Position numbers and translations under genes: made by a program
The notes under the pieces: model-generated
The model's input: the letters and a program-made list of their open reading frames with translations, nothing else
What the model was told of the DNA's origin: nothing
Databases searched by the model: none
Assembly (NCBI GenBank): GCA_020350885.1
Contig: CP070727.1
Location: 3,732,738-3,796,737 of the forward strand
DNA: 64,000 nt
Reading direction: 5' to 3'
Source: a bacterium
Lineage (GTDB): Bacteria > Krumholzibacteriota > Krumholzibacteriia > Krumholzibacteriales > Krumholzibacteriaceae
In this document: one piece after another, positions 1 to 64,000 of the stretch
How positions within the stretch are numbered: position 1 is the first letter of the stretch
Layout: each line of letters begins with the position of its first letter

Positions 1-968
1 GTGAAACCGTTGACAGTGACCTCCCCGTTGCTCATCGATCCACCGTGCACGGCGTATCCCCCTGTTTCATGATCGGAGGTGACGATGACGAGGGTGGTTC
101 CGTCATTTTCTGCGAAGTCCAGGCCTTTTTCGATGGCCCCGTCGAAATCGATCATTTCGGCGATGATCTCGTCACTGTCGTGATCGTGGCCGACCCAATC
201 GATCTGGGAACCCTCAACCAAGAGAAAGAAGCCGTTTTCGTTTTTTGACAGAATACGAATCGCTTTTTCCGTGAGCTCGGCTAGGGAGATCTCGCGTTTG
301 GCGGCAACGGGTGGATGGCGTCGCGCAAGAAGCGCTGCGGCGCGTGGTACATCACCGAGGTCCCTGAACTCCTCGGGGGAACGGGCGATCTTCATCTCCG
401 CCGCCAGCCTCGTCAGAAGATCTGTATCGTCGCGGCGCCTGCTCCCCGTGGTACCCTGTGGGACAAAGTGAGCCCATCCGCCGCCGAAGAGAACGTCGAC
501 ACCGCTCGCTACGATCTGCTCGGCGATTTCATTCTCCTTCTGCCTGTTGTCGATATGGGCGGCGAACGCGGCGGGCGTGGCGTGCGTAACAGAACAGGTG
601 ACCACCAATCCGGTCGACATCCCGAGCTCCTCGGCGTATTCGAGCACTGTCTTGAGCGGTTTTCCATCGGGGGATACAGAGATCGCGCCGTTGTATGTCT
701 TGACACCCGTCGCCATTGCGGTGCTGCTCGCCGCCGAATCGGTTATGAGATCATCATGCGCATGGGTCGTAAGAAGCCCCACTACCGTGAAACGTTCGAG
801 ATTCAGCGTGCCGCTGACGATCTTCGCCGCCGTGATATGTGCCACTCCCATACCATCGCCGATGAAGAGTATTATATTCCTGGGGGCCTGTGGTTCGCCG
901 GTGACCGCCGTGCGGAAGCCCAAGACGGAAACTGCGATACAAAACAGGACGATCAAACGCTTAAACAT
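1..968 (-). CDS. Alkaline phosphatase (PhoA family), partial: N-terminus at 968, C-terminal part runs off the left edge
   Basis: My minus-strand translation (ORF not in supplied track because it is truncated by the window edge): MFKRLIVLFCIAVSVLGF... signal peptide, GDGMGVAH, active-site DSAASSTAMATG, QIDWVGHDHD and SDHETGG motifs typical of alkaline phosphatases; GGAGG RBS a few nt upstream of ATG at 966-968. Confidence 0.8.
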   Translation of the reverse strand, partial: MFKRLIVLFCIAVSVLGFRTAVTGEPQAPRNIILFIGDGMGVAHITAAKIVSGTLNLERFTVVGLLTTHAHDDLITDSAASSTAMATGVKTYNGAISVSPDGKPLKTVLEYAEELGMSTGLVVTCSVTHATPAAFAAHIDNRQKENEIAEQIVASGVDVLFGGGWAHFVPQGTTGSRRRDDTDLLTRLAAEMKIARSPEEFRDLGDVPRAAALLARRHPPVAAKREISLAELTEKAIRILSKNENGFFLLVEGSQIDWVGHDHDSDEIIAEMIDFDGAIEKGLDFAENDGTTLVIVTSDHETGGYAVHGGSMSNGEVTVNGF

Positions 969-1177
969 GTGCCGTGCCTCCGGAAAGCAACGATTCGCTT
1001 GTGCTAATATATATCATTTCCAACGGGAACCGAAATGTAATTCGCATACCGGTGCGTCTGAGCCGTATATGCTTGAAGAATCTGTAGTCTAGCGTATACT
1101 GTAGCGGTCATATCTGATTGATATATACTCGTAACGTCGGCTGTACACAAGAGGCAGATCCAAAAGGAGGTTCACGC

Positions 1178-2272
1178 ATGCGCGAGGTTTTTCGCTCTTC
1201 GCTGGTGCTCGGTGTCGCCATCCTACTGACATTGACCGCCAGTACCACAGCGGCACATGAATCGAAAACACAGACCACCGGCGAGCTCGAGAAGCTCGCC
1301 GAATACCACACGTTGCTCGCACACCGGCTCGACAGGCTCGAGAAGGCGGTCGACGATCTGCTCTGGCACCAAAGGCTCGGGAACGGGATCTTTATCGACA
1401 AGGTATACATCACCGGTCCACCGCTCAGGCACGAGGAGAATCCGACGGCCCAGGGGGCCGGCAATCGTGTGAAGTTCTGGTCGTATATCTTTATCCCGCG
1501 TGAAATCGATCCCGGAAAAAAATATCCGCTCATCGTCCTTCCCCACGGGGGCGTCCACAGCAGCTTCACCACATACTACACACATATCGTCAGGGAGCTC
1601 ATCGCCCAGCAATACATAGTCGTGGCACCCGAGTATAGAGGCAGCACGGGCTATGGAAAGTCGTTCTACGAGAAGATCGACTACGGTGGACTGGAGACCG
1701 AGGATGTGAAGGCGAGCCGGGATTACATGATCGATAACTACGACTTCGTCGACGGTCGCCGGGTCGGCATTATCGGCTGGAGTCACGGCGGTCTCATCAC
1801 GCTGCACAATATCTTCGATCACCCCGAAGATTACAAGGTCGCCTTCGCCGGTGTGCCCGTGAGCGATCTCATCGCCCGTATGGGGTATAAGACGCAGGCC
1901 TACCGCGATCTCTACTCGGTCGAATACCACATCGGTAAGACCGCCTACGAGGATGTCGAGGAATACCGGAGGCGCTCACCTGCCTGGAACGCCCATAAGC
2001 TGCAAACCCCCCTGCTCATCCATACCAACACCAACGATGCCGATGTCAATGTTCTCGAGGTCGAGCACCTGATCAAATCACTCAAGGCAGAAGGCAAGGA
2101 GTTCGAGTACGAGATCTACGAGGATATCCCGGGCGGTCACTCATTCGACCGTATGGACACGGGGAAGGCGAAGCAGATACGGTTGAAGATCTACCGGTTC
2201 CTGGCCGGATACCTGAAACCACCGAACCGCTTTTCGTCGGTAAAGGACATCGAAGAGGCCGCCTACCGGTAG
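1178..2272 (+). CDS. Secreted alpha/beta-hydrolase, S9 prolyl-oligopeptidase/dienelactone-hydrolase-like serine hydrolase
   Basis: ORF 1118..2272; preferred start MREVF at 1178 preceded by AAAAGGAGG; N-terminal signal peptide; GWSHGG nucleophile elbow (GxSxG), C-terminal D..H consistent with catalytic triad. Confidence 0.65.
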   Translation: MREVFRSSLVLGVAILLTLTASTTAAHESKTQTTGELEKLAEYHTLLAHRLDRLEKAVDDLLWHQRLGNGIFIDKVYITGPPLRHEENPTAQGAGNRVKFWSYIFIPREIDPGKKYPLIVLPHGGVHSSFTTYYTHIVRELIAQQYIVVAPEYRGSTGYGKSFYEKIDYGGLETEDVKASRDYMIDNYDFVDGRRVGIIGWSHGGLITLHNIFDHPEDYKVAFAGVPVSDLIARMGYKTQAYRDLYSVEYHIGKTAYEDVEEYRRRSPAWNAHKLQTPLLIHTNTNDADVNVLEVEHLIKSLKAEGKEFEYEIYEDIPGGHSFDRMDTGKAKQIRLKIYRFLAGYLKPPNRFSSVKDIEEAAYR

Positions 2273-2324
2273 CCGCCGCTCGAACCGATGGACGGCAACA
2301 CCGGTATCGACGAGATACCGGCAC

Positions 2325-2876
2325 CTACAGATCTCTGTCCCGCAGAAAGGTACGCACGAACTCTTTGATCCTCTCGAGCTCGGACTCCACCGGAATCTCA
2401 TCGAGAAGTCCGGGAATCTGCTCCCTGTTGTCGAGGTATGCAATGAGGGGGCGCCCGTAGTGCAGGGCCAGGGCAACTTCACTCGCCGTACCGGCCGAGC
2501 CCGGCAGCGCTACGATCACATCGGAGCTCAGGACGTTTATATGGTTGCGTGACATCGGCTCCGTGCCTCGGTCACCGCGTAGAGGAAGATGCGTGAATAT
2601 TGGTACCTCCACCCATGGATTCGGATAGCCTTCGTGGGACTGCCCTCCCGTCTCCCCCGGATCAGCGGGAATGATACCGATCACGAGCCCCTTCCTCGGA
2701 GATACGAGGTGATACGCCCTGCTCACGCTTGTCATCACGCCGCCACCGCCTCCCGTCAGAAGATGCACGCCGAGTTCCGCCAGCCACACGCCGAGGCGCT
2801 CGGCCCGCTCGGTATGCGGCTCATTCCCCGAGCCCATTACACCGACGATCGGTAGTCTAACCTGTAATGGTATCAT
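2325..2876 (-). CDS. LOG-family / TIGR00725-type Rossmann-fold nucleotide-binding protein
   Basis: 183 aa; VGVMGSG and LTGGGGGVM glycine-rich motifs, PGSAGTASE resembling the LOG PGGxGTxxE motif. Confidence 0.55.
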   Translation of the reverse strand: MIPLQVRLPIVGVMGSGNEPHTERAERLGVWLAELGVHLLTGGGGGVMTSVSRAYHLVSPRKGLVIGIIPADPGETGGQSHEGYPNPWVEVPIFTHLPLRGDRGTEPMSRNHINVLSSDVIVALPGSAGTASEVALALHYGRPLIAYLDNREQIPGLLDEIPVESELERIKEFVRTFLRDRDL

Positions 2877-2910
2877 GATTACGTATATATATAGGAAACA
2901 GACGATCCGA

Positions 2911-3645
2911 TCAACCGTTCTCTCTCCGTTTCCATCCTATGTGGGCGGCCACGGCCCCGAACGTCATTCTGCGAAAACCGACATCCACAAATCCTGCCTC
3001 CTCGAGAATCCCGGTGAGCTCCTCGGCCCCGTAGAATCGCGGTATCGTGGCCGCGAGGTAGGCATAGGCGATGGTCGAACCCGATATCACCCGCCCGACC
3101 GCCCGCACAAACAGGCGGACATAGAGATGGAACAGCCACCTCACGAGCGGCGATGGAGGCTGGCTTGTCTCGAGATTCAGAAACATGCCACCCGGCTTGA
3201 GCACACGTCGGAACTCCCTGAAGCTGTGTATCAGGACACTCTCGCTGAGATTGATATTTCGTGTGGCAAAGGAGATCGTTACGAGATCGAAGGTGTCGTC
3301 AGGAAAGGGAAGGCCCTTGATGTCGGAAAGCACCGGCGTCACACCGTCCCCCCCTGGCTTCTGCCTGATACGATCGAGCATAGGCCGCACGAAATCTACC
3401 GCATAGACTCCCGTGCCCGAGGGGGCCGATCGCTTGAGATAGGCAGCGGTTTCCCCCGTTCCGCTGCATACATCCACCCACCGGTTCCCGCCCACCTGCA
3501 CGGCCATCCGAACCGCATTCCTGCGCCATAGGATATCGAGACCGAGTGTAAGGATGTGATTGACGATTTCGTAGGTGTGGGGTATCTCGGCGAAGATTCT
3601 CCTGATACTCGGTTCCATCCGCCCGTCACGCCCATCCCCGTTCAA
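2911..3645 (-). CDS. ubiE: Class I SAM-dependent methyltransferase, UbiE/MenG (demethylmenaquinone/ubiquinone C-methyltransferase) family
   Basis: YEIVNHILTLGLDILWRR (UbiE N-terminal signature YDxMNDxxSxGxHRxWR), SAM motif I VDVCSGTGE, motif post-I VYAVDF; true start may be the second Met (3618). Confidence 0.7.
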   Translation of the reverse strand: MNGDGRDGRMEPSIRRIFAEIPHTYEIVNHILTLGLDILWRRNAVRMAVQVGGNRWVDVCSGTGETAAYLKRSAPSGTGVYAVDFVRPMLDRIRQKPGGDGVTPVLSDIKGLPFPDDTFDLVTISFATRNINLSESVLIHSFREFRRVLKPGGMFLNLETSQPPSPLVRWLFHLYVRLFVRAVGRVISGSTIAYAYLAATIPRFYGAEELTGILEEAGFVDVGFRRMTFGAVAAHIGWKRRENG

Positions 3646-3655
3646 ACGGAACGGA

Positions 3656-4087
3656 TCACTTCTTCAGATCCCACCATCCGACCCAATTCACGTAAATGAC
3701 AGCCTTATGATACATGGTGTCGGGGCCATATAACAGCTTTTCCCACTGGTATTCGAAACCGAGCGTCGCAATGACACCGCCGGGACTGTACGTATCGAGC
3801 GATATCCCGACTCCGGGGGCGATCGCATTGTTCCAATCGTACTCCTCGATATCCCACTTGTAACGCAATACCGCATACGTGTTCAGCGTAGTGTTTCCAC
3901 TGCGCATCCAGTCGATCCCCTGCTTGAACCACCCGTTGAAGATAAGGTTGTCCTCGCCTTCCCGCGGCAGGTCCCACCTGAGTTCACCCCACGTGGAACC
4001 CCTGAATCCCTCGAAAGCTCGTGCCGTCCCGGTAACCGTTACGGAAAAAAGGAGCATAACGAGCAGCCCACATTGAATTAGCTTCAT
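3656..4087 (-). CDS. Small secreted hypothetical protein (signal peptide, Trp/Tyr-rich, possible beta-rich envelope protein)
   Basis: 143 aa ORF with N-terminal signal-peptide-like MKLIQCGLLVMLLFSVTVTGTARA; immediately downstream of the GT-C gene in the same orientation. Confidence 0.4.
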   Translation of the reverse strand: MKLIQCGLLVMLLFSVTVTGTARAFEGFRGSTWGELRWDLPREGEDNLIFNGWFKQGIDWMRSGNTTLNTYAVLRYKWDIEEYDWNNAIAPGVGISLDTYSPGGVIATLGFEYQWEKLLYGPDTMYHKAVIYVNWVGWWDLKK

Positions 4088-4090
4088 TGG

Positions 4091-5500
4091 TCAAATCCTC
4101 CCAAAGATCCGTGCACTGGTAACACCCCACGAATGCGTTATCGTGAAATCCTCGATCAGGGTGTACTCATTTTTTATACATGCTTCGTATTCCTCACATG
4201 GAAACTGATCTCCATAGAATTCCTCACATATGATAAAATCGACCTCTTCCTTGAATGCAGGGCCCGAATTCCCGCTGTCGGCTATGTCCGTGATATGCAT
4301 GTATCTGGCATGTGGATACTTATCCCCGAATGTATAGATCAGTACAACTCCGTCCCATCCGTTCAGGGCGACACGCATTCCGTCGAAACCGTTCTCATCG
4401 AAGAAATCTATGACCTGTGAGGAATCGGGGTACTGCCGTTCGAGCCATCTCAGGTTGTTGAAACCGTAAGCCCAGAAGACCACAAGCACAGCAACCGTGA
4501 AGAATGTGCGTGCGGTCCGGCTTGCGTTTCTCATCGAGAAGAGGTTGGCGATATGATCGACACCGAGTGCGGCGGCCGGTGCCAGAAACACGAGTGCATA
4601 TATCATATTCTTGTTCACCGACTGCTCCGAGCGGGTCATGAGATGCACAATGATGATCGGCGTCGAAAGAATGATGGAGAGTATCGCCGGAATCCCCCAC
4701 TTCTCGTGGAAGATGCCGAAGATCGCCAGAAGATACGCAAGCGAGACCCACCGGAGCGACCAATCGAGAAGCGTCGACAGCGGAAGCTGGGTCATACTGC
4801 GGGCGCTCTGCACTTGACCCACTATTTCGGCACGAGGTGCAAACGGGGCAAAAAGATAGTAGAGGAGCAGAAGAACGGCGACCGGAGCGATATACAGTAT
4901 CAGCGTTCTTCGAACCCCGTGCTTGAATACGGCATAGGCGAGGAAGAAGGGTATATAGACGGGAAGCAGATACTTTGTCACCGAGGCGATGAAGAGGATC
5001 ACAGCACCCTCGAGGAGCGCGAGATCCCTCCAGAGCTGCGAGCCGGCTCTGGTCGATACGACGAGCATGAGAAACGCCGTTCCGAGGAAGAAGGCGGCAA
5101 TCATATCGTACGTGGCAAGCTTCATAAGGTAGAGTGTCTGGCCGGAGAAGATAATGATCGTTGCGGCTATGAATCCGATCTTTTCGTCGAAGAGGAGCCG
5201 TGCCGTCAGAAAGGCGACGATCGCCAATGCCAGCCCGAAGAATGCATTCATGATCCTGGCGCCGTTGAGCCCTCCCATCGAATCCCCAAATGCCATGAAT
5301 ATCGGCTGAATGAAGACGGAACCGGTCATGTACGGACACCCCGGGCACGGCTCCCCGGCGAGGAGCTGCTGGCCGATGAGTATTGGAATCGCCTCATCCA
5401 TGTAAATCGAGTTGTAGTTCAAGTTCAGCACGGTGATCAGAAAGCCGTACATGAGCAGAACCAACAACAGATACCGGTATGTCGTTCCATTCCGTTTCAT
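4091..5500 (-). CDS. Polytopic GT-C-type glycosyltransferase (PMT/ArnT, family 39-like) membrane protein
   Basis: 469 aa, roughly 10 predicted hydrophobic helices, N-terminal DE-containing loop, overall architecture of dolichyl-phosphate-mannose/undecaprenyl-phosphate sugar transferases; start overlaps the stop of the upstream GT2 gene by 4 nt (5497-5500). Confidence 0.5.
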   Translation of the reverse strand: MKRNGTTYRYLLLVLLMYGFLITVLNLNYNSIYMDEAIPILIGQQLLAGEPCPGCPYMTGSVFIQPIFMAFGDSMGGLNGARIMNAFFGLALAIVAFLTARLLFDEKIGFIAATIIIFSGQTLYLMKLATYDMIAAFFLGTAFLMLVVSTRAGSQLWRDLALLEGAVILFIASVTKYLLPVYIPFFLAYAVFKHGVRRTLILYIAPVAVLLLLYYLFAPFAPRAEIVGQVQSARSMTQLPLSTLLDWSLRWVSLAYLLAIFGIFHEKWGIPAILSIILSTPIIIVHLMTRSEQSVNKNMIYALVFLAPAAALGVDHIANLFSMRNASRTARTFFTVAVLVVFWAYGFNNLRWLERQYPDSSQVIDFFDENGFDGMRVALNGWDGVVLIYTFGDKYPHARYMHITDIADSGNSGPAFKEEVDFIICEEFYGDQFPCEEYEACIKNEYTLIEDFTITHSWGVTSARIFGRI

Positions 5501-7716
5501 TCGTGATACAACGCCTTCGCCTTGTGGGCCAATTGCAGGATGTACTTTACACGCTCCGAATCCGGCTCCGACAGCCTGATACCGGCATAGTACTCGGGGT
5601 AGTTCTCGGATTGATGACGCACTGTCCGCACGACGGTCCCCATGAGCCGGATGTTACCTGTCTCTGGTGCAACCACGAGCTGCACCTGCTCCTCCGGCCG
5701 GTAATTCTCCTGCGCGGCGAGCAAGACACCGGTCGACGAGATATTCCGGATGACTCCAATCGATAAGCGATTGTTCCCCGATGAGAGCGCAACCGGCAGA
5801 TTCGCATAATGGCGCCGGGCGCGTCTCTTCCGCCTGCGGTGTTCCTCGAGTTGCCGCTCGAGAAATGTCCTGTACCGCTTCGAGTATTCCCTCAAGAATT
5901 TCACCAGTGCACCTTCGTGGAGGTAATGGGAGAGCTCGTCTCGGGCGGTTGTATCGATATTGACAAAGCGGAGACCCGTCCGCGAGATCAGGTGATTCGC
6001 CGCGGCGACGGTCTTCCCGTGCAGGAACACACAGTCGATGGAGACCTCCTTTTTCGGAAGCAGCACGGTGAGCCGGACAACCCGGTCGTCGGGAACCCTC
6101 CCGATCGAAAACAGTGAGATGCCGTATCGGGTCATGTTGTCGATGACCGCATACCGACCCGAATCCCGGCCACGGCCGGAATAGCTATAACGGACGGGAA
6201 GGGAATCCGGTATCCGGAAGATCTTTCTTCTCTGAAAGAGCTTCTTCCGCGCATAGAGGATGATCCCGATTGCCAGGCCGCTGTTGTAAAGAGCCCAGAG
6301 GCTGTTGACCACGATAATAAAATCATCATTACGTAACTGGAGAATCAGCTCGACGAGGGCCCATACAATCGCAACGATGCTGATAATGCATACCACGATC
6401 TGCGGGATCAGGAGCCGGTACGGTGCAAGGGATCGTTGTCCCTTTGGAGTTACTTTGAACTGTTTCGATTTCCGAGAGAATAGAAATGCCCCGAGCGTGC
6501 CGATATAGGTGACGAACTTGCCCATGCTGAACTGCTCGAGCAAGAGGTTGCCGCCGACACCGCGGCTCATCTCGTTGAACGCAAAGAGCGAGATCGTATA
6601 GTAGGGGATAAAGTGCAGAAGATAGTTGATATCGAGTGCCCGCATGGGCAGTATTCCCGTGATGAGCGCAATAGGCGGCGTGGCGTAAAAGATGAGCTTC
6701 TGAAAACCCTCGAGCGGATATATCAGGCTCTCGAGGTAACAGAGCCGCTGTGCAAAACTCATGCCCCTCATGAAGAGCGGATTCGCCCTGAAGAATACCT
6801 GCCAGCTCCCGATCCCCCACCGCATCCGCTGGATCTGAAAGGGATGTATGGTCTCGGCCGCTATTCCGTATGCCAGGACCTCGTTGTGATAGACCGATGA
6901 CCAGCCCTTGGAGTGAATCCGGACCGAAGTCAGGAGATCCTCGGTGACGGACTCGTGTGCGAATCCGCCGATATCATCGAGTGCCTTGCGCCTTATGATC
7001 GCACAGCTGCCGACGAAGTATGCCGCCTTCCAGTGATCACGGCCCGGCTGGATCAATGAATAGAAGAGGTACTGTTCGGCCCATATATATTTTTTCTTCG
7101 CATCCACCCGGTGCTGGAAGGAGTCGATATTGTAGTATTCCTGCGGTGTCTGAACGAAGGCGACTTCATCATCCCTGAAGTAGCCCAAGAGTTGGTCCAG
7201 AAAATGCGGCAACGGTGCGTGGTCGGCATCGAAGACGGCGACAAATTCGGCTTCCGAGTGCTCAAGCCCGAAGTTGAGGTTCCCCGCCTTTGCATGCTTG
7301 TGGGAGGACCGTGCGAGATGGATGCAACCCAGCTCCCCGCAGAGGTCCCTGACCTCTCGGCGGTTGCCGTCGTCGAGAACGATCGTGCGATGAGGGTACT
7401 TGAGATTATTGCAGGCAAGCAGAGTCTTTCTGAGGACATCGACCGATTCATTGACCGTGGGAATAAAGACATCTACCGTACGGCCGGGAAGCGGCTCGGG
7501 CGTCGTTCGCTCCTTCTGCTTCCAGACGACGAAATAGAGCAGGAAGGTGGAAAATGCCCCGAACACCTCCGCTACCCAGAGCGCCCAGGAGAACACCAGG
7601 GCGTTCGGGTTGAAGGTCTCCGTGATCCTCCAATAGAGGTAATAGACGGTCACTATGACCGCCACAATCGCAAAGACACGCCGTAGATGCTCAGCTCTTG
7701 ATGCATGCGTCTTCAT
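5497..7716 (-). CDS. bcsA: Cellulose-synthase-like processive GT2 glycosyltransferase with C-terminal PilZ (c-di-GMP-binding) domain, BcsA-like
   Basis: 739 aa; GT2 motifs DDG, DAD, QTPQ, QRMRW (QxxRW); multiple TM helices; C-terminal RRARR...IRNISSTGVLL matching PilZ RxxxR / DxSxxG signature. Confidence 0.75.
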   Translation of the reverse strand: MKTHASRAEHLRRVFAIVAVIVTVYYLYWRITETFNPNALVFSWALWVAEVFGAFSTFLLYFVVWKQKERTTPEPLPGRTVDVFIPTVNESVDVLRKTLLACNNLKYPHRTIVLDDGNRREVRDLCGELGCIHLARSSHKHAKAGNLNFGLEHSEAEFVAVFDADHAPLPHFLDQLLGYFRDDEVAFVQTPQEYYNIDSFQHRVDAKKKYIWAEQYLFYSLIQPGRDHWKAAYFVGSCAIIRRKALDDIGGFAHESVTEDLLTSVRIHSKGWSSVYHNEVLAYGIAAETIHPFQIQRMRWGIGSWQVFFRANPLFMRGMSFAQRLCYLESLIYPLEGFQKLIFYATPPIALITGILPMRALDINYLLHFIPYYTISLFAFNEMSRGVGGNLLLEQFSMGKFVTYIGTLGAFLFSRKSKQFKVTPKGQRSLAPYRLLIPQIVVCIISIVAIVWALVELILQLRNDDFIIVVNSLWALYNSGLAIGIILYARKKLFQRRKIFRIPDSLPVRYSYSGRGRDSGRYAVIDNMTRYGISLFSIGRVPDDRVVRLTVLLPKKEVSIDCVFLHGKTVAAANHLISRTGLRFVNIDTTARDELSHYLHEGALVKFLREYSKRYRTFLERQLEEHRRRKRRARRHYANLPVALSSGNNRLSIGVIRNISSTGVLLAAQENYRPEEQVQLVVAPETGNIRLMGTVVRTVRHQSENYPEYYAGIRLSEPDSERVKYILQLAHKAKALYHE

Positions 7717-7825
7717 GATAATTATCTTTTTATAATTATAGCATACGTGCGGTGCCAGATGTGAAAAAATAAACGGATTATTGGTGGTGTTTCAGGCCAG
7801 CGAAGCTCCAGGGTAACCCTAAAAA

Positions 7826-8473
7826 TCATTCCTGATTAGAAAATACAAGACAGTAGCTGTGATGATAGCCGAACAGCGAACCTTCGTGGCAGATGATCAC
7901 TTCACCCTGAAAGGTAAGTACCTCCGAGAGGGCTGTGCCGACGTCCCAGGAGAACGTCGTTACTCCCCTGCCACTCTTGATATTGACCACCTCCACCACG
8001 ACGTGGGCACCCGGTTTCATGAGCCGTCGCACCTGCTCGAAGATGAGTTTGAGCGATTGGATATAGGATGCATACTCCATTCCCTCTCTTGAATGAGAGG
8101 CAAGAGGATTCCGTATCTCTCCCTTCTCCATAAAGGGTGGTGAGGTAATCGATACATCGAATGAGGGAACGTCGAGGGACTCGATGTGCTGTGCATCCCC
8201 GCAAATCATGTGTGATGGTTGATGGAGCTTCGAACGTGCATACGCTACACGCCGCTCGTCCCGCTCGACACCGTACGGGATCCGCCCCATTCGCTGAGCT
8301 ACAAGCAAGGTCGTCCCATACCCGGCGAATGGATCGAACACGGTATCCCCCTCACGGGAAAACCGTTCCAGAAAATATTCAATGAGATCCTCAGAGGAAC
8401 GATCGTCCTCATCAGGCGAAACGCCCGGAGGTCGCTCACTGTATGCACGTTTCAACATCAGATACGTCTTCAT
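7826..8473 (-). CDS. Small orphan nucleic-acid N-methyltransferase (N6_N4-Mtase-like; motif I before motif IV)
   Basis: 215 aa; DPFAGYGTTLLVAQRMGR (FxGxG SAM motif I as in DNA methylase N-4/N-6 domain) followed about 60 aa later by TSPPF ((S/N/D)PP(Y/F) motif IV); no restriction endonuclease partner visible. Confidence 0.5.
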   Translation of the reverse strand: MKTYLMLKRAYSERPPGVSPDEDDRSSEDLIEYFLERFSREGDTVFDPFAGYGTTLLVAQRMGRIPYGVERDERRVAYARSKLHQPSHMICGDAQHIESLDVPSFDVSITSPPFMEKGEIRNPLASHSREGMEYASYIQSLKLIFEQVRRLMKPGAHVVVEVVNIKSGRGVTTFSWDVGTALSEVLTFQGEVIICHEGSLFGYHHSYCLVFSNQE

Positions 8474-8645
8474 AGCGGTCTTTCGGATCAGGTTGCAACA
8501 TCATGCGGCATGCTTCTCATATATCCGGTACCCGTGCGGTTATACGCACATCCGGGAATCAGTATTATGAGGGTATTTTCTATTTGTCAAATAGTTACTG
8601 TCCGGGTACACTCGATCGATCCTCTATCAAAGGAGATCTTCAGCC

Positions 8646-10973
8646 ATGATAAAACGATTTGTCTGTATGATCGTACTCTGTTTGGCGGTGCAGGGACATG
8701 CGGAACCGACCGTGACCACGGTCGATCTTATCGCCGGGACCGGTGTCGGCGTAAATGCAGCAGGACCGCTACTCGTTCAGATGGACAACGAGCGGAACCG
8801 GCTCATCGTAGCAAATACACTCACCTCCTCACTGACCCTCATCGACGGAACGTCCCATGCTGTCCGAAATATCCCGATCGGCGGCCGGGCCCTGCAACAT
8901 CTCAAGACGGAGGCTATGACGGTACGGCGGAAAACGGGGGACATCTACCTGATCGGTGACGGTGCCGTTCATATCATCTTCCCGGATAGAAATACGTCGA
9001 GAACGATAGCTACCGAATTCCAATTCGAGTCTATCGCCGTGGATGAGGAGACGGGAAATGCCTTTATCGCCGGGAGGGAGAGCAAACACCTCGGCTTTTA
9101 CGATGCAAAACGTAAAAAGCTCCATATGCGGAAATGGCTCGACACACGGGAAGATCTCATCAACCTCAATGCAACTCCCCCGCCCCCGATCAGGAAGGTG
9201 GTAACGGATCGGAACCTGAACCGGGTCATCGCAGTTGACGGTACCGCGCCCGCGCTCCACCTATTCGATGCGAAAGACGGTACGACGGTCACTTCCCGTC
9301 CGTTGGACCTCGACGCCGGCGGGCGTTGGCACCTGGCCGGATACAATGACAAGACCCACCATCTCTACATAGTCGTGGAGACAGACCGCCGGAAGGTGAT
9401 TCAGGCGGCCAGAATCGACATCGTGGGTGGGGATGATACTATCGTACCCCTGCCCGAATACACCGAAGGCGTAGGTATCATTTACAATCCCGCCCGCGAA
9501 GAGGTCTACATTCCCTACGACAACCACCCGTCGGTTCATGTCGTTACATTCGCTGCGGGCGGATCCGTCGACGAGATCAAGATCCCCGCCTACGGCAACG
9601 ACGCCAGTGCGATCGATACCGAGCACGATCTGCTCTACATCGCAAGCTGGGCCTTCGGGGAGATCGACATCGTCGATTGTGCAAGCCGCACGCTCGTAAG
9701 GCGCATCCCGGGCCTGGGGATCATACCGCATATGTTCACGATGGCCTTCAATCCGAATGCCAATCGTCTCTACTTCCCCAAGGGAGCTACCGCCGTAAAC
9801 GGAACCTTCGGTTCCGCAATAACCGTTTTCGATCCTGAAAGCGGACGGACCGATAAGATCCACACTGGATGGGCCCCGATCGAGCTGATCGAGTTACCCG
9901 ATCGCAATTCGTTTCTCGTTTTCGGCTCGGAAGACCGTTTCGCCGAGGTGCATCCCGACGGACGATACGCGGTATACCGGCTTCCATTCGACTATCCCGT
10001 CAACGCGTGCCGCAGTCCCGGGGGGAATATCTATCTCTCGTACGGACCACATCAATCCTACTGGCCCACCGTCTATATTTGGGATGCGAAGAACGGTGTC
10101 CTTACAATCGACAAGGAAGACTTGAGCTTCTACGACCGACGCATTCCCCGGCAGGCTCATAAAATGGTACTGGACAGGAACGGAGTGCTCTATTTCACAC
10201 AGAACAATTGGGGCGGCGAACAGCAATTCCTGGGTATCCTCGAGGACGAGGTGCGCGTCTTCGAGGCAGGCAAACGGATCGCCCTCCCCGACACGGTCGA
10301 GCGCGAGATAACGCAACGGATTCTGCGCTACGATCGCAAGAGGCACCGGCTGTACCTCGTGCGGGTCGGCGAGCGTGACGAGGATCCCAGCATACTGCAG
10401 GTAATCGACCCGGAGGAGCAGAGCGTGATCGGCAGGATACCGCTCGGCCGAACGGCGACAGATCTCTGCTGCAACGATTCGCAACTCTTCATTGCCAATT
10501 TCGATTCGAAGAGCATCTCAGTAATAGACAAGACCGATTTCACCCTCTCGGAGATCGAAATGGAGGGGAAACCGCTCAAGCTCTGCCGCTGCGGGAGCAG
10601 GATGTACGTGATAGATCATACCGGCAACAAGCTGCGGAATCTCTCCGCAATCGATGCAACCTACACGATCCCCCATGAAGGACTGCCGGACAACATCTTC
10701 AACTGGAACGGAACGCCGGTCATCACCTCTCACAGCAGTGAACGATGCTACATTATACGATTTGATCCGGCGACCGAACGCTTCACGCTCATCCACGAGC
10801 ACCGATACCCATACGGTGACACCAGCTTCGATACGCGGAATATCTCCTTCTATGTGCGTGGACAGTTCGGGGATGCGATCTTCGAGATCACCAAGGGCAG
10901 GGTGGACACAGAGGGCAGGCTCTGGATAGTGGACTACCTCTCGGGAAAGCTCTTTATCGTTACCGGTTCGTGA
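8646..10973 (+). CDS. Secreted beta-propeller repeat protein (YVTN/NHL-like), function unknown
   Basis: 775 aa, signal peptide MIKRFVCMIVLCLAVQGHA, recurring NRLYxx/ hydrophobic-Asp repeat pattern consistent with multi-blade beta-propeller; RBS AAAGGAG upstream. Confidence 0.5.
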   Translation: MIKRFVCMIVLCLAVQGHAEPTVTTVDLIAGTGVGVNAAGPLLVQMDNERNRLIVANTLTSSLTLIDGTSHAVRNIPIGGRALQHLKTEAMTVRRKTGDIYLIGDGAVHIIFPDRNTSRTIATEFQFESIAVDEETGNAFIAGRESKHLGFYDAKRKKLHMRKWLDTREDLINLNATPPPPIRKVVTDRNLNRVIAVDGTAPALHLFDAKDGTTVTSRPLDLDAGGRWHLAGYNDKTHHLYIVVETDRRKVIQAARIDIVGGDDTIVPLPEYTEGVGIIYNPAREEVYIPYDNHPSVHVVTFAAGGSVDEIKIPAYGNDASAIDTEHDLLYIASWAFGEIDIVDCASRTLVRRIPGLGIIPHMFTMAFNPNANRLYFPKGATAVNGTFGSAITVFDPESGRTDKIHTGWAPIELIELPDRNSFLVFGSEDRFAEVHPDGRYAVYRLPFDYPVNACRSPGGNIYLSYGPHQSYWPTVYIWDAKNGVLTIDKEDLSFYDRRIPRQAHKMVLDRNGVLYFTQNNWGGEQQFLGILEDEVRVFEAGKRIALPDTVEREITQRILRYDRKRHRLYLVRVGERDEDPSILQVIDPEEQSVIGRIPLGRTATDLCCNDSQLFIANFDSKSISVIDKTDFTLSEIEMEGKPLKLCRCGSRMYVIDHTGNKLRNLSAIDATYTIPHEGLPDNIFNWNGTPVITSHSSERCYIIRFDPATERFTLIHEHRYPYGDTSFDTRNISFYVRGQFGDAIFEITKGRVDTEGRLWIVDYLSGKLFIVTGS

Positions 10974-11014
10974 GGATGGGTCCGCTCGTCGGCAGCGTAT
11001 ATGTGCTAAAGGTC

Positions 11015-11842
11015 TTACGGGACGACAAACTCCAGCTTGAATCCAAGCACTCCGTCGACATCATCGCTCAATACATCCTTCAGGTACAGCATGTAGAAAA
11101 TCCCCGGCCGCAAGGGAATTCCGGTGTACTGGGCCCCGAAGGCCAGTGAATGATAGAAGCGATCGCCGAAGTCGACGAAATCCCCGCTCAGCCATACGAG
11201 CCCTGTCAGTTCGAAGAGGAAGGCGAATCCCGAAGTACTCACCCCACCCGTGAGGCCGTAACGGGCGAACATATCCGTATCCCTGTACTCTTGATCCTCT
11301 GTAGGAATTAATATATTCGCACCGGCCTCGATCCCGAAAATGGCACCTTCCAGAGTATTGAAGCGCACCGATTGATTCACGTACGCCGTTAGGGTGTGTG
11401 GGATATATTTCTGAAATTCATGGTAGTTCGAAAACATCCCGATTATATTGGCATCCCACTTGTTCTCCCCTGCCGTTGGTATAAAAAGGCCGACTGTAAA
11501 AGCGGAGGTTCGTATGTCCGAACTCCCTATGTGTGCCTGCAGTCCGAGAAAGATGTTTCCGATACCGCTCTCGCGGTCCCAGCCCTCGGCCGCAATGGTG
11601 GAAAACGGAAGTGATGCGAGTATTGCGGTTGACGGGGATAACGGAAGGGTGAAAGAGAGATCGAAGGCGCCCGACATTGCTGAAAGGTCGACGCCATCAA
11701 CGGCTGGCCGCATGAACCGCACACCGATCCGTGGCCTGTCTCCTGCGATATCCCTCATGATGAACGACTGCGCCATCACGTGGGACGATCCCAGAAGTAC
11801 GGTGATGAACAGTGGTACGACGAGACAACGTACGGACTTCAT
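11015..11842 (-). CDS. Outer-membrane beta-barrel-like protein (hypothetical)
   Basis: 275 aa, signal peptide, alternating hydrophobic pattern, aromatic-rich C-terminus; last gene of polyphosphate operon. Confidence 0.4.
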   Translation of the reverse strand: MKSVRCLVVPLFITVLLGSSHVMAQSFIMRDIAGDRPRIGVRFMRPAVDGVDLSAMSGAFDLSFTLPLSPSTAILASLPFSTIAAEGWDRESGIGNIFLGLQAHIGSSDIRTSAFTVGLFIPTAGENKWDANIIGMFSNYHEFQKYIPHTLTAYVNQSVRFNTLEGAIFGIEAGANILIPTEDQEYRDTDMFARYGLTGGVSTSGFAFLFELTGLVWLSGDFVDFGDRFYHSLAFGAQYTGIPLRPGIFYMLYLKDVLSDDVDGVLGFKLEFVVP

Positions 11843-11861
11843 ACAAACCTCCCTGCAGGTG

Positions 11862-13478
11862 TTATTGACCCCCAGTGTCGCCTTTCCGATGCAATATGGT
11901 CAAGAGATTCCCGCTGGTCGAATCGGTATCGAACAATTTCCAGATCTCCACAAATTGTGCCTGCTTGGTGCGTGCGATCTCGCTCTGGAGCTGGTAGATC
12001 TCCCCGAGCATGAATAGCAGTTTCGGCTCCACCACCTTACCATCCCATTCAGAGCGGATGTAGTCGATGAAGTTGCGGGTGAATACGGTGTCCTGGAGCT
12101 CGCCGAGACAGTCCTGGATCTTTACCGTTTCCCGGATGAATTCCTGTAGGGCCTTCCCGTAGGCGGGAGATACGAACTCGCAGGCATAGCGGAGCTTCTT
12201 TACCTGGATCCTCAGATTGTGGAAGTTCTTCAGTTTCGGTTTCTCGATGACCTTCCGCCCCTGCTTCAATACCGACCTATGTTTCTCGAGTATTATCTCC
12301 GGGGCGCCGTCCTGCAACATGCGTAGAGCAAGCGGTGCTGCCGGGCGCTTCGGAAGCGGTCTTTTGATATAGGCCGACATCCGTGTGCGGAATCTCTTCA
12401 ACCTCTGTGATACGAGCGCATTCCGCAGGTTTTCGAGATGCACTGAGCGATGATCCGCGATCCAGTCTTCCAGTATCTTACGGTGCCTTGCGGAGGATGA
12501 TTCTATCATCTTCTCGAACTTGTTGAAGTTCAGGAGAAATACGTCCAGATCCCGTACATGACCGAAGACCGTTCCGAGCCACTTCAACTCGTTTGCAAAG
12601 AAGCCGGCCGTACCCTTGGGCAGCGTACCCTTGAAGAGCCTGAGCGCCGAGCGCATTCGCCTGGTCGAGACGCGGGCCTGGTGAACGAATTCCGTATCCA
12701 CATCCAGGTGAACTCCGGGCAGGTATTCTTCGAAGCGTTCCATATGGAACTGGAGTATCTTCTTAACGGCTAGATCGAACCGGTCGTCCAGCTTCACCCG
12801 CAATCTAGACGGTGGTCTCTTGGAGACGATGTGTACCTTCAGGCGCTCCATCGCCGTCTCGAGCTTGGATTGAGTCGAGGGAAGATACCCGAATTGCTGA
12901 ACGATGAGCTCGGATAGATCCCCGAGCGATTGTGGGAGCCCCTTCTTGAGCTCGGCCTCCATTTCGTACAGCCTCGGCACCTTTCGTCCCTTGTTGAATC
13001 CCTTCGCCAGGAAACTCGACACATCGAATGCCAGCTCGATTCGATCCCCCGAGGGGCACACGAGCTCGTAGAGCTGCCGGTTGGTTTTTATCAGTATCTG
13101 CTCCACGAGGCTGCGCGGATAAATCTGGTCGTAGACGAATTTCTTGATTTTCTTCGCAGTGATATCGGTTGGGGTGGTTACCGGTCTGCGGGATACTATC
13201 TCCATCTCGTGCCTATCGGCCAAACCCCTCTCCATCGAACCGATGCTTTTCAGTGTATATATCTCCTTGCCGTCCGATCGGCGCAGGCGGAGCGCGTAAT
13301 TGTTCCTGAACAGGGTCCACTCGAACGAGTCCATGTACAGATCCTCGTTGAGTACCTTTTTACCGAGCTTCAGGCGGTACCCCTTCGAATCAAGAAATCC
13401 GACTATCAATTGTTGTGCGTCCGGAACGGGGAGCTGCAGTTTCAGTTCGATTTCCCTCGCTCCTGGTTCACTCTTCAT
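11862..13478 (-). CDS. CYTH-domain (triphosphate tunnel metalloenzyme) + CHAD-domain protein
   Basis: 538 aa; N-terminal EIELKL (ExExK CYTH signature) followed by long helical His/Arg-rich region typical of CHAD; 4-nt overlap with the upstream metallophosphoesterase gene. Confidence 0.65.
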   Translation of the reverse strand: MKSEPGAREIELKLQLPVPDAQQLIVGFLDSKGYRLKLGKKVLNEDLYMDSFEWTLFRNNYALRLRRSDGKEIYTLKSIGSMERGLADRHEMEIVSRRPVTTPTDITAKKIKKFVYDQIYPRSLVEQILIKTNRQLYELVCPSGDRIELAFDVSSFLAKGFNKGRKVPRLYEMEAELKKGLPQSLGDLSELIVQQFGYLPSTQSKLETAMERLKVHIVSKRPPSRLRVKLDDRFDLAVKKILQFHMERFEEYLPGVHLDVDTEFVHQARVSTRRMRSALRLFKGTLPKGTAGFFANELKWLGTVFGHVRDLDVFLLNFNKFEKMIESSSARHRKILEDWIADHRSVHLENLRNALVSQRLKRFRTRMSAYIKRPLPKRPAAPLALRMLQDGAPEIILEKHRSVLKQGRKVIEKPKLKNFHNLRIQVKKLRYACEFVSPAYGKALQEFIRETVKIQDCLGELQDTVFTRNFIDYIRSEWDGKVVEPKLLFMLGEIYQLQSEIARTKQAQFVEIWKLFDTDSTSGNLLTILHRKGDTGGQ

Positions 13479-14209
13479 GGTGTTTCCCTCTTCTTATTCC
13501 CCTCGCTGAAATCCTTGAGCAAGCGATTCGGTAGCGATGAATTCTCGATGGCTGCAAGTACCTGCTCGACCGGGTACTCGAACCGAACGATTCGTGCGGA
13601 TGGCTTGGATGCTTTTTCAATACGTACGAGCGCATATGCAGGCCGGGGATCACCGTCGACCGGATGCCCGGCCGATCCACAATTAACAACCAGAGTGTTT
13701 GAAATCCTTTTCACAAAAGGAATATGTATATGCCCGCATACGAGGATGTGCGGCGGTTTGCAATTCATCTTTTTCCTCAAGGCGGCAGGGGTGATACTCG
13801 GTAGAATCGTGTCGTTCTCCGAGATCGGACTTCCATGGACCATCATGAGGTCCACACGGCCGTAGACTTGCTCCCGAAACGCCTCGGGAAGCTTTCCGAG
13901 GTATCTGCGTCCCTTTGCCCCGATCTGGTCCCGGGTCCAGTCGAGTATCTTCCATTTGTAGGGTTTCATCTTTTTTCGTAATGACTGCATTGCATTCTTT
14001 CCCCGGAGTAGCTTGCGGTCGTAATTGCCTATGACAGTCGGTATCCTGCGACTCTTTACAAAGTCTACAACCTCTGCGGGAAAGGGTCCGTATCCCGTTA
14101 GATCGCCTGCACAGAAGATTTTCCGTGCTCCCTTCGCCTTCGCATCCTTTACAGCCGCTTCGAGGGCGGGGTAATTCCCATGGATATCTGATACAATCGC
14201 AATCAGCAT
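13475..14209 (-). CDS. Calcineurin-like metallophosphoesterase (YfcE/MPP family)
   Basis: MLIAIVSDIHGN (DxH motif I), GDLTGYG (GD motif II), GNYD (GNH(D/E)-like motif III), VCGHIH (GHxH); start placed at MLIAIV (ORF track extends to 14275). Confidence 0.65.
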   Translation of the reverse strand: MLIAIVSDIHGNYPALEAAVKDAKAKGARKIFCAGDLTGYGPFPAEVVDFVKSRRIPTVIGNYDRKLLRGKNAMQSLRKKMKPYKWKILDWTRDQIGAKGRRYLGKLPEAFREQVYGRVDLMMVHGSPISENDTILPSITPAALRKKMNCKPPHILVCGHIHIPFVKRISNTLVVNCGSAGHPVDGDPRPAYALVRIEKASKPSARIVRFEYPVEQVLAAIENSSLPNRLLKDFSEGNKKRETP

Positions 14210-14799
14210 ACCTTGAATACGAGTTTCTTCCCTAGTTTCCGCTCCAGGAGCTGTGCCTTCCTCTCGGCACCCCACACTTCCGTATCACACCGCGTCTTGG
14301 TTTCCAGACATAATGTCACCTCGTCCCGTGAAATACGGCATGTGATATTCTGGACGCAATTGAAGTGACTCCGGTCGAGACCATCGGCGACACGCAGTAT
14401 ACCTGCGAGCCATTCTACGATGTTGCGCTTTTTCTGAGGGAGGGCGGCGAACGGTTTGTGCCGATCCGGATCGGGCTCCGCCTTTCGATGGAAACGCGCA
14501 ACGAGTGCGCATACCGCCCGGTCCGGCTCCGGCAGCCCGGGTATAACCGATTCCATGATCATATCGTAACTGTGCTTGTGATGCTTGCTCGTCATCGTAC
14601 GCGCCCAGCCGATATCATGGAGGAACGCCGCAATCCGGAGAAGATCCCGCTCATGCGTGCAGAATCGATGTAACTTTTGTAATCCGTCGAAAAGCACCAC
14701 CGCGAGCTTCGCCACCTGACTCGCATGATCCGGATCCGGATCGTTTCGTTCTGTGATATCGATGACCTTATCGAGAACCGTTCGATGCATCCCCGTCAC
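14203..14799 (-). CDS. HD-domain phosphohydrolase (resembles stand-alone C-terminal HD domain of Ppx/GppA)
   Basis: 198 aa; H...HD metal-binding pattern (HASQVAKLAVVLF ... AAFLHDIGW), later Asp; sits between ppk1 and metallophosphoesterase. Confidence 0.55.
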   Translation of the reverse strand: MTGMHRTVLDKVIDITERNDPDPDHASQVAKLAVVLFDGLQKLHRFCTHERDLLRIAAFLHDIGWARTMTSKHHKHSYDMIMESVIPGLPEPDRAVCALVARFHRKAEPDPDRHKPFAALPQKKRNIVEWLAGILRVADGLDRSHFNCVQNITCRISRDEVTLCLETKTRCDTEVWGAERKAQLLERKLGKKLVFKVC

Positions 14800-14858
14800 A
14801 ATCCCCGTTCAGCGGCTTCCGGCAAACGCCCCCCGGTATCGGCACGCTCACAAAAGAC

Positions 14859-17078
14859 TTACCGCTTTTTCTTCCGCCTTTTCTTTCCGATCCGCCGGAC
14901 GAGCTCCTCGTATGGAGGAGATTTCACTCCACCCTTTCTGGCAATCGCGATCAACCGCTCCTGGCTCCGAACCGTCCCGGTATCCTTATCCCGCTCCACC
15001 CTCACATAACTTCCGTCGGACTGCATGATCCTGGCCTTGGTATTATCACTGAGGTAGGTCATCAGGATCTCGTCTATGAGCCTCGTTTTGATCGTCGTGT
15101 CCTCTATAGGGTAGAGTATCTCGGCGCGCCGCTTGAAATTCCTCGGCATCCAATCGGCACTTCCCGAGAAGATTTCCGGCTCGCCCCCGTTGTGAAAGTA
15201 GTAGATCCTGGTGTGTTCGAGGAACCGGTCGAGGATACTGATCACCTTTATATGTTCGCTGATACCCGGAAGTCCCGGACGAAGACAGCATATGCCCCGA
15301 ACGATCAAATCGATACGCACGCCTGCCTGCGATGCCTTGTAGAGCATTCGAATCGTCTTCGCATCGACGAGCGCATTCATCTTTGCAATGATCCGACCTG
15401 GATTCTTCGGCTTGGATTTTGCAATCTCACGCTCGATCAATTGGTGTATCTTGAGCTGGGTGTTCACCGGGGATAGTGAAACCTTCTCGAACATGGAAAC
15501 GACGGTCTCCGGCTTGAACATCTCGCTGCCCGTCCATGAGTTGAAACCGGTGATAACGTTGAAGAGCGCCGAAACGTCGTTGCCGAATACCGGATCGGCT
15601 GTGAACAACCCCAAATCGGTGTACAGTTTCGCAGTTTCCGAGTTGTAATTACCGGTCGAGAGATGAACGTAACGGCGGAGGATCCGTCCTTCGCGTCTTA
15701 CAACCAGTGTCGCTTTACAGTGTGTCTTCCAGGTCACGAATCCATAGACCGGATTGACACCGACCTCCTCCATCTGCCGGGCGAAGTCGATGTTCGACTC
15801 CTCGTCGAAGCGCGCCTTGAGCTCGACAACAGCGGTCACCTGCTTTCCGCTCTCTGCCGCCCGCCGGAGTGCATGGATGACGGGCGAATCCTTATCGACG
15901 CGATAGAGTGTTTGCTTTATCGCAAGGACGTCGGGATCATCGGCGGCGGCATTGAGGAAATCAACCACGACTGCGAACGAATCGTACGGATGGTGCAGGA
16001 GGATATCCCCTTCACGGATCACGGTGAAGATATCCTTATCGGTATCGAAGCGCCTCGGGATGCGGGGATTGAATGGTGGATCCTTGTGTATCGGATCGAC
16101 GGGCAGGCTGTAGAGGTCCATAAACGACCTGAGATTGAGCGGACCGGGGATATGGTAGACATGTGCCCGGTCCATATCCAGCTGCTCACATAGAATATCC
16201 AGTATGCTGTCGGGAGCACCTTTCATTATCTCGAGTCGTACAGCGATCTTGTTTGATCTATCCTTGAGCTCTGCCTCGACCGATTTCAAGAGATCGCTCA
16301 CTTCATCCTCATGCAAGTCGTAATCCTGGTTCCTGGTAATCCTGAACGGCACTACACACTTGATCTTCATTCCTGGAAAGAGGCTACCGATGTTGGCCGT
16401 GATCAGATCCTCGAGAAGGATGAAATGATGACCCTTGAGCTTCTTGTTTACCGGAATCAGTCTCGGCAGCACCGTGGGTACTTCGACGAATGCATATGCC
16501 TTTGGTTTCTTGTTCTCGATGTATTCCTTGAAGACGACCATGAGGTTCAGCTTTAGATTAGCGAGGAATGGAAACGGGTGTCCTGCATCCACGGCAAGCG
16601 GTGTGAGAATCGGGAAAACCTGTTTCTTGAAATACGAATTGAGGCGCTGGATCTCCTTGGAATCGAGCGATGAAATGTCATGAATTTCGATTCCGGCCTT
16701 CTTGAGCTCCGTAAGCACGATTCGATTGAAACACCTGTACTGCTCATTGACGTACCTGCGCGACGTATCGAGAATCTCTCCGAGCTGCCGCATCGGTGTT
16801 CTCCCGCTTGAATCGGTGTCTTCGACATCGGCCTGAACGAGCCGGCAGAGTCCGCCCACGCGTACCATGAAGAATTCATCGAGATTGGAGCTGAAGATCG
16901 AAATGAACTTCACCCTGTCGAGTGCGGGGGTTGTGTTGTCTTCGGCCTCTTCGAGAACCCTGCGGTTGAATTCCAGCCAGGAAAGCTCGCGGTTTATATA
17001 CAACGAGGGATCCTTCAGGTTGATCTCGCCTTTCTTCTTGGAGGACTCAGTATCACCCTTGGCATTCATTACTGTCAC
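14859..17078 (-). CDS. ppk: Polyphosphate kinase 1 (PPK1)
   Basis: 739 aa; N-terminal LYINRELSWLEFNRRVLEEA, FISIFSSNLDEFFMVRV, and C-terminal PLD-like HxK regions characteristic of PPK1; size and order of domains match PPK1. Confidence 0.9.
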   Translation of the reverse strand: MTVMNAKGDTESSKKKGEINLKDPSLYINRELSWLEFNRRVLEEAEDNTTPALDRVKFISIFSSNLDEFFMVRVGGLCRLVQADVEDTDSSGRTPMRQLGEILDTSRRYVNEQYRCFNRIVLTELKKAGIEIHDISSLDSKEIQRLNSYFKKQVFPILTPLAVDAGHPFPFLANLKLNLMVVFKEYIENKKPKAYAFVEVPTVLPRLIPVNKKLKGHHFILLEDLITANIGSLFPGMKIKCVVPFRITRNQDYDLHEDEVSDLLKSVEAELKDRSNKIAVRLEIMKGAPDSILDILCEQLDMDRAHVYHIPGPLNLRSFMDLYSLPVDPIHKDPPFNPRIPRRFDTDKDIFTVIREGDILLHHPYDSFAVVVDFLNAAADDPDVLAIKQTLYRVDKDSPVIHALRRAAESGKQVTAVVELKARFDEESNIDFARQMEEVGVNPVYGFVTWKTHCKATLVVRREGRILRRYVHLSTGNYNSETAKLYTDLGLFTADPVFGNDVSALFNVITGFNSWTGSEMFKPETVVSMFEKVSLSPVNTQLKIHQLIEREIAKSKPKNPGRIIAKMNALVDAKTIRMLYKASQAGVRIDLIVRGICCLRPGLPGISEHIKVISILDRFLEHTRIYYFHNGGEPEIFSGSADWMPRNFKRRAEILYPIEDTTIKTRLIDEILMTYLSDNTKARIMQSDGSYVRVERDKDTGTVRSQERLIAIARKGGVKSPPYEELVRRIGKKRRKKKR

Positions 17079-17118
17079 TCCCCAGGTATACCACCTGCCT
17101 TGATCGGTCAGGCATTCT

Positions 17119-18669
17119 CTATTCCTTATTGTCCTTCTTTTTCTTTTGCTGCATCAATGATTCGAACTCAGGCAGTTTCCGAGAAACCACATCGTTAAAT
17201 GTCTCTATCACCTTGGTCCGTGAATACAACTTGTTGTTGGATTCGACGACCGTCCATGGTGCGTAGGTCGTCGAGGTTTTCTGAATCATATCCGCTACGG
17301 CCATCTCGTAATCTTCCCATTTCTCGCGGTTCCGCCAGTCCTCGTCGGTGATCTTCCACCGCTTGTACGACACACTTTCACGGCGTTTGAACCGCTTCAA
17401 CTGCTCTTCCTTGTCGATGTGAAGCCAGAACTTGATTATGACAAATCCGGAGTTCGTGAGCATCTTCTCGAATTCATTTATCTCCTTGTATGCCCGCTGC
17501 CACTCCTCGGTCGTACAGAACTGCTCGACGCGTTCCACGAGGACCCTGCCGTACCAGCTTCTATCGAATATCGTCAGAAATCCCGCTTTCGGAACATTCA
17601 GCCAAAAACGCCAGAGATAGTGGTGGGCCTTCTCCTCACGTGTCGGAGCAGGTGTCGTTACCACCTCGAACCTGCGGGTATCAAGAGGGGCCAGTAGCCT
17701 TTTTATGGCACCGCCTTTTCCGGCCGCATCCCAACCCTCGAAGACAATAATCGTTCCCACCTTATTGAGGAACATACCGTGGTGTACCCGCCGGGCGATC
17801 TTCTGTAGGTGGTCAAGTTTCTCCCTATACACATCCACCGTCAGCTTCTTTGACAGGTCGAACCGCTTGAGGAACCGCTCACTCTTGAGCACGATTGTCT
17901 TGTAGTTGTTCGGATCGACGGGAAGACCGTAGGAAGGTTTGATCTTCTTTTTTTTCTCGTACCTGCCGAGGGCCTCTTCCATCGCGTGAGCGAGGGTTTC
18001 ATAGATCTTGAGGCGTCCGAAATATTTGCATTCGGCCTCGACGATCGTCCACGGGGCTCTCGGGTTTGATGTCTTTTGCAGCATTTCCTCCACAGCGTCT
18101 GCGTATTTCTTGTACTTCTTGTTGTTGCTCCAGTTCTCCGGTTTGACTTTCCAGGATTCGAGTGGATCATTTTCCATCTTCCTGAGCCGGCTTTTCTGTT
18201 CCTTCTTGCTTATATGAAGCCAGAACTTGACCAGGACATAACCGTCTTCGATGAGTTGACGCTCGAAGGCGACTATATCGTCGAAGGCTTCCTTCCATTC
18301 TCGTTCCGGTATAACCTTCTCGACGCGTTCCACGAGCAACCGCCCGTACCACGATCTTATAAAGATACCTATGAATCCCCTGTGAGGCATTCTGATAGCG
18401 TACCGCCAGAGAAAGGGCCGCGCCTTCGCGTCCTCCTTCGGCGCACCGATAGCATACACCTTGAAACCTCTCGGATCGATGAGCCGCATCAAACGGTTCA
18501 CGGCGCCGTCCTTGCCGCTTGCATCCCACCCTTCGAAGACGACGACGATCGGGATACCCGCTTGGCGACAGCGCTGCTGCAGCTCATTGAGGCGGTGGCC
18601 CAGTGGTTCGAGAAGCTCGTGGTATTCCGCCTTGGCAAGACTCAACGATAAATCGACCTGTTCGAGCAT
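17119..18669 (-). CDS. Two-domain PPK2 (tandem polyphosphate kinase 2 domains; polyphosphate:AMP phosphotransferase-like)
   Basis: Two repeats of PPK2 core: VVFEGWDASGKDG / IVFEGWDAAGKGG Walker-A-like motifs each followed by FxRSWY and lid regions; start placed at MLEQV (18669); ORF track extends to 18798. Confidence 0.8.
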   Translation of the reverse strand: MLEQVDLSLSLAKAEYHELLEPLGHRLNELQQRCRQAGIPIVVVFEGWDASGKDGAVNRLMRLIDPRGFKVYAIGAPKEDAKARPFLWRYAIRMPHRGFIGIFIRSWYGRLLVERVEKVIPEREWKEAFDDIVAFERQLIEDGYVLVKFWLHISKKEQKSRLRKMENDPLESWKVKPENWSNNKKYKKYADAVEEMLQKTSNPRAPWTIVEAECKYFGRLKIYETLAHAMEEALGRYEKKKKIKPSYGLPVDPNNYKTIVLKSERFLKRFDLSKKLTVDVYREKLDHLQKIARRVHHGMFLNKVGTIIVFEGWDAAGKGGAIKRLLAPLDTRRFEVVTTPAPTREEKAHHYLWRFWLNVPKAGFLTIFDRSWYGRVLVERVEQFCTTEEWQRAYKEINEFEKMLTNSGFVIIKFWLHIDKEEQLKRFKRRESVSYKRWKITDEDWRNREKWEDYEMAVADMIQKTSTTYAPWTVVESNNKLYSRTKVIETFNDVVSRKLPEFESLMQQKKKKDNKE

Positions 18670-18845
18670 ATATTCCCGTGCCTCCCCTGGAATAGTGTTC
18701 GGTGAGCATCTTTCGGGCCAGCCTGTGGGAAGGATAAGATTATATGATATAACCTCATGGGCAGCAAGCATTAAGTTGGCAATGCATCCGGCCTCCATGT
18801 GATTTTTTTATCCAATATCGCAGGAAAATACTGCATCATTCGAAG

Positions 18846-18941
18846 AGAGCCCGCGTGTGTTGGGATTCCGTTAGGTTCAATCCCTCCCGTGCCAGATTCC
18901 GTTAGATAAGAGCCCGAGTGTGCTGAGATTTCGTTGAGCTT
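18846..18941. repeat. Imperfect tandem direct repeats (3 copies of GATTCCGTTAG-like core at about 31-bp spacing; two longer ~32-bp units AGAGCCCG(C/A)GTGTG(T/C)TG(G/A)GATT(C/T)CGTT(A/G)G) in the intergenic region upstream of the polyphosphate operon
   Basis: Direct reading: 18846-18877 vs 18909-18941 nearly identical; core at 18864, 18895, 18927. Confidence 0.6.
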
Positions 18942-19035
18942 ATGGAGTGTTTCTATCGGGCCCGAAAGGTATTATACTATAGAATGGAATTTGAATCATG
19001 TATCGCTGGGTACGATAGGAAGCGAGACTGCTGAC

Positions 19036-19203
19036 ATGGCAAAGTTGAAGGGCAAATCGCTATGCAAGATCGCCAGTAAAAAGCAATTCAAGAACAACAT
19101 TGATGACTACCGGAAATTGGTCAAACAGGCAAAGTATATCTGCCTGAAATGCGGTCGGGTTGCGAAAGCGAAGAAGAATCTGTGCGAACCCACTAAACTC
19201 TGA
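19036..19203 (+). CDS. Small Lys-rich protein with four Cys (possible zinc ribbon), hypothetical
   Basis: 55 aa MAKLKGKSLCKIASKKQFKNNIDDYRKLVKQAKYICLKCGRVAKAKKNLCEPTKL; embedded in a locally AT-rich patch; upstream part of track ORF 18934..19203 is probably non-coding. Confidence 0.3.
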   Translation: MAKLKGKSLCKIASKKQFKNNIDDYRKLVKQAKYICLKCGRVAKAKKNLCEPTKL

Positions 19204-19206
19204 GGT

Positions 19207-19824
19207 TTAGATCACCAGTCTCTCCAGCCAGAAGGGGAATCCGAAGGAATGAGATGAATCGAATGCAGGGGGCTCTGCCGCCGAGAACACGTGCTCGGCC
19301 ACCAGAAGGAGATTATCCTGAAGGACCTCCTCGCCTCCGTAGGCCTCGAATCCAATGGTCCACCACCTCCCGTCCCCGACCTCGATTGTCGTAAACTCGA
19401 GCTCGCATCCGCTTTCACACCACCGGCCGGCCTCAACGGCTCCGACCGAGCCGTCACCGGCGATCCGGTATCTTCTGAGCCATCGTCTCTTCCGCACCGC
19501 AATCCACAGCGGTCGTCCCGTTGCCGGTTCCAGGAACGGTTCCCCGGGATCGGCGAGTTCGTAACTCCACTTATACCATAGCTCGGGTTCGCCCCACACC
19601 GTTTCGTGAAAACGCCGCTCGCCGAACCGGTGCTGGCGTTGCTTCACCTCGATCCTCCCCTCGCGTAGCTTCAGGCCGAGTGAACCACCGCACCGTGTCC
19701 GGAGGTAGCAATCCGTACGGGTTTCCGGAGTGCCGGGAACGGGCTCTCCATGGAGAAACCACTCGAGGACTTCATCGGGTGCCGTTCCTTCCCGGAACCA
19801 TCTCACCTCCAGTGATGGAACCAT
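19207..19824 (-). CDS. Hypothetical protein (Trp/Arg/Glu-rich, no recognisable motif)
   Basis: 205 aa ORF in a coding-dense region, good codon usage for this genome; no family assignable by eye. Confidence 0.4.
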   Translation of the reverse strand: MVPSLEVRWFREGTAPDEVLEWFLHGEPVPGTPETRTDCYLRTRCGGSLGLKLREGRIEVKQRQHRFGERRFHETVWGEPELWYKWSYELADPGEPFLEPATGRPLWIAVRKRRWLRRYRIAGDGSVGAVEAGRWCESGCELEFTTIEVGDGRWWTIGFEAYGGEEVLQDNLLLVAEHVFSAAEPPAFDSSHSFGFPFWLERLVI

Positions 19825-19872
19825 GTCAACCTTTCGTTCAACGCTTCTAATCCATCCGTTCAGCCACTGATG

Positions 19873-21015
19873 CTACTGAAGGATCCGCGGCAGATGCTCC
19901 TCGAGAAACCGAAAGAAAGCCTCCGCGATGATACGGTTCCCCCTCGGAGAGACATGGACGATGAAAAGATCGGGTATCTCGTCGATTGACTCGGCCTTGC
20001 CTGCGAGGGCATCAATCGAATTGAAGCAGAGACACACCTTCTGCGTGCAGTAGTCGGCGACCATCGTTACACTGGCGGGATAGGTATTCGTGCAGTACTT
20101 CTGAAAGACCTCGTCCTGCAAGGGCATGATCATGATGATGGGAACCGCCCCCCTGCTCCGTACGTCCCCGATAAACGAATCCATAACGGAATACATGAGG
20201 GAGACCGGTTCCTCTTCCTGCCAGAGATCCTCCCACGGCCGTGGATTCGTATCGTCGATCCGGCGGTCCTCCTTTCCGTACAGCGCCTCGAGCCACATCC
20301 GCTTGTTGAAGAGAATCCGCAGGTATGGAAACCGGTAGATCGGGTAATTGTCCTTGTTGTACCACCAGTCTGCGGCACCAAGCCCCTGGACGAACCGCAC
20401 GTCCGTAAGCAGCCCGATATCCTCGATGGAACGTATAGGATTGGGGATGAGCTTCATTCGCCCCCCCATCTGCATGAAACGGGGTTTTGGCAGCTTGATA
20501 CCCGTCTTGGGAAAATAGAACGGACGGTACACGTTCACGAGCCTGTTGATGTTCTCGGAGTTGACACCCAGGACGGCGACGGGAACTTCGAGTGACTCTG
20601 TGATCGAGATGTATTTGAGGTACGCCTGGTCAGGACCGAAGCCACCGGTACCGAAGTTGAAGACATCTGCCTGAACGAGGGAGGACAGGTATACCTGCCA
20701 GGTCTCGTCATCATTCACATCCGTCCCGTGCATGAAGGAGTCGCCGAAGGTCGCCATCAGCGGCCTGCCGTATGTGACGGGATGCGGCCTCTCGGTGTAC
20801 TCCGTTTCGTAGTGATAGTCCCAACCGAGGCGGCTGTCGTAGTAGCGGCCGAGGCTGTCTATATCCTTTTCATCAACGACATACTGCTCGAGCTTGTAGA
20901 AGGAGAACCGCGCCCGAAACGAACGGAAAAAGATAACGGAGAAAAGTTCCAGAAAACAGATCCCCAGTACAATGCTCACTACGGTGAAGACGAACTTTTT
21001 CTGATTTCCACTCAT
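19873..21015 (-). CDS. Membrane-anchored SGNH/GDSL-like hydrolase
   Basis: 380 aa; N-terminal TM helix; FGDSFMHG (GDSx block I), later Gly and DxxH-type blocks. Confidence 0.45.
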   Translation of the reverse strand: MSGNQKKFVFTVVSIVLGICFLELFSVIFFRSFRARFSFYKLEQYVVDEKDIDSLGRYYDSRLGWDYHYETEYTERPHPVTYGRPLMATFGDSFMHGTDVNDDETWQVYLSSLVQADVFNFGTGGFGPDQAYLKYISITESLEVPVAVLGVNSENINRLVNVYRPFYFPKTGIKLPKPRFMQMGGRMKLIPNPIRSIEDIGLLTDVRFVQGLGAADWWYNKDNYPIYRFPYLRILFNKRMWLEALYGKEDRRIDDTNPRPWEDLWQEEEPVSLMYSVMDSFIGDVRSRGAVPIIMIMPLQDEVFQKYCTNTYPASVTMVADYCTQKVCLCFNSIDALAGKAESIDEIPDLFIVHVSPRGNRIIAEAFFRFLEEHLPRILQ

Positions 21016-21033
21016 TCCGTTCTCCGGCCAGGG

Positions 21034-22818
21034 TCACTGCATATTGTGCGAGACACCCCACCACAATTCAGCGAATTCCTCGAGATCGTCGAAGTCGCTG
21101 CTCCATGTCGTATACATCGTACCGATAATACCCGGAATATCTTCGGCAGCCCGGATCCACATCCTGTAATTCTCCCTGGTATCCCCATCGTAGTACGCAG
21201 CAAGTATCTGACGGTGTCCCCTTCCTGCAAAGAACTCGAGGCTCTCCCGCCTGCCGCTCCAATTCAGGATGGCGATATCAGAGGCCAGTCCCTCCCACGA
21301 ACCTTCCACGGTATTGTTGACGAGGTAGTAACCATTCCGGGCGTTGTGATGGGGATCGTACATGTCCGACCAGATAAAGAGCGCTACACCCCCGGTCGAC
21401 TCTTCGGCGACACTCCGGCACTGTGCGATGTTGAAGGCGAAGAGTTCACCCGATGTACGGTACCTCGTCATCTGCCGCGGCTCCCAACCGGCACATCGGA
21501 TCTCGTTGTGCGACATGAGATAACCATCAGGATCGAGCGCCTCATCGAGCCGCCGCACCTGCTCGCCGCATAGAACGAAGACAGCCGGCTCGTCCATGCT
21601 ACAGGCGACCTGCCCGGTGTGCACGATCACCGCATGGTAACACGAGAGAAGGACGCGCTCTCCTGGGACGATGCGGCTTTCCGGCGTCAGCCGAATAGGG
21701 GGTGGATCGTGTCTGGTATCGTATGAGCCGGGCCACCGGGTCTGTCCAAGACCACTATCGGCGATATACTCGAAATCATCTCCCTCCCGGTATATGGTGC
21801 CATCGATACCTGTGATACGCAGGGGCAACGAGTCGCGGCGAAGCAGGTTGAGAGTGGGAACGGCATCGATTCGCAGATCGTCCCACCACACCGTGCCATC
21901 TCTCCCCCCCCATACGCCCACGTAGATCAAGACACTGGAGTTATCGAGGCTGTTGAAGGTTACACGTTGCTCTATCCAATCGGTTGTGAGATCCTCCACC
22001 CGCCTCAGGTACCGCACCCCATCGCCTTCCCCGGTAACGAGGTCCTGCCACTGGAGGGTGCGATCCCCGGCACTTACCACGATCTGAACCTTGTCCGCCG
22101 TAAGATGCCGCGCCCGCATCCAGACACGGATACGGTACTGTTGCCAGGGACGCACGGCGATTTCCTGATAGAATCGACCGAGTCCCGACTCGGCGTCGCC
22201 CCCGGCCTCGATCCTGAGAGATGCACCGCCTTCCCTGACATGCTGGGTGTCGATGAACGAGGTCTGTCCCGGTCCATCCTGGAAGCTGTAGGCGATGAGC
22301 CTATTCCCACGGTGCTTCTCGAAGGAGCCGTTCTCGAGGATCGCTGTCTGCTCCGGCACGAGCAGACCGTTTCTCTCTCTGAGTGGGGCGTCCCGTACCG
22401 GCATGCCCGAGGCGAGATTGGGATCATGCCACAGGAGTGAACCCGAACGGCCGAATGGAAAGACAGACACGATGAATTCGAGATCGGACTCACGAGCCGC
22501 CCGGCGCACCGCTCGAGCATTCTTCAGCCAGCGGTGCGCCTCTTTGAGTTCCCACCATGTAAATGTCTTGAAATCGTCGAAGAGAATGCCGTTGTACCCG
22601 GCATGCCGTGCCCGCTGAAAGAGCGAGTCGAGCTTCGGCACATTTTCATCGATATACAGGTTTGTAGAAATGTAGACCCAGCGCTTCTCCCATTTATTAC
22701 CGTCCCCCGTCCGCTTCCGGCACGCGGGACCGGGCGAACTGCAGACAGCACAGCAGAGCAACACTGTGATTCCCGAACGTAATCTCATGAAGCACATTAT
22801 ACACCACTTGACCTTCAC
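21034..22818 (-). CDS. Lipoprotein, putative glycoside-hydrolase-like (TIM-barrel type) with central beta-sandwich carbohydrate-binding-like insertion
   Basis: 594 aa; lipoprotein-like signal (LLCCAVCSS); N- and C-terminal halves aromatic/acidic-rich like glycosidase barrels; central region (RIEAGGDAESGLGRFYQEI...WWDDLRI) resembles CBM/galactose-binding-like fold; true start may be the MRLRSG Met. Confidence 0.35.
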   Translation of the reverse strand: MKVKWCIMCFMRLRSGITVLLCCAVCSSPGPACRKRTGDGNKWEKRWVYISTNLYIDENVPKLDSLFQRARHAGYNGILFDDFKTFTWWELKEAHRWLKNARAVRRAARESDLEFIVSVFPFGRSGSLLWHDPNLASGMPVRDAPLRERNGLLVPEQTAILENGSFEKHRGNRLIAYSFQDGPGQTSFIDTQHVREGGASLRIEAGGDAESGLGRFYQEIAVRPWQQYRIRVWMRARHLTADKVQIVVSAGDRTLQWQDLVTGEGDGVRYLRRVEDLTTDWIEQRVTFNSLDNSSVLIYVGVWGGRDGTVWWDDLRIDAVPTLNLLRRDSLPLRITGIDGTIYREGDDFEYIADSGLGQTRWPGSYDTRHDPPPIRLTPESRIVPGERVLLSCYHAVIVHTGQVACSMDEPAVFVLCGEQVRRLDEALDPDGYLMSHNEIRCAGWEPRQMTRYRTSGELFAFNIAQCRSVAEESTGGVALFIWSDMYDPHHNARNGYYLVNNTVEGSWEGLASDIAILNWSGRRESLEFFAGRGHRQILAAYYDGDTRENYRMWIRAAEDIPGIIGTMYTTWSSDFDDLEEFAELWWGVSHNMQ

Positions 22819-22875
22819 TGTACCAAGCGGATACTGGCATTCCGTCCGGACTTCGAGAGTTACCGAGCAGGTGAG

Positions 22876-23484
22876 CTATTTTTTCGCTTTCTCAACCGGC
22901 ACGAGGATCTCGACGGAGCCGCACAATTCCCCCGCCTCGTTCGGTTGTGGGGCACGAAGATATCGCTCCATCATCGGGCCGGCGGGGACGAAGCCATTCT
23001 TTTCGATCCATTGGTATATTTCCTCGTATGCTTTTCCCATTTCCTCTTCTGAGAACGCCCCCTTATACCCGCGTGAGGCCATTGTGGTGAATTTCCATTC
23101 CTTGATCTTCAACGGTTCCTTCACCTCATGCTTCTCGAGCAGGCGGAAACCGATCTCCCACAAGAGATCCTCCTCGGCAGTTGTCTGAGGATCGTTCCAA
23201 TAGATGCCGAAGGGAATGTCATCGTATGCAACAGCCTGCTTCATCGTCTCACCGTAGAGGGTCATAAAGGCGGTCGTATGCTGCTCATAGCTTCCCTTCA
23301 TCTCCAGTGCACAATACGTGAAGGGTTCGGTTTCCTTCAGCTTGATGATCTCCGTCTTCGTCTCTTTCTCCGCCACCGGCGTCTTTGCCTTCGCATCCTT
23401 CTGTTCTACCTCCTGCGTCCATACAGCTTGAGTACAGAGACCGATGACCGCCGACGCCACAACCATCACCAGAACTTTTCTCAT
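22876..23484 (-). CDS. Secreted GyrI-like (AraC-effector-binding / SOUL-like) small-molecule-binding domain protein
   Basis: Start at MRKVLVMVV signal peptide; overall pattern of GyrI-like fold proteins (two tandem half-domains, conserved aromatic/Glu positions). Confidence 0.45.
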   Translation of the reverse strand: MRKVLVMVVASAVIGLCTQAVWTQEVEQKDAKAKTPVAEKETKTEIIKLKETEPFTYCALEMKGSYEQHTTAFMTLYGETMKQAVAYDDIPFGIYWNDPQTTAEEDLLWEIGFRLLEKHEVKEPLKIKEWKFTTMASRGYKGAFSEEEMGKAYEEIYQWIEKNGFVPAGPMMERYLRAPQPNEAGELCGSVEILVPVEKAKK

Positions 23485-23597
23485 ATCATCTCTCTCCTTC
23501 CTCTGAGAACACCTTCTCATCGATACGATCCATCCCCACCGGGTCATCGAGGTTCCGAACCTGCCCTTCCGTCACCGGCGTACCCTCGAGCATCTCC

Positions 23598-23996
23598 CTA
23601 CTTCTGCCATACTGCATACCCCTTTTCACGAAGCATCCTGGCCAATTCGATCTCCATCTCCCGTGCATCCTCGTAGGATAACGGATTGTATTCCTCATAC
23701 AGGAGAGGACGTAACCTCAAACCGTACCGCTTTACGAACCTGTTCGACTTATAACCGGTCTTATGATTCTCGAAACGCTCCTCTGGTGTCAAGCCGGTCG
23801 AACCAACATAGAGGCAATCCATCGATGGACCGTGATCGGGATTGGCCGTTGCGAACTTGGGCTCCTGCAAGACATCCTTGTCCAGCTCGATTACATAGAC
23901 ATGATGGTGTTTACGATCAGACAACCGACCCTCGTTACCATAATACCAGCAATTACGTGTGATTATCACCTGTCGATGAGCTTTGCTATCAGCCAT
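23598..23996 (-). CDS. GIY-YIG nuclease superfamily protein (UPF0213-like small GIY-YIG)
   Basis: HHHVYVIELD ... CLYVGSTGLTPEERFENHKTG ... NRFVKRYG ... EMEIELARMLREKGY: GIY / YIG / Arg / Glu core motifs; start set at MADSKAHRQ. Confidence 0.5.
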   Translation of the reverse strand: MADSKAHRQVIITRNCWYYGNEGRLSDRKHHHVYVIELDKDVLQEPKFATANPDHGPSMDCLYVGSTGLTPEERFENHKTGYKSNRFVKRYGLRLRPLLYEEYNPLSYEDAREMEIELARMLREKGYAVWQK

Positions 23997-24127
23997 CCCA
24001 TCACCACTCCGACGATTACACCGGCGATGGTCCATAGAAAGAGGTTATGGACGAGGACACCGATGGTCAGCCCGATGCCCGCACCAAATAAGAAGCCATA
24101 TCCGATTCCTGCAGTCGTCCTACGCAT
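23966..24127 (-). CDS. Tiny (53 aa) glycine-zipper membrane protein, hypothetical
   Basis: My translation MRRTTAGIGYGFLFGAGIGLTIGVLVHNLFLWTIAGVIVGVVMGWLIAKLIDR; GGAG 7 nt upstream; below ORF-track size cut-off. Confidence 0.2.
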   Translation of the reverse strand: MRRTTAGIGYGFLFGAGIGLTIGVLVHNLFLWTIAGVIVGVVMGWLIAKLIDR

Positions 24128-24507
24128 GCCACATCTCCATCGTTCGAGATAATCGAGAGCATTCCCGGTGACCAGCGTTCGAGCACGGATGTGATATCAC
24201 GAATCCGATTCGAGCCCGTAGGCACCCACGTCGGCAATTTGTCACCGGATCTAACAAACCACGACCGATGCACTCGGTGCCGGTCGTCGTACAACGCTAC
24301 CATACGGTTAGCACGTTGGCAACTTCAGCCTTCGTAACAGGCTCGAAAAAAATCTTTAAATATTATAAAGAATCAGTATTATGGGTACGGTTATTGCCTA
24401 GCAAAACATATCACCTAAGGTCTTCTCACACGGGATCCGCTGCACCTTCGTTCTCGGCATCACGGCTCATTGCGCTGATAGCACATGGATACAAGGGGGA
24501 ATATACA

Positions 24508-26763
24508 ATGCCGATTCCGGAGTCCCGAACATCTTTCATCGATTTTATTGAAAAGACAGGACCAGCCTTCGTGATTCTGGATCGTACAGGAGCATTCCGG
24601 TACTTCAACGAACGATTCGCTCGGCTGTTTGGATATTCGAGAGATGAAATGAAGGCTCGAGCGATCGATACCATCGTCCAATCCGAAGACGTCGATTCAG
24701 TTATTTCGATACACGGGCGTTGCCTGAATGGAGAGGATCCGATGTCCCGTCATGAATTCAGGGGAATAAAGAAGGACGGTTCCATCGTAGATCTCGAGAT
24801 CGACATATATGCACTCAAAGAGGATGGCCGGATTACGGGCACACAAGTCTTTCTCTGGGACATCACTGAGCGAATAAGAATCGAAGAGAATATCCGTAGC
24901 ATAGAACACGAACAAGCAATGATCCTCGATACCCTTGCCGAGCATGTCATCTACTACCAAGGCGATGATATGCGGATCATTCGTGCGAACAAGGCGGCAG
25001 CAGACTCTTTAGGTTTATCGATCGGGGACCTGATTGGGAAACGTTGTTACGATCTCTGGCACCACCGAAGCGAACCATGTAACGATTGCCCCATTGTGGA
25101 GGTTTTCAAAACGCATAAGCCGGTTGAACGTGAGGTGATATCACCCGATGGGCGGAATTGGCTAATAAAAGGGTACCCGGTCTTCGGCGAGGAAAATGTT
25201 CTCCGGGGCGCGGTTGAGATCACTATGGATATCACCGAAAAGCGTAGGGCCGAAGAATCGCTGCGTGAGAGTGAGGAAAAATACAGGAATGTCGTCGAGC
25301 ATGCAAGTGATGGAATCGTTATTGCTCAGGGCGACACTCTCATGTTCGCCAATAGTAAGGCCAGTGAGATTCTCGGATATCCAGCCGAAGAGCTGATCGG
25401 TATGATGTGGGAAAAGCTGGTCCCTGCGGACGTACGCGATATCTCTCTGAAGCGCTATGACCGGCTCATGGAGGGTGTCGAAGACGAACAGCGTTACGAG
25501 CTCACGGTTCCCGACAGTAAAGGAGAACAAAAGCTGCTCGATGTGTATGTAAATAAAACCTCACTGGAAGGGGATCCTGCAATAATCATCTTTTTCAGGG
25601 ACATAACAAAGCAGCGGAGACTCGAGGAGGAGATCCAGAAAGCGGAGCAGCTGGAATCGATCGGTATTCTGGCGGGCGGGATCGCCCACGACTTCAACAA
25701 TATCCTGACGGCGATCCTCGGTAACATCACGCTCGCCACCAAGCAGACGGGAGGCAACAAATCGCTCCGTGAAGCGCTCTGCGATGCCGAAAAGGCGACT
25801 CTGCGGGCACGCGATCTCACTCAGCAGCTCCTCACCTTCTCCAAGGGCGGAGAACCGATCAAGGCGATAGCATCGCTTGGCGAACTCATCCATGAATCCG
25901 CCAGTTTCGCACTCAGGGGTTCGAATGTGAGTTGCGAATACATGCTCCCGAATACCCTGTGGAACTCCAATATCGACAAAGCCCAGGTCAGTCAGGTGAT
26001 TCACAACCTGGTGATCAACGCCGTCCAGGCGATGCCCGGTGGTGGAACAATCTTTGTTGCAGCAGAGAACATTACGATCGGTAATAAAAATATCATAAAT
26101 CTCGAGCCGGGTAACTATATCAAGGTATCGGTACGGGACAAGGGGATCGGTATCGCACCCGAGTATATCGAACATGTATTCGATCCGTACTTCACAACAA
26201 AAAAGCGCGGGAGCGGCCTCGGCCTGGCGGTGTCATACTCGATCATTAAAAAACACCACGGTCATATCACTCTCGAATCGGAACTCAACAAAGGAACGAC
26301 ATTCTATATATATCTTCCGGCCACACATGAGGAGATTACTGTTACTCCGTTTGAACACCATGAGGAGTTCATCAAACATCAAGGCAGGATACTTCTCATG
26401 GACGATGAGGAGATAGTGCGCAAGGTTGCAAAACGAATCATCGAAGAAATCGGATTCACGGTCGTAACGGCCAGTGACGGCGCGGAAACGATAGAACTCT
26501 TTTCTGCAAGCAAGGAGAAAGGCAATCACTTCGATGCAATCATCATGGATCTGACCATTCCGGGAGGCATGGGAGGTCTCGAAACGATTCGTAAGCTCCG
26601 TGAGATCGATCGAGAGGTCCGGGTGATTGTTTCGAGTGGATATTCCAACGATCCCGTGCTCGCCAACTACGCGGAATACGGATTCAACGGCTACATTCCA
26701 AAACCGTACAAACTCGGCGAAATGAGAAGTGCGCTCTCGAAGGTTCTCTCCGATAAACACTGA
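24508..26763 (+). CDS. Hybrid sensor histidine kinase: 3x PAS - HisKA - HATPase_c - receiver (REC)
   Basis: Start MPIPESR with AAGGGGGA RBS; PAS repeats (FRYFNERFARLFGY, ITERI, DITEKRRAEE, DITKQRRLEE linkers), H-box GIAHDFNN, N/G1/G2 boxes (VIHNLVINAVQAM, DKGIGI, GSGLGL), C-terminal REC with LLMDDE ... DAIIMDL ... KP. Confidence 0.85.
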   Translation: MPIPESRTSFIDFIEKTGPAFVILDRTGAFRYFNERFARLFGYSRDEMKARAIDTIVQSEDVDSVISIHGRCLNGEDPMSRHEFRGIKKDGSIVDLEIDIYALKEDGRITGTQVFLWDITERIRIEENIRSIEHEQAMILDTLAEHVIYYQGDDMRIIRANKAAADSLGLSIGDLIGKRCYDLWHHRSEPCNDCPIVEVFKTHKPVEREVISPDGRNWLIKGYPVFGEENVLRGAVEITMDITEKRRAEESLRESEEKYRNVVEHASDGIVIAQGDTLMFANSKASEILGYPAEELIGMMWEKLVPADVRDISLKRYDRLMEGVEDEQRYELTVPDSKGEQKLLDVYVNKTSLEGDPAIIIFFRDITKQRRLEEEIQKAEQLESIGILAGGIAHDFNNILTAILGNITLATKQTGGNKSLREALCDAEKATLRARDLTQQLLTFSKGGEPIKAIASLGELIHESASFALRGSNVSCEYMLPNTLWNSNIDKAQVSQVIHNLVINAVQAMPGGGTIFVAAENITIGNKNIINLEPGNYIKVSVRDKGIGIAPEYIEHVFDPYFTTKKRGSGLGLAVSYSIIKKHHGHITLESELNKGTTFYIYLPATHEEITVTPFEHHEEFIKHQGRILLMDDEEIVRKVAKRIIEEIGFTVVTASDGAETIELFSASKEKGNHFDAIIMDLTIPGGMGGLETIRKLREIDREVRVIVSSGYSNDPVLANYAEYGFNGYIPKPYKLGEMRSALSKVLSDKH

Positions 26764-26801
26764 CCTTTTCCCATTAATTCCAGTGACTTAAACATTCAAA
26801 T

Positions 26802-29741
26802 GTGGTATGTTTATCAATGGATGTCGACGCGGGCATATGCCAGCGATATGCACACCGGCACTCCGAGTTTTTAACGTGGGAACTTTCGGCTGCAGAGGGA
26901 AACGTATTGTCCCGCCGAGCATCGATCCTGATCATCCTCTGTGCAACAGCCTCCATGGCACTCACCGTCTCCTCGGCCCGGGCCGCTCCCGTACATACAA
27001 CCTACCTCTGGCACATGCATCAACCGATCTACTGGCCTGAGCGGAGTACGTGGTATCCGGTACGTTACGAGACCGCCTACGAGACGATTACACTCGGTCA
27101 TTCCGAGAGCGACGTATACGGTATCTTCAACAAGGATGACCGCGTGCACGACTACCAGGACTATCCGAAGACCGCAATCCAGTCGGTTCTCGATCTCGCC
27201 GACGCCGGAGCGCAAATCAGCTTCGCGTCCGCACTCATAGAGAACGTCAAGAGTCTCGCCGACAACGGGTGGAACGGGGGACGGTACGCAACCGACTGGT
27301 ATCAGGATTACCGGACGGCCCGCTCGTGGATGACATCCGGCGGTCGCTCCCGGATGCCGCAGCTTCTCGTGGCCGCCCACCACCCGATCGCTCCGCTCAT
27401 GGACGAGAATGCATTGCACCGCGAGATTCAGGTCGCCAAGGTGGCATACGGGATTGCCTGGGGGGATACCAGTTATTCGAAGGGGTACTTTCCCGCCGAG
27501 TTGTGTTTCTCCCAGCGGATGATACCGGTCCTCGCAGCAGCCGGCATCGAGTGGGTCGTCATAGCGGATATCCATATCTCCCGGGCCTGCATCGACTACC
27601 CGTACACCGCCCACGAGGACAACTGCGATCCCCCCAACATGGCCGACCAGCTGAATCCTGTTCAAGGGTACTACGAAAGCACCGCCATAAGCCGCGGAGT
27701 AACCGTGAAGATCCCTCCGCCCTTCGGTTACAGGCCGCACTATGCACGGTATGTCGATCCCGTCACGGGAGAGGCCGACTCGATAATTGTCGTTCCCGCC
27801 GCCAATGCCATGAGCTGGAACGAGGGATACAGCATGTACGGCACCGGAGAGATCGACGCCATCGCCCCGCATAACGATCCGAACCACCCGATGCTGATCC
27901 TCTTTGCACACGACGGCGACAATGCCTGGTCCGGGGGATATTCCTATTACAACGAGAACGTTACGAGTTTCTGCCACGAGGCTGCATCGAAGGGCTACGA
28001 ACCGACCACCGTTGCCGAGTACCTGGCGGATCACCCGATCGATCCATCCGACATCGTCCATGTCGAAGACGGCGGATGGGTGAACGCTGATGGCGATTTC
28101 GGCTCACCCCAATTCATCAACTGGAACTGGCCCCTGGTGGATGCGGACGGCAACTTCGACATCCCCGGCGGTTGGGCCGAGGACGAACGGAACTGGGCGG
28201 TGATGACCGCGGCACAGAACCGGGTGGAGACGGCCGAGGCGATCTCCGGCGTGGAGCCGGACCCGGAACACATCTTCGATCCGATGACCGGCGCGAACAA
28301 CGTCGAAAAGGCATGGCATCATCTGCTCTCGAGCTACGAGAGCGGGTACATGTACTACGGCACATCACTCGATATGGAAGTGAAGGCCACCCTGGCGGCA
28401 AACGCCGCTGTTCTCTATGCCGATGCCGTCATCAACGGCGGAGGAGGAGATACCACACCACCCACGGTCTGGCTCCCCCAGAGGCTTCCATGGAATCCCG
28501 GTGGTAGAGGCGGCGGGGCCCTGTGGGGCTATCCAGGTGGAGAGGGAACCGAGATGCCGAGTGATTTCTGGGTCTGGACCTTTGCCTACGATGTCTCGGG
28601 TGTGGCACGTGTGGAGCTCAAGTACCGGTTGGACATTGACGGAACGAATCCGTCAACAAACGATCAGAACGAAACGTATATAGGTGGTGCTGAGGTTGGA
28701 ACCTGGCAGACACTTCCGATGACACACCGCCCCTTCCCGAAAGGGAATTTCTTCGGTGATCCGAGCATCAACTTCTTTGTACTCCCCGAATATATTGCCG
28801 ACGAATACTACATCCAGGTAATCGGTCTGTCCGAGGTGCTGGTCGACTACTACGTTGAAGCGGAAGATTCTGTGGGAAATATCAAACGAAGCCCCATCCA
28901 ACATGTCTGGATCGGTGAAGCCTCGGGACCACCGGCCCATCAGATCGACGGCGAGCTGGATACAACTGCAACACTCCTTGCCTCGAACGGCCCGTTCGAT
29001 CTCTATGCCGATTGGGACGGAGAATACCTGTATCTGGCTGCACAGGGAGTGGGAAGCACGAGCGGTTGGGACCACTTCATCATCGTCGGTGTCGATCTCT
29101 CGACTCCGGTCTCGGCCCCCTGGGCGAAATCAGGTTCCGTCGCCGACCGCAGTCTCTTTCTCGGCAACGAGGACGGTAACAACTGGTGCGGCTGGTTCGA
29201 TGAGTTCGAAGCCGTTCTCAGCGAAGGCGTCGATTGCGCCTCGGGCAGCTACCTGGAAGGTGTGATCAGACTCGAGGATTATCTCGGCACCCAGCTTCCC
29301 GGGGGCGTCTATCTCGCCGTTTCAGGCTACGACACGCCGAACGGCGGTTCCCTGCACGCGCAGGCCCCCGCCGGAGACGGTAACGGGAATATCGAGGATA
29401 GCGAGTATATCTTCTTCCCGCTTACCGTGACAGGACTCGAACCCGGATCCCCCGGATTCAATGGGACGCTCTCACTCTCCCCGGCCCGACCCAATCCGTT
29501 CGGCTCCGCAACACGGATCGATCTCTTCGTACCGAAAACGCAGTGGATATCCGTCGAGGTCTATAATGTCCGAGGACAGCGGGTATCGAAGCTCGTATCG
29601 AGAACAATGGCTGCGGGGCGTCATACACTCGAATGGAACGGGCGGAATGCACAGGGACATCGAGTCTCGGCGGGGATCTACTTCATCCGTCTCGACGCCC
29701 GGGATCTTACCCTCACCCGAAAGATAGTGTTCCTTCAGTAA
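26802..29741 (+). CDS. Secreted GH57-family glycoside hydrolase (alpha-glucan active) with CBM9/DOMON-like module and T9SS C-terminal sorting domain
   Basis: YLWHMHQPIYW (GH57 region I HxHQP), signal peptide, DWDGEYLYLAAQG module, C-terminus SPARPNPF...VEVYNVRGQRV...GIYFIRL matching the Por/T9SS C-terminal sorting domain; exact start uncertain (signal peptide begins about 26930). Confidence 0.65.
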   Translation: MVCLSMDVDAGICQRYAHRHSEFLTWELSAAEGNVLSRRASILIILCATASMALTVSSARAAPVHTTYLWHMHQPIYWPERSTWYPVRYETAYETITLGHSESDVYGIFNKDDRVHDYQDYPKTAIQSVLDLADAGAQISFASALIENVKSLADNGWNGGRYATDWYQDYRTARSWMTSGGRSRMPQLLVAAHHPIAPLMDENALHREIQVAKVAYGIAWGDTSYSKGYFPAELCFSQRMIPVLAAAGIEWVVIADIHISRACIDYPYTAHEDNCDPPNMADQLNPVQGYYESTAISRGVTVKIPPPFGYRPHYARYVDPVTGEADSIIVVPAANAMSWNEGYSMYGTGEIDAIAPHNDPNHPMLILFAHDGDNAWSGGYSYYNENVTSFCHEAASKGYEPTTVAEYLADHPIDPSDIVHVEDGGWVNADGDFGSPQFINWNWPLVDADGNFDIPGGWAEDERNWAVMTAAQNRVETAEAISGVEPDPEHIFDPMTGANNVEKAWHHLLSSYESGYMYYGTSLDMEVKATLAANAAVLYADAVINGGGGDTTPPTVWLPQRLPWNPGGRGGGALWGYPGGEGTEMPSDFWVWTFAYDVSGVARVELKYRLDIDGTNPSTNDQNETYIGGAEVGTWQTLPMTHRPFPKGNFFGDPSINFFVLPEYIADEYYIQVIGLSEVLVDYYVEAEDSVGNIKRSPIQHVWIGEASGPPAHQIDGELDTTATLLASNGPFDLYADWDGEYLYLAAQGVGSTSGWDHFIIVGVDLSTPVSAPWAKSGSVADRSLFLGNEDGNNWCGWFDEFEAVLSEGVDCASGSYLEGVIRLEDYLGTQLPGGVYLAVSGYDTPNGGSLHAQAPAGDGNGNIEDSEYIFFPLTVTGLEPGSPGFNGTLSLSPARPNPFGSATRIDLFVPKTQWISVEVYNVRGQRVSKLVSRTMAAGRHTLEWNGRNAQGHRVSAGIYFIRLDARDLTLTRKIVFLQ

Positions 29742-30003
29742 ACGGAAAAAAATCTGCCTGCCCCATTGAATTGAGGGAAAACCACGAGTCTCTCCTAACG
29801 GGTTTCTATGGAACCACCGCAAGCAGTCTTCGCTCTTTGACATTATAGAATGCTTCTAATAAGTTGTTTGATTCGCAATACGCACAAGGGGAACAAGATG
29901 GAAATATATTACGGGGAGCGGGCGGGATTGCTGCCGGTTTTCTTCCGACGGCCGGTACCGTCGCGACATGTGCCCCCGGTGATACACCGGACCGTTACAC
30001 TAT

Positions 30004-30528
30004 TCACCCGATCCGGGCCCGGCAGAGGCTGCAATATTCGGCACCCTTGGCATCGGTATCGGCAAGGCTGTTTGAGAAATGCATAACACAACGAAGATCG
30101 CTGCAGTGGGAGAGCCCCCACGTATGACCGAATTCGTGCATTATCTCCTTGAGGGTCCGTTCGTGGAAAAGCTTCTCGTCTTCGGGATATCCGTAAAAGG
30201 ATTGGCGCAGCCGCGGCAATGCAACAAACGCCTCCCTTCCACCCATCACCGCCTGCCCGAAGATGAAATTGAGTCCCGACGTATAGCAGTCCTCATCCAC
30301 GAGCCCTACCAACCGCCATGTACCGTCATTGGGTATCGCTTTGAGCGCTGCGAGAATCGATTCGCCCGTATACTGTTCCCGGCGATTATCGAATCCATCA
30401 ACCGGAATGGCGACCTCTTCTCCTATGACGGCCCTGTGGGGCAAGGATTGACCGAGTGCTTCCACGAGCCAATGCAGGAGATCGATACAGACCGTTCCGA
30501 CTGGAATTAGCTGCAATTCCTTCTTCAT
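30004..30528 (-). CDS. Archaemetzincin-like zinc metallopeptidase (M54 family)
   Basis: HEFGHTWGLSHCSDLRCVMHFSNSLADTDAKGAEYCSLC: HExxHxxGxxHC + C ... CxxC pattern of archaemetzincins; start set at MKKELQLIP (30528). Confidence 0.65.
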   Translation of the reverse strand: MKKELQLIPVGTVCIDLLHWLVEALGQSLPHRAVIGEEVAIPVDGFDNRREQYTGESILAALKAIPNDGTWRLVGLVDEDCYTSGLNFIFGQAVMGGREAFVALPRLRQSFYGYPEDEKLFHERTLKEIMHEFGHTWGLSHCSDLRCVMHFSNSLADTDAKGAEYCSLCRARIG

Positions 30529-30589
30529 GAGAAATGGTTTCCGCTTCAGCCCGTGTATATATGTAGCATAGGGATCTATTTCAAACTCA

Positions 30590-33500
30590 TTACAGCAGAC
30601 GCAGGATCTTGGTTGTTCCGACACCCTTACCGTCGATCATAACTCGCAGAAAATAGATGCCCGCTGCCGCCGGCCTCCCGGATCTGGTGCGGCCGTTCCA
30701 GCTGAACAAATGCCTGCCGGCGGGAAGATGCCCGTTGAAGATCGTACGCACGGTGCGTCCCGCCACATCATAGACGACCGCCTGAACGTTGTACCGCTCT
30801 GAGCCGCCTGCAGAGGGGGAACCGAGTATCATGGGTACCCGCACCATCGACCGGCTCGGGTTCGGGTAGGCGCTGAGTACCCTGACAACAGCCCTGAAAC
30901 CGTCTTCGGGAACATCGGTGGTCGAGGGTGGATCGGGCACGCCGTCATTGTCGGAATCCACAACGGCGACACAGAATGTATCGATGGCCGGTAACGTGGC
31001 TGCTACGTTGCTCGGTGTTGAGTCGCCGCCGAGCTCGCCGTCGGGCTCGGGATCCCAGCAAACGGAGGCAACGACACCGATCGATGTACCGACGGGAACC
31101 TGTCCCGGACCAAGACCGTAGAGCACATCCCAGGGAATCGCTAGCTCGCTCCCACCGTCATAACCGAAGATATGTTGCGGATCGAAGGCCATAAAGATCT
31201 GTGCACTCATGTTCTCGCTCGTGGTGTCACTCGTGAGATGCCACATCGACTGGGAATCGTACGGCCCCTGGTGCTGATAGGCGCCGTATTGATAATCGAC
31301 CTTGAATCCCGCCGCCGAGAATGTGGCACCCCGCTCCCATGTATCGATCGCCGTAAGGTCGGTATAGCCCTCTGGGCCGTCGACGTCGGTATCGAGATAG
31401 AGAATCCATGAATTCCCCTGCACGTGGCCGCGAATACCCAGGTAGAGGTAGGTCGAATCCCAGTCCACAAAGAGGACATTGATCTCGTTCGTATCCCCCG
31501 GTGCCGTGCCGTTCCATGATGAATCCCAGTAGTCCTCGCAGCTCACCCGTGGATCGGACCATTCCGAATCGGAAAGCCATCCGTCGATCTGGTATTTGGT
31601 CACTGGTGCTATTTCAACAGGTACATCGTCGGCATTCGTAACGGCCTCGTTTCCATTACCCGCATCATCCTGCACCGTGTTGGCCGCCAGCATGAGCTCG
31701 ATCGGCTCGGTCAGCGCCTCGATGGATGCGGCCGTGACTGCGCTCAGATCGAAGTTCAACCGCTTGTTGAATCCCGTGGTGGTGAGCGAATCGAGCACTG
31801 TTAAGCTCACGTCCGGGATACCGTCATCGTCGTCATCGAGCGAGATACCGGTCACTACGACCGTCGAGGCATCGATCTCTTCATCGAAGTACAGTACAAG
31901 ATGATCGGTCGCAGGGTAGTACGTACCGCTCAGTGGGCTCGGTCCCATCACATCGACGAGGCTGTCCCTCAGGGCCTTGAGCTCGGGGATATGCCCATCG
32001 ATATCCGTCGGACTCGTATAGCCGCCGTAGACCCAGACCTCGAAAGGACTGTCGCCGTAGAGTTCGTCCCCTTCGAGGAGTGTAGCGCTGAACTGGAAGT
32101 TGTGTGTTGCCCCCGCTGTGCCGACGATGATGGCGGCTGTTGCATCAGTATTCGTATTCTTCTGACCGAAGTAACCACCCCCATCGGGATCCCAGATGCG
32201 CTCGAGGGACTGTCCCGACCAGGTGAGGTCGAGGTTGTCGGGTGTAAAACCGCTCTTCACGTAGACACGCTCCCCCGAAGCCCTATACTGCACCTTGAGA
32301 TAAGGATAGCCGAGGGTCAGGGAAACGGTCTTCGTCACGCTCGGATGGACGATCTCGGCACCGACCGTGTTACCGACAGGATCGGTCACATTGAAGCTGT
32401 AGAAGTCGTTCTCCCGATCGATCCCCCCCACACTCACATCGCTGAGCGCGGCGACATGGTTCGTCTCGTTGTAATCGCCGTCGGTATCGACCCAATACAC
32501 GTTGTCGTTCGAGACGACGCTGTAGTTGTAGCCGGATCCCTTGCAGAAGAGCCACTGGAGCTTGCCGCCTATGCCATCGAAGACGGCAAGCAGGCGATCG
32601 TTGTAGAGAACGAGCTCGTCGACACCGTCATCGTCGAAATCCGATGTATAGGCGCCGGCGGGATCGACATAGAGGCCGCCTGCCCACCGGGCTGCCTCGG
32701 CATGGGCGTTCCCGCTTCGGATGTGATTGCTGTAATGGTGCTGCCAGCCGGAGATCTCGCCCCCGTCGTGCCAGCCGGTCTCATGCAGGTTGGTCATCAG
32801 CACGTACCAGGCCATTTCGCTTATGTTGTTGGCCGGCACACTAAGGATCTTGGTCAGGGTGAAGTCCCACTGGGTTCCGTAGTTCCACTTGGGGTCGTGG
32901 CCGTCGAGGTTCGAGTCCCCGGTGTATCCGGCCCAGTCGCCGTACCAGGAGTTGTTACCGCCGCCATAGCCGCCGTGCCCCCCCAGAAGACCGTAGGTGC
33001 CGTTCTGCAGTAACAAGGGCTGGGTTGTGAAACCGGGATCCTGGAGCACATCGGTCAGCTTCCATACGCCGACACTGCCACCGGCGTTCGCACACTGCTG
33101 GAGTACCCAGATATAGTTGTTCAGGGCATCGGGATTGCCCGCTCCCTGCGACACCTCTGCTGCGATCTCAGCATCGTTCCCGTAGATAATGATCTCATCC
33201 GAGGTTCCCGCCAGGATCGTGTTCCAGGCGTCACCCGCGTTCCAGTTCATCTGCCCGACGAAATCACCGTCCATCGGCAGAACCTTGATCGCGTTGTACG
33301 TGTAGATATGGTGATCGTCGAGCGGCCCGTTGTTGTACTCGCAGTGTATGTAGTCGTCGAGCAGCACCGCCCAGATGCCGTTATCGGTGAAGTCATCGCC
33401 TATGTAATCGATCACATTCGCCGAGGCGTCGGTGCCGTTCCCGTCGACATCAGGATTCTCACACCAGACGCGTTCGGGTACCCATGCCACACGCGGGGTG

Positions 33501-34636
33501 TAGCCGTAATGCGTTTGGATCATGTCGTTCTCCACAGAGACCGATTTGCCGTTTATCTCGTCACGGATAAACGGCATCATCTGCTGGCCCAATGCAGAAG
33601 AGATGATCTCGTACCGCCCGGCCGTGACGCCGGCGGCAAGCCAATCGTTGAATGCGGGGTCATGCCACTCTGCCGCTGAGATCAAGAGCCCCCCCTGGTG
33701 CCAGTTGAGCGGGAGGTTGTAGTAGTCGTGGGCGGCTAGAAGCTCGTCGGCGCCGTCATCGGGATTGTTTGGATCGCCGTCGTAGGCCGCCGCCTCACCC
33801 CGCTCGCCCCGGAAGACCGTTGTGTAGGTGAGCCCCTGGTTGAGATGGTGCATGAAGGCGACGTTGTGCGGGTTGGAAAGCATTTCGTTCGTGGCGGTGA
33901 TCTCATCGAGCACCCGTTGTCCGTCTGTCGTAAAGATATAAAAACCAATAGGGGTGTTGTCGTGTTCCGATACCGACGCTGCCACGGAACCGTATGCCTC
34001 GACCGTTGCGCCCGCCGCAGCGCATACCGCTTCCTTGAAGCCTCCGGGTAGCGTAATACTCGCCTCCAGGCAGGTCCACCGGTGCGAGCCGCGTGCATGC
34101 AGCACGGAAGCCCTCCCGCCCGGATACCTCCGCAGGGATGCATCGTCGGATGCCGCGACGGGAGCGACCCGGATGCGGGCCCGGATCCCGCCTCCATCGC
34201 CGTAGAGCTCAATCGCCCGATCCCACGCATGCGGCGGGGTGCCCGGAACACCGCCGGGAAGCTCCGCCGCCCCCCCATCCATGTAATCGAAGAGTACGAA
34301 TGCACGCACACCTTCACCGAGGAGCGGTGTATCCTCGGGTGTGCCCGGTGGCCGGTAAAGATTGATACGAACGGAAAGCCGGTCGACCCCCTGGTCGAAG
34401 TAGAATCCCATAAGATCGCCCAATCCATCTCTCCCACTGGCCCCGTCGTAGACCGGATCCAGTGCCTTCACACTCCCCCGATCCCACAGAGCGGGATCCC
34501 CTTCGAGTACCTCCCTTCCGGGCGATCTATCGACCGATGGATCCGGTCCGCCCGTCTGCGCACCGATTGATACGAGAAGTACGAAAAAGCTAAGGACGAT
34601 TACACTGAGGGTGGCCTTCCGCGGTAACGATTCCAT
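30590..34636 (-). CDS. Very large secreted GH57-related/glycoside-hydrolase-like multidomain protein with CBM9/DOMON-like module and T9SS C-terminal sorting domain
   Basis: 1348 aa; signal peptide; FMHHLNQ region reminiscent of GH57 N-terminal block; DWDSTYLYLGIRG module paralogous to that in 26802..29741; C-terminal YPNPSRS...AVVYDVAGRTV...GIYFLRV T9SS sorting domain. Confidence 0.55.
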   Translation of the reverse strand: MESLPRKATLSVIVLSFFVLLVSIGAQTGGPDPSVDRSPGREVLEGDPALWDRGSVKALDPVYDGASGRDGLGDLMGFYFDQGVDRLSVRINLYRPPGTPEDTPLLGEGVRAFVLFDYMDGGAAELPGGVPGTPPHAWDRAIELYGDGGGIRARIRVAPVAASDDASLRRYPGGRASVLHARGSHRWTCLEASITLPGGFKEAVCAAAGATVEAYGSVAASVSEHDNTPIGFYIFTTDGQRVLDEITATNEMLSNPHNVAFMHHLNQGLTYTTVFRGERGEAAAYDGDPNNPDDGADELLAAHDYYNLPLNWHQGGLLISAAEWHDPAFNDWLAAGVTAGRYEIISSALGQQMMPFIRDEINGKSVSVENDMIQTHYGYTPRVAWVPERVWCENPDVDGNGTDASANVIDYIGDDFTDNGIWAVLLDDYIHCEYNNGPLDDHHIYTYNAIKVLPMDGDFVGQMNWNAGDAWNTILAGTSDEIIIYGNDAEIAAEVSQGAGNPDALNNYIWVLQQCANAGGSVGVWKLTDVLQDPGFTTQPLLLQNGTYGLLGGHGGYGGGNNSWYGDWAGYTGDSNLDGHDPKWNYGTQWDFTLTKILSVPANNISEMAWYVLMTNLHETGWHDGGEISGWQHHYSNHIRSGNAHAEAARWAGGLYVDPAGAYTSDFDDDGVDELVLYNDRLLAVFDGIGGKLQWLFCKGSGYNYSVVSNDNVYWVDTDGDYNETNHVAALSDVSVGGIDRENDFYSFNVTDPVGNTVGAEIVHPSVTKTVSLTLGYPYLKVQYRASGERVYVKSGFTPDNLDLTWSGQSLERIWDPDGGGYFGQKNTNTDATAAIIVGTAGATHNFQFSATLLEGDELYGDSPFEVWVYGGYTSPTDIDGHIPELKALRDSLVDVMGPSPLSGTYYPATDHLVLYFDEEIDASTVVVTGISLDDDDDGIPDVSLTVLDSLTTTGFNKRLNFDLSAVTAASIEALTEPIELMLAANTVQDDAGNGNEAVTNADDVPVEIAPVTKYQIDGWLSDSEWSDPRVSCEDYWDSSWNGTAPGDTNEINVLFVDWDSTYLYLGIRGHVQGNSWILYLDTDVDGPEGYTDLTAIDTWERGATFSAAGFKVDYQYGAYQHQGPYDSQSMWHLTSDTTSENMSAQIFMAFDPQHIFGYDGGSELAIPWDVLYGLGPGQVPVGTSIGVVASVCWDPEPDGELGGDSTPSNVAATLPAIDTFCVAVVDSDNDGVPDPPSTTDVPEDGFRAVVRVLSAYPNPSRSMVRVPMILGSPSAGGSERYNVQAVVYDVAGRTVRTIFNGHLPAGRHLFSWNGRTRSGRPAAAGIYFLRVMIDGKGVGTTKILRLL

Positions 34637-35040
34637 GATTTCACTCCCTTGAATAAGCTATTAGCATACATTAGTTTAACCGATTTTCTTCATTTTGTCA
34701 ATTCAATGCTTCGTGGAGGGCCGGCAGTGCTCATGGGGAACCGGTGCAGCACTCACCGGCCGTACCTTTCGAATGAGACTGTTTCGTATATAATAATTAT
34801 ACCTAGACGTCTCGGTCGCAAGGGCTAGGCGAGAAAGAACTTGTCCCCGAGGTGCTGATTGGATATCTTCCAGTATGAGACGCTTCCGATCCCGTTTCGG
34901 GGAACGGTATCGATTCCCGGAACGTGCGGATCGAAGCCGTCACGACGAGGAGAGAGTCACCCCACCTATATTCCCCTAAAATACCCTCGAACCGTGTGTG
35001 ATAAACACGATAGGGGCTACGCAAGAAGGAGGGAGATGAG

Positions 35041-37296
35041 ATGCTTCTGCGTAAGAATGTCGTTGTCATGCCGGTGTTTTGTGTGATGCTCCTCGCCGTC
35101 GCATCCTCGGGCATGTGGGCCCGCGATCCGCTCGACAAAGCGGCGGGAAAGGCGCATCAGAAACCTGAAAGGATCCGTGTCATTGACGGTAGCAACGTCC
35201 ACGATGTCGGCGAGCTCCAGGTGCACGTGGCCAACTGGGGACTATTCGGCTCGTTCCCATCTTCGAATTTTCCGTGCTCGCACGCCCCTTCCGCACAGTG
35301 GCCGGCCGGCAGCGGTATCGAGCACCTCTTCGGCGCCGGCCTCTGGGTCGGTGCGATAAAGAACGGGGTTCCCCACGTATCCACGTCACTCTTCGAGTTC
35401 GAGTTCATGCCCACGGATGATACGCTCGATGTGATCTACCGGACGTTCGAGGGGGCGCCGAACGGCGCCCGCATACCCTCTCCGTTCGCCGATGATGACG
35501 GTGACGGGGCGAGGGACGAGGACTTCCTCGACGGCCACGACAACGACGGTGACGGTCTCATCGATGAGGACTTCGCCGCCGTCTCGACGCAGATGTTCAG
35601 CTGCTGGTTCACCGACGACCAGCCGAATGCAACGGGCATCTACCCCGAGCACGAACCCCTCAATCTCCTTGTCAGGCAGGAGAGCTACCAGTGGGATGAT
35701 CCCCGCTTCGACGACTTTGTTGGAATTAAATTCACAATCACCAATACTGGCAACGTTCTGCTCGAGGATGTCCATCTGGGGTTCTTCGCGGACTGCGATG
35801 TCGGTCACCGAGATCGCCCGCAGTACTGGGAAGACGATGCCGAAGGGAGCTGGCGGGGAGCCCGCTGCACCGATATCGGACCCGCCCATCTGAATATCGG
35901 GTACTGTTACGATGCCGACGGGGACGAAGGCATGACAACGAGCTACTTCGGCGTTATGCTGCTCGGCCACACCATCGACCCGCTCGGTCTCCGGGCCCCG
36001 CGCCACGTCGAGCTCCATGCCTACCGGGTATTCAGCGGCACGCAACCCTACGAAAACGGTGGTGATCCCGTCAACGATTTCCAGCGATACGAAGTGCTCT
36101 CCACGTGGCGCATCGATGCAAACAGCCCCTCACCGAGGGACGTACGGTTCGTGATGAGCACGGGATCATTCCCGGAGCTCCCCCCCGGTGAGACGATCGT
36201 CATCCACATCGGACTCGTCGCCGGCGAGGGGCTCGAAGGCATGCTCGATAACGCCGCCTCGGCCCAGCGTCTCTTCGACGGCATCTGGTACGACTTCGAC
36301 GGTGACCCGGCGACAGGCATCGCCGGCAGGGAATCCCCCGTCTACGGTCCTGCACAGAACGTGTACATCGACGAATGCCGGCTGGATATCATCCAGCCCA
36401 TCGACGTCCCGGCAGGATCGGTCGTTTGGATCAACAACGACTGCCAGCGCGAGACGGAGCGTAAGCATATATGCTCATACGGCAGTGCCGACAGCCTCCT
36501 CTACCGGACCGGTGTCGCCGGCAGGGAAACACAGATCAACTGGTTTCTCGATGTCCCACCCCTTTCACTGCCCGTCCTGGACATCCGGCCGAGGCTGTGT
36601 CCGAATCCATTCCACCTGAAATGGATCTATGGCAACAGGGGAAGGAAACGGCCCTGGGGCGCCTTGATCCGCATTGCAATCCTCGGGATGGAGAACTTCG
36701 ACGTCAGGGATATCGACATCTCCTCACTGCGTCTCGAAGGTGTCGAGCCGCTGCGCTGGGGACGGCGCTACCGGGACGTCTCGAGGCCGGTTACCGGAAA
36801 AACCGGGTGCGAGTGTACGGCCGAGGGCCGCGACGGCTACCGCGACCTCATACTGCGATTCAGGGCCCGGGAGATCGGTGAGGCCCTGAGGGAGACGGGA
36901 CCTTTCGAGCCGGGCGATGAAAGGATGCTCACACTTACCGGCCTGCTCGAGGACGGGACGGCATTCACGGCCTCGGACTGTGTCGTATTCATTGGAAGAT
37001 GCCCACGGCCCGGGAGACCGGAGCCTCCGGAAGACAAGGACGAGCAGATACGGATATCACCGAATCCATTCAATCCGGTTACACGGATCACGTTCTATCT
37101 GGCGGAGCCCCGGCACGTCAGGATCTCCATCTACGATGTATCTGGACGGCTGATCGAACAACTTGCAGACGGGTGGCGGGAAGCGGGTGAACATACAATC
37201 GAATGGAGAGCGGGAGGTATCGCAAGCGGAATCTACTTCCTGCACATGGACGGAGGCACTATCTCCCAGACGCGCAAGATGATCCTATTGAGATGA
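35041..37296 (+). CDS. Secreted protein with acidic Ca-binding-like DxDGD repeats and T9SS C-terminal sorting domain, function unknown
   Basis: 751 aa; signal peptide; DDDGDGARDEDFLDGHDNDGDGLIDEDF; C-terminal ISPNPFNPVTRITFYL...ISIYDVSGRLI...GIYFLHM; GGAGGGAG RBS. Confidence 0.55.
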   Translation: MLLRKNVVVMPVFCVMLLAVASSGMWARDPLDKAAGKAHQKPERIRVIDGSNVHDVGELQVHVANWGLFGSFPSSNFPCSHAPSAQWPAGSGIEHLFGAGLWVGAIKNGVPHVSTSLFEFEFMPTDDTLDVIYRTFEGAPNGARIPSPFADDDGDGARDEDFLDGHDNDGDGLIDEDFAAVSTQMFSCWFTDDQPNATGIYPEHEPLNLLVRQESYQWDDPRFDDFVGIKFTITNTGNVLLEDVHLGFFADCDVGHRDRPQYWEDDAEGSWRGARCTDIGPAHLNIGYCYDADGDEGMTTSYFGVMLLGHTIDPLGLRAPRHVELHAYRVFSGTQPYENGGDPVNDFQRYEVLSTWRIDANSPSPRDVRFVMSTGSFPELPPGETIVIHIGLVAGEGLEGMLDNAASAQRLFDGIWYDFDGDPATGIAGRESPVYGPAQNVYIDECRLDIIQPIDVPAGSVVWINNDCQRETERKHICSYGSADSLLYRTGVAGRETQINWFLDVPPLSLPVLDIRPRLCPNPFHLKWIYGNRGRKRPWGALIRIAILGMENFDVRDIDISSLRLEGVEPLRWGRRYRDVSRPVTGKTGCECTAEGRDGYRDLILRFRAREIGEALRETGPFEPGDERMLTLTGLLEDGTAFTASDCVVFIGRCPRPGRPEPPEDKDEQIRISPNPFNPVTRITFYLAEPRHVRISIYDVSGRLIEQLADGWREAGEHTIEWRAGGIASGIYFLHMDGGTISQTRKMILLR

Positions 37297-37391
37297 TATG
37301 GATCCGGCTGGAGCGATTACAGAAACGCGCGCCCGGTCTTCATGCATAGAAATGCTAAACGACCGGGCGCTTTCTCTATCCTCATACCCGA

Positions 37392-37706
37392 TTACAGATC
37401 TTCCACAAATATCACCAGGGCGGTGCCCGCTGTCACCTTCCCCATATGCCGGTGCTCTTTGCCCGCCGGTATGAAGAGACCGTCTCCCTTTCTGTACTGG
37501 TGGGTCACTGTTTCGAAAACGATCTCGAGCTCCCCCTCGAGGACATACCCGAAATGCCCCCTCTCGCACCAGTGCGGCTCCATTTCGTTCGAGTACTCGA
37601 CGAGCCGAAGCCGTTTCCCCTCGTGCACGAAGGCCTTCTGACGCATCCCCGTTATCGGGCTTTCCCAGCCGATCGATCCGAAGTCAATCCTATAATCCAT
37701 ATGCAC
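37392..37706 (-). CDS. Cupin-domain protein
   Basis: 104 aa; conserved-barrel pattern HxH...E ... H (HWCERGHFGYVLEGELEIVF...GKEHRHMG). Confidence 0.5.
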   Translation of the reverse strand: MHMDYRIDFGSIGWESPITGMRQKAFVHEGKRLRLVEYSNEMEPHWCERGHFGYVLEGELEIVFETVTHQYRKGDGLFIPAGKEHRHMGKVTAGTALVIFVEDL

Positions 37707-37802
37707 CCTTCCATGGCGGTCCGTATCTCAAGGTTTTCTGAACCGGCCGTCAACGATGCGAACGTTCCCCATCGCGGTACCGATGATCGGCCGACACACG
37801 TT

Positions 37803-38882
37803 CTACAACACGCCCCCGATGACGATCCCGTAGGCATCTTCGGAGTCGAATATAAACCAATGGGCCTGTGGATCGATCCGTGCATAATCGAGCTGCACCA
37901 TGATCCGCCCGAAGTCCCATCCAAGACCGATTCCGAAGGTATTGAAGCGTTCTCCCGGGAAGACCTCCTCGCACGCTCCAAAGCGTAGCTGCAGCATCTC
38001 GAGGATCGAAGCCTCCATGCCGAAGGCCCAGCCATCCTCATTGTTCGAGCCGGTGCCGCTCACGAGATCGAAATCGACCGAGACACCGAGGATCGCCACA
38101 CGGCGCCGCAGGGCATCGGTCAGCATCTCGTTCGACGGCGTGCCGAGATCGAGGCCGAAACCGACACGCTCCGCCCCCGGTTGCTCGGCGATGGAGCTGG
38201 CACCAAACTCGATACTTTCACCGAGATTCGAGACACTCGCACCCACGCGGGGACGCACGGTATAATCGCTCGACCGGAAGATATCGGCGGAGATAATAAC
38301 ACCGAGATCGAAGGCCCACAGCGAATAGTCCAAAACTGTGTTCGCATCGAGATACTTGGTCGTCACACCTACACCCATCTCCCATATCCCAGCCCTGAAT
38401 CCACCTGCACATGCACCGGAGACATAATAATCGGTATCATCTATCCCCTCCGCCTGACCCTCCGGAAGGTATATGGTTCTCATCCAGTCCACTTCCGCGG
38501 ACATCGTCGAATAGCCGATCGATCCCCCGACCATCCACCCTCCCTGATCTTCCCCCGACAGCCATCGGCGGCCTCCGGAAATGCGAGTATCGGTAAACGT
38601 CAGGTGAGAGCTCCAGTCGTTGATGCCGGTGCCGAGTGTTAACATCTGGCACCATGCGAAGCTCGCCGGATTGTAGTATCCCGTTGTAAATCCCATGATA
38701 TCCGAAGCCCCTGCGCCACCCATCCCAATGTTGCGTACACCCCGAGGGAAGAATGCGGCCGTCAGCACTCTCGTTTCTACCCGCTCAAACGGTGTCTGAG
38801 CTTGTACGGCGTGAGAGAAAAAAGCCAGAACCGCAGCACCGATAATGATACCTCTTCCTACATCTCGCCTATGGGATACCAT
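37803..38882 (-). CDS. Outer-membrane beta-barrel protein, PorV/PorQ-like (T9SS-associated) family candidate
   Basis: 359 aa; signal peptide; N-terminal GVRNIGMGGAGASD...YYNPASFA motif resembling PorV/PorQ-type N-terminal signature; aromatic C-terminus. Confidence 0.4.
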   Translation of the reverse strand: MVSHRRDVGRGIIIGAAVLAFFSHAVQAQTPFERVETRVLTAAFFPRGVRNIGMGGAGASDIMGFTTGYYNPASFAWCQMLTLGTGINDWSSHLTFTDTRISGGRRWLSGEDQGGWMVGGSIGYSTMSAEVDWMRTIYLPEGQAEGIDDTDYYVSGACAGGFRAGIWEMGVGVTTKYLDANTVLDYSLWAFDLGVIISADIFRSSDYTVRPRVGASVSNLGESIEFGASSIAEQPGAERVGFGLDLGTPSNEMLTDALRRRVAILGVSVDFDLVSGTGSNNEDGWAFGMEASILEMLQLRFGACEEVFPGERFNTFGIGLGWDFGRIMVQLDYARIDPQAHWFIFDSEDAYGIVIGGVL

Positions 38883-39022
38883 ATTGTTTTTCCTCCCCGG
38901 TTAGATCAACCAAACAAAGCCCCGACATCTCCCCTATATAGTATAATAATATATATTATACACAATTTTGCATAAGATGCAGTATAAATATCAGTTAAGC
39001 TGCATTTGAATAAAAATTTTCC

Positions 39023-39051
39023 TTGACCTCAAAAACGGTTACTTCTATAAT
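39023..39051 (+). promoter_or_regulatory. Near-consensus sigma70-type promoter TTGACC-N17-TATAAT upstream of precursor-peptide ORF
   Basis: TTGACC 39023-39028, 17-nt spacer, TATAAT 39046-39051; AT-rich UP-like region upstream (38930-39020). Confidence 0.5.
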
Positions 39052-39138
39052 GCGATCCGCAACTTAGGGACGATACAATCAAGTAAATCTGGTGTGCCCT
39101 TTGATACCTAATCATGTCATGGGGGGAGGTGAATAGGT

Positions 39139-39270
39139 ATGGTATTCGAATATGAAGACACCATGGCAGGCGATCTCGGAGGAGCAATTACCGCAACATT
39201 GTGCAGGATAGGTTTCACACCTGTTTGCGGAGGTTCATCACCTGAGACCATCTCCGGTTGCGTTACCTAA
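39139..39270 (+). CDS. Candidate RiPP precursor peptide (lanthipeptide-like), 43 aa: MVFEYEDTMAGDLGGAITATLCRIGFTPVCGGSSPETISGCVT
   Basis: Not in ORF track (<60 aa). GGGAGGTG RBS 7 nt upstream of ATG; in-frame TGA immediately upstream; acidic leader with GG motif followed by a 28-aa core with 3 Cys and 7 Ser/Thr; first ORF of an operon encoding kinase and LanC-like proteins. Confidence 0.55.
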   Translation: MVFEYEDTMAGDLGGAITATLCRIGFTPVCGGSSPETISGCVT

Positions 39271-39304
39271 TGGGTCGACCGTAAAGAATCATTAGATACA
39301 CAAA

Positions 39305-39323
39305 GAGCACAGTGCTCGTTTTG
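39305..39323 (+). terminator. Weak hairpin + U-tract (GAGCA-CAG-UGCUC-GUUUUGU), possible partial terminator/attenuator after precursor gene
   Basis: 5-bp stem, 3-nt loop followed by T-rich run, 35 nt downstream of the precursor stop codon. Confidence 0.25.
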
Positions 39324-39420
39324 TAACTACTCGTACCAACTCCTGATTTTGAGTGTAGCCAGGGGGCACGTCAGATACGGGGATGGTGGTAGAGGTCTGC
39401 CGTTCTTACCGGGATTCTCC

Positions 39421-39448
39421 TTGCTACTCAAAGTTCCTTCCATATAAT
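39421..39448 (+). promoter_or_regulatory. Possible internal promoter TTGCTA-N16-TATAAT upstream of modification-enzyme genes
   Basis: TTGCTA 39421-39426, TATAAT 39443-39448; about 40 nt upstream of the ATG at 39487 with GAGGA RBS. Confidence 0.3.
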
Positions 39449-39486
39449 TCTCTGAAACCGGATTGAAATATCACTCGAGGACAAGA

Positions 39487-40689
39487 ATGCTCGACAAGAC
39501 ATTTCGCTTGAATCCCGTCTTCTCGATAACACCGATCGAAGAGCTGACGGAGGAGCAGCGGAGGAACTTCCGGCGTATCCTTTCGGGTAAGGGTATTTAC
39601 AGTCTGCTCCATGCCCCCAGAGAAGCGAATTTCACGGTGAAGGCCTTGAACCGTCCCCTCTCCGACTTCCTCGAAGATCTACGGGAGCCAACCGTACTGA
39701 CGGACCTTCTGGAGAAATTTGGAGAAGAATCCGATAAGGATGTGCAGCAGCTCATCACACGTTTTCTCCTGGATGGTGTCCTGGAGGTTCGTACACGCGG
39801 AGGTTTTGTAAGCGGCATAGAGGCCCTCAATTCGCTGCTGTCCCTCTCGGAACCGGTACCCGTCCCGGCGGATGCCGACGATTCGAACTACATCCGCAGG
39901 ATCTCCAGCGCGGCGCTCGATATCGCCATGAAGAGCACCTACAAACATACCCGTGATATCGCCTGGATCCTGTATAATTTCAACCGCATGCCGATGAACC
40001 GGGCCCGCCGCCGGCAACTGCCGGATGAGGAAGCAGTGCTCGACTTTCTCGGCCTGGACGGGGATGGCTGCTGGACCGGGATGCCCGATACGATACGGCC
40101 GGTACCTCCGGAGACTGATGAAGACGGTAATTTTACGCCGTTCTTCCAGGTCTGGAGATCATGGACGATCAGCCCAAAGCGAGGGAAAAAAAACGAACTG
40201 GGGTATAAGGTGTATGTAAGTGCCCTACCCGATGAAACACCCGAGGTATTCAAGATAGTGAGGGAACATATCGCCGATGCCGGGGCCAGCTCGATGAAGA
40301 TCGGAAGGGTGGGTTCCGCCATGCTACGCTGCGACAAACTCCTGGTGTATTTCAAGAGCATCGAGACGGCCATGGAGTTTGGTAGGGAAATCGCCAAATT
40401 GACCACCGCGTTTCATGGACAGGGCGTCCCGTTCACGTATCCCCTGGAACCGGAGAACCGCCTGATCAGTATCGGTGTCGATCCGCCCGGAAAGTTCAGC
40501 ATCGTGAATAGTTGGCGCCGCTATGTGACCGATAAACTCGCCGTTGCCATTCAGGGTGCCCACAGGGAGAGAGCGCAGGATCCGCTGGGCTACATTCGCA
40601 CAAATATGAGATTATTTGGCGTTGATATCGATGAATGGCGCCCCGCAAGCAGAGACTGGACCATGGAATTCGACCTCGATACCGAATAA
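39487..40689 (+). CDS. Unknown 401-aa protein, candidate stand-alone phospho-Ser/Thr lyase (OspF/SpvC/HopA1-like) of a split lanthionine synthetase
   Basis: Start MLDKTF with GAGGA RBS (ORF track starts 39463); C-terminal half contains GYKVYVSALPDE resembling the SpvC/OspF catalytic GDKFHISV Lys motif; gene order (this - kinase - LanC) mirrors domain order lyase-kinase-cyclase of class III/IV lanthipeptide synthetases. Functional call is inference. Confidence 0.4.
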   Translation: MLDKTFRLNPVFSITPIEELTEEQRRNFRRILSGKGIYSLLHAPREANFTVKALNRPLSDFLEDLREPTVLTDLLEKFGEESDKDVQQLITRFLLDGVLEVRTRGGFVSGIEALNSLLSLSEPVPVPADADDSNYIRRISSAALDIAMKSTYKHTRDIAWILYNFNRMPMNRARRRQLPDEEAVLDFLGLDGDGCWTGMPDTIRPVPPETDEDGNFTPFFQVWRSWTISPKRGKKNELGYKVYVSALPDETPEVFKIVREHIADAGASSMKIGRVGSAMLRCDKLLVYFKSIETAMEFGREIAKLTTAFHGQGVPFTYPLEPENRLISIGVDPPGKFSIVNSWRRYVTDKLAVAIQGAHRERAQDPLGYIRTNMRLFGVDIDEWRPASRDWTMEFDLDTE

Positions 40690-40693
40690 GCTG

Positions 40694-41938
40694 ATGTCAG
40701 AAAAGAAAAAGAAGCATAACCGGCGCATCTGGCGCTTATCCTCCGATGTCGTAATACGCCCGGTGACGGAGATGCCGGAGGAGGCAATCGAACAGATAAC
40801 ACAGAACAAAAGGAATCCGGAGAACTACTTCGGAATCGAACGGAAGAAATCACGAGCACAAGCCAAGATCGTCAACAAGGACGTCATAGATGTACTGAGG
40901 GCTTTCGGGGATGAGGGCAAGACCTACGATGAGGTGCTCGAATACTTTCTCGAACTCAAGGGACTCGAGCGGGATGAGCTGCACCCGGCAATGTCTAAGA
41001 TGGTAAATACCTTCATTGGCAGCAATTTTCTGGTCGAGGGAAGGAGATACGACAAGGACACTTCCGAATCCGTCGAGCCCAGCTTCCAGGATGGTGACAG
41101 GTGGCTCTCATACAGGATACTCAAGAATGTCCACGTTATTATCGACACCGAGATCTACCAGGTGGAACATATTCCCTCCGGCGTAACGAGGGCCTTGAAG
41201 ATCACTCAACCCACGTTTCCGCGAGAGAAGATGAAGAAGAAGATATTCAAGCGGCTCGAGCACGAATTCAAAACCATTCAAAAGATCAAACATCCTAATA
41301 TCATCAAGGTCCACGATTACGGAATGCACGAAGGGCGTATGTACGGGATCCTCGACTGGGTGGATGGAAGATCGGTATACTCGCACGCCTACGATTCGGG
41401 CACTCCCCCGCATGATGGCCTGCTGCTCGAACTGTCGATCGAGTGTCTCGAGGCGCTCGGTGCCGTTCACAGGGCACGGTACCTCCATGGCGACGTTCAC
41501 ACGAGAAACTTCCTCATAAAGAACGGTCATGTCTGCCTTATCGATTTCGGTCTCTCACGCCCCATAAAGGTCAGAAAGGCGGAGGAGCGCAGGTACGTCG
41601 AGGGCGGGGTTATACGATTCATGCCGCCGGAGTATGTGCAGTACAAGCTCGAGGAAAAGAAGGGGTTATGGGGGAGTATCGCCGGTGAGATATACTCGGT
41701 GGGAGTAATGATCTTCTCGCTTTTCACCAGCACATACCCGTACAAGTGGTCGTTCTATCGCAAGGATTTTATGGAACATATTCTAAACGACCCGCCTCCG
41801 AGTTTCGAGGAGTGCGAACGCGACCCCTGGCCGGAACTCGAAGCCGTACTGCACAAGGCCCTGGAAAAGGATCCGAAAGACCGGTTTGCCAGCGTGGACG
41901 AATTCAGCCGGGCATTACAAAAACTCTCCGTCCCCTAA
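40694..41938 (+). CDS. Ser/Thr protein kinase (Hanks-type) with ~190-aa N-terminal extension; candidate lanthipeptide kinase component
   Basis: ATG 5 nt after upstream stop (translational coupling); kinase subdomains: RALKI (VAIK), HPNIIKV, HGDVHTRNFLI (HRDxxxxN), DFGLS, PPEY (APE), DPKDRF. Confidence 0.75.
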   Translation: MSEKKKKHNRRIWRLSSDVVIRPVTEMPEEAIEQITQNKRNPENYFGIERKKSRAQAKIVNKDVIDVLRAFGDEGKTYDEVLEYFLELKGLERDELHPAMSKMVNTFIGSNFLVEGRRYDKDTSESVEPSFQDGDRWLSYRILKNVHVIIDTEIYQVEHIPSGVTRALKITQPTFPREKMKKKIFKRLEHEFKTIQKIKHPNIIKVHDYGMHEGRMYGILDWVDGRSVYSHAYDSGTPPHDGLLLELSIECLEALGAVHRARYLHGDVHTRNFLIKNGHVCLIDFGLSRPIKVRKAEERRYVEGGVIRFMPPEYVQYKLEEKKGLWGSIAGEIYSVGVMIFSLFTSTYPYKWSFYRKDFMEHILNDPPPSFEECERDPWPELEAVLHKALEKDPKDRFASVDEFSRALQKLSVP

Positions 41939-42001
41939 CAGGCGAGAAGGGCCGGTATACCTCATACACACTGCGGATCCGGTACAGAAAGTGAACACGG
42001 T

Positions 42002-43132
42002 ATGAACGCAACAGCCTGGCAGGAGAAAGCCCTGAAGGGTCTCAAGAAGCTGTCCGATTGCCGATTCGAGAGCTTCAATATGATACACGGCCCGCCGTAC
42101 CGCTCGCTGAACAACGGAGCTACAGGCATCGCATATACATTCTGGAAGGCCGCCAATGTCCTGGATGATCCCGAATGGCTTCATCACGCACGCCTCTGGA
42201 TAGACCATACCGTGGCCCTGCCCGAGGATGACCGCATCGTCGGCCTTCCGGAGGATGAAGGGGATTCGGCCGAAATAGAGATCGAGGACTCGCTCTATCA
42301 TGGTAACAGAGGTCTTCAGTTTGTGAAGATGCTTGTGGCGTATGCACAGGCGGACGATTACAACGCCAACAAGTTTTTACGGCAATTCGAAAAGCCGACA
42401 GCCAGGAGATCGGAGGCTCAGGAGCTTCTCCAGGGCGTCCCGGGCCGGTTGGTGGGCTTTGCGATTCTCTACGAAGAGACGGGGTACGATTATATAAAGG
42501 AAAAGGGCGACGAGGTCACCGAGGAGCTGCTGGGGACGGCGGATCTATCCATGAAGGATACCCTCTGGGGCAACAACCGGTATCTGGGCATCGCCCACGG
42601 GCGCGCCGGCATACTCTATTCTCTTCTTTTCTGGTCGAGGGCTTCCGGATACGTTCTACCGGACCGTATACATGAAGAGGTTACAAAGCATGCTGCATTC
42701 GGGATAGAGCAGGAACACGGGCTCAGATGGCCCATACAGGAGCACAAGGAGGATAGGTTCATGGATAGCTGGTGTCACGGCACCCCCGGACAGCTCCATC
42801 TGTGCTCCCTCGCCTACGAGCTCTACAAGGAGCCGCTTTTCCTGAAAACTGCACGCGGCGCCGGGGAATCTATCATTCACATCAAGGGATATCCACTTGG
42901 GCACCTGTGCTGCGGGTCAGCCGGTGCAAGCTACGCACTCCTCTCCCTTAATCGGATAGATCCCGGCGGGCCATGGCTGGACCATGCCATCAGGTTCGCC
43001 GAGATGAGCGAGAAAGCCCAGTTGATAACGCGGTTCAGGCTCGGTCTGTATACCGGATTGGCCGGCGTTGTATGCCTGATGCTCGATATGACAAATGTGG
43101 CCGAAGCGCGGCAACCGGGATTTCAGGGCTGA
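42002..43132 (+). CDS. LanC-like lanthionine cyclase domain protein
   Basis: 376 aa; LanC signature blocks: NGATGIAY, LYHGNRG, IAHGRAGILY (GxAHG), SWCHGTPG (WCxG), HLCCGSAG (position of CHG block, here C-C-G). Confidence 0.7.
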   Translation: MNATAWQEKALKGLKKLSDCRFESFNMIHGPPYRSLNNGATGIAYTFWKAANVLDDPEWLHHARLWIDHTVALPEDDRIVGLPEDEGDSAEIEIEDSLYHGNRGLQFVKMLVAYAQADDYNANKFLRQFEKPTARRSEAQELLQGVPGRLVGFAILYEETGYDYIKEKGDEVTEELLGTADLSMKDTLWGNNRYLGIAHGRAGILYSLLFWSRASGYVLPDRIHEEVTKHAAFGIEQEHGLRWPIQEHKEDRFMDSWCHGTPGQLHLCSLAYELYKEPLFLKTARGAGESIIHIKGYPLGHLCCGSAGASYALLSLNRIDPGGPWLDHAIRFAEMSEKAQLITRFRLGLYTGLAGVVCLMLDMTNVAEARQPGFQG

Positions 43133-43171
43133 GTGAAGGACCGCGATGGGGATTCGATGCAAAGTCCCGCA

Positions 43172-44236
43172 CTACCTGGATAGACCATCCATTATCAATC
43201 GATAGAGCCGGACTTCCGGCTTTACTACTATCTCGGTCCTACCCGTCAAACCGTATTTGAGGAAGGTCCGGTCGCCGTTCTCCTCTTCCACCCAGGGTTC
43301 CTCTATCGCTATTTCGACCTCGAATGTGGATTGACCACGTGAGACCATCGGGACCGATGCAATCCTGCCCACCCTTCCCTCGAAGACCTTGTACTCCCTA
43401 TGGGGATAACTATTCAAGAATATCTTCGCGTCCTGGCCCCGCTGTACATCCGTGATATCGGTTTCACCGATATCGGCAGAAAAGATCACCGTATCAAAGA
43501 ATCCGATCTCCATAACCGGCTTCCCCTTGCCGACCATGGTACCTACCAGGTTCTCCGGTGCAGCGGTCAGTACGGTCCCTTCCCCTGGTGCCAGTACAAC
43601 GGTCTCATCCAGCTTCTTCTTCGAAAGTGCGAAGGAGCTTTCCGCCAGCTCGAGGTTTCTGCGCTTTTCCTCTATCTGCCGTTCGAGCTGCTTCTTGAGA
43701 ATCTGGTTTCTGGACTTGAGAATCTCGTAGTATGACTTGCTCGACTCGTAGCCGAGTTTCGCCCTCTCGTACTCCTCGGCGTTGACCAATTCCTTATCGA
43801 AGAGCTTTGTTACCCGCTCGAGGTTCTCCTCGTTGAACTTCATTCGTTGCTCTGCTTCGTTGAGATCGGCCAGTATCATGCCGAGCTCGTATGACTTGCT
43901 CGTCGTCAGATTCCTGTATTCATCTTCCGCTCTCCTGAGCTCGGAACGGGCATTTGCCAGTATATTCCCCGCGCGCTTAACCTCCAGCTCGATCTCTTCA
44001 GAATAAATGGTGAAAAGGGTGTCGTTTCTCGCAACCTTTTCTCCCTCAATGACAAAGACTTCTTCGACTATGCCGTTGATTCTCGGCGCGACACCGACCT
44101 GCCGTCCCGGCGAGACCATGCCAAAACCTTCGACGGTCTCATCCATCTTGCCGAAGTAGAGAACGGCGGCGGCACAAATGAGGATCGAGATCGCAATATA
44201 GAAGGCAAATGCGAATACTTTCGTTACCCGTTTCAT
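43172..44236 (-). CDS. HlyD-family membrane fusion protein (secretion/efflux adaptor)
   Basis: 354 aa; N-terminal TM anchor, long coiled-coil (heptad EE/KR-rich 100-200), beta-barrel/lipoyl-like C-terminal region; downstream of ABC exporter gene. Confidence 0.75.
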   Translation of the reverse strand: MKRVTKVFAFAFYIAISILICAAAVLYFGKMDETVEGFGMVSPGRQVGVAPRINGIVEEVFVIEGEKVARNDTLFTIYSEEIELEVKRAGNILANARSELRRAEDEYRNLTTSKSYELGMILADLNEAEQRMKFNEENLERVTKLFDKELVNAEEYERAKLGYESSKSYYEILKSRNQILKKQLERQIEEKRRNLELAESSFALSKKKLDETVVLAPGEGTVLTAAPENLVGTMVGKGKPVMEIGFFDTVIFSADIGETDITDVQRGQDAKIFLNSYPHREYKVFEGRVGRIASVPMVSRGQSTFEVEIAIEEPWVEEENGDRTFLKYGLTGRTEIVVKPEVRLYRLIMDGLSR

Positions 44237-44281
44237 GTCTATCAGTGTACCCTGTATCCGTGGGTAATCCGGACGATATCG

Positions 44282-46081
44282 CTACCGGTTCTGCGACTTC
44301 CTCGTCTTCGTTATCCTCGACTCACTTTCACGTGTCATTTGATCCCACAACATCCTGTATATCCCGCCCCGGTTCATGAGATCTTCATGGATACCTACCT
44401 CGGCGAACCGCCCCTCATACAGGACATAAATTGCATCCGCATCAATAATGGAAGTTAATCTGTGGGCCACGATGATTGTGGTTTTCTTCTCCATGAGTGG
44501 TTCCAGGGCCCTGTGAATAAATAATTCCGATTTCGTATCCAGTGAGGACATCGCCTCATCGAGAATCAGAATCTCCGGATCCTTCAGTATCGTTCTTGCT
44601 ATCGAGATCCTCTGACACTGGCCGCCCGAGAGCCGCAGGCCCCTTTCCCCCACTACGGTGTCGTAACCGTCGGGAAGGCTCGTTATGAAGCCATGGATAT
44701 CAGCCTTCCTGGCGGCCTCCAGGATCTCGTCCTTCGTGGCCCTCCTGTTACCATACATGATGTTCTCTCGTATCGTCGTATTGAACAGGATGGTTTCCTG
44801 TGATACCAGACCAATGTGCTGCCGCAGGGAATGCAGCTTGATCTCCCGCAGATCTGTGCCGTCAATTAGAACCCGACCCGATGTCGGATCGTGGAACCTG
44901 CTTATGAGATCGACGATCGTGCTCTTTCCAACGCCGCTCGGACCAACGACGGCGACCCTCTGCCCGGGATCGATATGCATGGAAACATCGATCAGAACAG
45001 GCTCGTCGGGGTTATAAGAGAAATGAACCTTTTCGAAATCGATTTCACCCCTCACCCTCTCGATTCTCCTGCTGCCGGGAATATCAACGATCATCGGCTG
45101 GACATCGAAGAACTCGAAGATCCTGTCGATCGCCGCACGTGCCGTCTGGATCGAAACATTGTACTGCGCAAGCCTGAAGATCGGCCTGAAGAGCCTGCCC
45201 ACGTATGCATAGAAGGCGACGAAGCTGCCCAGGGACAGGGCACCCGCCATGACCTGGCGGGCCCCGTATACAAGTACGATTACAGGACCGAGTGTGGATA
45301 GGAAGACGGCGATCGATGCCGACACCGCTCCCAGTACACCCAGGGTTATTCTCAGATTTATGAGTTCCTTGCTCTTTCGTAACAGACGTATCGCTTCGAA
45401 TCTCTCCTTGACGAAGGACTGGATGAGCTTGATGGACGAGAAGGTTTCCTGGAAAAAACTTACTATCTCTGCCGATTTATCGCGGGTCTCCCTGCTCTTC
45501 TTCTTTATCTTGCGCCCCAGGTAAAACTGGGTGATGAACAGGGCAGGGAAGATCACCATCGACAACAGAGCCAGCTTCCAGTTGAGGAACAGCATGATAA
45601 CAATGATGATGGCAATTGATGCGATATCGGTCACGAGGGCTATCAGTGTTGTGGTGAGAACATCCTGCACTCTCGATACATCGTTGTTGACCCGCGTAAT
45701 GATTTCACCTGTCTTGGTCTCGGTAAAAAATCCTATGTGAAGATGCTCCAGGTGCCTGAAAAGGTCGAATCTTATGTTGAAGAGGATCCTCTGACCTACA
45801 TACTGTATCAGGTAGTTTATGACCACCCTCATTCCACATCTCAGAAGAAAGAGCGCTATCAGGGCGATGACGATTACATTTAAAAGAGGTATGTTCCTGT
45901 CGATTATCACGTCGTCGATCACTATCTTCATTGCAAGCGGATCGAGCAGGGATAGCCCGGCGACGATCATCATCAGGAAGGCAATGCCCAGCTCCAAACC
46001 GAGAAACGGTTTGATGTACCTGATGATTCTCTTCGACGATTTCTTCGGAGCATTTTCTCTATCTGATTTCATACAAACCAC
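44282..46081 (-). CDS. ABC exporter, fused TMD-NBD (type I exporter, MsbA/peptide-exporter-like); no N-terminal C39 peptidase domain
   Basis: 599 aa; six TM helices then Walker A GPSGVGKST, Q-loop, signature LSGGQCQR, Walker B ILILDEAMSSLD, H-loop. Confidence 0.85.
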   Translation of the reverse strand: MVCMKSDRENAPKKSSKRIIRYIKPFLGLELGIAFLMMIVAGLSLLDPLAMKIVIDDVIIDRNIPLLNVIVIALIALFLLRCGMRVVINYLIQYVGQRILFNIRFDLFRHLEHLHIGFFTETKTGEIITRVNNDVSRVQDVLTTTLIALVTDIASIAIIIVIMLFLNWKLALLSMVIFPALFITQFYLGRKIKKKSRETRDKSAEIVSFFQETFSSIKLIQSFVKERFEAIRLLRKSKELINLRITLGVLGAVSASIAVFLSTLGPVIVLVYGARQVMAGALSLGSFVAFYAYVGRLFRPIFRLAQYNVSIQTARAAIDRIFEFFDVQPMIVDIPGSRRIERVRGEIDFEKVHFSYNPDEPVLIDVSMHIDPGQRVAVVGPSGVGKSTIVDLISRFHDPTSGRVLIDGTDLREIKLHSLRQHIGLVSQETILFNTTIRENIMYGNRRATKDEILEAARKADIHGFITSLPDGYDTVVGERGLRLSGGQCQRISIARTILKDPEILILDEAMSSLDTKSELFIHRALEPLMEKKTTIIVAHRLTSIIDADAIYVLYEGRFAEVGIHEDLMNRGGIYRMLWDQMTRESESRITKTRKSQNR

Positions 46082-46218
46082 CGCTTTATCTATTATATTT
46101 CTTTAATGCTATATATGTCAAGAAATTGGGGCGGCATTCGTTCATCCGCCACGAATGTTCCAGACGCACCCCGCCACCTCAATACGTACCGATCGAAACG
46201 GATCTGTCTCGAGGGCCG

Positions 46219-47520
46219 CTACGCGGCGTTTCCGATTGGTAGTGATTTGCTCATATCCAGTCGCTGAACCGACGCAACGAGCCTGTACAGTGTTATCTGA
46301 AGAAGCAAGCTGGCGCAGAGGAGCATACCGTACCTGCTGTACGTGATCCAGTGATCGAACCGGTTGAAGACGAACACACTCGATAATGCACATGAAACGA
46401 CCGTCGCAGCAGAGAGCAGAATAGACTGGAATCCGTGCGAGTGCCGGAACGAGTGTAGTTGCTTCAAGAGCACGGCCTGGCAGAACGGGAGGAAGACGAA
46501 GTAATGCGGCCACGACGTCTGCAGGATGAACGGCAGGGCAAGAAAGAGCGTCACAGCGGACAGCGCCTCCTTGTCCCGTACCGACGACTTCTGGATCAAC
46601 CACAGCAACGCGAGATTCGCGCAGGCGACCGCATAACCGAGCAGTTTCAGCACAACGGCCGCTGTCCCCGTTGCTCCCGAGGACATGAATCTGAGAGCAA
46701 CGTGGGCGAAATACTGTGAATTCGGATTCTGTGCGATCAACGAAGAATCCGGTATCGCCGCGAAGGATTCCCTGTGAAACGTGAGCCACTGATACGGTCC
46801 CATGACCAACGCCGGAGAGACAAAGAAGAGGATCAAAAGAGCAACGAGGAATGAAGACAACACTCGGAGATCACGCCGGAAGACGTAATACAGGATGAAT
46901 ATCCCGGGATAGTACTTGATCGATGTACCGAGGGCGAGCAGGAATCCTGCGAGGACGCGCCGGTCGCGCCTGTATGCATGAAATGAAGCGATGATGCAGA
47001 GGGTCACGAGTACACTCACCTGTCCCCACTTGAAGTTATGGAGCAGGGGGAGGGATGTAACGAATAGAAACACGTAGAGGGTGGTGCCGCGCCAGGAAAG
47101 ACGCAGCAGGTCCTTGAGCGGGACGATGCAGAGAAGTACCCCAAGCACGATCTGTAGGGCTCCCCAGAACCAGGTCGCCGCCGGGAGGGGTGCCGAACCG
47201 AATGGGACGAGGAGAAGTGAGAAGAAGGCGGAGTAGAGGTATCCGCCGACCGGCCTGGCGGATGAGAGGACGATTCTCCCCATCGTGTGAAAGTGCCTGA
47301 CGAAATCGCAGAATAGCGTGTCGCAATGATCGATTGCCGAGACGAATCCGGAGACACTTTTCCATTCTACCCGGTAATACACCGCTACGAGCGCGAGTGC
47401 CAGGGACACAGCAACCAGAGTCGCTTTACACTCCCAACGGGTACCGGCATTCGTAACCAACAACGATCGTCTCCACCGTTCGCCCGGATCGAGGCGATGA
47501 CCATATCGCTTTCTGCACAT
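46219..47520 (-). CDS. Polytopic membrane protein, possible GT-C-like (DUF2029/GT87-like) glycosyltransferase
   Basis: 433 aa, >10 hydrophobic helices, conserved-looking loop motifs; N-terminal extent uncertain. Confidence 0.35.
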   Translation of the reverse strand: MCRKRYGHRLDPGERWRRSLLVTNAGTRWECKATLVAVSLALALVAVYYRVEWKSVSGFVSAIDHCDTLFCDFVRHFHTMGRIVLSSARPVGGYLYSAFFSLLLVPFGSAPLPAATWFWGALQIVLGVLLCIVPLKDLLRLSWRGTTLYVFLFVTSLPLLHNFKWGQVSVLVTLCIIASFHAYRRDRRVLAGFLLALGTSIKYYPGIFILYYVFRRDLRVLSSFLVALLILFFVSPALVMGPYQWLTFHRESFAAIPDSSLIAQNPNSQYFAHVALRFMSSGATGTAAVVLKLLGYAVACANLALLWLIQKSSVRDKEALSAVTLFLALPFILQTSWPHYFVFLPFCQAVLLKQLHSFRHSHGFQSILLSAATVVSCALSSVFVFNRFDHWITYSRYGMLLCASLLLQITLYRLVASVQRLDMSKSLPIGNAA

Positions 47521-47628
47521 GGTAGCACCCCGACAATTCTATTGACAATCGATAACCATAATCTACAATGGATCATACAATTAGAGTGGCATAATCCTGC
47601 CCTACGACCTTTGAGCAAGGAGGTTTTG

Positions 47629-48789
47629 ATGCCGCAACCAATTGATTATGACGAAGATCGTATCAAACGATTGATACAGGAAAAGCAGGCAAACGAGATC
47701 GAGCTGGCCTGGGATCTTCTGGAGGTCTTCAACACCAACGAACCACTAGTCGGTCCGCTGAGACAGCTCGTCAGCTTTGCGGTGGATGAGCTGGAGGAGA
47801 TGAAGAGGGAGAGTCATATCGGACATCAGATCGTCAAGGCGGCCTGGAACAAGGAGGTCGGGGGTCCCAAGAACAAGACATTGATAAATTACGGGAATCT
47901 CATAAAGATACGGAACAACGTACCGGCTCTCAAGGCCGAGGAGTGCAACGACATTATCCGCTACTACGGCGAAGTCGTCGAGATGGCGGCAGAGAAATAC
48001 AGGGCACAAAAGAAAGCAGCAAAGTATGTACCCCCCACAGGCACGCTGAGGAAATACGACGTGCTGGATACAGAGAAGGGTACATTCCGCAGGGGAGGTG
48101 ACCCCGTCTGGAAGGTCGGACGACAGCGCGATAAGAAGCCTCCGACTGCCCCGGTGGAACATCCGTACAGCGCTCCATATGATTTCATATACAGCCAGAA
48201 AGGCGGCATAGCGAATATCACACTCAGAGACACCAGCACGGTTCTCAGGATCGACAGGGTATTCGGGTTGGCGCTGGCCGGCGATATCTCCGGCACGACG
48301 ACCGATGCACTGTTCTTTATCAACCGCTACGCAAACCTGTTCCGCGCCCAATTCAATCAGTATCCTCTTTTTGCAGGGGCGCTCGATGATCCCATCTACC
48401 AGTTACTTCCTCTTGCGACACTCGTGGCTGGCGGGCACCATTCGCTGGTCGAGTCGGCTCTGTCCCTCACGATCAACAGGCATCTCACCGGTGTGAACTA
48501 CAAGATCGGTTTGTACACCTCGCTGCTTCCCGACAACACGAATCACCCAACGCGGGGTGAGATATGGAATAAGCTGCACCTGGCCGAAACGAATATGCGC
48601 AACCGCCTCATGCTCATCTACTACAAGAGGCCGACCCGGATCGGGGGATGTTTCCTCTTCGCCAAGAAGGGAATTGAGAAACACCAATTCGAGCAGCTGG
48701 CGACGGCGAATCTACACCTGTTGCATACCTTCATGCAGTGTCATTTGTGGCCCACGGAGGAGTATGTCCGGCGCCTCTTCGAGGCATAG
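47629..48789 (+). CDS. Hypothetical soluble protein (386 aa) adjacent and convergent to the T6SS PAAR-like gene; possible effector/cargo or immunity candidate
   Basis: Start MPQPIDYDEDRIK with AAGGAGG RBS (ORF track starts 47326); no recognisable motif. Confidence 0.45.
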   Translation: MPQPIDYDEDRIKRLIQEKQANEIELAWDLLEVFNTNEPLVGPLRQLVSFAVDELEEMKRESHIGHQIVKAAWNKEVGGPKNKTLINYGNLIKIRNNVPALKAEECNDIIRYYGEVVEMAAEKYRAQKKAAKYVPPTGTLRKYDVLDTEKGTFRRGGDPVWKVGRQRDKKPPTAPVEHPYSAPYDFIYSQKGGIANITLRDTSTVLRIDRVFGLALAGDISGTTTDALFFINRYANLFRAQFNQYPLFAGALDDPIYQLLPLATLVAGGHHSLVESALSLTINRHLTGVNYKIGLYTSLLPDNTNHPTRGEIWNKLHLAETNMRNRLMLIYYKRPTRIGGCFLFAKKGIEKHQFEQLATANLHLLHTFMQCHLWPTEEYVRRLFEA

Positions 48790-48806
48790 GGAAACCGGGC
48801 CGTCTG

Positions 48807-49166
48807 CTACTTCGTTTCCTCGATTACATTGCTGGGATTGGTGATACTGATCATCCCGCCGATTCCACACACCAATTTACTCGTATCCGTAAGGACCGGC
48901 AGGTTGTTGATCTTCTGAACGATCGACCCGGGCATCCATGTACCGGCGGGCGCCATGGCGCACGGTGTGGGCGTACCCATGGCCGATGCGGTTAATATCT
49001 GACACGTGCCGAAGGGTGGCAGGTTCGACCCGGTCACGCAGTCCTGGATCGTTGCGACCAGCATGCCGCCTATCTTGACGATCTGCTGGCTCGTCACAGA
49101 CAGCGTGGACGGGGCACTGCCCATGGGACAACTACACATCGCTCCCTGACAGACCGCCTTCGGCAT
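48807..49166 (-). CDS. DUF4280 PAAR-like spike-tip protein
   Basis: 119 aa MPKAVCQGAMCSCPMGSAPSTLSV...PFGTCQ...PCAMAPAGTWMPGS...KLVCGIGGMISI: Cys/Gly/Pro pattern of DUF4280 PAAR-like proteins; last gene of contractile-system operon. Confidence 0.6.
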   Translation of the reverse strand: MPKAVCQGAMCSCPMGSAPSTLSVTSQQIVKIGGMLVATIQDCVTGSNLPPFGTCQILTASAMGTPTPCAMAPAGTWMPGSIVQKINNLPVLTDTSKLVCGIGGMISITNPSNVIEETK

Positions 49167-49224
49167 TATGGATCCTTCTCTGCTATCGTAATTCTCCGTG
49201 TGCCGCCCGTCGCAGGCGACACCG

Positions 49225-49911
49225 TCACGAATCCTTCTTCCTGACCTTCCCCAGTGCCGTATTCAATCCGACGACCGGCAATTCCACACCGGTTGTACCT
49301 TTCTCTTCATCCTTACGGATCAATTGCATCGTATAATCACTCTCGCTGACACGGAAACGAAGGACGTAATCCAGATTCAACGGGACGGCACGCTCGAGTG
49401 AGCTCATGATGCAATCGACGACATCCGGGCGCTGCCTCAATACGGTCGCCTGTGCCATCTTCAGCTCGACATCGATGGTCAGGGTCCACACGGTCTCGGC
49501 CGGGCTCGAGCCCAGAGCGATTTCCTGGCCGATGGGTGCACTGCCAAGGGCAAAACCGGAACCGCTCGATTCAACGAGCGGCCTGCTCCCGATACGCCTG
49601 CATTCGAGACCTATCGTCACAGGCGCCCGCCCTACCTCCTCGGCCTCCTCCCTGCTCGTGGCGAGCAGTATCGAGAATCCGAGACAAACCACCGTCTGCA
49701 CGAGTTTGCGCAGGCTGTCCTGATCGTTGCTGGATGAGAGAATGTAGGCGCGCACATGACGCCACACGCGGTATTCATAGTAGGTCCGCAGCAATGCAGT
49801 CACATCATTGTCCTCGACCGTCTCATCCCGTGGTGTCGAGGAGACGAAGCGGCTCTCCACCCTGCCCCGGATGTAACTATCCCGTTCGATGGACAGTGCT
49901 CCGGTAGACAT
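49225..49911 (-). CDS. Hypothetical T6SS-associated protein (possibly baseplate TssG/TssE-like)
   Basis: 228 aa, operon position between VgrG-downstream gene and PAAR-like gene; no clear motif. Confidence 0.3.
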   Translation of the reverse strand: MSTGALSIERDSYIRGRVESRFVSSTPRDETVEDNDVTALLRTYYEYRVWRHVRAYILSSSNDQDSLRKLVQTVVCLGFSILLATSREEAEEVGRAPVTIGLECRRIGSRPLVESSGSGFALGSAPIGQEIALGSSPAETVWTLTIDVELKMAQATVLRQRPDVVDCIMSSLERAVPLNLDYVLRFRVSESDYTMQLIRKDEEKGTTGVELPVVGLNTALGKVRKKDS

Positions 49912-49915
49912 CCCC

Positions 49916-51430
49916 TTACCTCACTTCCATGATGATACGGCTTCCGATCGGGGCACGGTCGTTCAGGTAACCTTGAATCATAGCAATGTCCCTTATGTCA
50001 AGCGGCTTGCCTCCCCTGTTCCTCACATAGACGACCGTGACCCGCTGCCGGGCGCCATCGATGACCCGGAGCTCCGTAACAGGATCGTGGATATCGACGT
50101 CCCGGTATCCGAGCCCGGTGATGAGTTCCTCGATCGTCGACAACAGCGTGTCCCGGTACAGGAGCTTTTGAGGTGGAATGGCATGGCCGAGTATCAAACG
50201 ATTGTACCAGTCCGATTCGTCCGATCTCTCACAATCGCCGCCCCCGAAGCAGGGCATGATCGTGAAAGCCGACTGCATCAGTGTCGAGGCCTTGTGAAGC
50301 GGCTGGAAGATATCCGTCTCGTTGTATGTGTAGTTGTATCCCGACAACGCGTTCCCATGCGTCATCCACATGAAGAACTGTTTCTTCTTCTCGGTGTCCT
50401 TCTCTCCGGGAAGGCTGTAGTGATTCAGCACCGAACCCGATGGATCTATCTGAACGGAGAAGACCGGGCTGCCCGCATCCACCGGGCCGAGGAACTCCTT
50501 TTTCCCCGCCTTCCGGAAGGGGAATATTCCTGCCGCTCCGAGCGGTTTCATCCCCGAGCTACGCACAAAATCGGCAAATGTCTCGTTCGGTTCCCATGCC
50601 TTGAGATCGACGTTCATGATAGGCAGGACGTTTGCGAAGATCGATATCCCGGAAAGCAGGGGCTCCCCTACGCCAGCCTCGTGATAGAGCCTCCTGAGGG
50701 ACTCCTCACGGAGACGAAAATGCAACTCAAGCGAATCCATATCGAGATCCACCGTCTGCCCGTCGAAGGATTCGACCTGGGGACCGAACTCCAGCCGGAA
50801 CACGAAGGGTGAAAGAAGCTGATATGCATAGTTCAACGGGAAGCAGAGACTCTCCGCCGCTCGCTCGGGCACCCATGACGAGAGCGCCCACTTGGGCTCG
50901 AGATCGAGGGAACGATCCCGCAGGCGCAGCTCCACGGTGATTTCCCGGCCCGTCCTCTCCATGGCCCGGCTGATCGCAATAAGCTCTTCAGGCGTCCACT
51001 GTCGCTGCTCCCTCTTGTAATCCCAGGGAAGCACGGCAAAATGGATACTGACCTTTTCCCACCGGTCGTTCGGCTTGAGCTCTACCGTCTTTTCGAACTT
51101 GGATATCTCTTTACCTTGTTCCACGTCGATGAGCGGGATCGTTACATCCACAATGGGCGTGAAGAACGCTATCTCGTAGGGGGTTTCGGAAGCCGATTCC
51201 GCATCCGTTTTCAGAGAGATGAGATCGCCGGGGCGCCACCGCTCCGCCCCCTGCTTCATCCTCGTGATCCACGATTCGCTCGAAAGAATCGAGACCGCAG
51301 GCAGGGCCGTGAATCCCGGAATGAAGAGTCCCGTCGTATCCTGAAAGAAATCACCGATGATCTTGCTTTCGGTGAAGCTTTTGATCTCGGCGAGCAGTTG
51401 TTCGAGATGATCATCCTTTTTCGCTGGCAT
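49916..51430 (-). CDS. Hypothetical T6SS-associated protein (possibly baseplate TssF-like)
   Basis: 504 aa, operon position immediately after VgrG-like gene; size compatible with TssF; assignment tentative. Confidence 0.3.
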   Translation of the reverse strand: MPAKKDDHLEQLLAEIKSFTESKIIGDFFQDTTGLFIPGFTALPAVSILSSESWITRMKQGAERWRPGDLISLKTDAESASETPYEIAFFTPIVDVTIPLIDVEQGKEISKFEKTVELKPNDRWEKVSIHFAVLPWDYKREQRQWTPEELIAISRAMERTGREITVELRLRDRSLDLEPKWALSSWVPERAAESLCFPLNYAYQLLSPFVFRLEFGPQVESFDGQTVDLDMDSLELHFRLREESLRRLYHEAGVGEPLLSGISIFANVLPIMNVDLKAWEPNETFADFVRSSGMKPLGAAGIFPFRKAGKKEFLGPVDAGSPVFSVQIDPSGSVLNHYSLPGEKDTEKKKQFFMWMTHGNALSGYNYTYNETDIFQPLHKASTLMQSAFTIMPCFGGGDCERSDESDWYNRLILGHAIPPQKLLYRDTLLSTIEELITGLGYRDVDIHDPVTELRVIDGARQRVTVVYVRNRGGKPLDIRDIAMIQGYLNDRAPIGSRIIMEVR

Positions 51431-51446
51431 ATGCTACACCTGCCGA

Positions 51447-52955
51447 TCAGCCAACATCCAACTTCATGGTCTTGAGCTTTATACCCGTCGGTGCATCGAG
51501 TGTGATCGATCCCGTTGCCGAGAGCTCGATGTCACTGGAATCCATCTTGACCGTCGAGCCGGCTGCATCGATCTCGATGAGCTTTTGCTCCATCCGGATC
51601 TCGACGTCCTTGTTCTGCATCGTGATCTTGTCCTTGCTGATATGGATCGTCTGGCCGTCGACCGTCTGCAATACGAGATTCGCCTTGGGCTCGCCGACCT
51701 TATCCCCGGCCGTTACACAGCCCAGCACCAGCGGATCCATGTCGTTCTGCCCCCAGACGACCAGCACCGTGTCACCCTGCCGCGGCGGTATGAAGTGCAT
51801 ATGCTCCTTCCCCCAAGAGGGGGCTGCGATTCTCAGCCAGGGTGTCACCTTCTGGTTGCCGTCCCACGGGAACATCACACGGACACGGTTGAGATCGTCG
51901 TTCGTCTCTTCCACAACGGCCGTTGAGGTTATCAATGATCTCTGATGCTTGATCTCATCGGATAGGACACCTTCGGGATTCACCGCCTCGAAACGCCAGA
52001 TCACCTCATTGGTGCTATAGTCACCGGCACACTGGACAGTGCGGATAATCCCGGTTTCTGCGCCCGCCCCGGCACCGGCGCCCTGCACCGTGACTTTGGC
52101 CCCGAGCTCGACGGGCGACAGCACGCGCCCCTCGATCATGAACCGGCCGGCCGCCTGCGATCGCAGAAAGCGGTTTGCGGAATGTTTCGTGTCGTCGTAG
52201 CTCGTATCCTCGTGGACGACATGGAGGAGCCTCTTTGCCTTTGCCTTCTTCCGAAGGTCGATGGAGGCATCCTGGATCGAGCCAAAACTCCCACCCTTGA
52301 GCTCGTACTCAGAGGTCTTTGGTTTGTTCTTCACGTACGGGATGGATGTGAGCTCGATCTGCTCAGCCCCCAGTCGCGTATGAATGAGAAACTCCTGGAT
52401 GTCCTTATCGAGCTTGAGCGATTTGGACTGGGGCGTCGGCCCCACGCCGATATAGACCTTGTCCCGGGCACACCAGATCTGTCCCCCGAACTCCGACAGG
52501 AGCCTCTTGATGAACCGAAGTGCCGACTCCTGGTACTGAATGGCGAGCTTTACCTTGATGCCGTCGTAGCCGCCCAGGTATTCGACGCTCACCCCCGACG
52601 GGGTCACACTGGAGACGATATCCTTGATCGTCTGGTCGGCGAAGACGTTGGAGTCGATCGTTCCATCGAACTTCAACAGCTCGTCGCGCACCGTGAGCCG
52701 AAAATCCCCCGAAGAGGAGTCATACGTTATGGAATCCACGGTGCCGGCAAAACGCCAATCGCCGACCGAACAGGTCACCTCCTCGCCGAGGGCTCCCTGA
52801 ACGGAGGCGTAGGCGTCAAGATGAGGTTCACTCGTGGTCTGGCGGGAGTGCAAGTTTAAATGAAGCCATCCGATTTCGCCGAGTGCCTGAAAAGCGTCGA
52901 AACCGGTTACGGTGTGCTTACTCAAAAATTTCGGTTTGCCCTCGAAGGTGAGCAT
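51447..52955 (-). CDS. vgrG: VgrG-like spike protein (gp27/gp5 fusion)
   Basis: 502 aa; central RQGDTVLVVWGQNDMDPLVLGCV matching VgrG/gp5 OB-fold motif (GQEVxVxFxxGDPDRPxIxG); C-terminal beta-helix-like repeats (IHISKDKITMQNKDVEIRMEQKLIEID...). Confidence 0.7.
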   Translation of the reverse strand: MLTFEGKPKFLSKHTVTGFDAFQALGEIGWLHLNLHSRQTTSEPHLDAYASVQGALGEEVTCSVGDWRFAGTVDSITYDSSSGDFRLTVRDELLKFDGTIDSNVFADQTIKDIVSSVTPSGVSVEYLGGYDGIKVKLAIQYQESALRFIKRLLSEFGGQIWCARDKVYIGVGPTPQSKSLKLDKDIQEFLIHTRLGAEQIELTSIPYVKNKPKTSEYELKGGSFGSIQDASIDLRKKAKAKRLLHVVHEDTSYDDTKHSANRFLRSQAAGRFMIEGRVLSPVELGAKVTVQGAGAGAGAETGIIRTVQCAGDYSTNEVIWRFEAVNPEGVLSDEIKHQRSLITSTAVVEETNDDLNRVRVMFPWDGNQKVTPWLRIAAPSWGKEHMHFIPPRQGDTVLVVWGQNDMDPLVLGCVTAGDKVGEPKANLVLQTVDGQTIHISKDKITMQNKDVEIRMEQKLIEIDAAGSTVKMDSSDIELSATGSITLDAPTGIKLKTMKLDVG

Positions 52956-53011
52956 ACGAATACACCTCCACCTCTTGTGCCACCGGGCTCACATTGTGAC
53001 GTTTCGGATGT

Positions 53012-53434
53012 CTATTCTGCGAACAACTTCTCTCGAGCGTCGTGTTTGAAGTTCTCCCCCGAGATCGTGACCTCGGTCGCAATGAAGTTGACATTAAAGT
53101 TGAAGTTGTCATCGTGCTCGGAAACGCTCGTGGCGATATCTGAAAACCAGGCCTTCGAGAAGGTAATGGTCTGAATTGCCTGGCCCTCCTTCTTGTCGTC
53201 ATGCCCCTTGAACACCGATATCTGCCCCTTGCCCTTCGCCTTGGCATTGGCATGCTGGGTCCTCGCAAAGTTGAAGAAATCCTTTGCGGGTGACGCCTTC
53301 GGGGGTATCTCCAGGGCTACGTTGATCGATCCCGGGATGCAATCGGCGAGCTGGTGGGCACCTGCGCTCTGTAGCGAAACGCTGAAGGCGTTTACCTTGT
53401 AAGTCTTGTTGTTCCATTTGAATTCGATGACCAC
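53012..53434 (-). CDS. hcp: Hcp/tail-tube-like protein
   Basis: 140 aa, size and position (between sheath-like and VgrG-like genes), beta-rich composition. Confidence 0.5.
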   Translation of the reverse strand: MVIEFKWNNKTYKVNAFSVSLQSAGAHQLADCIPGSINVALEIPPKASPAKDFFNFARTQHANAKAKGKGQISVFKGHDDKKEGQAIQTITFSKAWFSDIATSVSEHDDNFNFNVNFIATEVTISGENFKHDAREKLFAE

Positions 53435-53509
53435 GATTCAACCTCCTTTATAAACGATTAACGGTTACAATCGCTCCTGCGGTACGGACCGATACGAGCA
53501 GCCCACTCG

Positions 53510-54928
53510 CTAGGCTTCCTCGGCCCCCTCTCCTTCCTCGCGGCTTTCCGCATCTATCTCGAAACTCTCGGCCGTGGCCGACCAGTTGACCTGGACCTTG
53601 ATCTTGAACCGGCCCAATTCATCCTTCTCGCACGTCGGGACCTTCCACCCCAGGATCTGCTTCTTGTCCATCATGTCCTGGAGATAGCGTTCCACCTGCT
53701 TCTTGATCACCGTCGGATCTTCCTGGCCGCCCACGTACCGCTCGAGCTGCGTGACGAGGAAGAAGTAGATACGGTTCTTTGTCACACGCGCCTGGGACTG
53801 TATGAGCGGGACGGCCTGATTGCCCAGGGAATCCACATCGACGGCATCCTCGGGAAAGACGGTCGATCCGCCGTAGATGCGCACACCGGGCTCCTTGGCG
53901 TCCTGCTCCTTGGTCGTCGTGAAGGCGTAGTTGAACTGCTGCTCGACCGCTTTGCGCCACGTATCGAGCTTGTCGACCGTATTCACCGTACCCATATCGG
54001 ACGGTTTGAGCTTCGGGTGAATGATCGGATTGAACCACATCCCCTTCTTCTCTCTCTGGAAATACCGGGTCATCTGGGCGGCGAAGGCGGTGTTGAGCCC
54101 GACCGTGAGCGGCTCCGTCTCGTGGTACTCCTTGTACGCATCCCGGACCACCAGATCGTTGGCCACGATCGAGGCGCGTGAGAGAAGCTCCTGCTCCTCG
54201 TCGTTCACGGAGGTGATGTCGAACTTCCACTCCTTGGTGATCTTACCGAAGGAGTCCTTGGTGTTGCCGAGAGACAGGCTGCCCATGATGTGCATGTGAT
54301 ACCTATCGGCGAGGCGCAGGTACGGAACGAGCGACATCGTCTCTCCCTCGATCTTCTCGAACGGTAGAAACATGAAGCTACGGTACTGGCCGCGCCCGAT
54401 GTGGAAATTCGTCGACTTCAGCTCGTGATCCAGGGCCTTCTGGAACGCCGGCTTTATGAGGTAGTTCGGGCAGAGGAGCACCGTTGTCTGACCCTTGGGA
54501 AGGGCCGCCCCACCGGCATGAACCGAGTTCGACTTCCACATGACGAGCTGGTTGGCGAGTATCTCGCGGGGACGGAGCCTCTGGAGCATCTGCCCGACAC
54601 CGAGGTTGATCGCGCTCGAGAGCGCCTTCTGCGACTCGCGGAGCTTCGTGAGCTCCACGTTCTGCTGCTTCTCGGGATCGAGTGAATCGGCGATGAGGTT
54701 CAGCACCTCCGCCATGATGAGCTTCTTGCGGTAGGTGAAGTTGGGACTCACCTTGAGGTCTTTGTTGGTCGCCCACTTCGCATTGAGAATATCGAGCTCG
54801 GTATTCTGCTTGGTCTTCGCGTTGAGGACCGCATCCGCCTGTGCCGCCACCTCGGCCTCGAGGGGCTCGACCTTCTGTAGCTGCTCGATCGGACGTCTTC
54901 CTGCTTCGTTCATCTCGGGAGTCATCAC
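53510..54928 (-). CDS. tssC: Contractile sheath large subunit (TssC-like / phage tail sheath-like)
   Basis: 472 aa; position immediately upstream of tube gene and downstream of a small TssB-sized gene with 4-nt overlap; size typical of T6SS-iii TssC; acidic C-terminus. Confidence 0.5.
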   Translation of the reverse strand: MMTPEMNEAGRRPIEQLQKVEPLEAEVAAQADAVLNAKTKQNTELDILNAKWATNKDLKVSPNFTYRKKLIMAEVLNLIADSLDPEKQQNVELTKLRESQKALSSAINLGVGQMLQRLRPREILANQLVMWKSNSVHAGGAALPKGQTTVLLCPNYLIKPAFQKALDHELKSTNFHIGRGQYRSFMFLPFEKIEGETMSLVPYLRLADRYHMHIMGSLSLGNTKDSFGKITKEWKFDITSVNDEEQELLSRASIVANDLVVRDAYKEYHETEPLTVGLNTAFAAQMTRYFQREKKGMWFNPIIHPKLKPSDMGTVNTVDKLDTWRKAVEQQFNYAFTTTKEQDAKEPGVRIYGGSTVFPEDAVDVDSLGNQAVPLIQSQARVTKNRIYFFLVTQLERYVGGQEDPTVIKKQVERYLQDMMDKKQILGWKVPTCEKDELGRFKIKVQVNWSATAESFEIDAESREEGEGAEEA

Positions 54929-55620
54929 TCACCTCCCTGGAACAGCTCGTTCACATCGCCCTCCGTCAATCCGCCTTCCTGAATCGCATCCTCTGTGGTG
55001 ACGGTGTAGCGCATGAACCGATCCTTTGTATTCTCAACGGCCTGCCGCAGACGGGCGTTGTCCTCGTCCGTCTTGCTGTCGATCTCGTTGAGGGCTTCGT
55101 CCTGGAGCTCGGCGGAGAGCTGCCGCGCCCGTTGTGCGACAATCTTCTTCTCCTCGTCACTCATCGAGCCCACGAAATCCAGCGCTGCGGGATCCTTCAC
55201 GAAGTGCGTGACCGCATTGAGCTTGGCCTGCAGCTGGGCGAGCAGCGCAGACCGCCAGATGAGCTCCTTCGGATCGTCGATCCACTTGGAGTCGTCCACG
55301 GAAAAGCGGTCCGCAATGGCTTCGCTGAGCGCTATGAAGCCCTCACCGGTCGGATTGAGGAACACGTTGCCCGTGTAATCCGTGAGTTTTTCGAGAAGAG
55401 CCTTTATCGTGTCCTTACCGAGCTGCTTGGAGAAATCAAGCGAGCCCGTTACCGGACACCGGGCAAAGATGTCGTTTTCGTCCTTGACGCTGTCGAGGAG
55501 GACCATGTCGCTCATCCCCTCGTCGACGCCAACATTGATGTTCTGATCCAGCGCGCCCTCCTCGGCGGCCCTCTCGACCGGGTCGCCTTTTATGATCTGC
55601 GCGCCTTTCTTTCCAGCCAT
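54925..55620 (-). CDS. Possible sheath small subunit (TssB-like)
   Basis: 231 aa acidic protein, ATGA overlap with sheath gene, directly downstream of clpV; no strong motif. Confidence 0.3.
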   Translation of the reverse strand: MAGKKGAQIIKGDPVERAAEEGALDQNINVGVDEGMSDMVLLDSVKDENDIFARCPVTGSLDFSKQLGKDTIKALLEKLTDYTGNVFLNPTGEGFIALSEAIADRFSVDDSKWIDDPKELIWRSALLAQLQAKLNAVTHFVKDPAALDFVGSMSDEEKKIVAQRARQLSAELQDEALNEIDSKTDEDNARLRQAVENTKDRFMRYTVTTEDAIQEGGLTEGDVNELFQGGE

Positions 55621-55646
55621 GTGAAACCTCCAGCATTAATGCCGGC

Positions 55647-57923
55647 TCACTTGACCTTCAGTGAGCCATCGTCTCCAACAAATAACGTATAGCTTCCTCC
55701 GGATGTAATAAGCCCGTTAATGAAACCATCACCAATCACTCGGGATACGGTGCTTTCGACAAGCCGCTGCACGGAACGGGCTCCCGTCGTCCGGCTGTCG
55801 ATCTGTGATATGATCCACTCCATGGTAGCATCTTCGACCGTAATCGTGCATGTCATAATTTCGCTTGTCGATACCTGAGAGATCACGCGATCGATCTCCC
55901 GGCGGGCGATCTTCTTCAGCGTTTCGTTTCCGAGGCGGCCGAACGGAATGATCTCCAGCCGATCGACGAATTCCCGCCGGAACGTCGGACCCTGCTGGTG
56001 GGGATTGTGGGGATCGTGATACTGCAGCAGCAACTCACGGATTGCGGGGCCCTCGAGATCCTCGACATCGGCAAGGGCGTTCGACGTCATGATAAACACC
56101 GAGTTCTTGCAATCGACGATGCGACCGTGGTTATCCGTGAGATGACCATCGCTCAGCACCTGAAGCAGCACATCGAAAACACGGTTGGCACCCTTCTCGA
56201 TCTCATCGAACAGGACCACACTGTACGGATTTTCCATCAGCCGGTTCGTCAACTCGCCGCCCTCGTCATAGCCGACGTATCCCGGCGGCGGCCCGACAAG
56301 GCGCTGGTAGCTCTCGGGCGTTTGAAACTCCGACATGTTGAAGCGCACGAGTGCCCTGGGATTGCCCATGAGATACTCGGCCACCGCCTTGGCCAGCTCT
56401 GTCTTTCCCGTGCCGGGCGGGCCGACACAAATGAACGACACCTTTGTCCTTGAGGGATCGCTCAGGCCCAGGCGGAGGCGCTGGATGGCGCTTGTCATCG
56501 CATTCGTCGCCCGCTTTTGATCATATACGCGGCTTTCCAGGTAATCCTTGAGACCCTTGAGCCGTGCATGCTCCATCTCAGAAAGGCGTGAGATAGGGAT
56601 GCCGGACTCCCGCGAGATCACCTTGAGCACGGTCTCCGTTGTAACGCCGCCGTCGGTTTTCTTACCCGCTTCACTTTCATCGCGCACATTCTGAAAGGCG
56701 GAGTCGAGGATCGATATCGCTTTCGCCGGGAACCGCAGCGAGGGAAGATACCGCTCGCAGTTACTGACGATTGCACTTACTGCATCCTCTTCGATACCGT
56801 ATCCGAAATGTTTCTCGAAACGCGGCAGGTGGGCGCGCAACATATCGAGCGTCTCCTCGCGTGTGGGTTCGTCCACCTTCACAACCTCAAACCGTCGCAC
56901 GAATGCATCGTTCGGACGGATCTTTCCTTCGAAGTCCTTCGTCGTCGTCGCCGTGATCAATTTGAAGGCGCACCGGCTCAGGTAGGGATTGAACAGTCCG
57001 AGGAGATTGCTCGATCCGGTGCTGCCCGGGTCGGCGAGAATATGAACCTCGTCCAGAAAGAGAATGATATCCTTCCGTACGATCGCCGCATCGATGAGCT
57101 GCTGGAGCCGTTCCTCGAGCTGTCCCCTATAGCTCGCCCCGGCGATCAACGACGAGCAGGAGACCGAATATATCTGGCAGCCTTCGAGCCACTTCGGCGC
57201 CTCGTCCGTGCCGAGCCATGCAGCCAGCCCCTCGACGACGGCCGTCTTCCCGACACCCGGATCGCCGATGACCATCGGATTCGGTCGAACGAGACGCCCC
57301 AGGATGCCGGCGATGTGGCGTATCCGGTCCATGCGCGTCTTCGTCAGGTCGAATTCCTTGCTCTTGACGGATTCGGATAGGTTCTCGGCGTACCGGGCAA
57401 GCACATCCTCGAACGTCTTTGCCCCCTTTCCGGATGGAACGGCCTTCGGCGTCGGTGTCTTCGAATCGGTTGTGGCGGCAGCGATTGCCGGATTCACCTT
57501 CGCGAATTCCAGATATACCTCGTCGATCGAGAACGGGGCGGTCCGCAGTTCGCTGGAGACGAATCCGAGACCGGTGCTCAGCATCGACTCGACGATGTCG
57601 TATTCGTTCAAGAGGCGCTCGAATTCCCGTCCCTTTGCAACCAGATCACTCGCGGTGGCGGCCTCGAGGATCGGTTCGGTCGTGCCAGAGTATCGGGTCG
57701 TTGCCTTCTCGGCAATCGGGAGGCACCAGCTCACCGCCTCTTCGGGGTCGGCGCCGGTGCGCAGAAGGGCATTGTCTATGAGACCGCTCTCGAGTGCGAC
57801 GAGAAGCATCTGCGGTCCGCGGAAGTATCGCTGCCCGAATGCGACAGCCCTCTCCCGGGCCTTCTCGACGAGGCCGAGACCGCTCTCGTCAAGCCAGTGG
57901 TTGACATCGGAAAATGTCGGCAT
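55647..57923 (-). CDS. clpV: ClpV/ClpB-like double-ring AAA+ ATPase (T6SS TssH)
   Basis: 758 aa; D1 Walker A GDPGVGKTAVVEGLA, Walker B ILFLDEVH; D2 Walker A GPPGTGKTELAKAVA, Walker B VVLFDEIEKG, sensor/Arg finger regions; lacks long ClpB middle domain. Confidence 0.8.
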   Translation of the reverse strand: MPTFSDVNHWLDESGLGLVEKARERAVAFGQRYFRGPQMLLVALESGLIDNALLRTGADPEEAVSWCLPIAEKATTRYSGTTEPILEAATASDLVAKGREFERLLNEYDIVESMLSTGLGFVSSELRTAPFSIDEVYLEFAKVNPAIAAATTDSKTPTPKAVPSGKGAKTFEDVLARYAENLSESVKSKEFDLTKTRMDRIRHIAGILGRLVRPNPMVIGDPGVGKTAVVEGLAAWLGTDEAPKWLEGCQIYSVSCSSLIAGASYRGQLEERLQQLIDAAIVRKDIILFLDEVHILADPGSTGSSNLLGLFNPYLSRCAFKLITATTTKDFEGKIRPNDAFVRRFEVVKVDEPTREETLDMLRAHLPRFEKHFGYGIEEDAVSAIVSNCERYLPSLRFPAKAISILDSAFQNVRDESEAGKKTDGGVTTETVLKVISRESGIPISRLSEMEHARLKGLKDYLESRVYDQKRATNAMTSAIQRLRLGLSDPSRTKVSFICVGPPGTGKTELAKAVAEYLMGNPRALVRFNMSEFQTPESYQRLVGPPPGYVGYDEGGELTNRLMENPYSVVLFDEIEKGANRVFDVLLQVLSDGHLTDNHGRIVDCKNSVFIMTSNALADVEDLEGPAIRELLLQYHDPHNPHQQGPTFRREFVDRLEIIPFGRLGNETLKKIARREIDRVISQVSTSEIMTCTITVEDATMEWIISQIDSRTTGARSVQRLVESTVSRVIGDGFINGLITSGGSYTLFVGDDGSLKVK

Positions 57924-58019
57924 GCGCTACTCCCGTTCGAGTTCGATTCAGAGCTCCGGCACCACAAATCTTGCGCTACGATGCTGCTTGTGACTGCTCT
58001 CGACGGATGAGCTCGTCTA

Positions 58020-59000
58020 TTAGAATTTCACTTTTATAGCCATTGAACGGGGACCCGGCTCGAAGCGAACAGCCAGCGCTTCATCCGAGCGACCGTCATC
58101 CGACTTGCTGAGAAACGGCACGCCCTTGCCGCGGAAGTACCTGTAGATCAGAACGCTTGTCACGACGGCCGATACACCCGTTACGATCCACAGCACCGTT
58201 GACGTACCATCGTCGTCCGTTGACGCCGCCCAGGCTGCCGCGCCGCCGGTGACCGCCAGGCCGCCCAACGGCCATAGTATGCTCATTCTCCCGGAAAATA
58301 CCAACGGTACCGCCGTTGTCAGGCCGTGTTTCTTGTCACTGATAATGAGAGTACCGGATTGGTTTCCCCCCTTGAGGGCCGAGACGACGATCTTGCTACC
58401 CTCGGATCTGGCCGTTCCGCTTCCCTTGGGTTTTACCTCTATGCTGAAATTCGGGGAAAGCGACGTGAGTTGGATGTTCTCACTATTGATATACGTGGCG
58501 GTGAATACCGCCTCCTGCTGCTTCGTGATGGTCGCCTTTTTCGGATTCGTCGTGATACCCTTCGGTTTGTAGAAGCGGTTGAGTTGATTCGATACTGCCG
58601 ACTTATTACGCTCGCTCCAGGTGAATCCCTTGACCGCCCTCGCGGCCCCCTCGCTCCCTGCTCCTGCCATGATCTTCCACAGGAGCGGCTCGAGTTTGTA
58701 GTCGGTATCCTTGTGCAAGTTGTTCGCGAAATAGTGATCGACGACGGGGAGTATGTAGTCGTTCCAGACCGTGGAACTCTTCTTGTAATTACCGGTCTCG
58801 ACCACCTTCACCAGACACGGGAAGGTGGGCTTGTATTGGGCCTTGACAAGATATCCCTCATGAATGAGCTTCGGTGTTTTAAGTTTATCGCAGGGATCGT
58901 CCTCCTGCTGTGTAACGGCACCTGAGGGTGAACTCACACAGACGAGCAACATCGTCATGGAGATACAGATCCACACGCGTGTCGGGCAAACAAACCTCAT
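58020..59000 (-). CDS. Membrane-anchored protein (signal peptide + C-terminal TM), candidate T6SS membrane-complex component
   Basis: 326 aa; N-terminal signal, C-terminal helix VLWIVTGVSAVVTSVLIY; overlaps next gene by 4 nt. Confidence 0.35.
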   Translation of the reverse strand: MRFVCPTRVWICISMTMLLVCVSSPSGAVTQQEDDPCDKLKTPKLIHEGYLVKAQYKPTFPCLVKVVETGNYKKSSTVWNDYILPVVDHYFANNLHKDTDYKLEPLLWKIMAGAGSEGAARAVKGFTWSERNKSAVSNQLNRFYKPKGITTNPKKATITKQQEAVFTATYINSENIQLTSLSPNFSIEVKPKGSGTARSEGSKIVVSALKGGNQSGTLIISDKKHGLTTAVPLVFSGRMSILWPLGGLAVTGGAAAWAASTDDDGTSTVLWIVTGVSAVVTSVLIYRYFRGKGVPFLSKSDDGRSDEALAVRFEPGPRSMAIKVKF

Positions 59001-60238
59001 TGATTCCCCCCTGTATTATAACGAAGCGTGATGGTGGCATCGATAGTATCGGCCACGACAAAGATGAAGTCGCTCTTCTTCGTGACACCGCCCATACCGG
59101 GATCGGAGCTCAGGAACAGCTCGTCACTCAGCTTGAACTTGAACTCGTATTCTCCTGGTACCAGATCGAAATGCCAGCTCACTTCACCCGTCAACGAGTA
59201 CTCGAAGCCATTGAATAGTAACGGAATCTGAAGATTCTCATAGCCACTTGCTCCAGCGTAGCCGACAACCGTTACCGAGGTCGTATCGACAACAGTCGCC
59301 GAATCCGGCATTGCCGGAGGCAGCGGCTCGGTCCACATGCTGTCGGACTCGCTGATCCCCCCTTGAACCGCCCTCTCGAGAACCATGGCATGCTTTCGAA
59401 TCGGTTCTTCACGCGGGAAGATGTAGACGGTGTGCGATCCCTTCTCGAGACTTGCAGTTGGTTTTCCGTCTACCAATGGTACGAACTCCGCGGCACCATT
59501 GACCTTGACATTGCATTCGTAGGGTGCATCGAAGGTCACCCTGAAGCTCGGTACGTCGGTTCTCCACAAGAAGATCACGAGGAGAATGGCAACGATGCCC
59601 AGCGTGATCGCATAGCCCGTGAAGGGTCCTCTCGGTCCATAAAAGAAACATGGCGGCCAATCGAACCAGATCCGTGGCTTGACATCGACCTCGAGATCCG
59701 TCTCGAATCCCTGCTCGGCGAGGCTCAGATTCGGCTGGATCTTCTTTTTGGGGGCTCTCAGCTCAAACTGTTTTACGTTTTTAATTTCTTTACCGTAGAA
59801 TTTGTGTTTTCCGCTTATCTCGCCAAGCTTTTCCTCGATCTGGCCGATGAGCTGCTCGCTCGGGCTTACGGCTACGGTCTCCTTGATACTCAGCGTCTTG
59901 CGCCTGCCGAAGTATATCTTCCGCTGATCATCCGGATCATCGGCCTTGATTCGCATGGACAGGTTTATCTGGGAGGCAAGGTACCGCACTACTATCTCAT
60001 CGTGTTCATTGATACCGGGTGCGGCCTGCTGGACGGGAAGCTTCAGATTCAGGCGGACGCCCTTGTGCTCGACGATGACATTCTGTGCGGTGGCTTCCGG
60101 ATGCAACAGCCCTTTTTCTATGGCCTTCGGGACGATACGGGCAAGGTTTTCCTCGATGGTGACGTTGTCCTCGAATGTCGTAAACGCCTTCCGATCGTTC
60201 CCGGCAGCATCCCTATATACGATCCTGTATGTTCCCAT
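58997..60238 (-). CDS. Bitopic membrane protein, candidate T6SS membrane-complex component
   Basis: 413 aa; central TM FTGYAITLGIVAILLVIFLW; in operon between TssK-like and membrane protein genes. Confidence 0.35.
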   Translation of the reverse strand: MGTYRIVYRDAAGNDRKAFTTFEDNVTIEENLARIVPKAIEKGLLHPEATAQNVIVEHKGVRLNLKLPVQQAAPGINEHDEIVVRYLASQINLSMRIKADDPDDQRKIYFGRRKTLSIKETVAVSPSEQLIGQIEEKLGEISGKHKFYGKEIKNVKQFELRAPKKKIQPNLSLAEQGFETDLEVDVKPRIWFDWPPCFFYGPRGPFTGYAITLGIVAILLVIFLWRTDVPSFRVTFDAPYECNVKVNGAAEFVPLVDGKPTASLEKGSHTVYIFPREEPIRKHAMVLERAVQGGISESDSMWTEPLPPAMPDSATVVDTTSVTVVGYAGASGYENLQIPLLFNGFEYSLTGEVSWHFDLVPGEYEFKFKLSDELFLSSDPGMGGVTKKSDFIFVVADTIDATITLRYNTGGNQ

Positions 60239-60267
60239 CCCAATATGCCTCTCGTTACAGCGTGCAC

Positions 60268-61365
60268 CTAGATTATATCCAAGTCCTCGATGATTTGCTG
60301 AAGCTGTTCGATCGATCTACTGAGCAACGGTTCGGTATTGATGCAGAGATCTTCCCAGGTCAATCCCTTGAGATCCGGCCGTCTTGCGTAAAACTTCGGC
60401 AGATTGTCCTCACCGTATGCACGTGCGAAGTACCGCTCGTGCCAATCGGAAAGCGGATACATCAAATCGTAGAACAATGTCGCCGCGCTGATCTGCGGCA
60501 GATGGTGGATCAGCCCCAGCTTTGCGAGTAGAAACGTTCGCAATACGAGAATGTCCATGGCCTTGAAGAGTAGCTCGCTGTCCAGCTCCCCTATCAGGGC
60601 CTTGGTCTGTTCCGTCCGTTTCCGCGACACCTCCGATAAGAGTGTATTGAACAACCTCGACAGGTTATCGATATCGCCGCCGAATGCACGGGCATGCTCC
60701 AATCGCAAGACCGGCGGCACGTAATCCTCACGCAGCTTGATCTCGGGGCCGGCATTCTCGAGAAGCCCGAGCGCGACGAAGTCCACGAATGCATTGTGGA
60801 TATTTGACTTGTATTGGGATACCTCGATGAGTTCCAGTCCTACTGCGGGATATGCGAGCTCGATCTCCTCTGAACCCGCCGCCACACCCTCTTGCTGCAG
60901 GAACCGCCCTACCTGGTAATCGACCTTGAGACCGCGCCTGGTCTCCGGCCGGCCGGCTACGACATACTCACCGGGCGGAAAGCTATCCTTTTTCTGCACG
61001 ACCTTGAGATGCGGCATCGGCCACCCGAGGCGTTTCCCGCCGCTCTCGACACCGATGAATAGCTGTCCGTTGGGGGTCAGGGCCTTGATGGTCCGTGGTA
61101 TCTTGAAGGTGATCCCGACGGTCTGCTCCTGATGGTTAACCTCCGTGATCTCGATGGGCTGCATGCGCGCCCCGACCGATGTATCCACATCTATGATACC
61201 AGGTTGCCTCATGTGGAGACGCTGCGTCTCGGCGAAGAGATGATTCGACCGCTGGTCGGCATGGGAGAAATGAATCTCGTTGACCAGGAGGCCGTCGTAC
61301 CAGTTCACACCCAAGAGCTTCTCGATACTGTCACGAATCATAGTTTCCCTCTGCCGCTCTGACAT
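60268..61365 (-). CDS. tssK: TssK-like baseplate protein (short form)
   Basis: 365 aa; N-terminal NWYDGLLVNEIHFSHADQ resembling TssK N-terminal LWEDGxxLxPQHFQQ shoulder-domain motif; first gene of the operon. Confidence 0.4.
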   Translation of the reverse strand: MSERQRETMIRDSIEKLLGVNWYDGLLVNEIHFSHADQRSNHLFAETQRLHMRQPGIIDVDTSVGARMQPIEITEVNHQEQTVGITFKIPRTIKALTPNGQLFIGVESGGKRLGWPMPHLKVVQKKDSFPPGEYVVAGRPETRRGLKVDYQVGRFLQQEGVAAGSEEIELAYPAVGLELIEVSQYKSNIHNAFVDFVALGLLENAGPEIKLREDYVPPVLRLEHARAFGGDIDNLSRLFNTLLSEVSRKRTEQTKALIGELDSELLFKAMDILVLRTFLLAKLGLIHHLPQISAATLFYDLMYPLSDWHERYFARAYGEDNLPKFYARRPDLKGLTWEDLCINTEPLLSRSIEQLQQIIEDLDII

Positions 61366-61546
61366 ACACTAATCCCTCGGCACGCCCAACGTGCCCAGGC
61401 TAGGAATTTTCGAGGATATCCTAGTTTTCAACATAAGTAATGTCAAGACATAAGTTGACGTGTCAACACTTTTTATACCGTTCTACCATGCGGACAATTC
61501 ATACAATGATTCCACCGGTAAATCGATACAGGTTCGGGTGCATTAT

Positions 61547-62212
61547 TCACGCCGGCGCCTCGGTTTCCCGGTTGGTTCCACGATACGGCTGAATACGCTC
61601 GATAACTTTCCGGGCGGATTCATCGACCGGCTCCTCCCCGTCTATGATCAGATCAGCATATTGTATAACCGGCTCGACGTACTTCCGGTACATCGGAACA
61701 ACTGTTTGTTCCCACTGCTTGCGGACACCGGCAGGGGTACGCCCCCGCTCCCTCGTATCCCGTTCGATTCGCCGTGTAAGGCAGGTATCGAAGCTGCATT
61801 CCACGAATATCTTGAGATTCATCAATGCCCGGATATCCTCCCGGTAGAGCGCGTGCAGCCCCTCGACGATCACGATGGGGCTCCCTCCATGAGACCCGCT
61901 GAGACGGTTCCGTATTCTCAGGCTGCTCGGCACCCTCGTGTGGGTGGCGAAATCATAGACGGGTACGAGCACCTCGTCTCCTGCCAGGAGCGAGCGCAGG
62001 TGCTCTGCCAGCAGCTCGAAATCAACCGCCCCGGGAAGATCGAAATTCTGCCTGGCCCGCTCTTCTTCTTTCAGATGCGCGAGGTCGAAATAGTACGAAT
62101 CGATCTGGACGATTACCGTTTCCCGCCCCTCGAGCCCGCCGGCAACCGCCCCGGCCAACCCCGTCTTCCCCGAACAGGACCCGCCAGCTATGCCGATTAC
62201 AAATGGCTGCAT
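61547..62212 (-). CDS. udk: Uridine kinase / PRK-family nucleoside kinase
   Basis: 221 aa; Walker A VIGIAGGSCSGKT, DSYY, later lid motifs typical of uridine kinase. Confidence 0.75.
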   Translation of the reverse strand: MQPFVIGIAGGSCSGKTGLAGAVAGGLEGRETVIVQIDSYYFDLAHLKEEERARQNFDLPGAVDFELLAEHLRSLLAGDEVLVPVYDFATHTRVPSSLRIRNRLSGSHGGSPIVIVEGLHALYREDIRALMNLKIFVECSFDTCLTRRIERDTRERGRTPAGVRKQWEQTVVPMYRKYVEPVIQYADLIIDGEEPVDESARKVIERIQPYRGTNRETEAPA

Positions 62213-62428
62213 ACCGTCATATACCTCTTCCGAAAGACGAACACTGCAGGTTCGGACGCATACTGAAACATATCTTTGATAACCTCTCCGATGTGGGCAT
62301 CATAGACGCTGTTACGTGGATTTAATAGAGATTTCTGTATGGGTTTATTCCATGATACAAGGAATCGCGTAGGATCAGAAGATGGTATTCCCACCATTAC
62401 TGGTTCGGAGATTCAATCGCGTATCCCC

Positions 62429-62457
62429 TTGACCCGCGTTAGAAATTTCTGTTATAT
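62429..62457 (+). promoter_or_regulatory. Sigma70-like promoter TTGACC-N17-TTATAT upstream of a ~170-nt leader preceding saccharopine dehydrogenase genes
   Basis: TTGACC 62429-62434, TTATAT 62452-62457; same -35 hexamer as the precursor-peptide promoter. Confidence 0.35.
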
Positions 62458-62635
62458 TCCACTATAGAAAAATCGGGGTGGGTACATGGAGTGGACATAC
62501 TGGAGGACCAGCGGAGCAGCCTGGCCACTTAAAGTAAATATTAACAACACATTAAGAGACTACCGCTGAGGGTGAATAACGTGAAACGCCTCGAGGGTGA
62601 TCCCACGAACGAGTAGCTGAAAAACATCTATCGAC

Positions 62636-63937
62636 ATGGCAGACGTCATCGGAATCAGGCGGGAAGATAAGAGTGTGTGGGAACGCCGCACACCCCTCAT
62701 CCCCGAGCATGTGCGTGATCTCATGAATGAGGGGGTCGGCGTCGTCGTGCAGCCCTCCGAGATACGCATCTTCCGGGAGCCGGAGTACGAGACGGTGGGG
62801 GCGCGTATCGACGAGGATCTCTCAGATTGCAAGGTCATCTTCGGTATCAAGGAGATCCCCGAGAAGCTCTTTCGCAAGGGCGGCACGTATGTCTTCTTCT
62901 CGCACACGATCAAGGGCCAGGATTACAACATGCCGATGCTCAGGCGGATGATGGAGCTCGGCTGTAACCTCATCGACTACGAGCGGGTGGTAGATGGGGA
63001 GAACCAGCGCCTCATCTTCTTCGGCCGCCAGGCGGGGCAGGCCGGCATGATCGAGTCGATCACGGCTTACGGTCAACGGCTCGAGCTCGACGGCATCCCG
63101 AATCCCTTCACAGCCCTCAAGCGCCCCCTCGAGTACGAATCCCTCTCCGAGATCAAGGTCGCCCTCGACGTGCTCGGCCTCTGGATCCACTCCAGCGGGC
63201 TGCCCGAGGAGATAGTACCCATGACGGTCGGAATCACGGGCTACGGAAACGTATCGATCGGCGCCCAGGAGATGCTCGATATCCTTCCCGTCACGGAGAT
63301 CGCCCCGCAGGAGCTCGCCACTCTCACAAAGGATACGCCGGACGCCAGTCACACGATCTTCAAGATCATCTTCAAGGAAAAGGACATGGTCCGGCCGAAA
63401 AAGGCCGGCACCGCCTTCGAGCTCCAGGACTACTACGACCACCCGGAGAAGTACGATGGCGTCTTCGAGGAATACCTCCCCTACCTCACGATGCTCGTAA
63501 ACTGCATCTTCTGGACACCCGACTATCCGCGTCTCCTGACCAAACAGTACATAAAGGATCACTGGCCCGGTATGAAGCTTACGATCGTCGGTGACATAAG
63601 CTGCGATCCGGACGGATCGATCGAGGCGACCTACAAGCCCACAGAGCCGGGAGACCCGAACTACGTCTACGAACCGGCCACCGACCGGTACATCGACGGC
63701 GTCCAGGGCGACGGACCGGTCATCATGGCCGTCGACATACTCCCCTCGGAGATCCCGCGGGACAGCTCGATCTACTTCAGCGGTGTGCTCAGGGAATACA
63801 TACCGGCCATCGCGAAGGCGGACTACATGGCCCCCTTCGAGGAGCTCGATCTGCCAGATCCGATCAAGCGGGCAGTGATCCTCTACCACGGACGGCTCAC
63901 CCCTGAATACGAATACATTAAGGAGTTCCTGAAATAA
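62636..63937 (+). CDS. Saccharopine dehydrogenase (L-lysine-forming) / lysine-ketoglutarate reductase-like (AlaDH/PNT family)
   Basis: 433 aa; AlaDh_PNT N- and C-domain pattern, Rossmann GITGYGNVSIG, size and motifs match LKR-type saccharopine dehydrogenases. Confidence 0.7.
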   Translation: MADVIGIRREDKSVWERRTPLIPEHVRDLMNEGVGVVVQPSEIRIFREPEYETVGARIDEDLSDCKVIFGIKEIPEKLFRKGGTYVFFSHTIKGQDYNMPMLRRMMELGCNLIDYERVVDGENQRLIFFGRQAGQAGMIESITAYGQRLELDGIPNPFTALKRPLEYESLSEIKVALDVLGLWIHSSGLPEEIVPMTVGITGYGNVSIGAQEMLDILPVTEIAPQELATLTKDTPDASHTIFKIIFKEKDMVRPKKAGTAFELQDYYDHPEKYDGVFEEYLPYLTMLVNCIFWTPDYPRLLTKQYIKDHWPGMKLTIVGDISCDPDGSIEATYKPTEPGDPNYVYEPATDRYIDGVQGDGPVIMAVDILPSEIPRDSSIYFSGVLREYIPAIAKADYMAPFEELDLPDPIKRAVILYHGRLTPEYEYIKEFLK

Positions 63938-63960
63938 TCCGAATCCACAGAAGACGGAGG

Positions 63961-64000
63961 TAACGAAGTATGGCGCAGGTAGTAATATTCGGAGCAGGGA
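63961..64000 (+). CDS. Start of second saccharopine dehydrogenase-like (NAD(P)-binding) gene, truncated by window end
   Basis: GGAGG RBS then ATG; MAQVVIFGAG = Rossmann GxGxxG start typical of Sacchrp_dh_NADP; only 13 codons visible. Confidence 0.35.

Follow-up and report, generated by a model that had tools for sequence, protein, structure and literature searches.

A putative polyphosphate-turnover operon in a member of the Krumholzibacteriaceae with an HD, metallophosphoesterase and CYTH-CHAD module at the ppx position

Six minus-strand genes of a polyphosphate (polyP) cluster lie together at positions 11015-18669 of the window, the whole 64,000-nucleotide stretch of DNA analysed here, and we consider it probable that they constitute one operon for polyP turnover in which an HD protein, a calcineurin-like metallophosphoesterase (MPE) and a CYTH-CHAD protein act as a granule-bound degradative module. 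Their sequences support reading the cluster as a variant form of the classical ppk-ppx operon, with an uncharacterised HD, MPE and CYTH-CHAD module at the position of ppx. The six genes and their domains had been proposed in a sequence-only reading, and all were recovered on this strand with Pfam and NCBIfam and, for the barrel protein, from homologues and a structural model:

11015..11842, minus strand: 12-strand outer-membrane beta-barrel (COG4313/FapF-like), 275 aa, with signal peptide (homologues, AF2 model)
11862..13478, minus strand: CYTH-CHAD protein of YgiF-type architecture, 538 aa (CHAD and CYTH Pfam matches)
13475..14209, minus strand: calcineurin-like MPE, 244 aa (PF12850, PF00149)
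14203..14790, minus strand: stand-alone HD protein homologous to Ppx/GppA domain III, 195 aa (PF21447, PF01966)
14859..17069, minus strand: PPK1, polyphosphate kinase 1, 736 aa (four Pfam domains, TIGR03705)
17119..18669, minus strand: two-domain class II PPK2 (polyphosphate:AMP phosphotransferase), 516 aa (PF03976, TIGR03708)

The range first given for this cluster, 11862-18798, takes in the five enzyme genes but leaves the outer-membrane gene outside. Intergenic gaps are of 19-68 nt and two junctions overlap, HD with MPE by 7 nt and MPE with CYTH-CHAD by 4 nt, where the CYTH-CHAD start and the MPE stop share ATGA. No terminator-like site was found within any gap of the six-gene cluster. A single operon is the best inference from these sequences because the genes share a strand, short gaps free of terminators and two overlaps, and because other phyla keep their order and overlaps. 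The five cytoplasmic products are all basic, with pI values of 9.0-9.9, and those of the genes flanking the cluster are acidic. When each ORF was searched separately the PPK2, PPK1, HD, MPE, CHAD and CYTH assignments held, with the Pfam scores of all five genes exceeding the curated cut-offs. Motif reading found the catalytic motifs of the five proteins intact, which suggests that the HD, MPE and CYTH-CHAD proteins are three hydrolases, as had been proposed.

The two kinases are the most readily assigned members. The PPK1 ORF (14859-17078, with an alternative start at GTG 17078) matches PF13089, PF02503, PF17941 and PF13090 at 134-238 bits each and TIGR03705 at 859 bits against a cut-off of 466, and its product is 65-72% identical over the full length to the PPK1 of related cassettes (68-80% for fragments at locus L082). 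Its translation carries WKTHCKATLV and RFLEHTRIYYF, the His motifs of two PLD-like C domains, and by comparison with E. coli PPK1 we take the histidines of KTHCK and FLEHTRIYYF to be the catalytic (autophosphorylation) residues. The PPK2 ORF (17119-18798) scores 515 bits with PF03976 in two stretches and 654 bits with TIGR03708, the polyphosphate:AMP phosphotransferase model, for which the equivalog cut-off is 548. Translation likely begins at ATG 18669, giving 516 aa, since GGGGAGG precedes this codon and the homologue at L081 has 506 aa; the ORF-maximal ATG at 18798 is probably too far upstream. In the C-terminal domain Walker A reads GWDAAGKGG and Walker B reads FDRSWY; the N-terminal domain has GWDASGKDG and FIRSWY, such that only the C-terminal domain retains the Walker B Asp; its loss from the N-domain is frequent in class II PPK2s (PMC11968564). 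Its two PPK2 domains, its TIGR03708 score above the cut-off and its N-domain without this Asp ally the protein with class II PPK2s such as Pseudomonas aeruginosa PA3455 (PDB 3czp), the sole notable difference from such enzymes being that its gene immediately precedes ppk1 within the same operon.

The ORF of the HD protein (14203-14799, with an alternative start at GTG 14799) matches Ppx-GppA_III (PF21447) at 68 bits and HD (PF01966) at 36 bits, and the family profile matches domain III of the solved exopolyphosphatase 8jgo at E = 1.6e-43. It was rejected as a full Ppx/GppA exopolyphosphatase, as ASKHA domains I-II (PF02541) are absent, leaving PF21447 and HD as the only matches, and the NCBIfam PPX and GppA models match it by their C-terminal parts only (25-28 bits against cut-offs of 624-864). 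The catalytic site of PPX and GppA lies in the ASKHA domains. Domain III of PPX does not form this site but has a part in binding polyP and in processivity, and the HD protein could accordingly lack catalytic activity. It might then be a polyP-binding or regulatory adaptor, as domain III is in PPX, leaving MPE and CYTH as the only enzymes. PPX domain III indeed provides its best structural relatives, and the HD unit of an HTH-HD-CHAD fusion in Anaerolineae (L013) has lost the His/Asp set. We nevertheless regard a purely adaptor role as improbable. H22, H58, D59, H70, K72, R99, H101, D136, D139 and H142 are invariant in 21 divergent stand-alone members, and the H..HD..H..H..D set among them (H22, H58-D59, H70, H101, D136) is also kept in MPE-HD fusions, whereas the PPX domain III sequences compared carry HE instead and one has RVANALD. 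H22, H58-D59 and D136 correspond to the H...HD...D metal motif of HD phosphohydrolases. Furthermore, a stand-alone HD in Phycisphaerae adjoins a full PPX with its own domain III, beside which a mere extra copy would be redundant. Stand-alone HD genes lie within polyP clusters in four of the five independent contexts examined, that of Phycisphaerae among them.

The MPE ORF (13475-14275) matches Metallophos_2 (PF12850) at 91 bits and Metallophos (PF00149) at 46 bits, and the start is most likely ATG 14209 (MLIAIVSDIHGN), which overlaps the HD stop. All the expected motifs were found (D8-x-H10, G35-D36, G61-N62-Y63-D64, H125 and G159-H160-x-H162), and the metal ligands D8, H10, D36, N62, H125, H160 and H162 are invariant in 25 sequences. 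Motif III reads GNYD, with Tyr in place of His; distant relatives have Thr or Ile at this position, and active YfcE-type enzymes have Cys. Membership of the YfcE family of phosphodiesterases (TIGR00040) was considered, and at 51.9 bits against a cut-off of 56.25 the protein is related to that family but not part of it. Among solved structures it is nearest to 3rqz, 2gju/1nnw and 3qfm, and it matches ApaH weakly. The characterised proteins most similar to it in sequence are not polyphosphatases but Ap4A/ATP hydrolases, namely 3qfm, presumably of this function, and ApaH. The protein has a pI of 9.9 and a 48-residue insert with 16 Lys/Arg residues against three Asp/Glu.

In the CYTH-CHAD protein the CHAD domain (PF05235) scores 181 bits and the CYTH domain (PF01928) 41.7 bits against a cut-off of 23.2. 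Five orthologues all keep the ExExK motif (E9, E11, K13) and the tunnel residues R64, R66, K77, E91, E93, R134, E148, E172, E174 and E176 unchanged. The CHAD part, which has a pI of 9.9, aligns over residues 224-521 with chain 6qv7 (E = 8e-27), a structure deposited under the name 'CHAD domain'. Escherichia coli YgiF, a CYTH-CHAD inorganic triphosphatase (PDB 5a60/5a61), shares the two-domain architecture, the ExExK tunnel motif and the C-terminal CHAD; there was no direct YgiF match in a PDB search at E < 0.01 and, unlike YgiF, the protein described here is encoded by a gene translationally coupled to an MPE in a ppk operon. CHAD is a polyP-binding domain found in polyP operons, and linkage of CHAD genes to polyP kinase or phosphatase genes has already been described (bioRxiv 10.1101/567040). 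The CHAD 'phosins' and stand-alone CHAD proteins of R. eutropha, Chlorobium tepidum and Streptomyces (PptA) are similarly encoded in polyP operons, to which the present cluster adds a link with an MPE and a stand-alone HD of which the literature searched gave no example.

Three further features of the window lie outside the six genes:

3-968, minus strand: alkaline phosphatase, cut by the window edge (PF00245, 259 bits)
18670..19035, no strand: upstream non-coding region, common to a divergent small ORF (repeat search, sequence reading)
19207..19824, minus strand: triphosphate-tunnel (TTM/CYTH) fold protein, 205 aa, no Pfam match

The alkaline phosphatase noted earlier at the window start is a genuine gene but is not linked to the cluster, from which it is separated by about 10 kb and by unrelated genes on both strands. 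The operon promoter presumably lies within 18670..19035, a region that holds a 34-nt direct repeat (18839-18872 and 18902-18935) and two exact copies of the 11-mer GATTCCGTTAG. A plus-strand ORF of 55 aa separates the gene for the TTM-fold protein from the operon downstream of it, and this protein is possibly an accessory one and not an operon member. At the other end, the barrel gene lies 19 nt downstream of CYTH-CHAD with its own AGGGAGG and is probably co-transcribed with the cluster. Its product has no direct Pfam match; its outer-membrane character, also anticipated from the sequence, is borne out by the signal peptide, by homologues that carry PF13557 or are named 'transporter', and by a confident AF2 model (pLDDT 81) with about 12 long strands, which among PDB entries is closest to FapF (5o68) and to the COG4313 channel 4rl8 (TM about 0.64). 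Since homologues at loci L170 and L171 have no polyP genes beside them, the barrel is a local passenger and not a conserved cassette member.

Comparison across genomes showed that the gene order from PPK1 to CYTH-CHAD and its overlaps recur in Smithella and in metagenome contigs. PPK1-HD-MPE-CYTH-CHAD with identical 7-nt and 4-nt overlaps is present in Smithella (Syntrophales; L086/L087) and at L082, and the order also at L091. L081 has PPK2x2-PPK1-HD-MPE, with a two-domain PPK2 again upstream of PPK1, and L088/L089 have MPE-CYTH-CHAD-PPK1. CYTH-CHAD lies directly 3' of MPE in nine of ten related loci (MPE at least 47% identical, downstream sequence present). In Anaerolineae a two-domain PPK2 adjoins PPK1, and at L022 the arrangement is PPK2-PPK1-[MPE-HD fusion]-CHAD, the CHAD standing alone; a further MPE-HD fusion occurs in P0113. 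The CHAD-HD-PPX-PPK1-PPK2 operon of Phycisphaerae (L172-L174) resembles the cluster in its stand-alone HD family (39-45% identity), in an HD gene that overlaps that for CHAD and in adjoining PPK1 and PPK2, but it keeps a canonical PPX, lacks MPE, and has a CHAD without CYTH and a single-domain PPK2. Some loci have only one of HD and MPE, in either direction (L083, L084, L088, L172), and the two are therefore not an obligate pair. By sequence comparison, then, the HD, MPE and CYTH-CHAD genes are a cassette recurring beside polyphosphate kinase genes in several phyla. The cluster had been described as an unusually complete polyP module; all of its parts are present, but its uniqueness was overstated.

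It could be argued that the genes adjoin by chance or recent shuffling and that only PPK1 and PPK2 work as a unit. The barrel gene is clearly a local addition, and gene loss is seen at L001, to which none of the other species-representative genomes scanned is preferred as closest relative, and which has no HD and retains MPE and PPK2 as fragments only. This explanation is already disfavoured and we give it very little weight, given the conservation of order and overlap lengths across phyla, the fusions that join the parts, and the distant MPE relatives (29-37% identity), of whose 39 loci 21 have a PPK2 on the same strand no more than 2.5 kb downstream. Relatives in the same identity range have CHAD within 6 kb upstream in nine of 26 loci.

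A more serious alternative, although still an unlikely one, is that the HD, MPE and perhaps CYTH enzymes act not on polyP chains but on nucleotides such as (p)ppGpp, Ap4A, or nucleoside tetra- or pentaphosphates from PPK2 side reactions, with CHAD merely placing them at the granule. Enzymes of the PPX/GppA family have a C-terminal part homologous to the HD protein, the presumed function of 3qfm and the weak ApaH matches point to Ap4A/ATP hydrolysis, and PPKs reportedly produce oligophosphorylated nucleotides, according to the title of one paper (PMC7595981). However, the HD protein is without the domains that house the GppA/PPX catalytic site, the fusions of HD with CHAD and of MPE with HD and the presence of CHAD nearby indicate the polymer itself, and the strongly basic MPE with its Lys/Arg-rich insert fits a polyanion. 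The substrate of YgiF-type CYTH domains is, moreover, inorganic triphosphate, and YgiF cleaves tripolyphosphate (PMC6973038).

We therefore return to polyP turnover as the preferred function. PPK1 would make polyP out of ATP and PPK2 would use it to convert AMP to ADP, two steps that are well supported by sequence. The translationally coupled HD, MPE and CYTH-CHAD proteins would carry out degradation at the granule, with CHAD anchoring the complex on polyP, the MPE cutting the chains with the aid of the HD protein, and the CYTH tunnel disposing of short chains, tripolyphosphate among them. The HD protein may be a polyP-binding partner, a second metal-dependent hydrolase, or both. As in the E. 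coli ppk-ppx operon, (predicted) polyP-degrading functions come after PPK1 on its own strand, including a homologue of PPX domain III, but ASKHA (Ppx-GppA) domains are missing from the cluster, the three-gene module lies downstream and a class II PPK2 upstream.

No characterisation of this cassette was found in the literature searched. It is conceivable, though we hold it only tentatively, that the CHAD-tethered MPE and HD represent a new bacterial polyphosphatase, possibly an endopolyphosphatase, unrelated to PPX, that the stand-alone HD family is a branch of PPX domain III with catalytic activity, and that together they provide a widespread means of degrading polyP without PPX. Polyphosphatases of the metallophosphatase type include Ppn1 and Ppn2 of yeast and human ACP5 (PMC6973038; PMC7381174). 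They are eukaryotic, the yeast enzymes being vacuolar, and are akin to the MPE only at the level of the calcineurin-like or PPP-type metallophosphatase superfamily. If the MPE does cleave polyP in this way, the bacterial MPE and HD would take the place in prokaryotes that Ppn1 and Ppn2 have in yeast, and PPX-independent polyP breakdown would be widespread in anaerobes such as the Syntrophales and Anaerolineae.

The locus is almost certainly an operon for the turnover of polyphosphate (polyP). Positions 11015 to 18798 hold six consecutive ORFs, all on the minus strand, and Pfam bore out every domain call that the sequence-only reading had made for PPK2, PPK1, HD, metallophosphoesterase (MPE) and CYTH-CHAD. 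In order of transcription they are:

Start at 18669 (the most likely ATG, preceded by GGGGAGG), minus strand: PPK2, 516 aa (506 aa in the homologue at L081, a compared locus)
Start at 17069 or 17078, read from the sequence, minus strand: PPK1, after a gap of about 40-49 nt
Start at 14790 or 14799, likewise, minus strand: stand-alone HD protein, 195 aa, after a gap of 59-68 nt
Start at ATG 14209 (MLIAIVSDIHGN), minus strand: calcineurin-like MPE, 244 aa, overlapping the HD stop by 7 nt
Start within an ATGA overlap with the MPE stop, minus strand: CYTH-CHAD protein
11015-11842, minus strand: outer-membrane barrel gene, 19 nt downstream of CYTH-CHAD, with its own AGGGAGG

Consensus scans for sigma-70 promoters and terminators returned no more sites than in shuffled sequence and none in any intergenic gap. 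Because the gaps hold no such promoter- or terminator-like site, one transcript across the operon would be the best inference. In scans for Rfam families and tRNAs the window gave no match. Upstream, a 34-nt direct repeat occurs twice at 18839-18935 (79% identical, 63-nt spacing), and the same region contains two copies of an exact 11-mer, GATTCCGTTAG, at 31-nt spacing. Both elements, 170-265 nt ahead of the PPK2 start, are candidate operator sites, which we take to be unlike the E. coli Pho box. Divergent from the operon is a plus-strand ORF of 55 aa (19036-19203; MAKLKGKSLCKIASKK...YICLKCGRVAKAKKNLCEPTKL), rich in Lys and with several Cys, which separates it from the gene for a protein of 205 aa (19207..19824, minus strand). 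This protein has no Pfam match and its profile comparison with the CYTH alignment was negative; its triphosphate-tunnel (TTM) fold was seen by structure comparison only. The family numbers about 1,950 representative clusters. A homologue adjoins the equivalent gene cassette at one compared locus, L001, and at none of the other loci with such a cassette, so the link of the TTM-like protein to polyP is weak.

The sixth gene had been read as encoding an outer-membrane protein, and a signal peptide and a confident 12-strand barrel model agree with this. The ORF has no Pfam match, its homologues carry PF13557 or bear the name 'transporter', and among solved structures the model best matches FapF and the COG4313 channel 4rl8. 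The reading that this protein is a porin specific for polyP or phosphate and a member of the cassette was rejected, as the homologues occur in unrelated neighbourhoods and channels of the FapF and COG4313 kinds are its relatives in fold. The sequence-only reading was also right about the alkaline phosphatase, a PF00245 protein (259 bits) with a signal peptide, whose gene (3-968, minus strand) is truncated by the window start. It was excluded as a part of the module, lying some 10 kb from the operon with unrelated genes between. Other features of the window are:

5497-7716, minus strand: BcsA-like member of glycosyltransferase family 2 with PilZ as its C-terminal domain (c-di-GMP-regulated polysaccharide synthase type)
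39463-46081: split lanthipeptide-synthetase-like set, comprising a Pfam-less ORF, a protein with a Ser/Thr kinase domain and a LanC-like cyclase, with HlyD and an ABC exporter on the opposite strand
51447-57923: VgrG-like protein (Phage_GPD, Phage_base_V) and ClpV/ClpB-type double AAA ATPase among several Pfam-less ORFs, possibly a cluster for type VI secretion or contractile injection

PPK1 has all four PPK1 domains in Pfam and belongs to the NCBIfam equivalog TIGR03705. PPK2 matches Pfam over two stretches (515 bits) and, at 654 bits, exceeds the cut-off of 548 for TIGR03708, the NCBIfam equivalog for polyphosphate:AMP phosphotransferase. The C-terminal domain of PPK2 has the motifs GWDAAGKGG and FDRSWY. 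The N-terminal domain reads FIRSWY and thus lacks the Walker B Asp, a loss that is frequent in class II PPK2 N-domains, which are thought to be non-catalytic (PMC11968564). As it has genes for both PPK1 and a class II PPK2, the operon is predicted from its sequence to be able both to build polyP from ATP and to spend it on the phosphorylation of AMP. Together, PPK1 and polyP:AMP phosphotransferase regenerate ATP from AMP in vitro, and their pairing suggests a role as an energy buffer.

The Pfam matches of the HD protein are to Ppx-GppA_III and HD. Its family profile matches domain III of solved exopolyphosphatases (8jgo, E = 1.6e-43; E. coli PPX, 1e-15). The ASKHA domains (PPX domains I-II, PF02541) are absent, so that the protein lacks the defining feature of PPX and is instead homologous to the non-ASKHA half of that enzyme. 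Homology to a PPX domain would suit a non-catalytic adaptor. However, H22, H58-D59, H70, K72, R99, H101, D136, D139 and H142 are invariant in the 21 members of the HD family, and this set is lost in the PPX domain III sequences compared: the dyad position is HE in both aligned PPX sequences, and the PPX encoded beside a stand-alone HD at L084 also has HE, plus RVANALD. An adaptor is further disfavoured by the Phycisphaerae-type clusters, in which a stand-alone HD adjoins a full PPX.

The MPE matches Metallophos_2 and Metallophos and scores below the YfcE-family cut-off. Its ligands D8, H10, D36, N62, H125, H160 and H162 are invariant among 25 close and distant relatives, and motif III reads GN[Y/T/I]D, not GNHD. 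A 48-residue insert has 16 K/R against 3 D/E, and all five cytoplasmic products of the operon are basic (pI 9.0-9.9), the flanking genes encoding acidic ones. In the CYTH-CHAD protein (CHAD 181 bits, CYTH 42 bits) neither the E9-x-E11-x-K13 motif nor the Arg, Lys and Glu residues of the tunnel vary among five orthologues. It is conceivable that HD and MPE act on nucleotides such as pppGpp, Ap4A or nucleoside oligophosphates, as the nearest characterised relatives of the MPE are 3qfm and ApaH; the charge pattern, and fusions with CHAD in other genomes, count against such substrates.

Contexts gathered through HD and MPE homologues indicate that the window copy is one member of a recurrent, widely conserved cassette. 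The order PPK1-HD-MPE-CYTH-CHAD is found in Smithella (L086/L087), where the overlaps of 7 nt and 4 nt exactly match those of the window, at L082 with the same overlaps, and at L091. Variants are PPK2-PPK1-HD-MPE with a two-domain PPK2 (L081), MPE-CYTH-CHAD-PPK1 (L088/L089) and, on the short contigs L090, L092 and L093, MPE-CYTH-CHAD. Ten related loci encode a close MPE (at least 47% identity) with downstream sequence present, and in nine of them CYTH-CHAD directly follows MPE. An Anaerolineae locus (L022) reads PPK2, PPK1, an MPE-HD fusion of 474 aa (2788-4212) and CHAD, and the compared protein P0113 is a second such fusion. Another Anaerolineae locus (L013, 7170-9083) encodes an HTH-HD(degenerate)-CHAD fusion, suggestive of a polyP-sensing transcription factor, beside PPK2, PPK2 and PPK1; MPE and an HD-like gene lie on the opposite strand. 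Phycisphaerae and a related lineage have CHAD-HD-PPX-PPK1(-PPK2) clusters in which the gene for the stand-alone HD abuts the CHAD gene or overlaps it. Of the five independent HD contexts, four include polyP genes and one (L083, Sumerlaeia) does not. For distant metagenomic MPE relatives (29-37% identity), 39 loci have enough flank, and in 21 of these a PPK2 lies on the same strand no more than 2.5 kb downstream; CHAD lies within 6 kb upstream in 9 of 26; one locus (L148) has PLD-MPE-x-PPK2 opposite ParA-CHAD. This conservation excludes a chance neighbourhood for the five cytoplasmic genes, and we accept one for the barrel gene, given the unrelated contexts of its homologues.

The MPE cassette occurs in Syntrophales, Anaerolineae and the lineage of the window, and the HD family in these and Phycisphaerae. 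Large secreted proteins of the window (26802-29741, 30590-34636 and 35041-37296) carry T9SS C-terminal sorting (Por_Secre_tail) and/or FlgD_ig domains, which hints at an FCB-group organism, whereas the sequences nearest to its PPK1 (66-72%) bear the labels delta proteobacterium or Smithella; the cassette may thus have been horizontally transferred. Among the scanned species-representative genomes the closest PPK1 is that of L001 ('delta proteobacterium', 72% identical), all others being at 51% or below. At L001 (9773-12631) the PPK2 is a remnant of 42 aa, the MPE is truncated and the HD gene is absent, reflecting either cassette decay or assembly indel errors.

We infer that HD, MPE and CYTH-CHAD probably form a functional unit acting on polyP, because they are translationally coupled, keep their order and overlaps across phyla and are fused pairwise in other lineages. 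The inference also draws on what is known of the parts: CHAD, a module established as binding polyP, occurs in polyP operons (10.1101/567040), YgiF-type CYTH cleaves tripolyphosphate (PMC6973038), and the metallophosphatase superfamily includes the proven polyphosphatases yeast Ppn1 and Ppn2 and human ACP5 (PMC6973038, PMC7381174). In our working model CHAD would anchor the unit to polyP, MPE would cut the chain, HD could serve as a polyP-binding partner and/or second metal-dependent hydrolase, and the CYTH domain would clear short products. As a whole we consider this model somewhat more probable than its alternatives taken together; for a polyphosphatase role of HD and MPE themselves the chances appear evenly balanced.

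PPK1, class II PPK2, YgiF-type CYTH-CHAD and the link of CHAD to polyP genes are already established. The CYTH and CHAD domains were reportedly first described in a 2002 paper. In the literature searched, of which coverage was incomplete, neither the MPE family nor the stand-alone HD family was tied to polyP, CHAD or PPK operons. What we rate as new is an apparent ppk operon in which an uncharacterised HD, MPE and CYTH-CHAD module takes the position that ppx has in the classical ppk-ppx operon. Bacterial polyP synthesis is well understood; to our knowledge, breakdown is credited almost wholly to PPX/GppA-type enzymes and PPK reversal, and bacterial endopolyphosphatase activity is still poorly defined. 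The locus contradicts nothing in this understanding, and the candidates it offers for polyP breakdown independent of PPX are well defined and inexpensive to test. If HD and MPE are polyphosphatases, they would constitute a second degradative route for bacterial polyP, would explain how polyP is mobilised in cassette-bearing genomes, and would be concrete candidates for bacterial endopolyphosphatase activity.

Follow-up and report, generated by a model that had tools for sequence, protein, structure and literature searches.

The window considered here is the whole stretch of DNA that was analysed, 64,000 nucleotides in length, and all coordinates refer to it unless another locus is named. At 39139..39270 on the forward strand lies a 43-codon open reading frame with an ATG start, interpreted as a precursor peptide gene from the ORF listing, its translation and its orthologues; MVFEYEDTMAGDLGGAITATLCRIGFTPVCGGSSPETISGCVT is its exact translation. 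The initial annotation had described this ORF with the same start and length and with an in-frame stop upstream, and both are present, the stop being the TGA at 39130-39132, two codons 5' of the ATG. It is followed on the same strand by genes for a predicted stand-alone phospho-Ser/Thr lyase of 400 aa (39487..40689, from fold and motif alignment), a stand-alone Hanks-type Ser/Thr kinase of 414 aa (40694..41938, with a Pkinase match) and a stand-alone LanC-type cyclase of 376 aa (42002..43132). On the reverse strand follow an HlyD-type membrane-fusion (periplasmic adaptor) protein (43172..44236) and an ABC exporter consisting of permease plus ATPase (44282..46081). The kinase and LanC-like genes had been expected downstream of the small ORF and are indeed found there, the latter with a LANC_like match (PF05147, E 2.8e-36), but the lyase gene between ORF and kinase had been missed.

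The short ORF carries a clear signature of coding. Between the window ORF and one orthologue the nucleotide differences at codon positions 1/2/3 number 4/4/27, and five more orthologues give 4/5/21, 6/3/20, 6/5/18, 9/6/23 and 8/6/22. This bias towards the third codon position, seen against six orthologues, places 39139-39270 far beyond a chance ORF. In most orthologue pairs there are two to three times as many synonymous as non-synonymous codon changes, identity is 0.70-0.77 over the ORF versus approximately 0.60-0.66 over the intergenic flanks, and a 45-aa paralogue in locus L001 differs by a two-codon insertion, that is, by an indel of whole codons. On the strength of these comparisons the 43-codon ORF is a genuine conserved gene under purifying selection on its reading frame. 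Two 43-aa proteins matching the window peptide at 84% identity were recovered in a search of 5.8 billion proteins, and orthologous 43-aa ORFs are annotated as genes in other assemblies; the exact window peptide is missing from the protein collection, while the adjacent kinase is present there. Pfam and NCBIfam scans returned no family for the window peptide or for seven distant precursors.

Conservation extends to gene order. Some ten assemblies, independent of one another, have the peptide gene 5' of this operon, often as two to four tandem copies (two each in L001, L005, L007 and L086, four in L089), and the order peptide, lyase, kinase, LanC is found again in L001-L007 and L086-L089, so that the search for homologous short ORFs beside LanC and kinase genes, proposed in the initial annotation, did yield syntenic orthologues. 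A second peptide copy in the window was not detected by tblastn, and the window therefore has one copy. The outer neighbours differ and the flanking contexts of the conserved peptide-enzyme unit are unrelated between loci; L005 and L087, in particular, have other upstream neighbours, which delimits the conserved unit to the peptide gene and the enzyme genes. Among named organisms, the cluster has its closest relatives in Latescibacteria-like and Ignavibacteria MAGs.

Within the peptide, we propose residues 1-15, MVFEYEDTMAGDLGG, as the leader and residues 16-43, AITATLCRIGFTPVCGGSSPETISGCVT, as the core. The core was said to hold three Cys and seven Ser/Thr; the three Cys are there, but the Ser/Thr count in the 28-aa core is eight. 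Its composition is largely maintained among orthologues: all three Cys are retained in nine of the ten closest orthologues, Cys41 being lost in one of the L089 copies, and Thr18, Thr20, Thr27, Ser33, Ser34, Thr37 and Ser39 are largely retained, with Thr replaced by Ser in two cases. The best conserved ring candidate is the G-x-T-x-x-C unit from T27 to C30. Around the proposed boundary only one Gly, directly before A-I-T, is usually conserved. The window leader reads M-V-F-E-Y-x-D-T-M and matches the leader motif of the wider family, described below, at M1, F3, E4, Y5, D7, T8 and M9. With about 15 aa this leader is unusually short, which counts against its explanation as part of a lanthipeptide precursor. 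Precursors of the window's clade have 43-54 aa and do not possess the long C-terminal helical tail of most family precursors; given this missing tail, leader recognition in the window clade may differ.

The signals for expression of the peptide gene are well developed. A sigma-70-type promoter, TTGACC-N17-TATAAT at 39023..39051 (forward strand), agrees with the consensus at 11 of 12 positions in the promoter scan, as had been claimed, and the end of its -10 box lies 87 nt before the precursor ATG; in an alignment the TATAAT box and its spacing are likewise found at the orthologous place in L005. Promoter-like sites in the scanned region numbered four, versus 1.2 expected. The ribosome-binding site claimed for the ORF is present as GGAGG at 39125-39129, 9 nt 5' of the ATG, within a Shine-Dalgarno sequence GGAGGTG (39125..39131, forward strand) that overlaps the in-frame TGA, and in this region GGAGGTGA is invariant across the aligned orthologous loci. 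A second promoter-like site, TTGCTA-N16-TATAAT at 39421..39448 of the same strand (10 of 12 matches), is found 38 nt before the lyase start and suggests that the enzymes could be transcribed independently of the precursor. Between the two genes, 3' of the precursor gene, the forward strand has a weak terminator-like hairpin, GAGCACAGTGCTC followed by GTTTTG (39305..39317). Terminator-like sites in the region are not more numerous than expected by chance, and we suggest with low confidence that this hairpin may attenuate read-through.

The precursor gene is moreover enclosed by a long-range RNA stem, with its 5' arm at 39087..39103 pairing with its 3' arm at 39360..39376 (both forward strand). 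Across loci the two arms lie approximately 37-50 nt before the ATG and 90-105 nt past the stop, respectively. The pairing is present in both the MFE and the centroid fold, and the duplex energy in the window is -29.1 kcal/mol (z -4.3). Corresponding arm pairs with identical offsets exist in L001 (~1603/1872; -38.1 kcal/mol) and L005 (~4688/4955; -39.9 kcal/mol), and equivalent arms, as sequences only, in L086 (~292/554 and ~230) and L087 (~2185/2451). Across loci the stem ranges from -29 to -40 kcal/mol with z from -4.3 to -5.3, and pairing is preserved despite sequence change, by means of G.U pairs and compensatory differences. An inverted repeat around the precursor gene was not seen in L007, L009, L010, L088 and L089, and Rfam gave no match within 38700-39600. 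The stem may be an RNase III or transcript-stabilising element, which may define or stabilise a separate precursor transcript.

In the lyase protein an N-terminal domain of about 100-200 aa precedes the lyase domain proper, which spans residues ~205 to 400. It has no Pfam or NCBIfam family, the closest approach being a sub-threshold match to RamC_N (E 0.005), and Pfam gave no sequence match to PF17914 at E<=0.01. Its assignment is based on structure: an AlphaFold2 model built on 35 homologues has a mean pLDDT of 85, and all 31 Foldseek matches with E below 0.05 are phospho-Ser/Thr lyases, of which LxmY and HopA1 are the best and closer than SpvC. In a profile of the C-terminal half, fKlYvS is aligned with WKIHIS of a LanKC. 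The aligned segment is that of the K-x-H motif, which provides phosphate binding and the acid in ThurKC (K65, H67) and SpvC (K104, H106) (PMC10604976). Residues K241, Y243, K271, R281, Y288, D332 and R344 are invariant or nearly so in the lyase family, and judging by their spacing they probably correspond to K104, H106, K136, R148, Y158, D201 and R213 of SpvC. Tyr243 stands in place of the general-acid His of SpvC and LanKC, and we assume that the protein would be active as a lyase despite this replacement. A PADLOC scan gave nothing for lyase or LanC and generic similarity only for the kinase.

The kinase had been thought to begin at 40616; this is not borne out, as the protein starts at the ATG 40694 and its 414 aa are identical to the NCBI MAG protein P0040. 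Its catalytic residues are invariant in the family and its fold is canonical. The start codon follows the lyase stop by 4 nt (40689/40694), a gap indicative of an operon. The first ~100 residues of lyase and kinase are homologous to each other (hhalign probability 83.5%, E 8.4e-6, 92 columns) and their secondary-structure elements occur in the same order. This duplicated N-terminal domain probably serves to dock the leader.

Kinase and LanC are separate ORFs in the window (41938/42002). The cyclase aligns with LANCL1 and LANCL2 through AHGxAG, WCHG and L-C-C-G, which locates the catalytic His199 and the zinc ligands Cys258, Cys303 and Cys304 (CCG motif); all four residues are invariant in 74 of 74 family members and form a Cys3 zinc site. 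By sequence, LANCL2, GCR2 and LANCL1 are the closest solved structures. Among NCBIfam models the LanM model TIGR03897 scores highest (75.8 bits), with LanL second. In one MAG contig (L003/L006, 3995-5124) the LanC gene was called as two pieces of 226 and 142 aa, due to either a frameshift or an assembly error; the cluster is otherwise intact.

The two divergent export genes are conserved in L001 and L007. A C39 peptidase domain was not found in the ABC exporter, in which ABC_membrane begins at residue 33 of 598, nor was a protease or C39 domain for leader removal present among the scanned neighbours, a point against the interpretation as a lanthipeptide system. Upstream of the precursor gene are large FlgD_ig/T9SS-sorting-domain proteins and a PorV/PorQ-like outer-membrane protein (26802-29741, 30590-34636, 35041-37296 and 37803-38882), from which it follows that the host is a T9SS-bearing (FCB-group-like) bacterium; two of the T9SS-sorting-domain proteins also have weak GH57 matches. 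In L088 a MacB/FtsX-type ABC transporter pair (515-2351), which is absent from the window, is located 5' of the precursor and may represent an immunity or export accessory.

Homologues of the lyase are widespread. A scan with one genome per GTDB species retrieved 196 relatives of the protein, and a profile search against 1.84 billion representatives retrieved 1,574 clusters (1,095 at E<=1e-30), all of approximately 380-420 aa; these ~1,570 family clusters are counted at 50% identity. The hosts comprise Acidobacteriota, Gemmatimonadota, Burkholderiaceae, Chloroflexota, Actinomycetota, Bacillus, Bacteroidota, Elusimicrobia and Nitrososphaerales archaea. In essentially every related locus the lyase gene is followed by kinase and LanC, and in a frame-aware check 67 of 72 complete related loci have the latter two fused into a protein of about 800 aa, with the lyase separate (for example L011 9198-11621 and L082 9143-11527). 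This prevalence of the fusion ties the functions of kinase and LanC together. The enzymes are encoded by three separate genes in the window's clade only, namely in the window, in L001 and L007, which both have close orthologues of the peptide, and in the more distant L009, and additionally in L088; L019 and L032 look like frameshifts.

Upstream ORFs of the distant loci begin with M-x-F-[KDE]-[VIY]-K-[DE]-[LT]-M-[IV], and the leader motif common to precursors across phyla is M-x-F-[KDE]-x-K-[DE]-L-M. In 60 of 86 loci, from many phyla, at least one upstream ORF outscored all reversed-sequence decoys with a leader HMM, the best decoy reaching 4.7 bits against the refined HMM; the window peptide scores 23.3 bits with the first seed HMM, to whose construction it had contributed. 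The motif-bearing precursors have a median of 135 aa and 7 Cys (up to 30), and are present in two copies in 15 loci. Most precursors of the family measure 60-250 aa, and the long ones end in a charged, helix-like tail. Putative precursors of 200-250 aa, as in L015 (7137-7892), L016 (1612-2253), L020 (7264-7926), L026 (7284-7976), L031 (7330-7980) and L066 (7237-7971), display C-T-x-x or C-G-C-T repeats in series, contain as many as 30 Cys and end in a helix-rich charged tail; in sequence they look like small proteins more than like classical RiPP precursors. The archaeal loci are in Nitrososphaerales MAGs (L059 7217-7954, L070 1862-2599), and in one archaeal ORF of 245 aa the leader motif occurs two times (MSFKIRDLMITL... 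and ...KAFRIRDLMITIL...), as though a tandem fusion of two precursors had taken place.

Among the known lanthipeptide classes the enzyme set is most readily compared with class IV. Like LanL (e.g., VenL, SgbL), it combines a Hanks-type kinase (PF00069) with a phospho-Ser/Thr lyase and a LanC-type cyclase that depends on zinc. LanL, however, is one polypeptide with the order lyase, kinase, cyclase, whereas in the loci related to the window the lyase is always separate and the window's clade has kinase and cyclase on separate proteins as well (likewise in L001, L007, L009 and L088). The zinc triad is Cys-Cys-His in LanL and Cys-Cys-Cys in the window family, the lyase fold is nearer to HopA1 and LxmY than to SpvC, and both lyase and kinase have an extra N-terminal domain, unlike LanL. 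Against the cut-off of 650 bits of the LanL model NF038150, the window kinase scores 33.7 and the window LanC 69.2 bits; for the fused kinase-LanC proteins LanL is the best NCBIfam match, with 123-165 bits over model positions ~190-809 only, which cover the kinase-cyclase part of the model and not its lyase part. The enzymes would appear to work like those of class IV, yet they do so without its defining single-polypeptide feature and score below the curated model.

The other classes agree in fewer respects. Classes III and IV are both single lyase-kinase-cyclase polypeptides, of which the cyclase zinc site is absent in III and present in IV, and class VI, which has been described from Streptococcus alone, is a single truncated enzyme (PMC9486802, PMC10604976, PMC8341899, PMC10676316, PMC11186320). 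The class III LanKC enzymes (ThurKC, CurKC) have a cyclase without zinc ligands, whereas those of the window family are invariant, and the class III leader motif VxxLQ (PMC11251773) is absent from the window system. Class V (lexapeptide, cacaoidin) relies on an APH-type LanK (PF01636) and a HopA1-type LanY, with LanX, also of the APH family, implicated in cyclisation; its clusters have no homologues of class I-IV lanthionine synthases, and its characterised members are often without a known cyclase (PMC9486802, PMC10604976, PMC11186320). The window system resembles class V in its separate proteins and in its lyase fold (LxmY, HopA1), but its lyase has no sequence match to PF17914, the family of LanY, its kinase is a canonical Hanks kinase rather than of the APH type and a zinc LanC is encoded at 42002-43132. 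We reject an assignment to class I or class II, as a scan of 16 flanking proteins gave no match to LanB or to LanM (DUF4135). Walker et al. (PMC7268733) require LanC and kinase on one protein, and by their rules the window cluster would be "unclassified". Partial precedents exist. A computational study proposed archaeal lanthipeptide-like clusters with kinase and BLES03-like phosphothreonine lyase as separate proteins beside small C/T/S-rich ORFs (PMC4159009); the lyase is of another family, and the quoted text mentions no LanC in these neighbourhoods and neither the leader motif nor the shared N-terminal domain of the present family. A computational note of an "L-CCC" cyclase group is likewise a partial precedent (PMC11251773). 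We found no description of a lyase, kinase and LanC architecture with the present features in the open-access literature, and an earlier account elsewhere is possible.

We interpret 39139-39270 as the gene of a LanA-type precursor of a lanthipeptide-like RiPP, which would be modified by lyase, kinase and LanC and then exported, and assign this interpretation a probability of roughly three in four. The original proposal of a RiPP or lanthipeptide precursor serving the adjacent kinase and LanC is thereby upheld by the selection on the reading frame, the synteny, the tandem copies, the conservation of Cys, Ser and Thr, the enzyme set and the export genes. Transcription of the precursor gene would start at its own strong promoter and translation at the first ATG, and the motif M-V-F-E-Y-x-D-T-M in the N-terminal ~15 residues would be read by the ~100-aa domain on lyase and kinase. 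The Hanks-type kinase would then phosphorylate Ser/Thr of the 28-residue core, the HopA1/LxmY-like lyase would eliminate the phosphate to yield Dha/Dhb, and LanC with its Cys3 zinc site would add Cys22, Cys30 and Cys41 to these residues. Three (methyl)lanthionine rings would be the likely outcome, from T18 or T20 to C22, from T27 to C30, and from S33, S34, T37 or S39 to C41. The divergent ABC/HlyD pair would export the product.

It is conceivable, if unlikely, that the peptide is the true substrate and that the product is another one, such as a labionin-type carbacycle at S34-x2-T37-x3-C41, a peptide with dehydro residues and free Cys, or a metal-binding Cys peptide. Up to 30 Cys in family precursors elsewhere, which is unusual for lantibiotics, is in line with such an alternative, and so is the spacing S34-P-E-T37-I-S-G-C41, which fits the class III pattern S-x2-S-x2-5-C (PMC8341899) with Thr in the second place. 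Labionins, however, have been found only in class III lanthipeptides, whose LanKC cyclase domains have no zinc site (PMC8341899, PMC9486802), whereas His and Cys3 are invariant here, and the close orthologues have a conserved Ser/Thr N-terminal to each core Cys. We consider it improbable that the main substrates of kinase, lyase and LanC are other cellular proteins, with the small ORF being a regulator or an unrelated small protein. A mode of action of this kind has been proposed for the eukaryotic LanCL enzymes; among solved structures the window LanC is closest in sequence to LANCL2, GCR2 and LANCL1, and most family "precursors" are small proteins of 60-250 aa rather than short peptides. Against it, the peptide genes are always directly 5' on the same strand, are tandem-duplicated and have an N-terminal motif in common across phyla, and export genes follow the enzymes in the window's clade.

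Two further explanations are very improbable in our view. According to one, the peptide would belong to a class II-style bacteriocin or lanthipeptide system, its double-glycine leader being cleaved by an ABC transporter with a peptidase domain. The initial annotation had indeed described a double-glycine leader ending in DLGG, which occurs in the window peptide and in copy 1 of L086, and an ABC/HlyD pair is adjacent; but the orthologues read DLEG, DLAG, DIAG, DLEI, TLEG or SIEG, so that GG is replaced by EG, AG, EI and others, the ABC protein has no Peptidase_C39 and no LanM (DUF4135) is nearby. With GG not conserved and no C39 domain in the exporter, we reject this double-glycine/C39 model. 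There is equally little to be said for the ORF being due to chance, or being an upstream ORF that lies in the 5' leader of the enzyme operon without serving as a substrate. Its shortness and the conserved RNA stem spanning the region would agree with this, but not the third-codon-position bias, the amino-acid conservation, the whole-codon indel in the 45-aa copy of L001, the conserved Shine-Dalgarno site and the recurrence of the leader motif across phyla.

Returning to the lanthipeptide-like precursor, we tentatively advance a broader reading, to which we give somewhat less than an even chance: the window may present the most fragmented form of a large new type of lanthionine synthetase, in effect a new lanthipeptide class, with the 43-aa peptide as a miniaturised, exported version of its substrates. 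Possible hallmarks of this type, proposed just as tentatively, are the trans-acting HopA1/LxmY-like lyase, the Hanks kinase, the Cys3-zinc LanC, the shared docking domain and the leader motif. The substrates of most lineages (Acidobacteriota, Gemmatimonadota, Chloroflexota, Bacillus, Nitrososphaerales) could then, with the same reservation, be the proteins of 60-250 aa that have a coiled-coil-like tail and contain as many as 30 Cys.

If the prediction proves correct, lanthionine formation by kinase, lyase and LanC extends beyond the fused LanKC/LanL enzymes and the LanC-free class V, and a modular version of two or three proteins exists in ~1,570 lyase clusters from bacterial phyla and archaea. 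Genome mining based on classes would miss or misfile such clusters, in which lyase and precursors have no Pfam or NCBIfam model. For engineering, the system would further provide a leader motif that is new and a domain that is a candidate for leader binding; its separate enzymes would be easy to study singly, and it would give access to products of poorly cultured phyla, including those of unusually long, Cys-rich precursors.

Follow-up and report, generated by a model that had tools for sequence, protein, structure and literature searches.

The 64-kb stretch of DNA analysed here (the window) carries three intact genes on the + strand, whose products are a predicted lyase, a kinase and a LanC-like cyclase. 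These genes and the features around them are the following:

39023–39051, + strand: promoter-like site TTGACC-17-TATAAT, 5' of the precursor gene (consensus scan, 11/12 matches, weak)
39139–39270, + strand: gene for the 43-aa precursor peptide, made of the leader MVFEYEDTMAGDLGG and the core AITATLCRIGFTPVCGGSSPETISGCVT (open reading frame after an SD-like ggggggagg run)
39305–39317, + strand: small hairpin with a T-run, after the precursor gene and before the enzyme genes, possibly an attenuator (terminator-like scan)
39487–40689, + strand: stand-alone RRE-lyase of 400 aa, predicted to act on phospho-Ser/Thr and to form Dha/Dhb
39496–39843, + strand: N-terminal RiPP recognition element (RRE) of the lyase, approximately residues 4–119 (predicted fold)
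39889–40656, + strand: HopA1/LanY/OspF-fold lyase domain, approximately residues 135–390, with a KxY...K...R...Y set (structure comparison)
40694–41938, + strand: Ser/Thr kinase of 414 aa, also stand-alone, whose N-terminal domain is RRE-like (Pkinase, 5.3e-25)
40724–41032, + strand: N-terminal domain of the kinase, residues 11–113, homologue of the lyase RRE (hhalign of family profiles)
42002–43132, + strand: LanC cyclase of 376 aa, likewise stand-alone; its zinc site is Cys-Cys-Cys, of the CCG type (LANC_like, 2.8e-36)
43172–44236, - strand: membrane fusion protein of the HlyD type, probably a partner in export; gene convergent with the operon (HlyD_D23, 2.1e-16)
44282–46081, - strand: ABC exporter, 599 aa, transmembrane and ATPase domains (ABC_membrane, 2e-46; ABC_tran, 3e-34)

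A preliminary description of this DNA had recognised separate lyase, kinase and cyclase genes in the order of the LanL and LanKC domains, and all three reading frames are present as described. The three genes had also been taken to be translationally coupled. Since the lyase and kinase genes are 4 nt apart (TAA gctg ATG) while 63 nt separate the kinase gene from the LanC gene, coupling is limited to the first of these junctions. The start ATG of the lyase gene aligns with the N-termini of homologues. The promoter-like site was detected with a consensus that may not be that of FCB-group promoters. Terminator-like sites, including the one at 39305–39317, are not more numerous than expected from shuffled sequences, and an attenuator role for this hairpin is speculative. 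The Pfam search revealed no leader protease gene in the cluster, nor was an immunity or regulator gene identified there. The taxonomic placement of the window draws on relatives from Latescibacteria and Ignavibacteria MAGs and on T9SS tail domains.

The 43-aa peptide has the attributes of a LanA: it is short, its leader is conserved, its core combines Cys with Ser/Thr (three Cys, five Thr and three Ser) and it adjoins the synthetase genes. The gene is present in a single copy within the window. Homologous peptides, one or two per locus, are encoded 5' of the lyase gene in other genomes (L001, L004, L007, L008 and L084), and 13 relatives were found among 5.8 billion proteins, every one labelled hypothetical. 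Substitutions within the family fall mainly on the third base of codons (4/4/26 in one comparison), the signature of a coding sequence. The window precursor and these 13 close relatives point to a new peptide family. Its leader carries a conserved FEYxDTM motif (M-x-F-E-Y-x-D-T-M), whose conservation is consistent with binding of the leader by an RRE.

Two such domains are predicted in the cluster. The N-terminal domain of the lyase is modelled as a winged-helix-like fold of the RRE type (PqqD-like), and the N-terminal domain of the kinase aligns with it in a comparison of family profiles (hhalign probability 95.4%, E 1.7e-8, 91 columns; 0.1–1.5% for three controls). The idea that the kinase extension may bind the leader gains from this homology, the predicted fold being that of an RRE. 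The winged-helix-like RRE fold is common to the lyase N-domain and to NisB/MibB, lasso B1 proteins, LynD and PqqD. The reactions that the RRE supports there are glutamylation, cyclodehydration, radical SAM chemistry or proteolysis; the literature searched yielded no account of an RRE sharing a polypeptide with a pSer/pThr lyase or with a Hanks kinase.

The remainder of the second protein is a Hanks-type kinase (Pkinase PF00069, residues 154–399, 88.7 bits). The HGDVHTRN, DFG and PPEY motifs noted in the preliminary description are in place, but the N-terminal extension measures about 150 aa rather than about 190. Residues K169, H265-x-D267, N272 and D284-F-G are kept in 73 of 74 relatives. In NCBIfam the nearest named lanthipeptide families are LanL (1.1e-8) and LanKC (3.4e-7), both matched far under their cut-offs. 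As had been anticipated, Pfam assigns the third protein to the LanC-like family, and the GIAHG, WCHG and CCG blocks are all present. All of 67 relatives share H199, C258, C303 and C304, and among the named lanthipeptide families of NCBIfam only LanM ranks before LanL for the cyclase. L001 and L004 also have an HlyD gene beside that for LanC (41% and 57% identity, respectively), and the C-terminal part of the ABC exporter is kept in L001 (63% identity); a C39 peptidase domain is absent from the exporter by Pfam.

Among proteins of solved structure, LanCL2, GCR2 and LanCL1 come closest to the cyclase in sequence, and the LanCL proteins of eukaryotes have dehydroamino acids in kinases as their targets. 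One could thus imagine a kinase/LanC pair devoted to signalling or repair, with cellular proteins as its substrates and outside any peptide natural-product pathway. Such a role appears most improbable: the neighbouring genes encode an exporter and conserved short peptides that are rich in Cys, Ser and Thr and share a leader peculiar to the family, and both the lyase and the kinase have RRE-type domains, typical of RiPP pathways.

For the first protein, neither Pfam nor NCBIfam gives a match that exceeds the threshold; its single Pfam match, to RamC_N (PF25816, residues 227–267), is sub-threshold (E 0.0054, 16.7 bits vs a cut-off of 27), and sub-threshold sequence matches likewise place its KVYVS on the KIHIS block of LanKC. 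The HopA1 family PF17914 is not matched by the window lyase and only weakly by 5 of 35 relatives (best E 0.037). Searches of PDB sequences with the single sequence and with a profile returned nothing significant. Weak matches to OTUB1 and to a phosphoprotein were dismissed as chance. Two independent methods agree that the predicted structure has an alpha/beta lyase fold of the OspF/SpvC type, the top matches being LxmY (a class V lyase, the best) and HopA1. The lyase assignment made in the preliminary description finds no backing in Pfam, which gives no significant lyase or HopA1 match for this protein, and is supported by structure comparison. On the predicted model the lyase appears nearer to class V LanY and HopA1 than to the fused lyase domains of class III or to SpvC. 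OspF, SpvC and HopA1 are type III effectors, phosphothreonine lyases that act on host MAP kinases and are devoid of an RRE; they differ in both respects from the window lyase, which also has a Tyr in place of the acid His106.

The GYKVYVS motif, which had suggested a catalytic lysine, spans residues 239–245. Its K241 proves to be invariant in 78 relatives, as are K271, R281 and Y288, and the spacings of the four (30/10/7) resemble those of CaoY (32/10/7) and SpvC (32/12/10), the residues being mapped onto these enzymes by motif and spacing rather than by superposition. In SpvC the catalytic set consists of the base Lys136, K104, R148, Y158 and the acid His106 (PMC9486802). Predicted structure and residue conservation together argue for a lyase. 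The tyrosine at the His106 position (Y243) would suit a protein of another kind, a non-catalytic leader-binding or scaffold partner made of an RRE and a dead lyase-like domain, with dehydration taking place elsewhere or not at all; so would the presence of an RRE and the lack of a significant sequence match to active lyases. Yet the residues invariant among the 78 diverse relatives are the ones that spacing and sub-threshold HMM alignments match to the Lys/Lys/Arg/Tyr catalytic set of CaoY and SpvC, and LanY enzymes are active though they, too, are without His106 (PMC9486802). Moreover, the ORF list and the Pfam search show no LanB, LanM or other dehydratase gene in the cluster. A scaffold devoid of lyase activity seems very unlikely to us.

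Three-component kinase/lyase/cyclase systems had been thought, in the preliminary description, to be known from class V lanthipeptides only. According to papers that cite its original description, class Vb does possess such a system, made of stand-alone LanK, LanY and LanC proteins (for example SmoC); the architecture in the window differs from it. The same papers place class V so far in actinomycetes. Assigning the window to class Vb, as a member from outside the actinomycetes, would agree with the three stand-alone proteins and their three matching activities, with the use of a LanC and with LxmY as best structural match of the lyase. The kinase, however, is of the wrong type: in class V (LxmKY, CaoKY) it belongs to PF01636, whereas here PF00069 dominates and the APH match (31.6 bits) covers residues 253–289 only, 37 residues of the catalytic loop. 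Class V LanY matches PF17914, a model that the window lyase does not reach. By motif and spacing, the position of SpvC K104 is occupied by the invariant Lys241 here, as opposed to Arg in LanY (CaoY R187, PMC9486802). Neither LanK nor LanY is credited with an RRE domain in the literature searched. Membership of class Vb strikes us as quite improbable.

The arrangement of the window recurs widely. Among 83 loci drawn from other genomes and metagenomes of many phyla, a kinase-matching sequence lies downstream of the lyase homologue in 82 and a LanC-like sequence in 79, and the lyase-kinase-LanC arrangement is therefore far beyond chance. In 70 of the 83 loci a single gene encodes both kinase and LanC, so that a two-gene form (lyase plus fused kinase-LanC) is the usual one; the fully split form is that of the window's FCB-type clade, where the kinase/LanC split is also seen in L001, L004, L006 and L007. 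Because the split occurs in these four other independent assemblies, it is no sequencing frameshift; this and the intact catalytic residues rule out an artefact or a pseudogene. Longer Cys/Ser/Thr-rich precursors were detected by a regex scan in about 25 loci of the fused kinase-LanC clade, a count restricted to clear cases, with spurious ORFs (in L020, L021, L040, L048 and L069, for example) left out.

Class IV enzymes (VenL, SgbL) perform the same chemistry with a lyase, a Hanks-type kinase and a Zn-dependent LanC-like cyclase in the same order. LanL is one polypeptide with an N-terminal lyase domain, whereas here three reading frames are separated by stop codons. An ordinary LanL split by gene fission or by assembly errors, its parts not new, would explain the gene order, the zinc ligands and the fact that LanL is the best lanthipeptide family for the kinase and the fused relatives and, after LanM, for the cyclase. 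The scores themselves speak against it: with the LanL model NF038150 the kinase obtains 34 bits, the cyclase 69 and a fused Bacillus relative 154, all far under the cut-off of 650. Fused kinase-LanC relatives align to this model only from profile position 190 and are therefore without the LanL lyase domain, while the segment N-terminal to the window kinase is a homologue of the lyase RRE, not a lyase; the recurrence of the split in other assemblies argues against assembly error. Leader recognition in classes III and IV is described as RRE-independent, the LanL leader being bound by the kinase domain (PMC8341899), in contrast to a system with RRE-type domains on both lyase and kinase. The cyclase has its zinc ligands in common with LanL, and its second motif is CCG as opposed to CHG. 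We consider fission of an ordinary LanL improbable, and the earlier picture of a LanL cut into three gives way to one in which the lyase is nearer to LanY and HopA1 and RRE-type domains sit on lyase and kinase. Class III enzymes (ThurKC, CurKC, SalKC, PneKC) are single polypeptides whose cyclase is without zinc ligands; here the Cys3 + His set is invariant and the proteins are separate. The LanKC model NF038151 gives scores of 29 and 34.5 bits, against a cut-off of 575.

Taken together, these findings make it very probable that the cluster directs lanthipeptide biosynthesis through a synthetase spread over three proteins. Starting from the computed folds, conserved residues, synteny and precursor family, we infer its chemical steps, the ring pattern, a complex of lyase and kinase, export and leader cleavage. 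The 43-aa precursor would be recognised through its short N-terminal leader, and the kinase would use ATP to phosphorylate Ser and Thr residues of the core. The lyase would then eliminate the phosphate (beta-elimination) to leave dehydroalanine or dehydrobutyrine, with K271 as base, K241 as enolate stabiliser, R281 as phosphate binder and Y288 as helper. To these residues the zinc LanC (ligands C258, C303 and C304; acid H199) might add the three Cys thiols, forming up to three (methyl)lanthionine rings, for which Thr3/5-Cys7, Thr12-Cys15 and Thr22/Ser24-Cys26 are plausible pairings. The ABC/HlyD pair would export the product, and a protease encoded outside the cluster may cut the leader after the conserved Gly15.

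Lanthipeptide classes are defined by synthetase architecture, and the one found here, with its class IV-like kinase and Zn cyclase and its class V-like stand-alone lyase, fits no class as described in the literature searched. The three-gene RRE-lyase/RRE-kinase/LanC architecture is not described in the searchable full text, which covers few subscription journals. It is tempting to see in the window a class of lanthipeptide synthetase that depends on RREs and has gone unrecognised, here in its fully split form, with an RRE-lyase that acts in trans, an RRE-kinase and a LanC with a Cys3 zinc site, although we give this proposal slightly less than an even chance. Among the products of such a class would be long precursors of an unusual kind, with a helical follower at the C-terminus. 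To judge from the rules, genome mining based on kinase-LanC fusion probably files the two-gene form as "class IV" and leaves the three-gene form unclassified. If the class is confirmed, the RRE-lyase of about 400 aa, at present without a Pfam or NCBIfam model, would become a new mining marker, and many "class IV" or unclassified LanC clusters, from soil and sediment phyla little explored for natural products, would have to be re-annotated. Separate, leader-guided kinase, lyase and cyclase modules might also serve peptide engineering. The lyase family comprises about 1,500 clusters at 50% identity, mostly from Acidobacteriota, and extends to Gemmatimonadota, Proteobacteria, Chloroflexota, Bacillus, Actinomycetota, Bacteroidota and FCB-type MAGs.

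The preliminary description had read three same-strand open reading frames as a LanL-like lanthionine synthetase split into three genes, the second a Hanks-type kinase and the third LanC-like. All three are present exactly at the coordinates it gave, and the domain matches bear out both family assignments. The set and a candidate precursor ORF are laid out as follows.

39139-39270: candidate precursor ORF, 43 aa, G-rich SD-like run ahead of the start
39487-40689, plus strand: gene 1, predicted lyase, 400 aa, no Pfam/NCBIfam family
40694-41938, plus strand: gene 2, Hanks-type kinase, 414 aa, Pkinase 5.3e-25 over residues 154-399
42002-43132, plus strand: gene 3, LanC, 376 aa, LANC_like 2.8e-36

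A gap of 4 nt separates genes 1 and 2, and one of 63 nt genes 2 and 3. Convergent with the operon are genes for an HlyD-type protein and an ABC exporter, the latter found by domain search to lack a C39 peptidase domain. G+C is 0.51-0.55 over the peptide cluster and transporter genes (38001-46000) versus about 0.59 in the preceding 32-38 kb, and this lower value hints at horizontal acquisition of the cluster.

The assignment of gene 1 rests mainly on fold. No Pfam or NCBIfam family matches it above threshold; its sole domain match, sub-threshold (E 0.0054) and covering residues 227-267 around GYKVYVS, is to RamC_N, which models the class III lyase domain. We gathered 37 homologues, of which 34 were aligned with the window protein, and obtained an AlphaFold model (mean pLDDT 85.1). 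Foldseek independently points to the lyase fold, its first 31 matches all being HopA1, LxmY, LanKC or SpvC/OspF/VirA. The modelled fold identifies the product as a predicted phospho-Ser/Thr lyase. Invariant in 78 family members are K241, Y243, K271, R281, D283, K284, Y288 and F289; matched by motif and spacing rather than by superposed coordinates, the K241-K271-R281-Y288 series (30/10/7) recalls R187-K219-R229-Y236 of CaoY (32/10/7) and K104-K136-R148-Y158 of SpvC (32/12/10) (PMC9486802). Sub-threshold HMM alignments also pair KVYVS with the KIHIS block of LanKC. Whereas SpvC has His106 as its acid, the gene 1 protein has Tyr at that position; active LanY enzymes likewise lack an SpvC-type His106 (PMC9486802).

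Active-site residues are complete in the other two proteins. The kinase retains K169, H265-x-D267, N272 and D284-F-G, and the cyclase residues H199, C258 and C303-C304, forming a CCG (three-Cys) zinc site, are kept in 67 of 67 relatives examined. The closest solved sequences to the cyclase are LanCL2, GCR2 and LanCL1, in agreement with the published grouping of LanCL proteins with kinase-linked class IV cyclases (PMC7268733). The stretch of about 150 residues ahead of the Pkinase domain has no family assignment. Its residues 11-113 align with the N-terminal domain of the lyase, which is predicted to fold as a RiPP recognition element (RRE), at an hhalign probability of 95.4% (E 1.7e-8, 91 columns), against 0.1-1.5% in three control comparisons, and the two are, on this profile evidence, homologous. 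This homology lends support to the earlier suggestion of leader binding by the kinase extension, and predicted leader binding extends to the lyase N-domain as well.

The product of the 43-aa ORF is MVFEYEDTMAGDLGG-AITATLCRIGFTPVCGGSSPETISGCVT. Every window-clade locus of sufficient length, five in all (L001, L004, L007, L008 and L084), encodes one or two homologous peptides upstream of its lyase gene, and a collection of 5.8 billion proteins holds 13 relatives, every named one labelled hypothetical. The family conserves a leader M-x-F-E-Y-x-D-T-M, the Gly closing the leader, three Cys and most Ser/Thr, while nucleotide differences fall mostly at third codon positions (for example 4/4/26). We regard the 43-aa peptide as the probable substrate of the gene 1-3 enzymes. 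L008 (5992-8620), a second locus in the MAG that carries L007, has precursor, RRE-lyase and LanC genes with no kinase gene between; the L007 set is complete, so the kinase may be shared in trans.

One can envision a pathway, every chemical step of which we infer from homology. The leader would dock on the RRE domains, the kinase would phosphorylate Ser/Thr using ATP, the stand-alone lyase would perform beta-elimination, and Zn-dependent Cys addition would yield up to three rings; ABC/HlyD would export the product and an unlinked protease would remove the leader after Gly15.

Dehydration in such a scheme resembles that of classes IV and V, here combined with cyclisation by a LanC, and we considered membership of each neighbouring class. 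Class IV (LanL) was rejected on account of the separate proteins, scores far under the LanL model cut-off and the RRE domains; leader recognition in classes III and IV has been described as RRE-independent (PMC8341899). Class III was rejected because the zinc ligands are present, and class V because the kinase belongs to Pkinase, not APH, and a Lys stands where LanY has Arg. The lyase also stays short of the PF17914 model, which five of 35 relatives hit weakly (best E 0.037). The split-synthetase observation is confirmed and its interpretation supported, with corrections. The three-component concept itself is not new, since class Vb already shows that kinase, lyase and LanC can work together as stand-alone proteins. 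For the split RRE-lyase/kinase/LanC architecture we found no description in the searchable full texts, which come chiefly from outside the subscription journals.

Screening a single genome per species gave 196 loci with a gene 1 relative, of which 80 were fetched. Among the 83 loci compared in all, the relative is followed by a kinase-with-extension sequence in 82 of 83 and a LanC-like sequence is present in 79 of 83; in 70 of 83, kinase and LanC form a single protein of about 800 aa. A consistent split is limited to the window's clade (Latescibacteria, Ignavibacteria and other MAGs, 39-75% identity) and is probably the derived state. An exhaustive HMM search gave 1,574 cluster representatives of gene 1 at 50% identity (1,095 at E <= 1e-30), the best 150 of which are all stand-alone (358-507 aa). 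Hosts are mainly Acidobacteriota, with Gemmatimonadota, Burkholderiaceae, Amaricoccus, Bacillus, Dictyobacter, Actinomycetota, Chitinophagia and Elusimicrobia besides. Two MAGs labelled Nitrososphaerales archaeon (L057, L068) carry the lyase and a fused kinase-LanC, reflecting either horizontal transfer into archaea or a binning artefact. In the fused Bacillus protein, the match to the LanL model is confined to profile position 190 onward (154 bits versus a cut-off of 650), and the protein is by sequence a predicted LanL-like kinase-cyclase without the LanL lyase. Published mining rules assign every fusion of Pkinase and LanC to class III or IV, and numerous 'class IV' clusters have been recorded by environmental surveys of peat rich in Acidobacteriota. 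The 'class IV' label may therefore conceal the two-gene form.

Many loci of the fused clade have, ahead of the lyase gene, a gene for a peptide of 60-140 aa whose middle is rich in Cys/Ser/Thr and which ends in an amphipathic helical tail (L..LK.QL...L), as in L009 4797-5832, L034 5456-5836, L047 5446-5832, L076 1465-1848, L067 5618-5944 and others. The leaders are related (F-x-V-K-D-L-M-I or K-I-R-D-L-G-I), and this leader-core-follower layout is unusual for a lanthipeptide precursor.

Elsewhere in the window, a GT87-family membrane glycosyltransferase gene (46219-47520) adjoins the ABC exporter; it is not seen near the cluster in related loci and so is probably unrelated to it. Because its 5' end runs into the start of a 487-aa ORF on the opposite strand, it is uncertain where that ORF truly begins. 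Directly after the transporter genes comes a type VI secretion-like set, minus strand (47326-61365), in which the family-less ORFs may encode effectors or immunity proteins, or be structural parts.

48807-49166, minus strand: PAAR-like DUF4280 protein
51447-52955, minus strand: VgrG-like protein, Phage_GPD plus Phage_base_V
55647-57923, minus strand: ClpV-like double AAA ATPase
47326-48789 (plus strand), 49225-49911, 49916-51430, 53510-54928, 54925-55620, 58020-61365: ORFs without family

Three large secreted proteins are encoded at 26802-29741, 30590-34636 and 35041-37296, two of them combining weak GH57-like regions with C-terminal domains of the FlgD_ig type and the third bearing a Por_Secre_tail sorting domain; this set speaks for the suggested T9SS-bearing, FCB-group host. 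Polyphosphate kinase 1 (14859-17078) adjoins a tandem-domain PPK2 (17119-18798), minus strand, and a BcsA-like family 2 glycosyltransferase with a C-terminal PilZ domain (5497-7716) is a predicted c-di-GMP-regulated polysaccharide synthase.

Follow-up and report, generated by a model that had tools for sequence, protein, structure and literature searches.

The LanC-like protein encoded at positions 42002-43132 of the window, as we call the whole 64-kb stretch of DNA analysed here, is probably the cyclase of a three-protein lanthipeptide synthetase that comes with its own precursor peptide and exporter. Its gene closes a run of genes on one strand, in the order precursor, protein X (a candidate lyase), kinase and LanC. 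The LanC protein itself is an ordinary member of its superfamily with a known variant, the Cys-Cys-Gly (CCG) motif, and because that motif is known the Cys-for-His swap by itself teaches nothing new. The operon around the gene, which the original prediction had missed, is less ordinary than the motif, and the value of the system lies in this context and not in the swap.

The LanC-type cyclase and its Cys-Cys-Gly block

The reading frame at 42002-43132 (plus strand, ATG start) encodes 376 residues, and its assignment as a LanC-like cyclase is supported by Pfam, phmmer and a homolog alignment. In the Pfam scan, residues 35-371 match PF05147 (LANC_like) with an E value of 2.8e-36 and 125 bits against a cut-off of 23 bits, covering model positions 6-345 of 350. 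This agrees with the original prediction of a LanC-type cyclase, and the three sequence blocks on which that prediction drew are all present. The IAHGRAG block (residues 197-203) holds the putative catalytic His199 (42596-42598), SWCHGTPG (residues 256-263) holds the putative zinc ligand Cys258 (42773-42775), and HLCCGSAG (residues 301-308) holds the putative zinc ligands Cys303 and Cys304 of the CCG motif (42908-42913). In phmmer alignments with solved LanCL2, LanCL1 and Arabidopsis GCR2, the stretch lCCGsaG falls column for column on iCHGtaG or lCHGsaG with no register shift, and the other blocks are in register as well, WCHG on WCHG and AHG on AHG, which bears out the predicted homology of the CCG and CHG blocks. 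The catalytic histidine of the superfamily is His212 in NisC and His219 in LanCL1, and both His199 and Cys258 align to the corresponding LanCL residues. Since CCG aligns exactly on CHG, Cys304 stands where LanCL1 and LanCL2 have their His zinc ligand. An all-Cys (Cys3) site built from Cys258, Cys303 and Cys304, raised before as a possibility, is on the basis of the sequence the most likely reading.

The motif is fixed among the relatives of this protein. A homolog search covering about 5.8 billion proteins returned 33 close homologs at 40-75% identity, every one from metagenomes or metagenome-assembled genomes (MAGs), with Latescibacteria and Zixibacteria as the only phylum-level names. H199, W257, C258, G260, C303, C304 and G305 are invariant in their alignment. 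A profile search with the LanC alignment against a word-indexed database added only three close members, with which CCG is kept in 36 of 36, and a distant group of LanC-like proteins of ~440 aa that also reads CCG. Judging by this invariance across homologs, the motif is neither chance nor a sequencing error. Across the family, Cys258 is followed by His or Asn; at this position, that of LanCL1 His277, His and Asn are the options of LanCL and LanM-type proteins and Tyr occurs in stand-alone bacterial LanCs (PMC9934072). One ortholog, 73% identical to the window LanC (locus L019, 3938-5121), is broken over two reading frames, through either a frameshift or an assembly error.

The earlier description of a Cys3 variant as an unusual intermediate state is not supported. 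A ‘CCG motif’ has been described for ProcM and marks ProcM-like LanMs (PMC10027976, PMC8524650), and ProcM-clade enzymes are stated to carry three Cys zinc ligands (PMC13060382). Cyclases have been sorted as CCH, CCC or unknown, with the CCC cyclases tabulated beside LanB-, DUF4135- and lyase-type dehydratases and falling into three independent subclades in bacteria (PMC11251773). In a scan of one genome per GTDB species, CCG was found in 15 of 17 distant LanM-like matches, from cyanobacteria, Acidobacteriota, Chloroflexia, Planctomycetota, Verrucomicrobiales, Bacteroidota and Mycolicibacterium, a sample that is biased by the retrieval pattern but still shows CCG to be common. In the literature the variant is tied to higher reactivity and substrate tolerance of the cyclase, and is not presented as a stage on the way to the class III domains that lack the ligands. 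Because CCG is widespread and linked to reactivity and tolerance, not decay, the idea of an intermediate is unsupported. We propose that the Cys3 site is an ancestral, fixed trait of a kinase-associated LanC lineage, which probably arose separately from that of the ProcM clade, in line with the independent CCC subclades (PMC11251773). By analogy with ProcM-type enzymes, the zinc-thiolate at this site should be more nucleophilic, and the cyclase more tolerant in its choice of substrate.

A different arrangement of the site, in which Cys304 is not a metal ligand, is unlikely. The zinc would then be held by two cysteines and water, or His301 would serve as the ligand, or Cys303 and Cys304 would have a redox role. 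His301, the first residue of H-x-C-C-G (window 42902-42913), is present in 32 of the 36 family members, and a His two residues ahead of the CC pair recurs in 10 of 15 CCG-type LanM-like proteins (L021-L037); the CHG proteins seen (two LanMs, LanCL1/2 and GCR2) lack it. However, Cys304 is invariant and falls exactly on the ligand His of LanCL1/2. His301 varies, being replaced by D, N or G in four members and by T or S in the kinase-LanC fusions described below, and the three published Cys ligands of the ProcM clade also argue for the Cys3 arrangement. A register shift, or a His elsewhere as ligand, was rejected as the main reading on the same grounds and survives as part of this minor alternative. 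In the preferred Cys3 site, His301 may partner the extra thiolate from the second coordination shell.

Candidate precursor peptides, exporter and gene order

A candidate lanthipeptide precursor of 43 aa, MVFEYEDTMAGDLGGAITATLCRIGFTPVCGGSSPETISGCVT, is encoded at 39139-39270 (plus strand) behind a strong GGAGG-type ribosome-binding site, within a 580-bp gap that precedes X. A good sigma-70-like promoter element, TTGACC-17-TATAAT (39023-39051, plus strand), lies ~90 nt before the gene and was identified by consensus matching, with 11 of 12 positions in agreement. A weak terminator-like hairpin, GAGCACAGTGCTC followed by GTTTTGT (39305-39317, plus strand), stands after the gene; it is a pattern match with a folding energy no better than that of shuffles (z -0.9), suggestive at best, and was not kept as a terminator.

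The peptide opens with a short leader, conserved as M-x-F-E-Y-x-D-T, and continues with a core rich in Thr, Ser and Cys; the leader peptide of the system, MVFEYEDTMAGDLGG, is the putative recognition stretch. Ahead of the same enzymes, homologs of the precursor are encoded in L003 (four copies) and in L005, L007 and L019 (two each), and a weak precursor-like small ORF lies ahead of X in L016. With E values of 1e-17 to 1e-25 for the precursor HMM, the conserved leader and a C-x-V-G-x-T-x-x-C core define a family in six loci, at up to four copies per locus. There is one precursor in the window and two to four in related loci, with variable cores on the common C-x-V-G-x-T-x-x-C scaffold. The HMM found nothing further elsewhere in the window or in any locus fetched, and precursors were not detected in L004, L018 and L020.

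On the other side of LanC, and convergent with it, lies a gene for a 354-aa HlyD-family membrane-fusion or adaptor protein (43172-44236, minus strand; Pfam HlyD_D23 and HlyD_3, with partial NCBIfam secretion-adaptor matches). It is accompanied by a 599-aa ABC exporter with fused permease and ATPase (44282-46081, minus strand; ABC_membrane E 2e-46, ABC_tran E 3e-34), in which Pfam detected no C39 peptidase domain. No leader protease was found in the cluster or nearby. The HlyD and ABC genes likewise adjoin LanC in L003, L004, L005 and L007.

The linkage of X to the cyclase is conserved: of 12 distinct loci, 11 have X immediately upstream of LanC or of a kinase gene followed by LanC. X-kinase-LanC in full is found in eight (the window, L004, L005, L006, L007, L015, L018 and L019). 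In L003, L016 and L020 X and LanC have no kinase between them, and the kinase of L003 is ~6 kb off. One MAG, SRP141376_co1_20, holds four paralogous X/LanC loci (L012, L016, L018 and L020), and the lack of an intervening kinase in two of them points to a common kinase acting in trans. The exception to the linkage is a Zixibacteria chromosome (CP070766; L001/L017, 4145-8134), where a LanC(CCG) ortholog stands without X, precursor or exporter and has ahead of it just a kinase fragment of 183 aa and a kinase-TPR protein of 735 aa. This locus may be decayed or rewired.

Given this gene order, it is highly improbable that LanC partners an unlinked LanB or other dehydratase and that the neighbouring kinase and X are unrelated to it. 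The order X-kinase-LanC is kept among homologs that share 40-75% identity and come from several phyla, and in more distant relatives the kinase is fused to LanC with X still upstream. A scan of the large ORFs in the 64-kb window turned up no LanB or LanM dehydratase, and on this result a class I pathway was rejected. What speaks for an unlinked dehydratase is a distant kinase-LanC(CCG) fusion, P0034, that adjoins a full-length LanB. This fusion (655 aa) lies in L008 (225-6900) together with a luciferase-like oxidoreductase, a 53-aa ORF and the LanB (1035 aa), and because fusion and LanB adjoin, the locus appears to combine two dehydration routes.

The remainder of the window gives some indication of the host. 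Three large proteins at 26802-38882 carry C-terminal sorting domains of the FlgD_ig or Por_Secre_tail type and a PorV/PorQ-like outer-membrane protein is encoded at 37803-38882 (minus strand), which together indicate a host with type IX secretion, of the FCB group. Among ORFs without family matches, the region at 49225-57923 (minus strand) encodes a VgrG-like protein (Phage_GPD and Phage_base_V, 51447-52955) as well as a double AAA+ ATPase of the ClpV/ClpB type (55647-57923), and it resembles a locus for type VI secretion or contractile injection. The stretch at 5497-18798 encodes a BcsA-like GT2 glycosyltransferase with a PilZ domain (5497-7716, minus strand) and a polyphosphate cluster of CYTH-CHAD (11862-13478), PPK1 (14859-17078) and double-domain PPK2 (17119-18798) proteins, all on the minus strand. 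A GT87-family glycosyltransferase ORF (46219-47520, minus strand) overlaps by ~195 nt the start of a 487-aa ORF (47326-48789, plus strand) for which no family match was found.

The kinase, the candidate lyase and the proposed pathway

The kinase is of the Hanks Ser/Thr type and is encoded at 40694-41938 (plus strand), taking ATG 40694 as the likely start of a 440-aa ORF that opens at TTG 40616. Its kinase domain (~41153-41890; Pfam Pkinase, E 6.2e-25) has PF00069 as best family at 88.5 bits, and APH matches over a 37-residue stretch only, at 31 bits. The β3 Lys (ALK), the HGDxHxxN catalytic loop and IDFGL are kept across orthologs, and the match of this protein to the LanL model covers the kinase part of the model. 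Ahead of the kinase domain is an N-terminal domain (~40718-41032) that resembles a RiPP recognition element (RRE) and is homologous to that of X, with an hhalign probability of 92% and an E value of 5.8e-7 against the X family.

Protein X is encoded by a 408-aa ORF (39463-40689, plus strand) whose likely true start is ATG 39484, and it has no significant family match. Residues ~8-128 (39484-39846) are predicted to adopt the RRE fold. The family is large, since an X profile retrieved 1,493 clusters at 50% identity, 987 of them with E<1e-30, and nearly all of the 150 matches listed are stand-alone proteins of ~390-400 aa. No Pfam model reached threshold for the window X and 10 other members scanned, NCBIfam gave nothing for two X-family proteins scanned, and a PDB profile search with X returned no match.

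From its predicted structure, we propose that X is a HopA1/LanY-like phospho-Ser/Thr lyase. This identity stays below significance by every sequence method, with RamC_N at E 0.0056, under the cut-off, and HopA1 at E 0.0042 at best, in one X family member. In the family alignment K249, Y251, R289 and Y296 are invariant and K279 is near-invariant. Their spacing equals that of R187/K219/R229/Y236 in CaoY and K104/H106/K136/R148/Y158 in SpvC, residues found to be catalytic by mutagenesis (PMC9486802, PMC10604976); the mapping was made from spacing and strand positions and not by superposition. X has a Tyr at the equivalent of SpvC His106, which is His in OspF, and a Lys of the OspF/LanKC type where LanY has Arg.

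Distant, high-G+C members of the X family, apparently from actinobacterial sequence, extend this picture. In two distinct loci (L009, and L010/L011, near-identical contigs from sister samples that we counted as one) X lies directly upstream of a kinase-LanC fusion of ~800 aa. These fusions start with the same RRE-like domain and match the LanL model only from position ~192 onward, and therefore have no lyase domain. They read LCCG and WCNG, so that the Cys3 motif is common to the X-associated, kinase-linked LanC lineage. Directly upstream of the X homolog and fusion in L011 is a 206-aa ORF (4470-5090, plus strand) in which consecutive Ser-Pro-Cys repeats (…CGPVSPCGVLSPCGALSPCGGFSPC…) precede a tail resembling a coiled coil. 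Its product may serve the kinase-LanC fusion systems as a long protein substrate; the counterpart in L009 is not Cys-rich.

In the pathway that we propose, the FEYxDT leader of the 43-aa precursor would be bound by the RREs fused to both dehydration enzymes. The Hanks-type kinase would phosphorylate Ser and Thr residues of the core, and X would eliminate the phosphate to leave dehydroalanine or dehydrobutyrine. On LanC, a Zn2+ ion held by Cys258, Cys303 and Cys304 would activate the core Cys thiols for Michael addition to the dehydro residues, with His199 acting as the acid that protonates the enolate and His259 stabilising the enolate oxygen, as His277 does in LanCL1. The HlyD/ABC pair would then export the product.

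The LanC-like protein could also be read as a thiol transferase of the LanCL type, which would add a small thiol to lyase-made dehydroamino acids in proteins, kinases for example, for repair or regulation. The family profile matches LanCL2, LanCL1 and GCR2 with E values of 3e-34 to 5e-28, compared with 6e-10 to 5e-7 for LicM2, CuvL and NisC. The WCHG block places a His at the LanCL1 His277 position, LanC is always linked to a protein kinase, and human LanCLs have been placed in the kinase-linked class IV clade (Walker et al., PMC7268733), a placement that the closest profile match to LanCL fits. We nevertheless regard this reading as very doubtful. Immediately ahead of the enzyme genes, small Cys/Thr-rich precursors with a common leader are conserved, RREs occur on lyase and kinase alike, and there is a dedicated ABC/HlyD exporter. 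Together the precursors, RREs and exporter point to a secreted, modified peptide.

Relation to known lanthipeptide systems

The pathway logic is closest to class Vb, the split LanK, LanY and LanC systems (SmoK, SmoY and SmoC; Pei et al. 2022, as cited in PMC11186320 and PMC12291118), of which SmoA is reported to be the only characterised member (PMC11186320, PMC12291118, PMC12328550). As in class Vb, the work would be divided in the window system among three proteins, namely a kinase, a candidate lyase whose HopA1-type fold comes from predicted structure, and a LanC that stands alone. They differ in several respects. The class Vb kinase is an APH-type LanK (PF01636), whereas the window kinase belongs to PF00069 and is related to the kinase domains of LanL and LanKC, and for this reason it falls outside class V as defined by its kinase. 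LanY is a HopA1 protein (PF17914) with Arg, whereas X is under the HopA1 Pfam threshold and keeps Lys. Unlike class Vb, the window system has a predicted N-terminal RRE on both lyase and kinase, and its Cys3 cyclase may be a further difference. Its hosts are uncultured Gram-negative bacteria of the FCB type (Latescibacteria- or Zixibacteria-like), whereas class V has been reported only from Actinobacteria (PMC12328550).

With the class IV LanL enzymes (VenL, SgbL and CuvL) the window system would share the same three activities, and it has the same kinase family and a LanC module that bears zinc ligands. LanL is a single polypeptide with an OspF-like N-terminal lyase and a CHG motif, in contrast to three proteins and CCG here. 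The NCBIfam LanL model is the second-best model for LanC, but scores 69.2 bits for LanC and 33.7 bits for the kinase against a cut-off of 650, so with three proteins and scores this far under the cut-off the system is not LanL. Nor is it LanKC, the class III enzyme whose cyclase lacks zinc ligands, because the window LanC has a Cys at all three positions.

The CCG-motif class II enzymes ProcM, SyncM and NpuM share the replacement of the His ligand by Cys (C...CC) with the window LanC. The local H-L-C-C-G and W-C-H-G sequences are alike, as is the presence of several variable precursors per locus in some window relatives, up to four. The ProcM-type cyclase, however, is the C-terminal domain of a LanM of ~1100 aa with a DUF4135 domain, whereas the window LanC is free-standing, its proposed partners being a Hanks kinase and a lyase that is likewise a protein of its own. 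LanC aligns with the NCBIfam LanM model only over the C-terminal model positions 589-928, at 75.8 bits against a cut-off of 304, and LanC scores 45-65 bits against CCG-type LanM domains compared with 100-120 bits against LanCL. Because there is no DUF4135 domain, the protein is not a ProcM-type LanM. By sequence, the closest solved relatives of LanC are eukaryotic LanCL1, LanCL2 and GCR2, with E values down to 3e-34. They share the WCHG block with its His at the LanCL1 His277 position and a functional link to kinases and to dehydroamino acids made by phospho-lyases; they differ in having CHG ligands, in adding glutathione to proteins and in having no precursor peptides, RREs or exporters.

The operon may be a new variation on the split kinase/lyase/LanC systems. 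No earlier description of the exact split architecture was found in the literature searched, which left out most subscription journals and so is weak evidence; with literature coverage incomplete, the system may already have been described. We put forward more tentatively, as a possibility we would not favour over its contrary, the broader reading that a HopA1/LanY-like lyase and a Hanks kinase, each fused to an RRE, form an undescribed synthetase architecture together with a LanCL-like Cys3 LanC. It would belong to a large hidden superfamily that bridges classes IV and V and was the source of the eukaryotic LanCL-kinase partnership.

For the family, the operon would extend split kinase/lyase/LanC biosynthesis past Actinobacteria to uncultured phyla of the FCB group, place recognition elements on both dehydration enzymes, and provide a link to a large unannotated family of candidate lyases (X, ~1,500 clusters at 50% identity). 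A free-standing Cys3 cyclase of 376 aa should also be much simpler to purify, crystallise and mutate than ProcM-type enzymes of ~1100 aa, and its small size makes it a possible convenient model for the effect of the third thiolate on zinc-thiolate reactivity and substrate tolerance.
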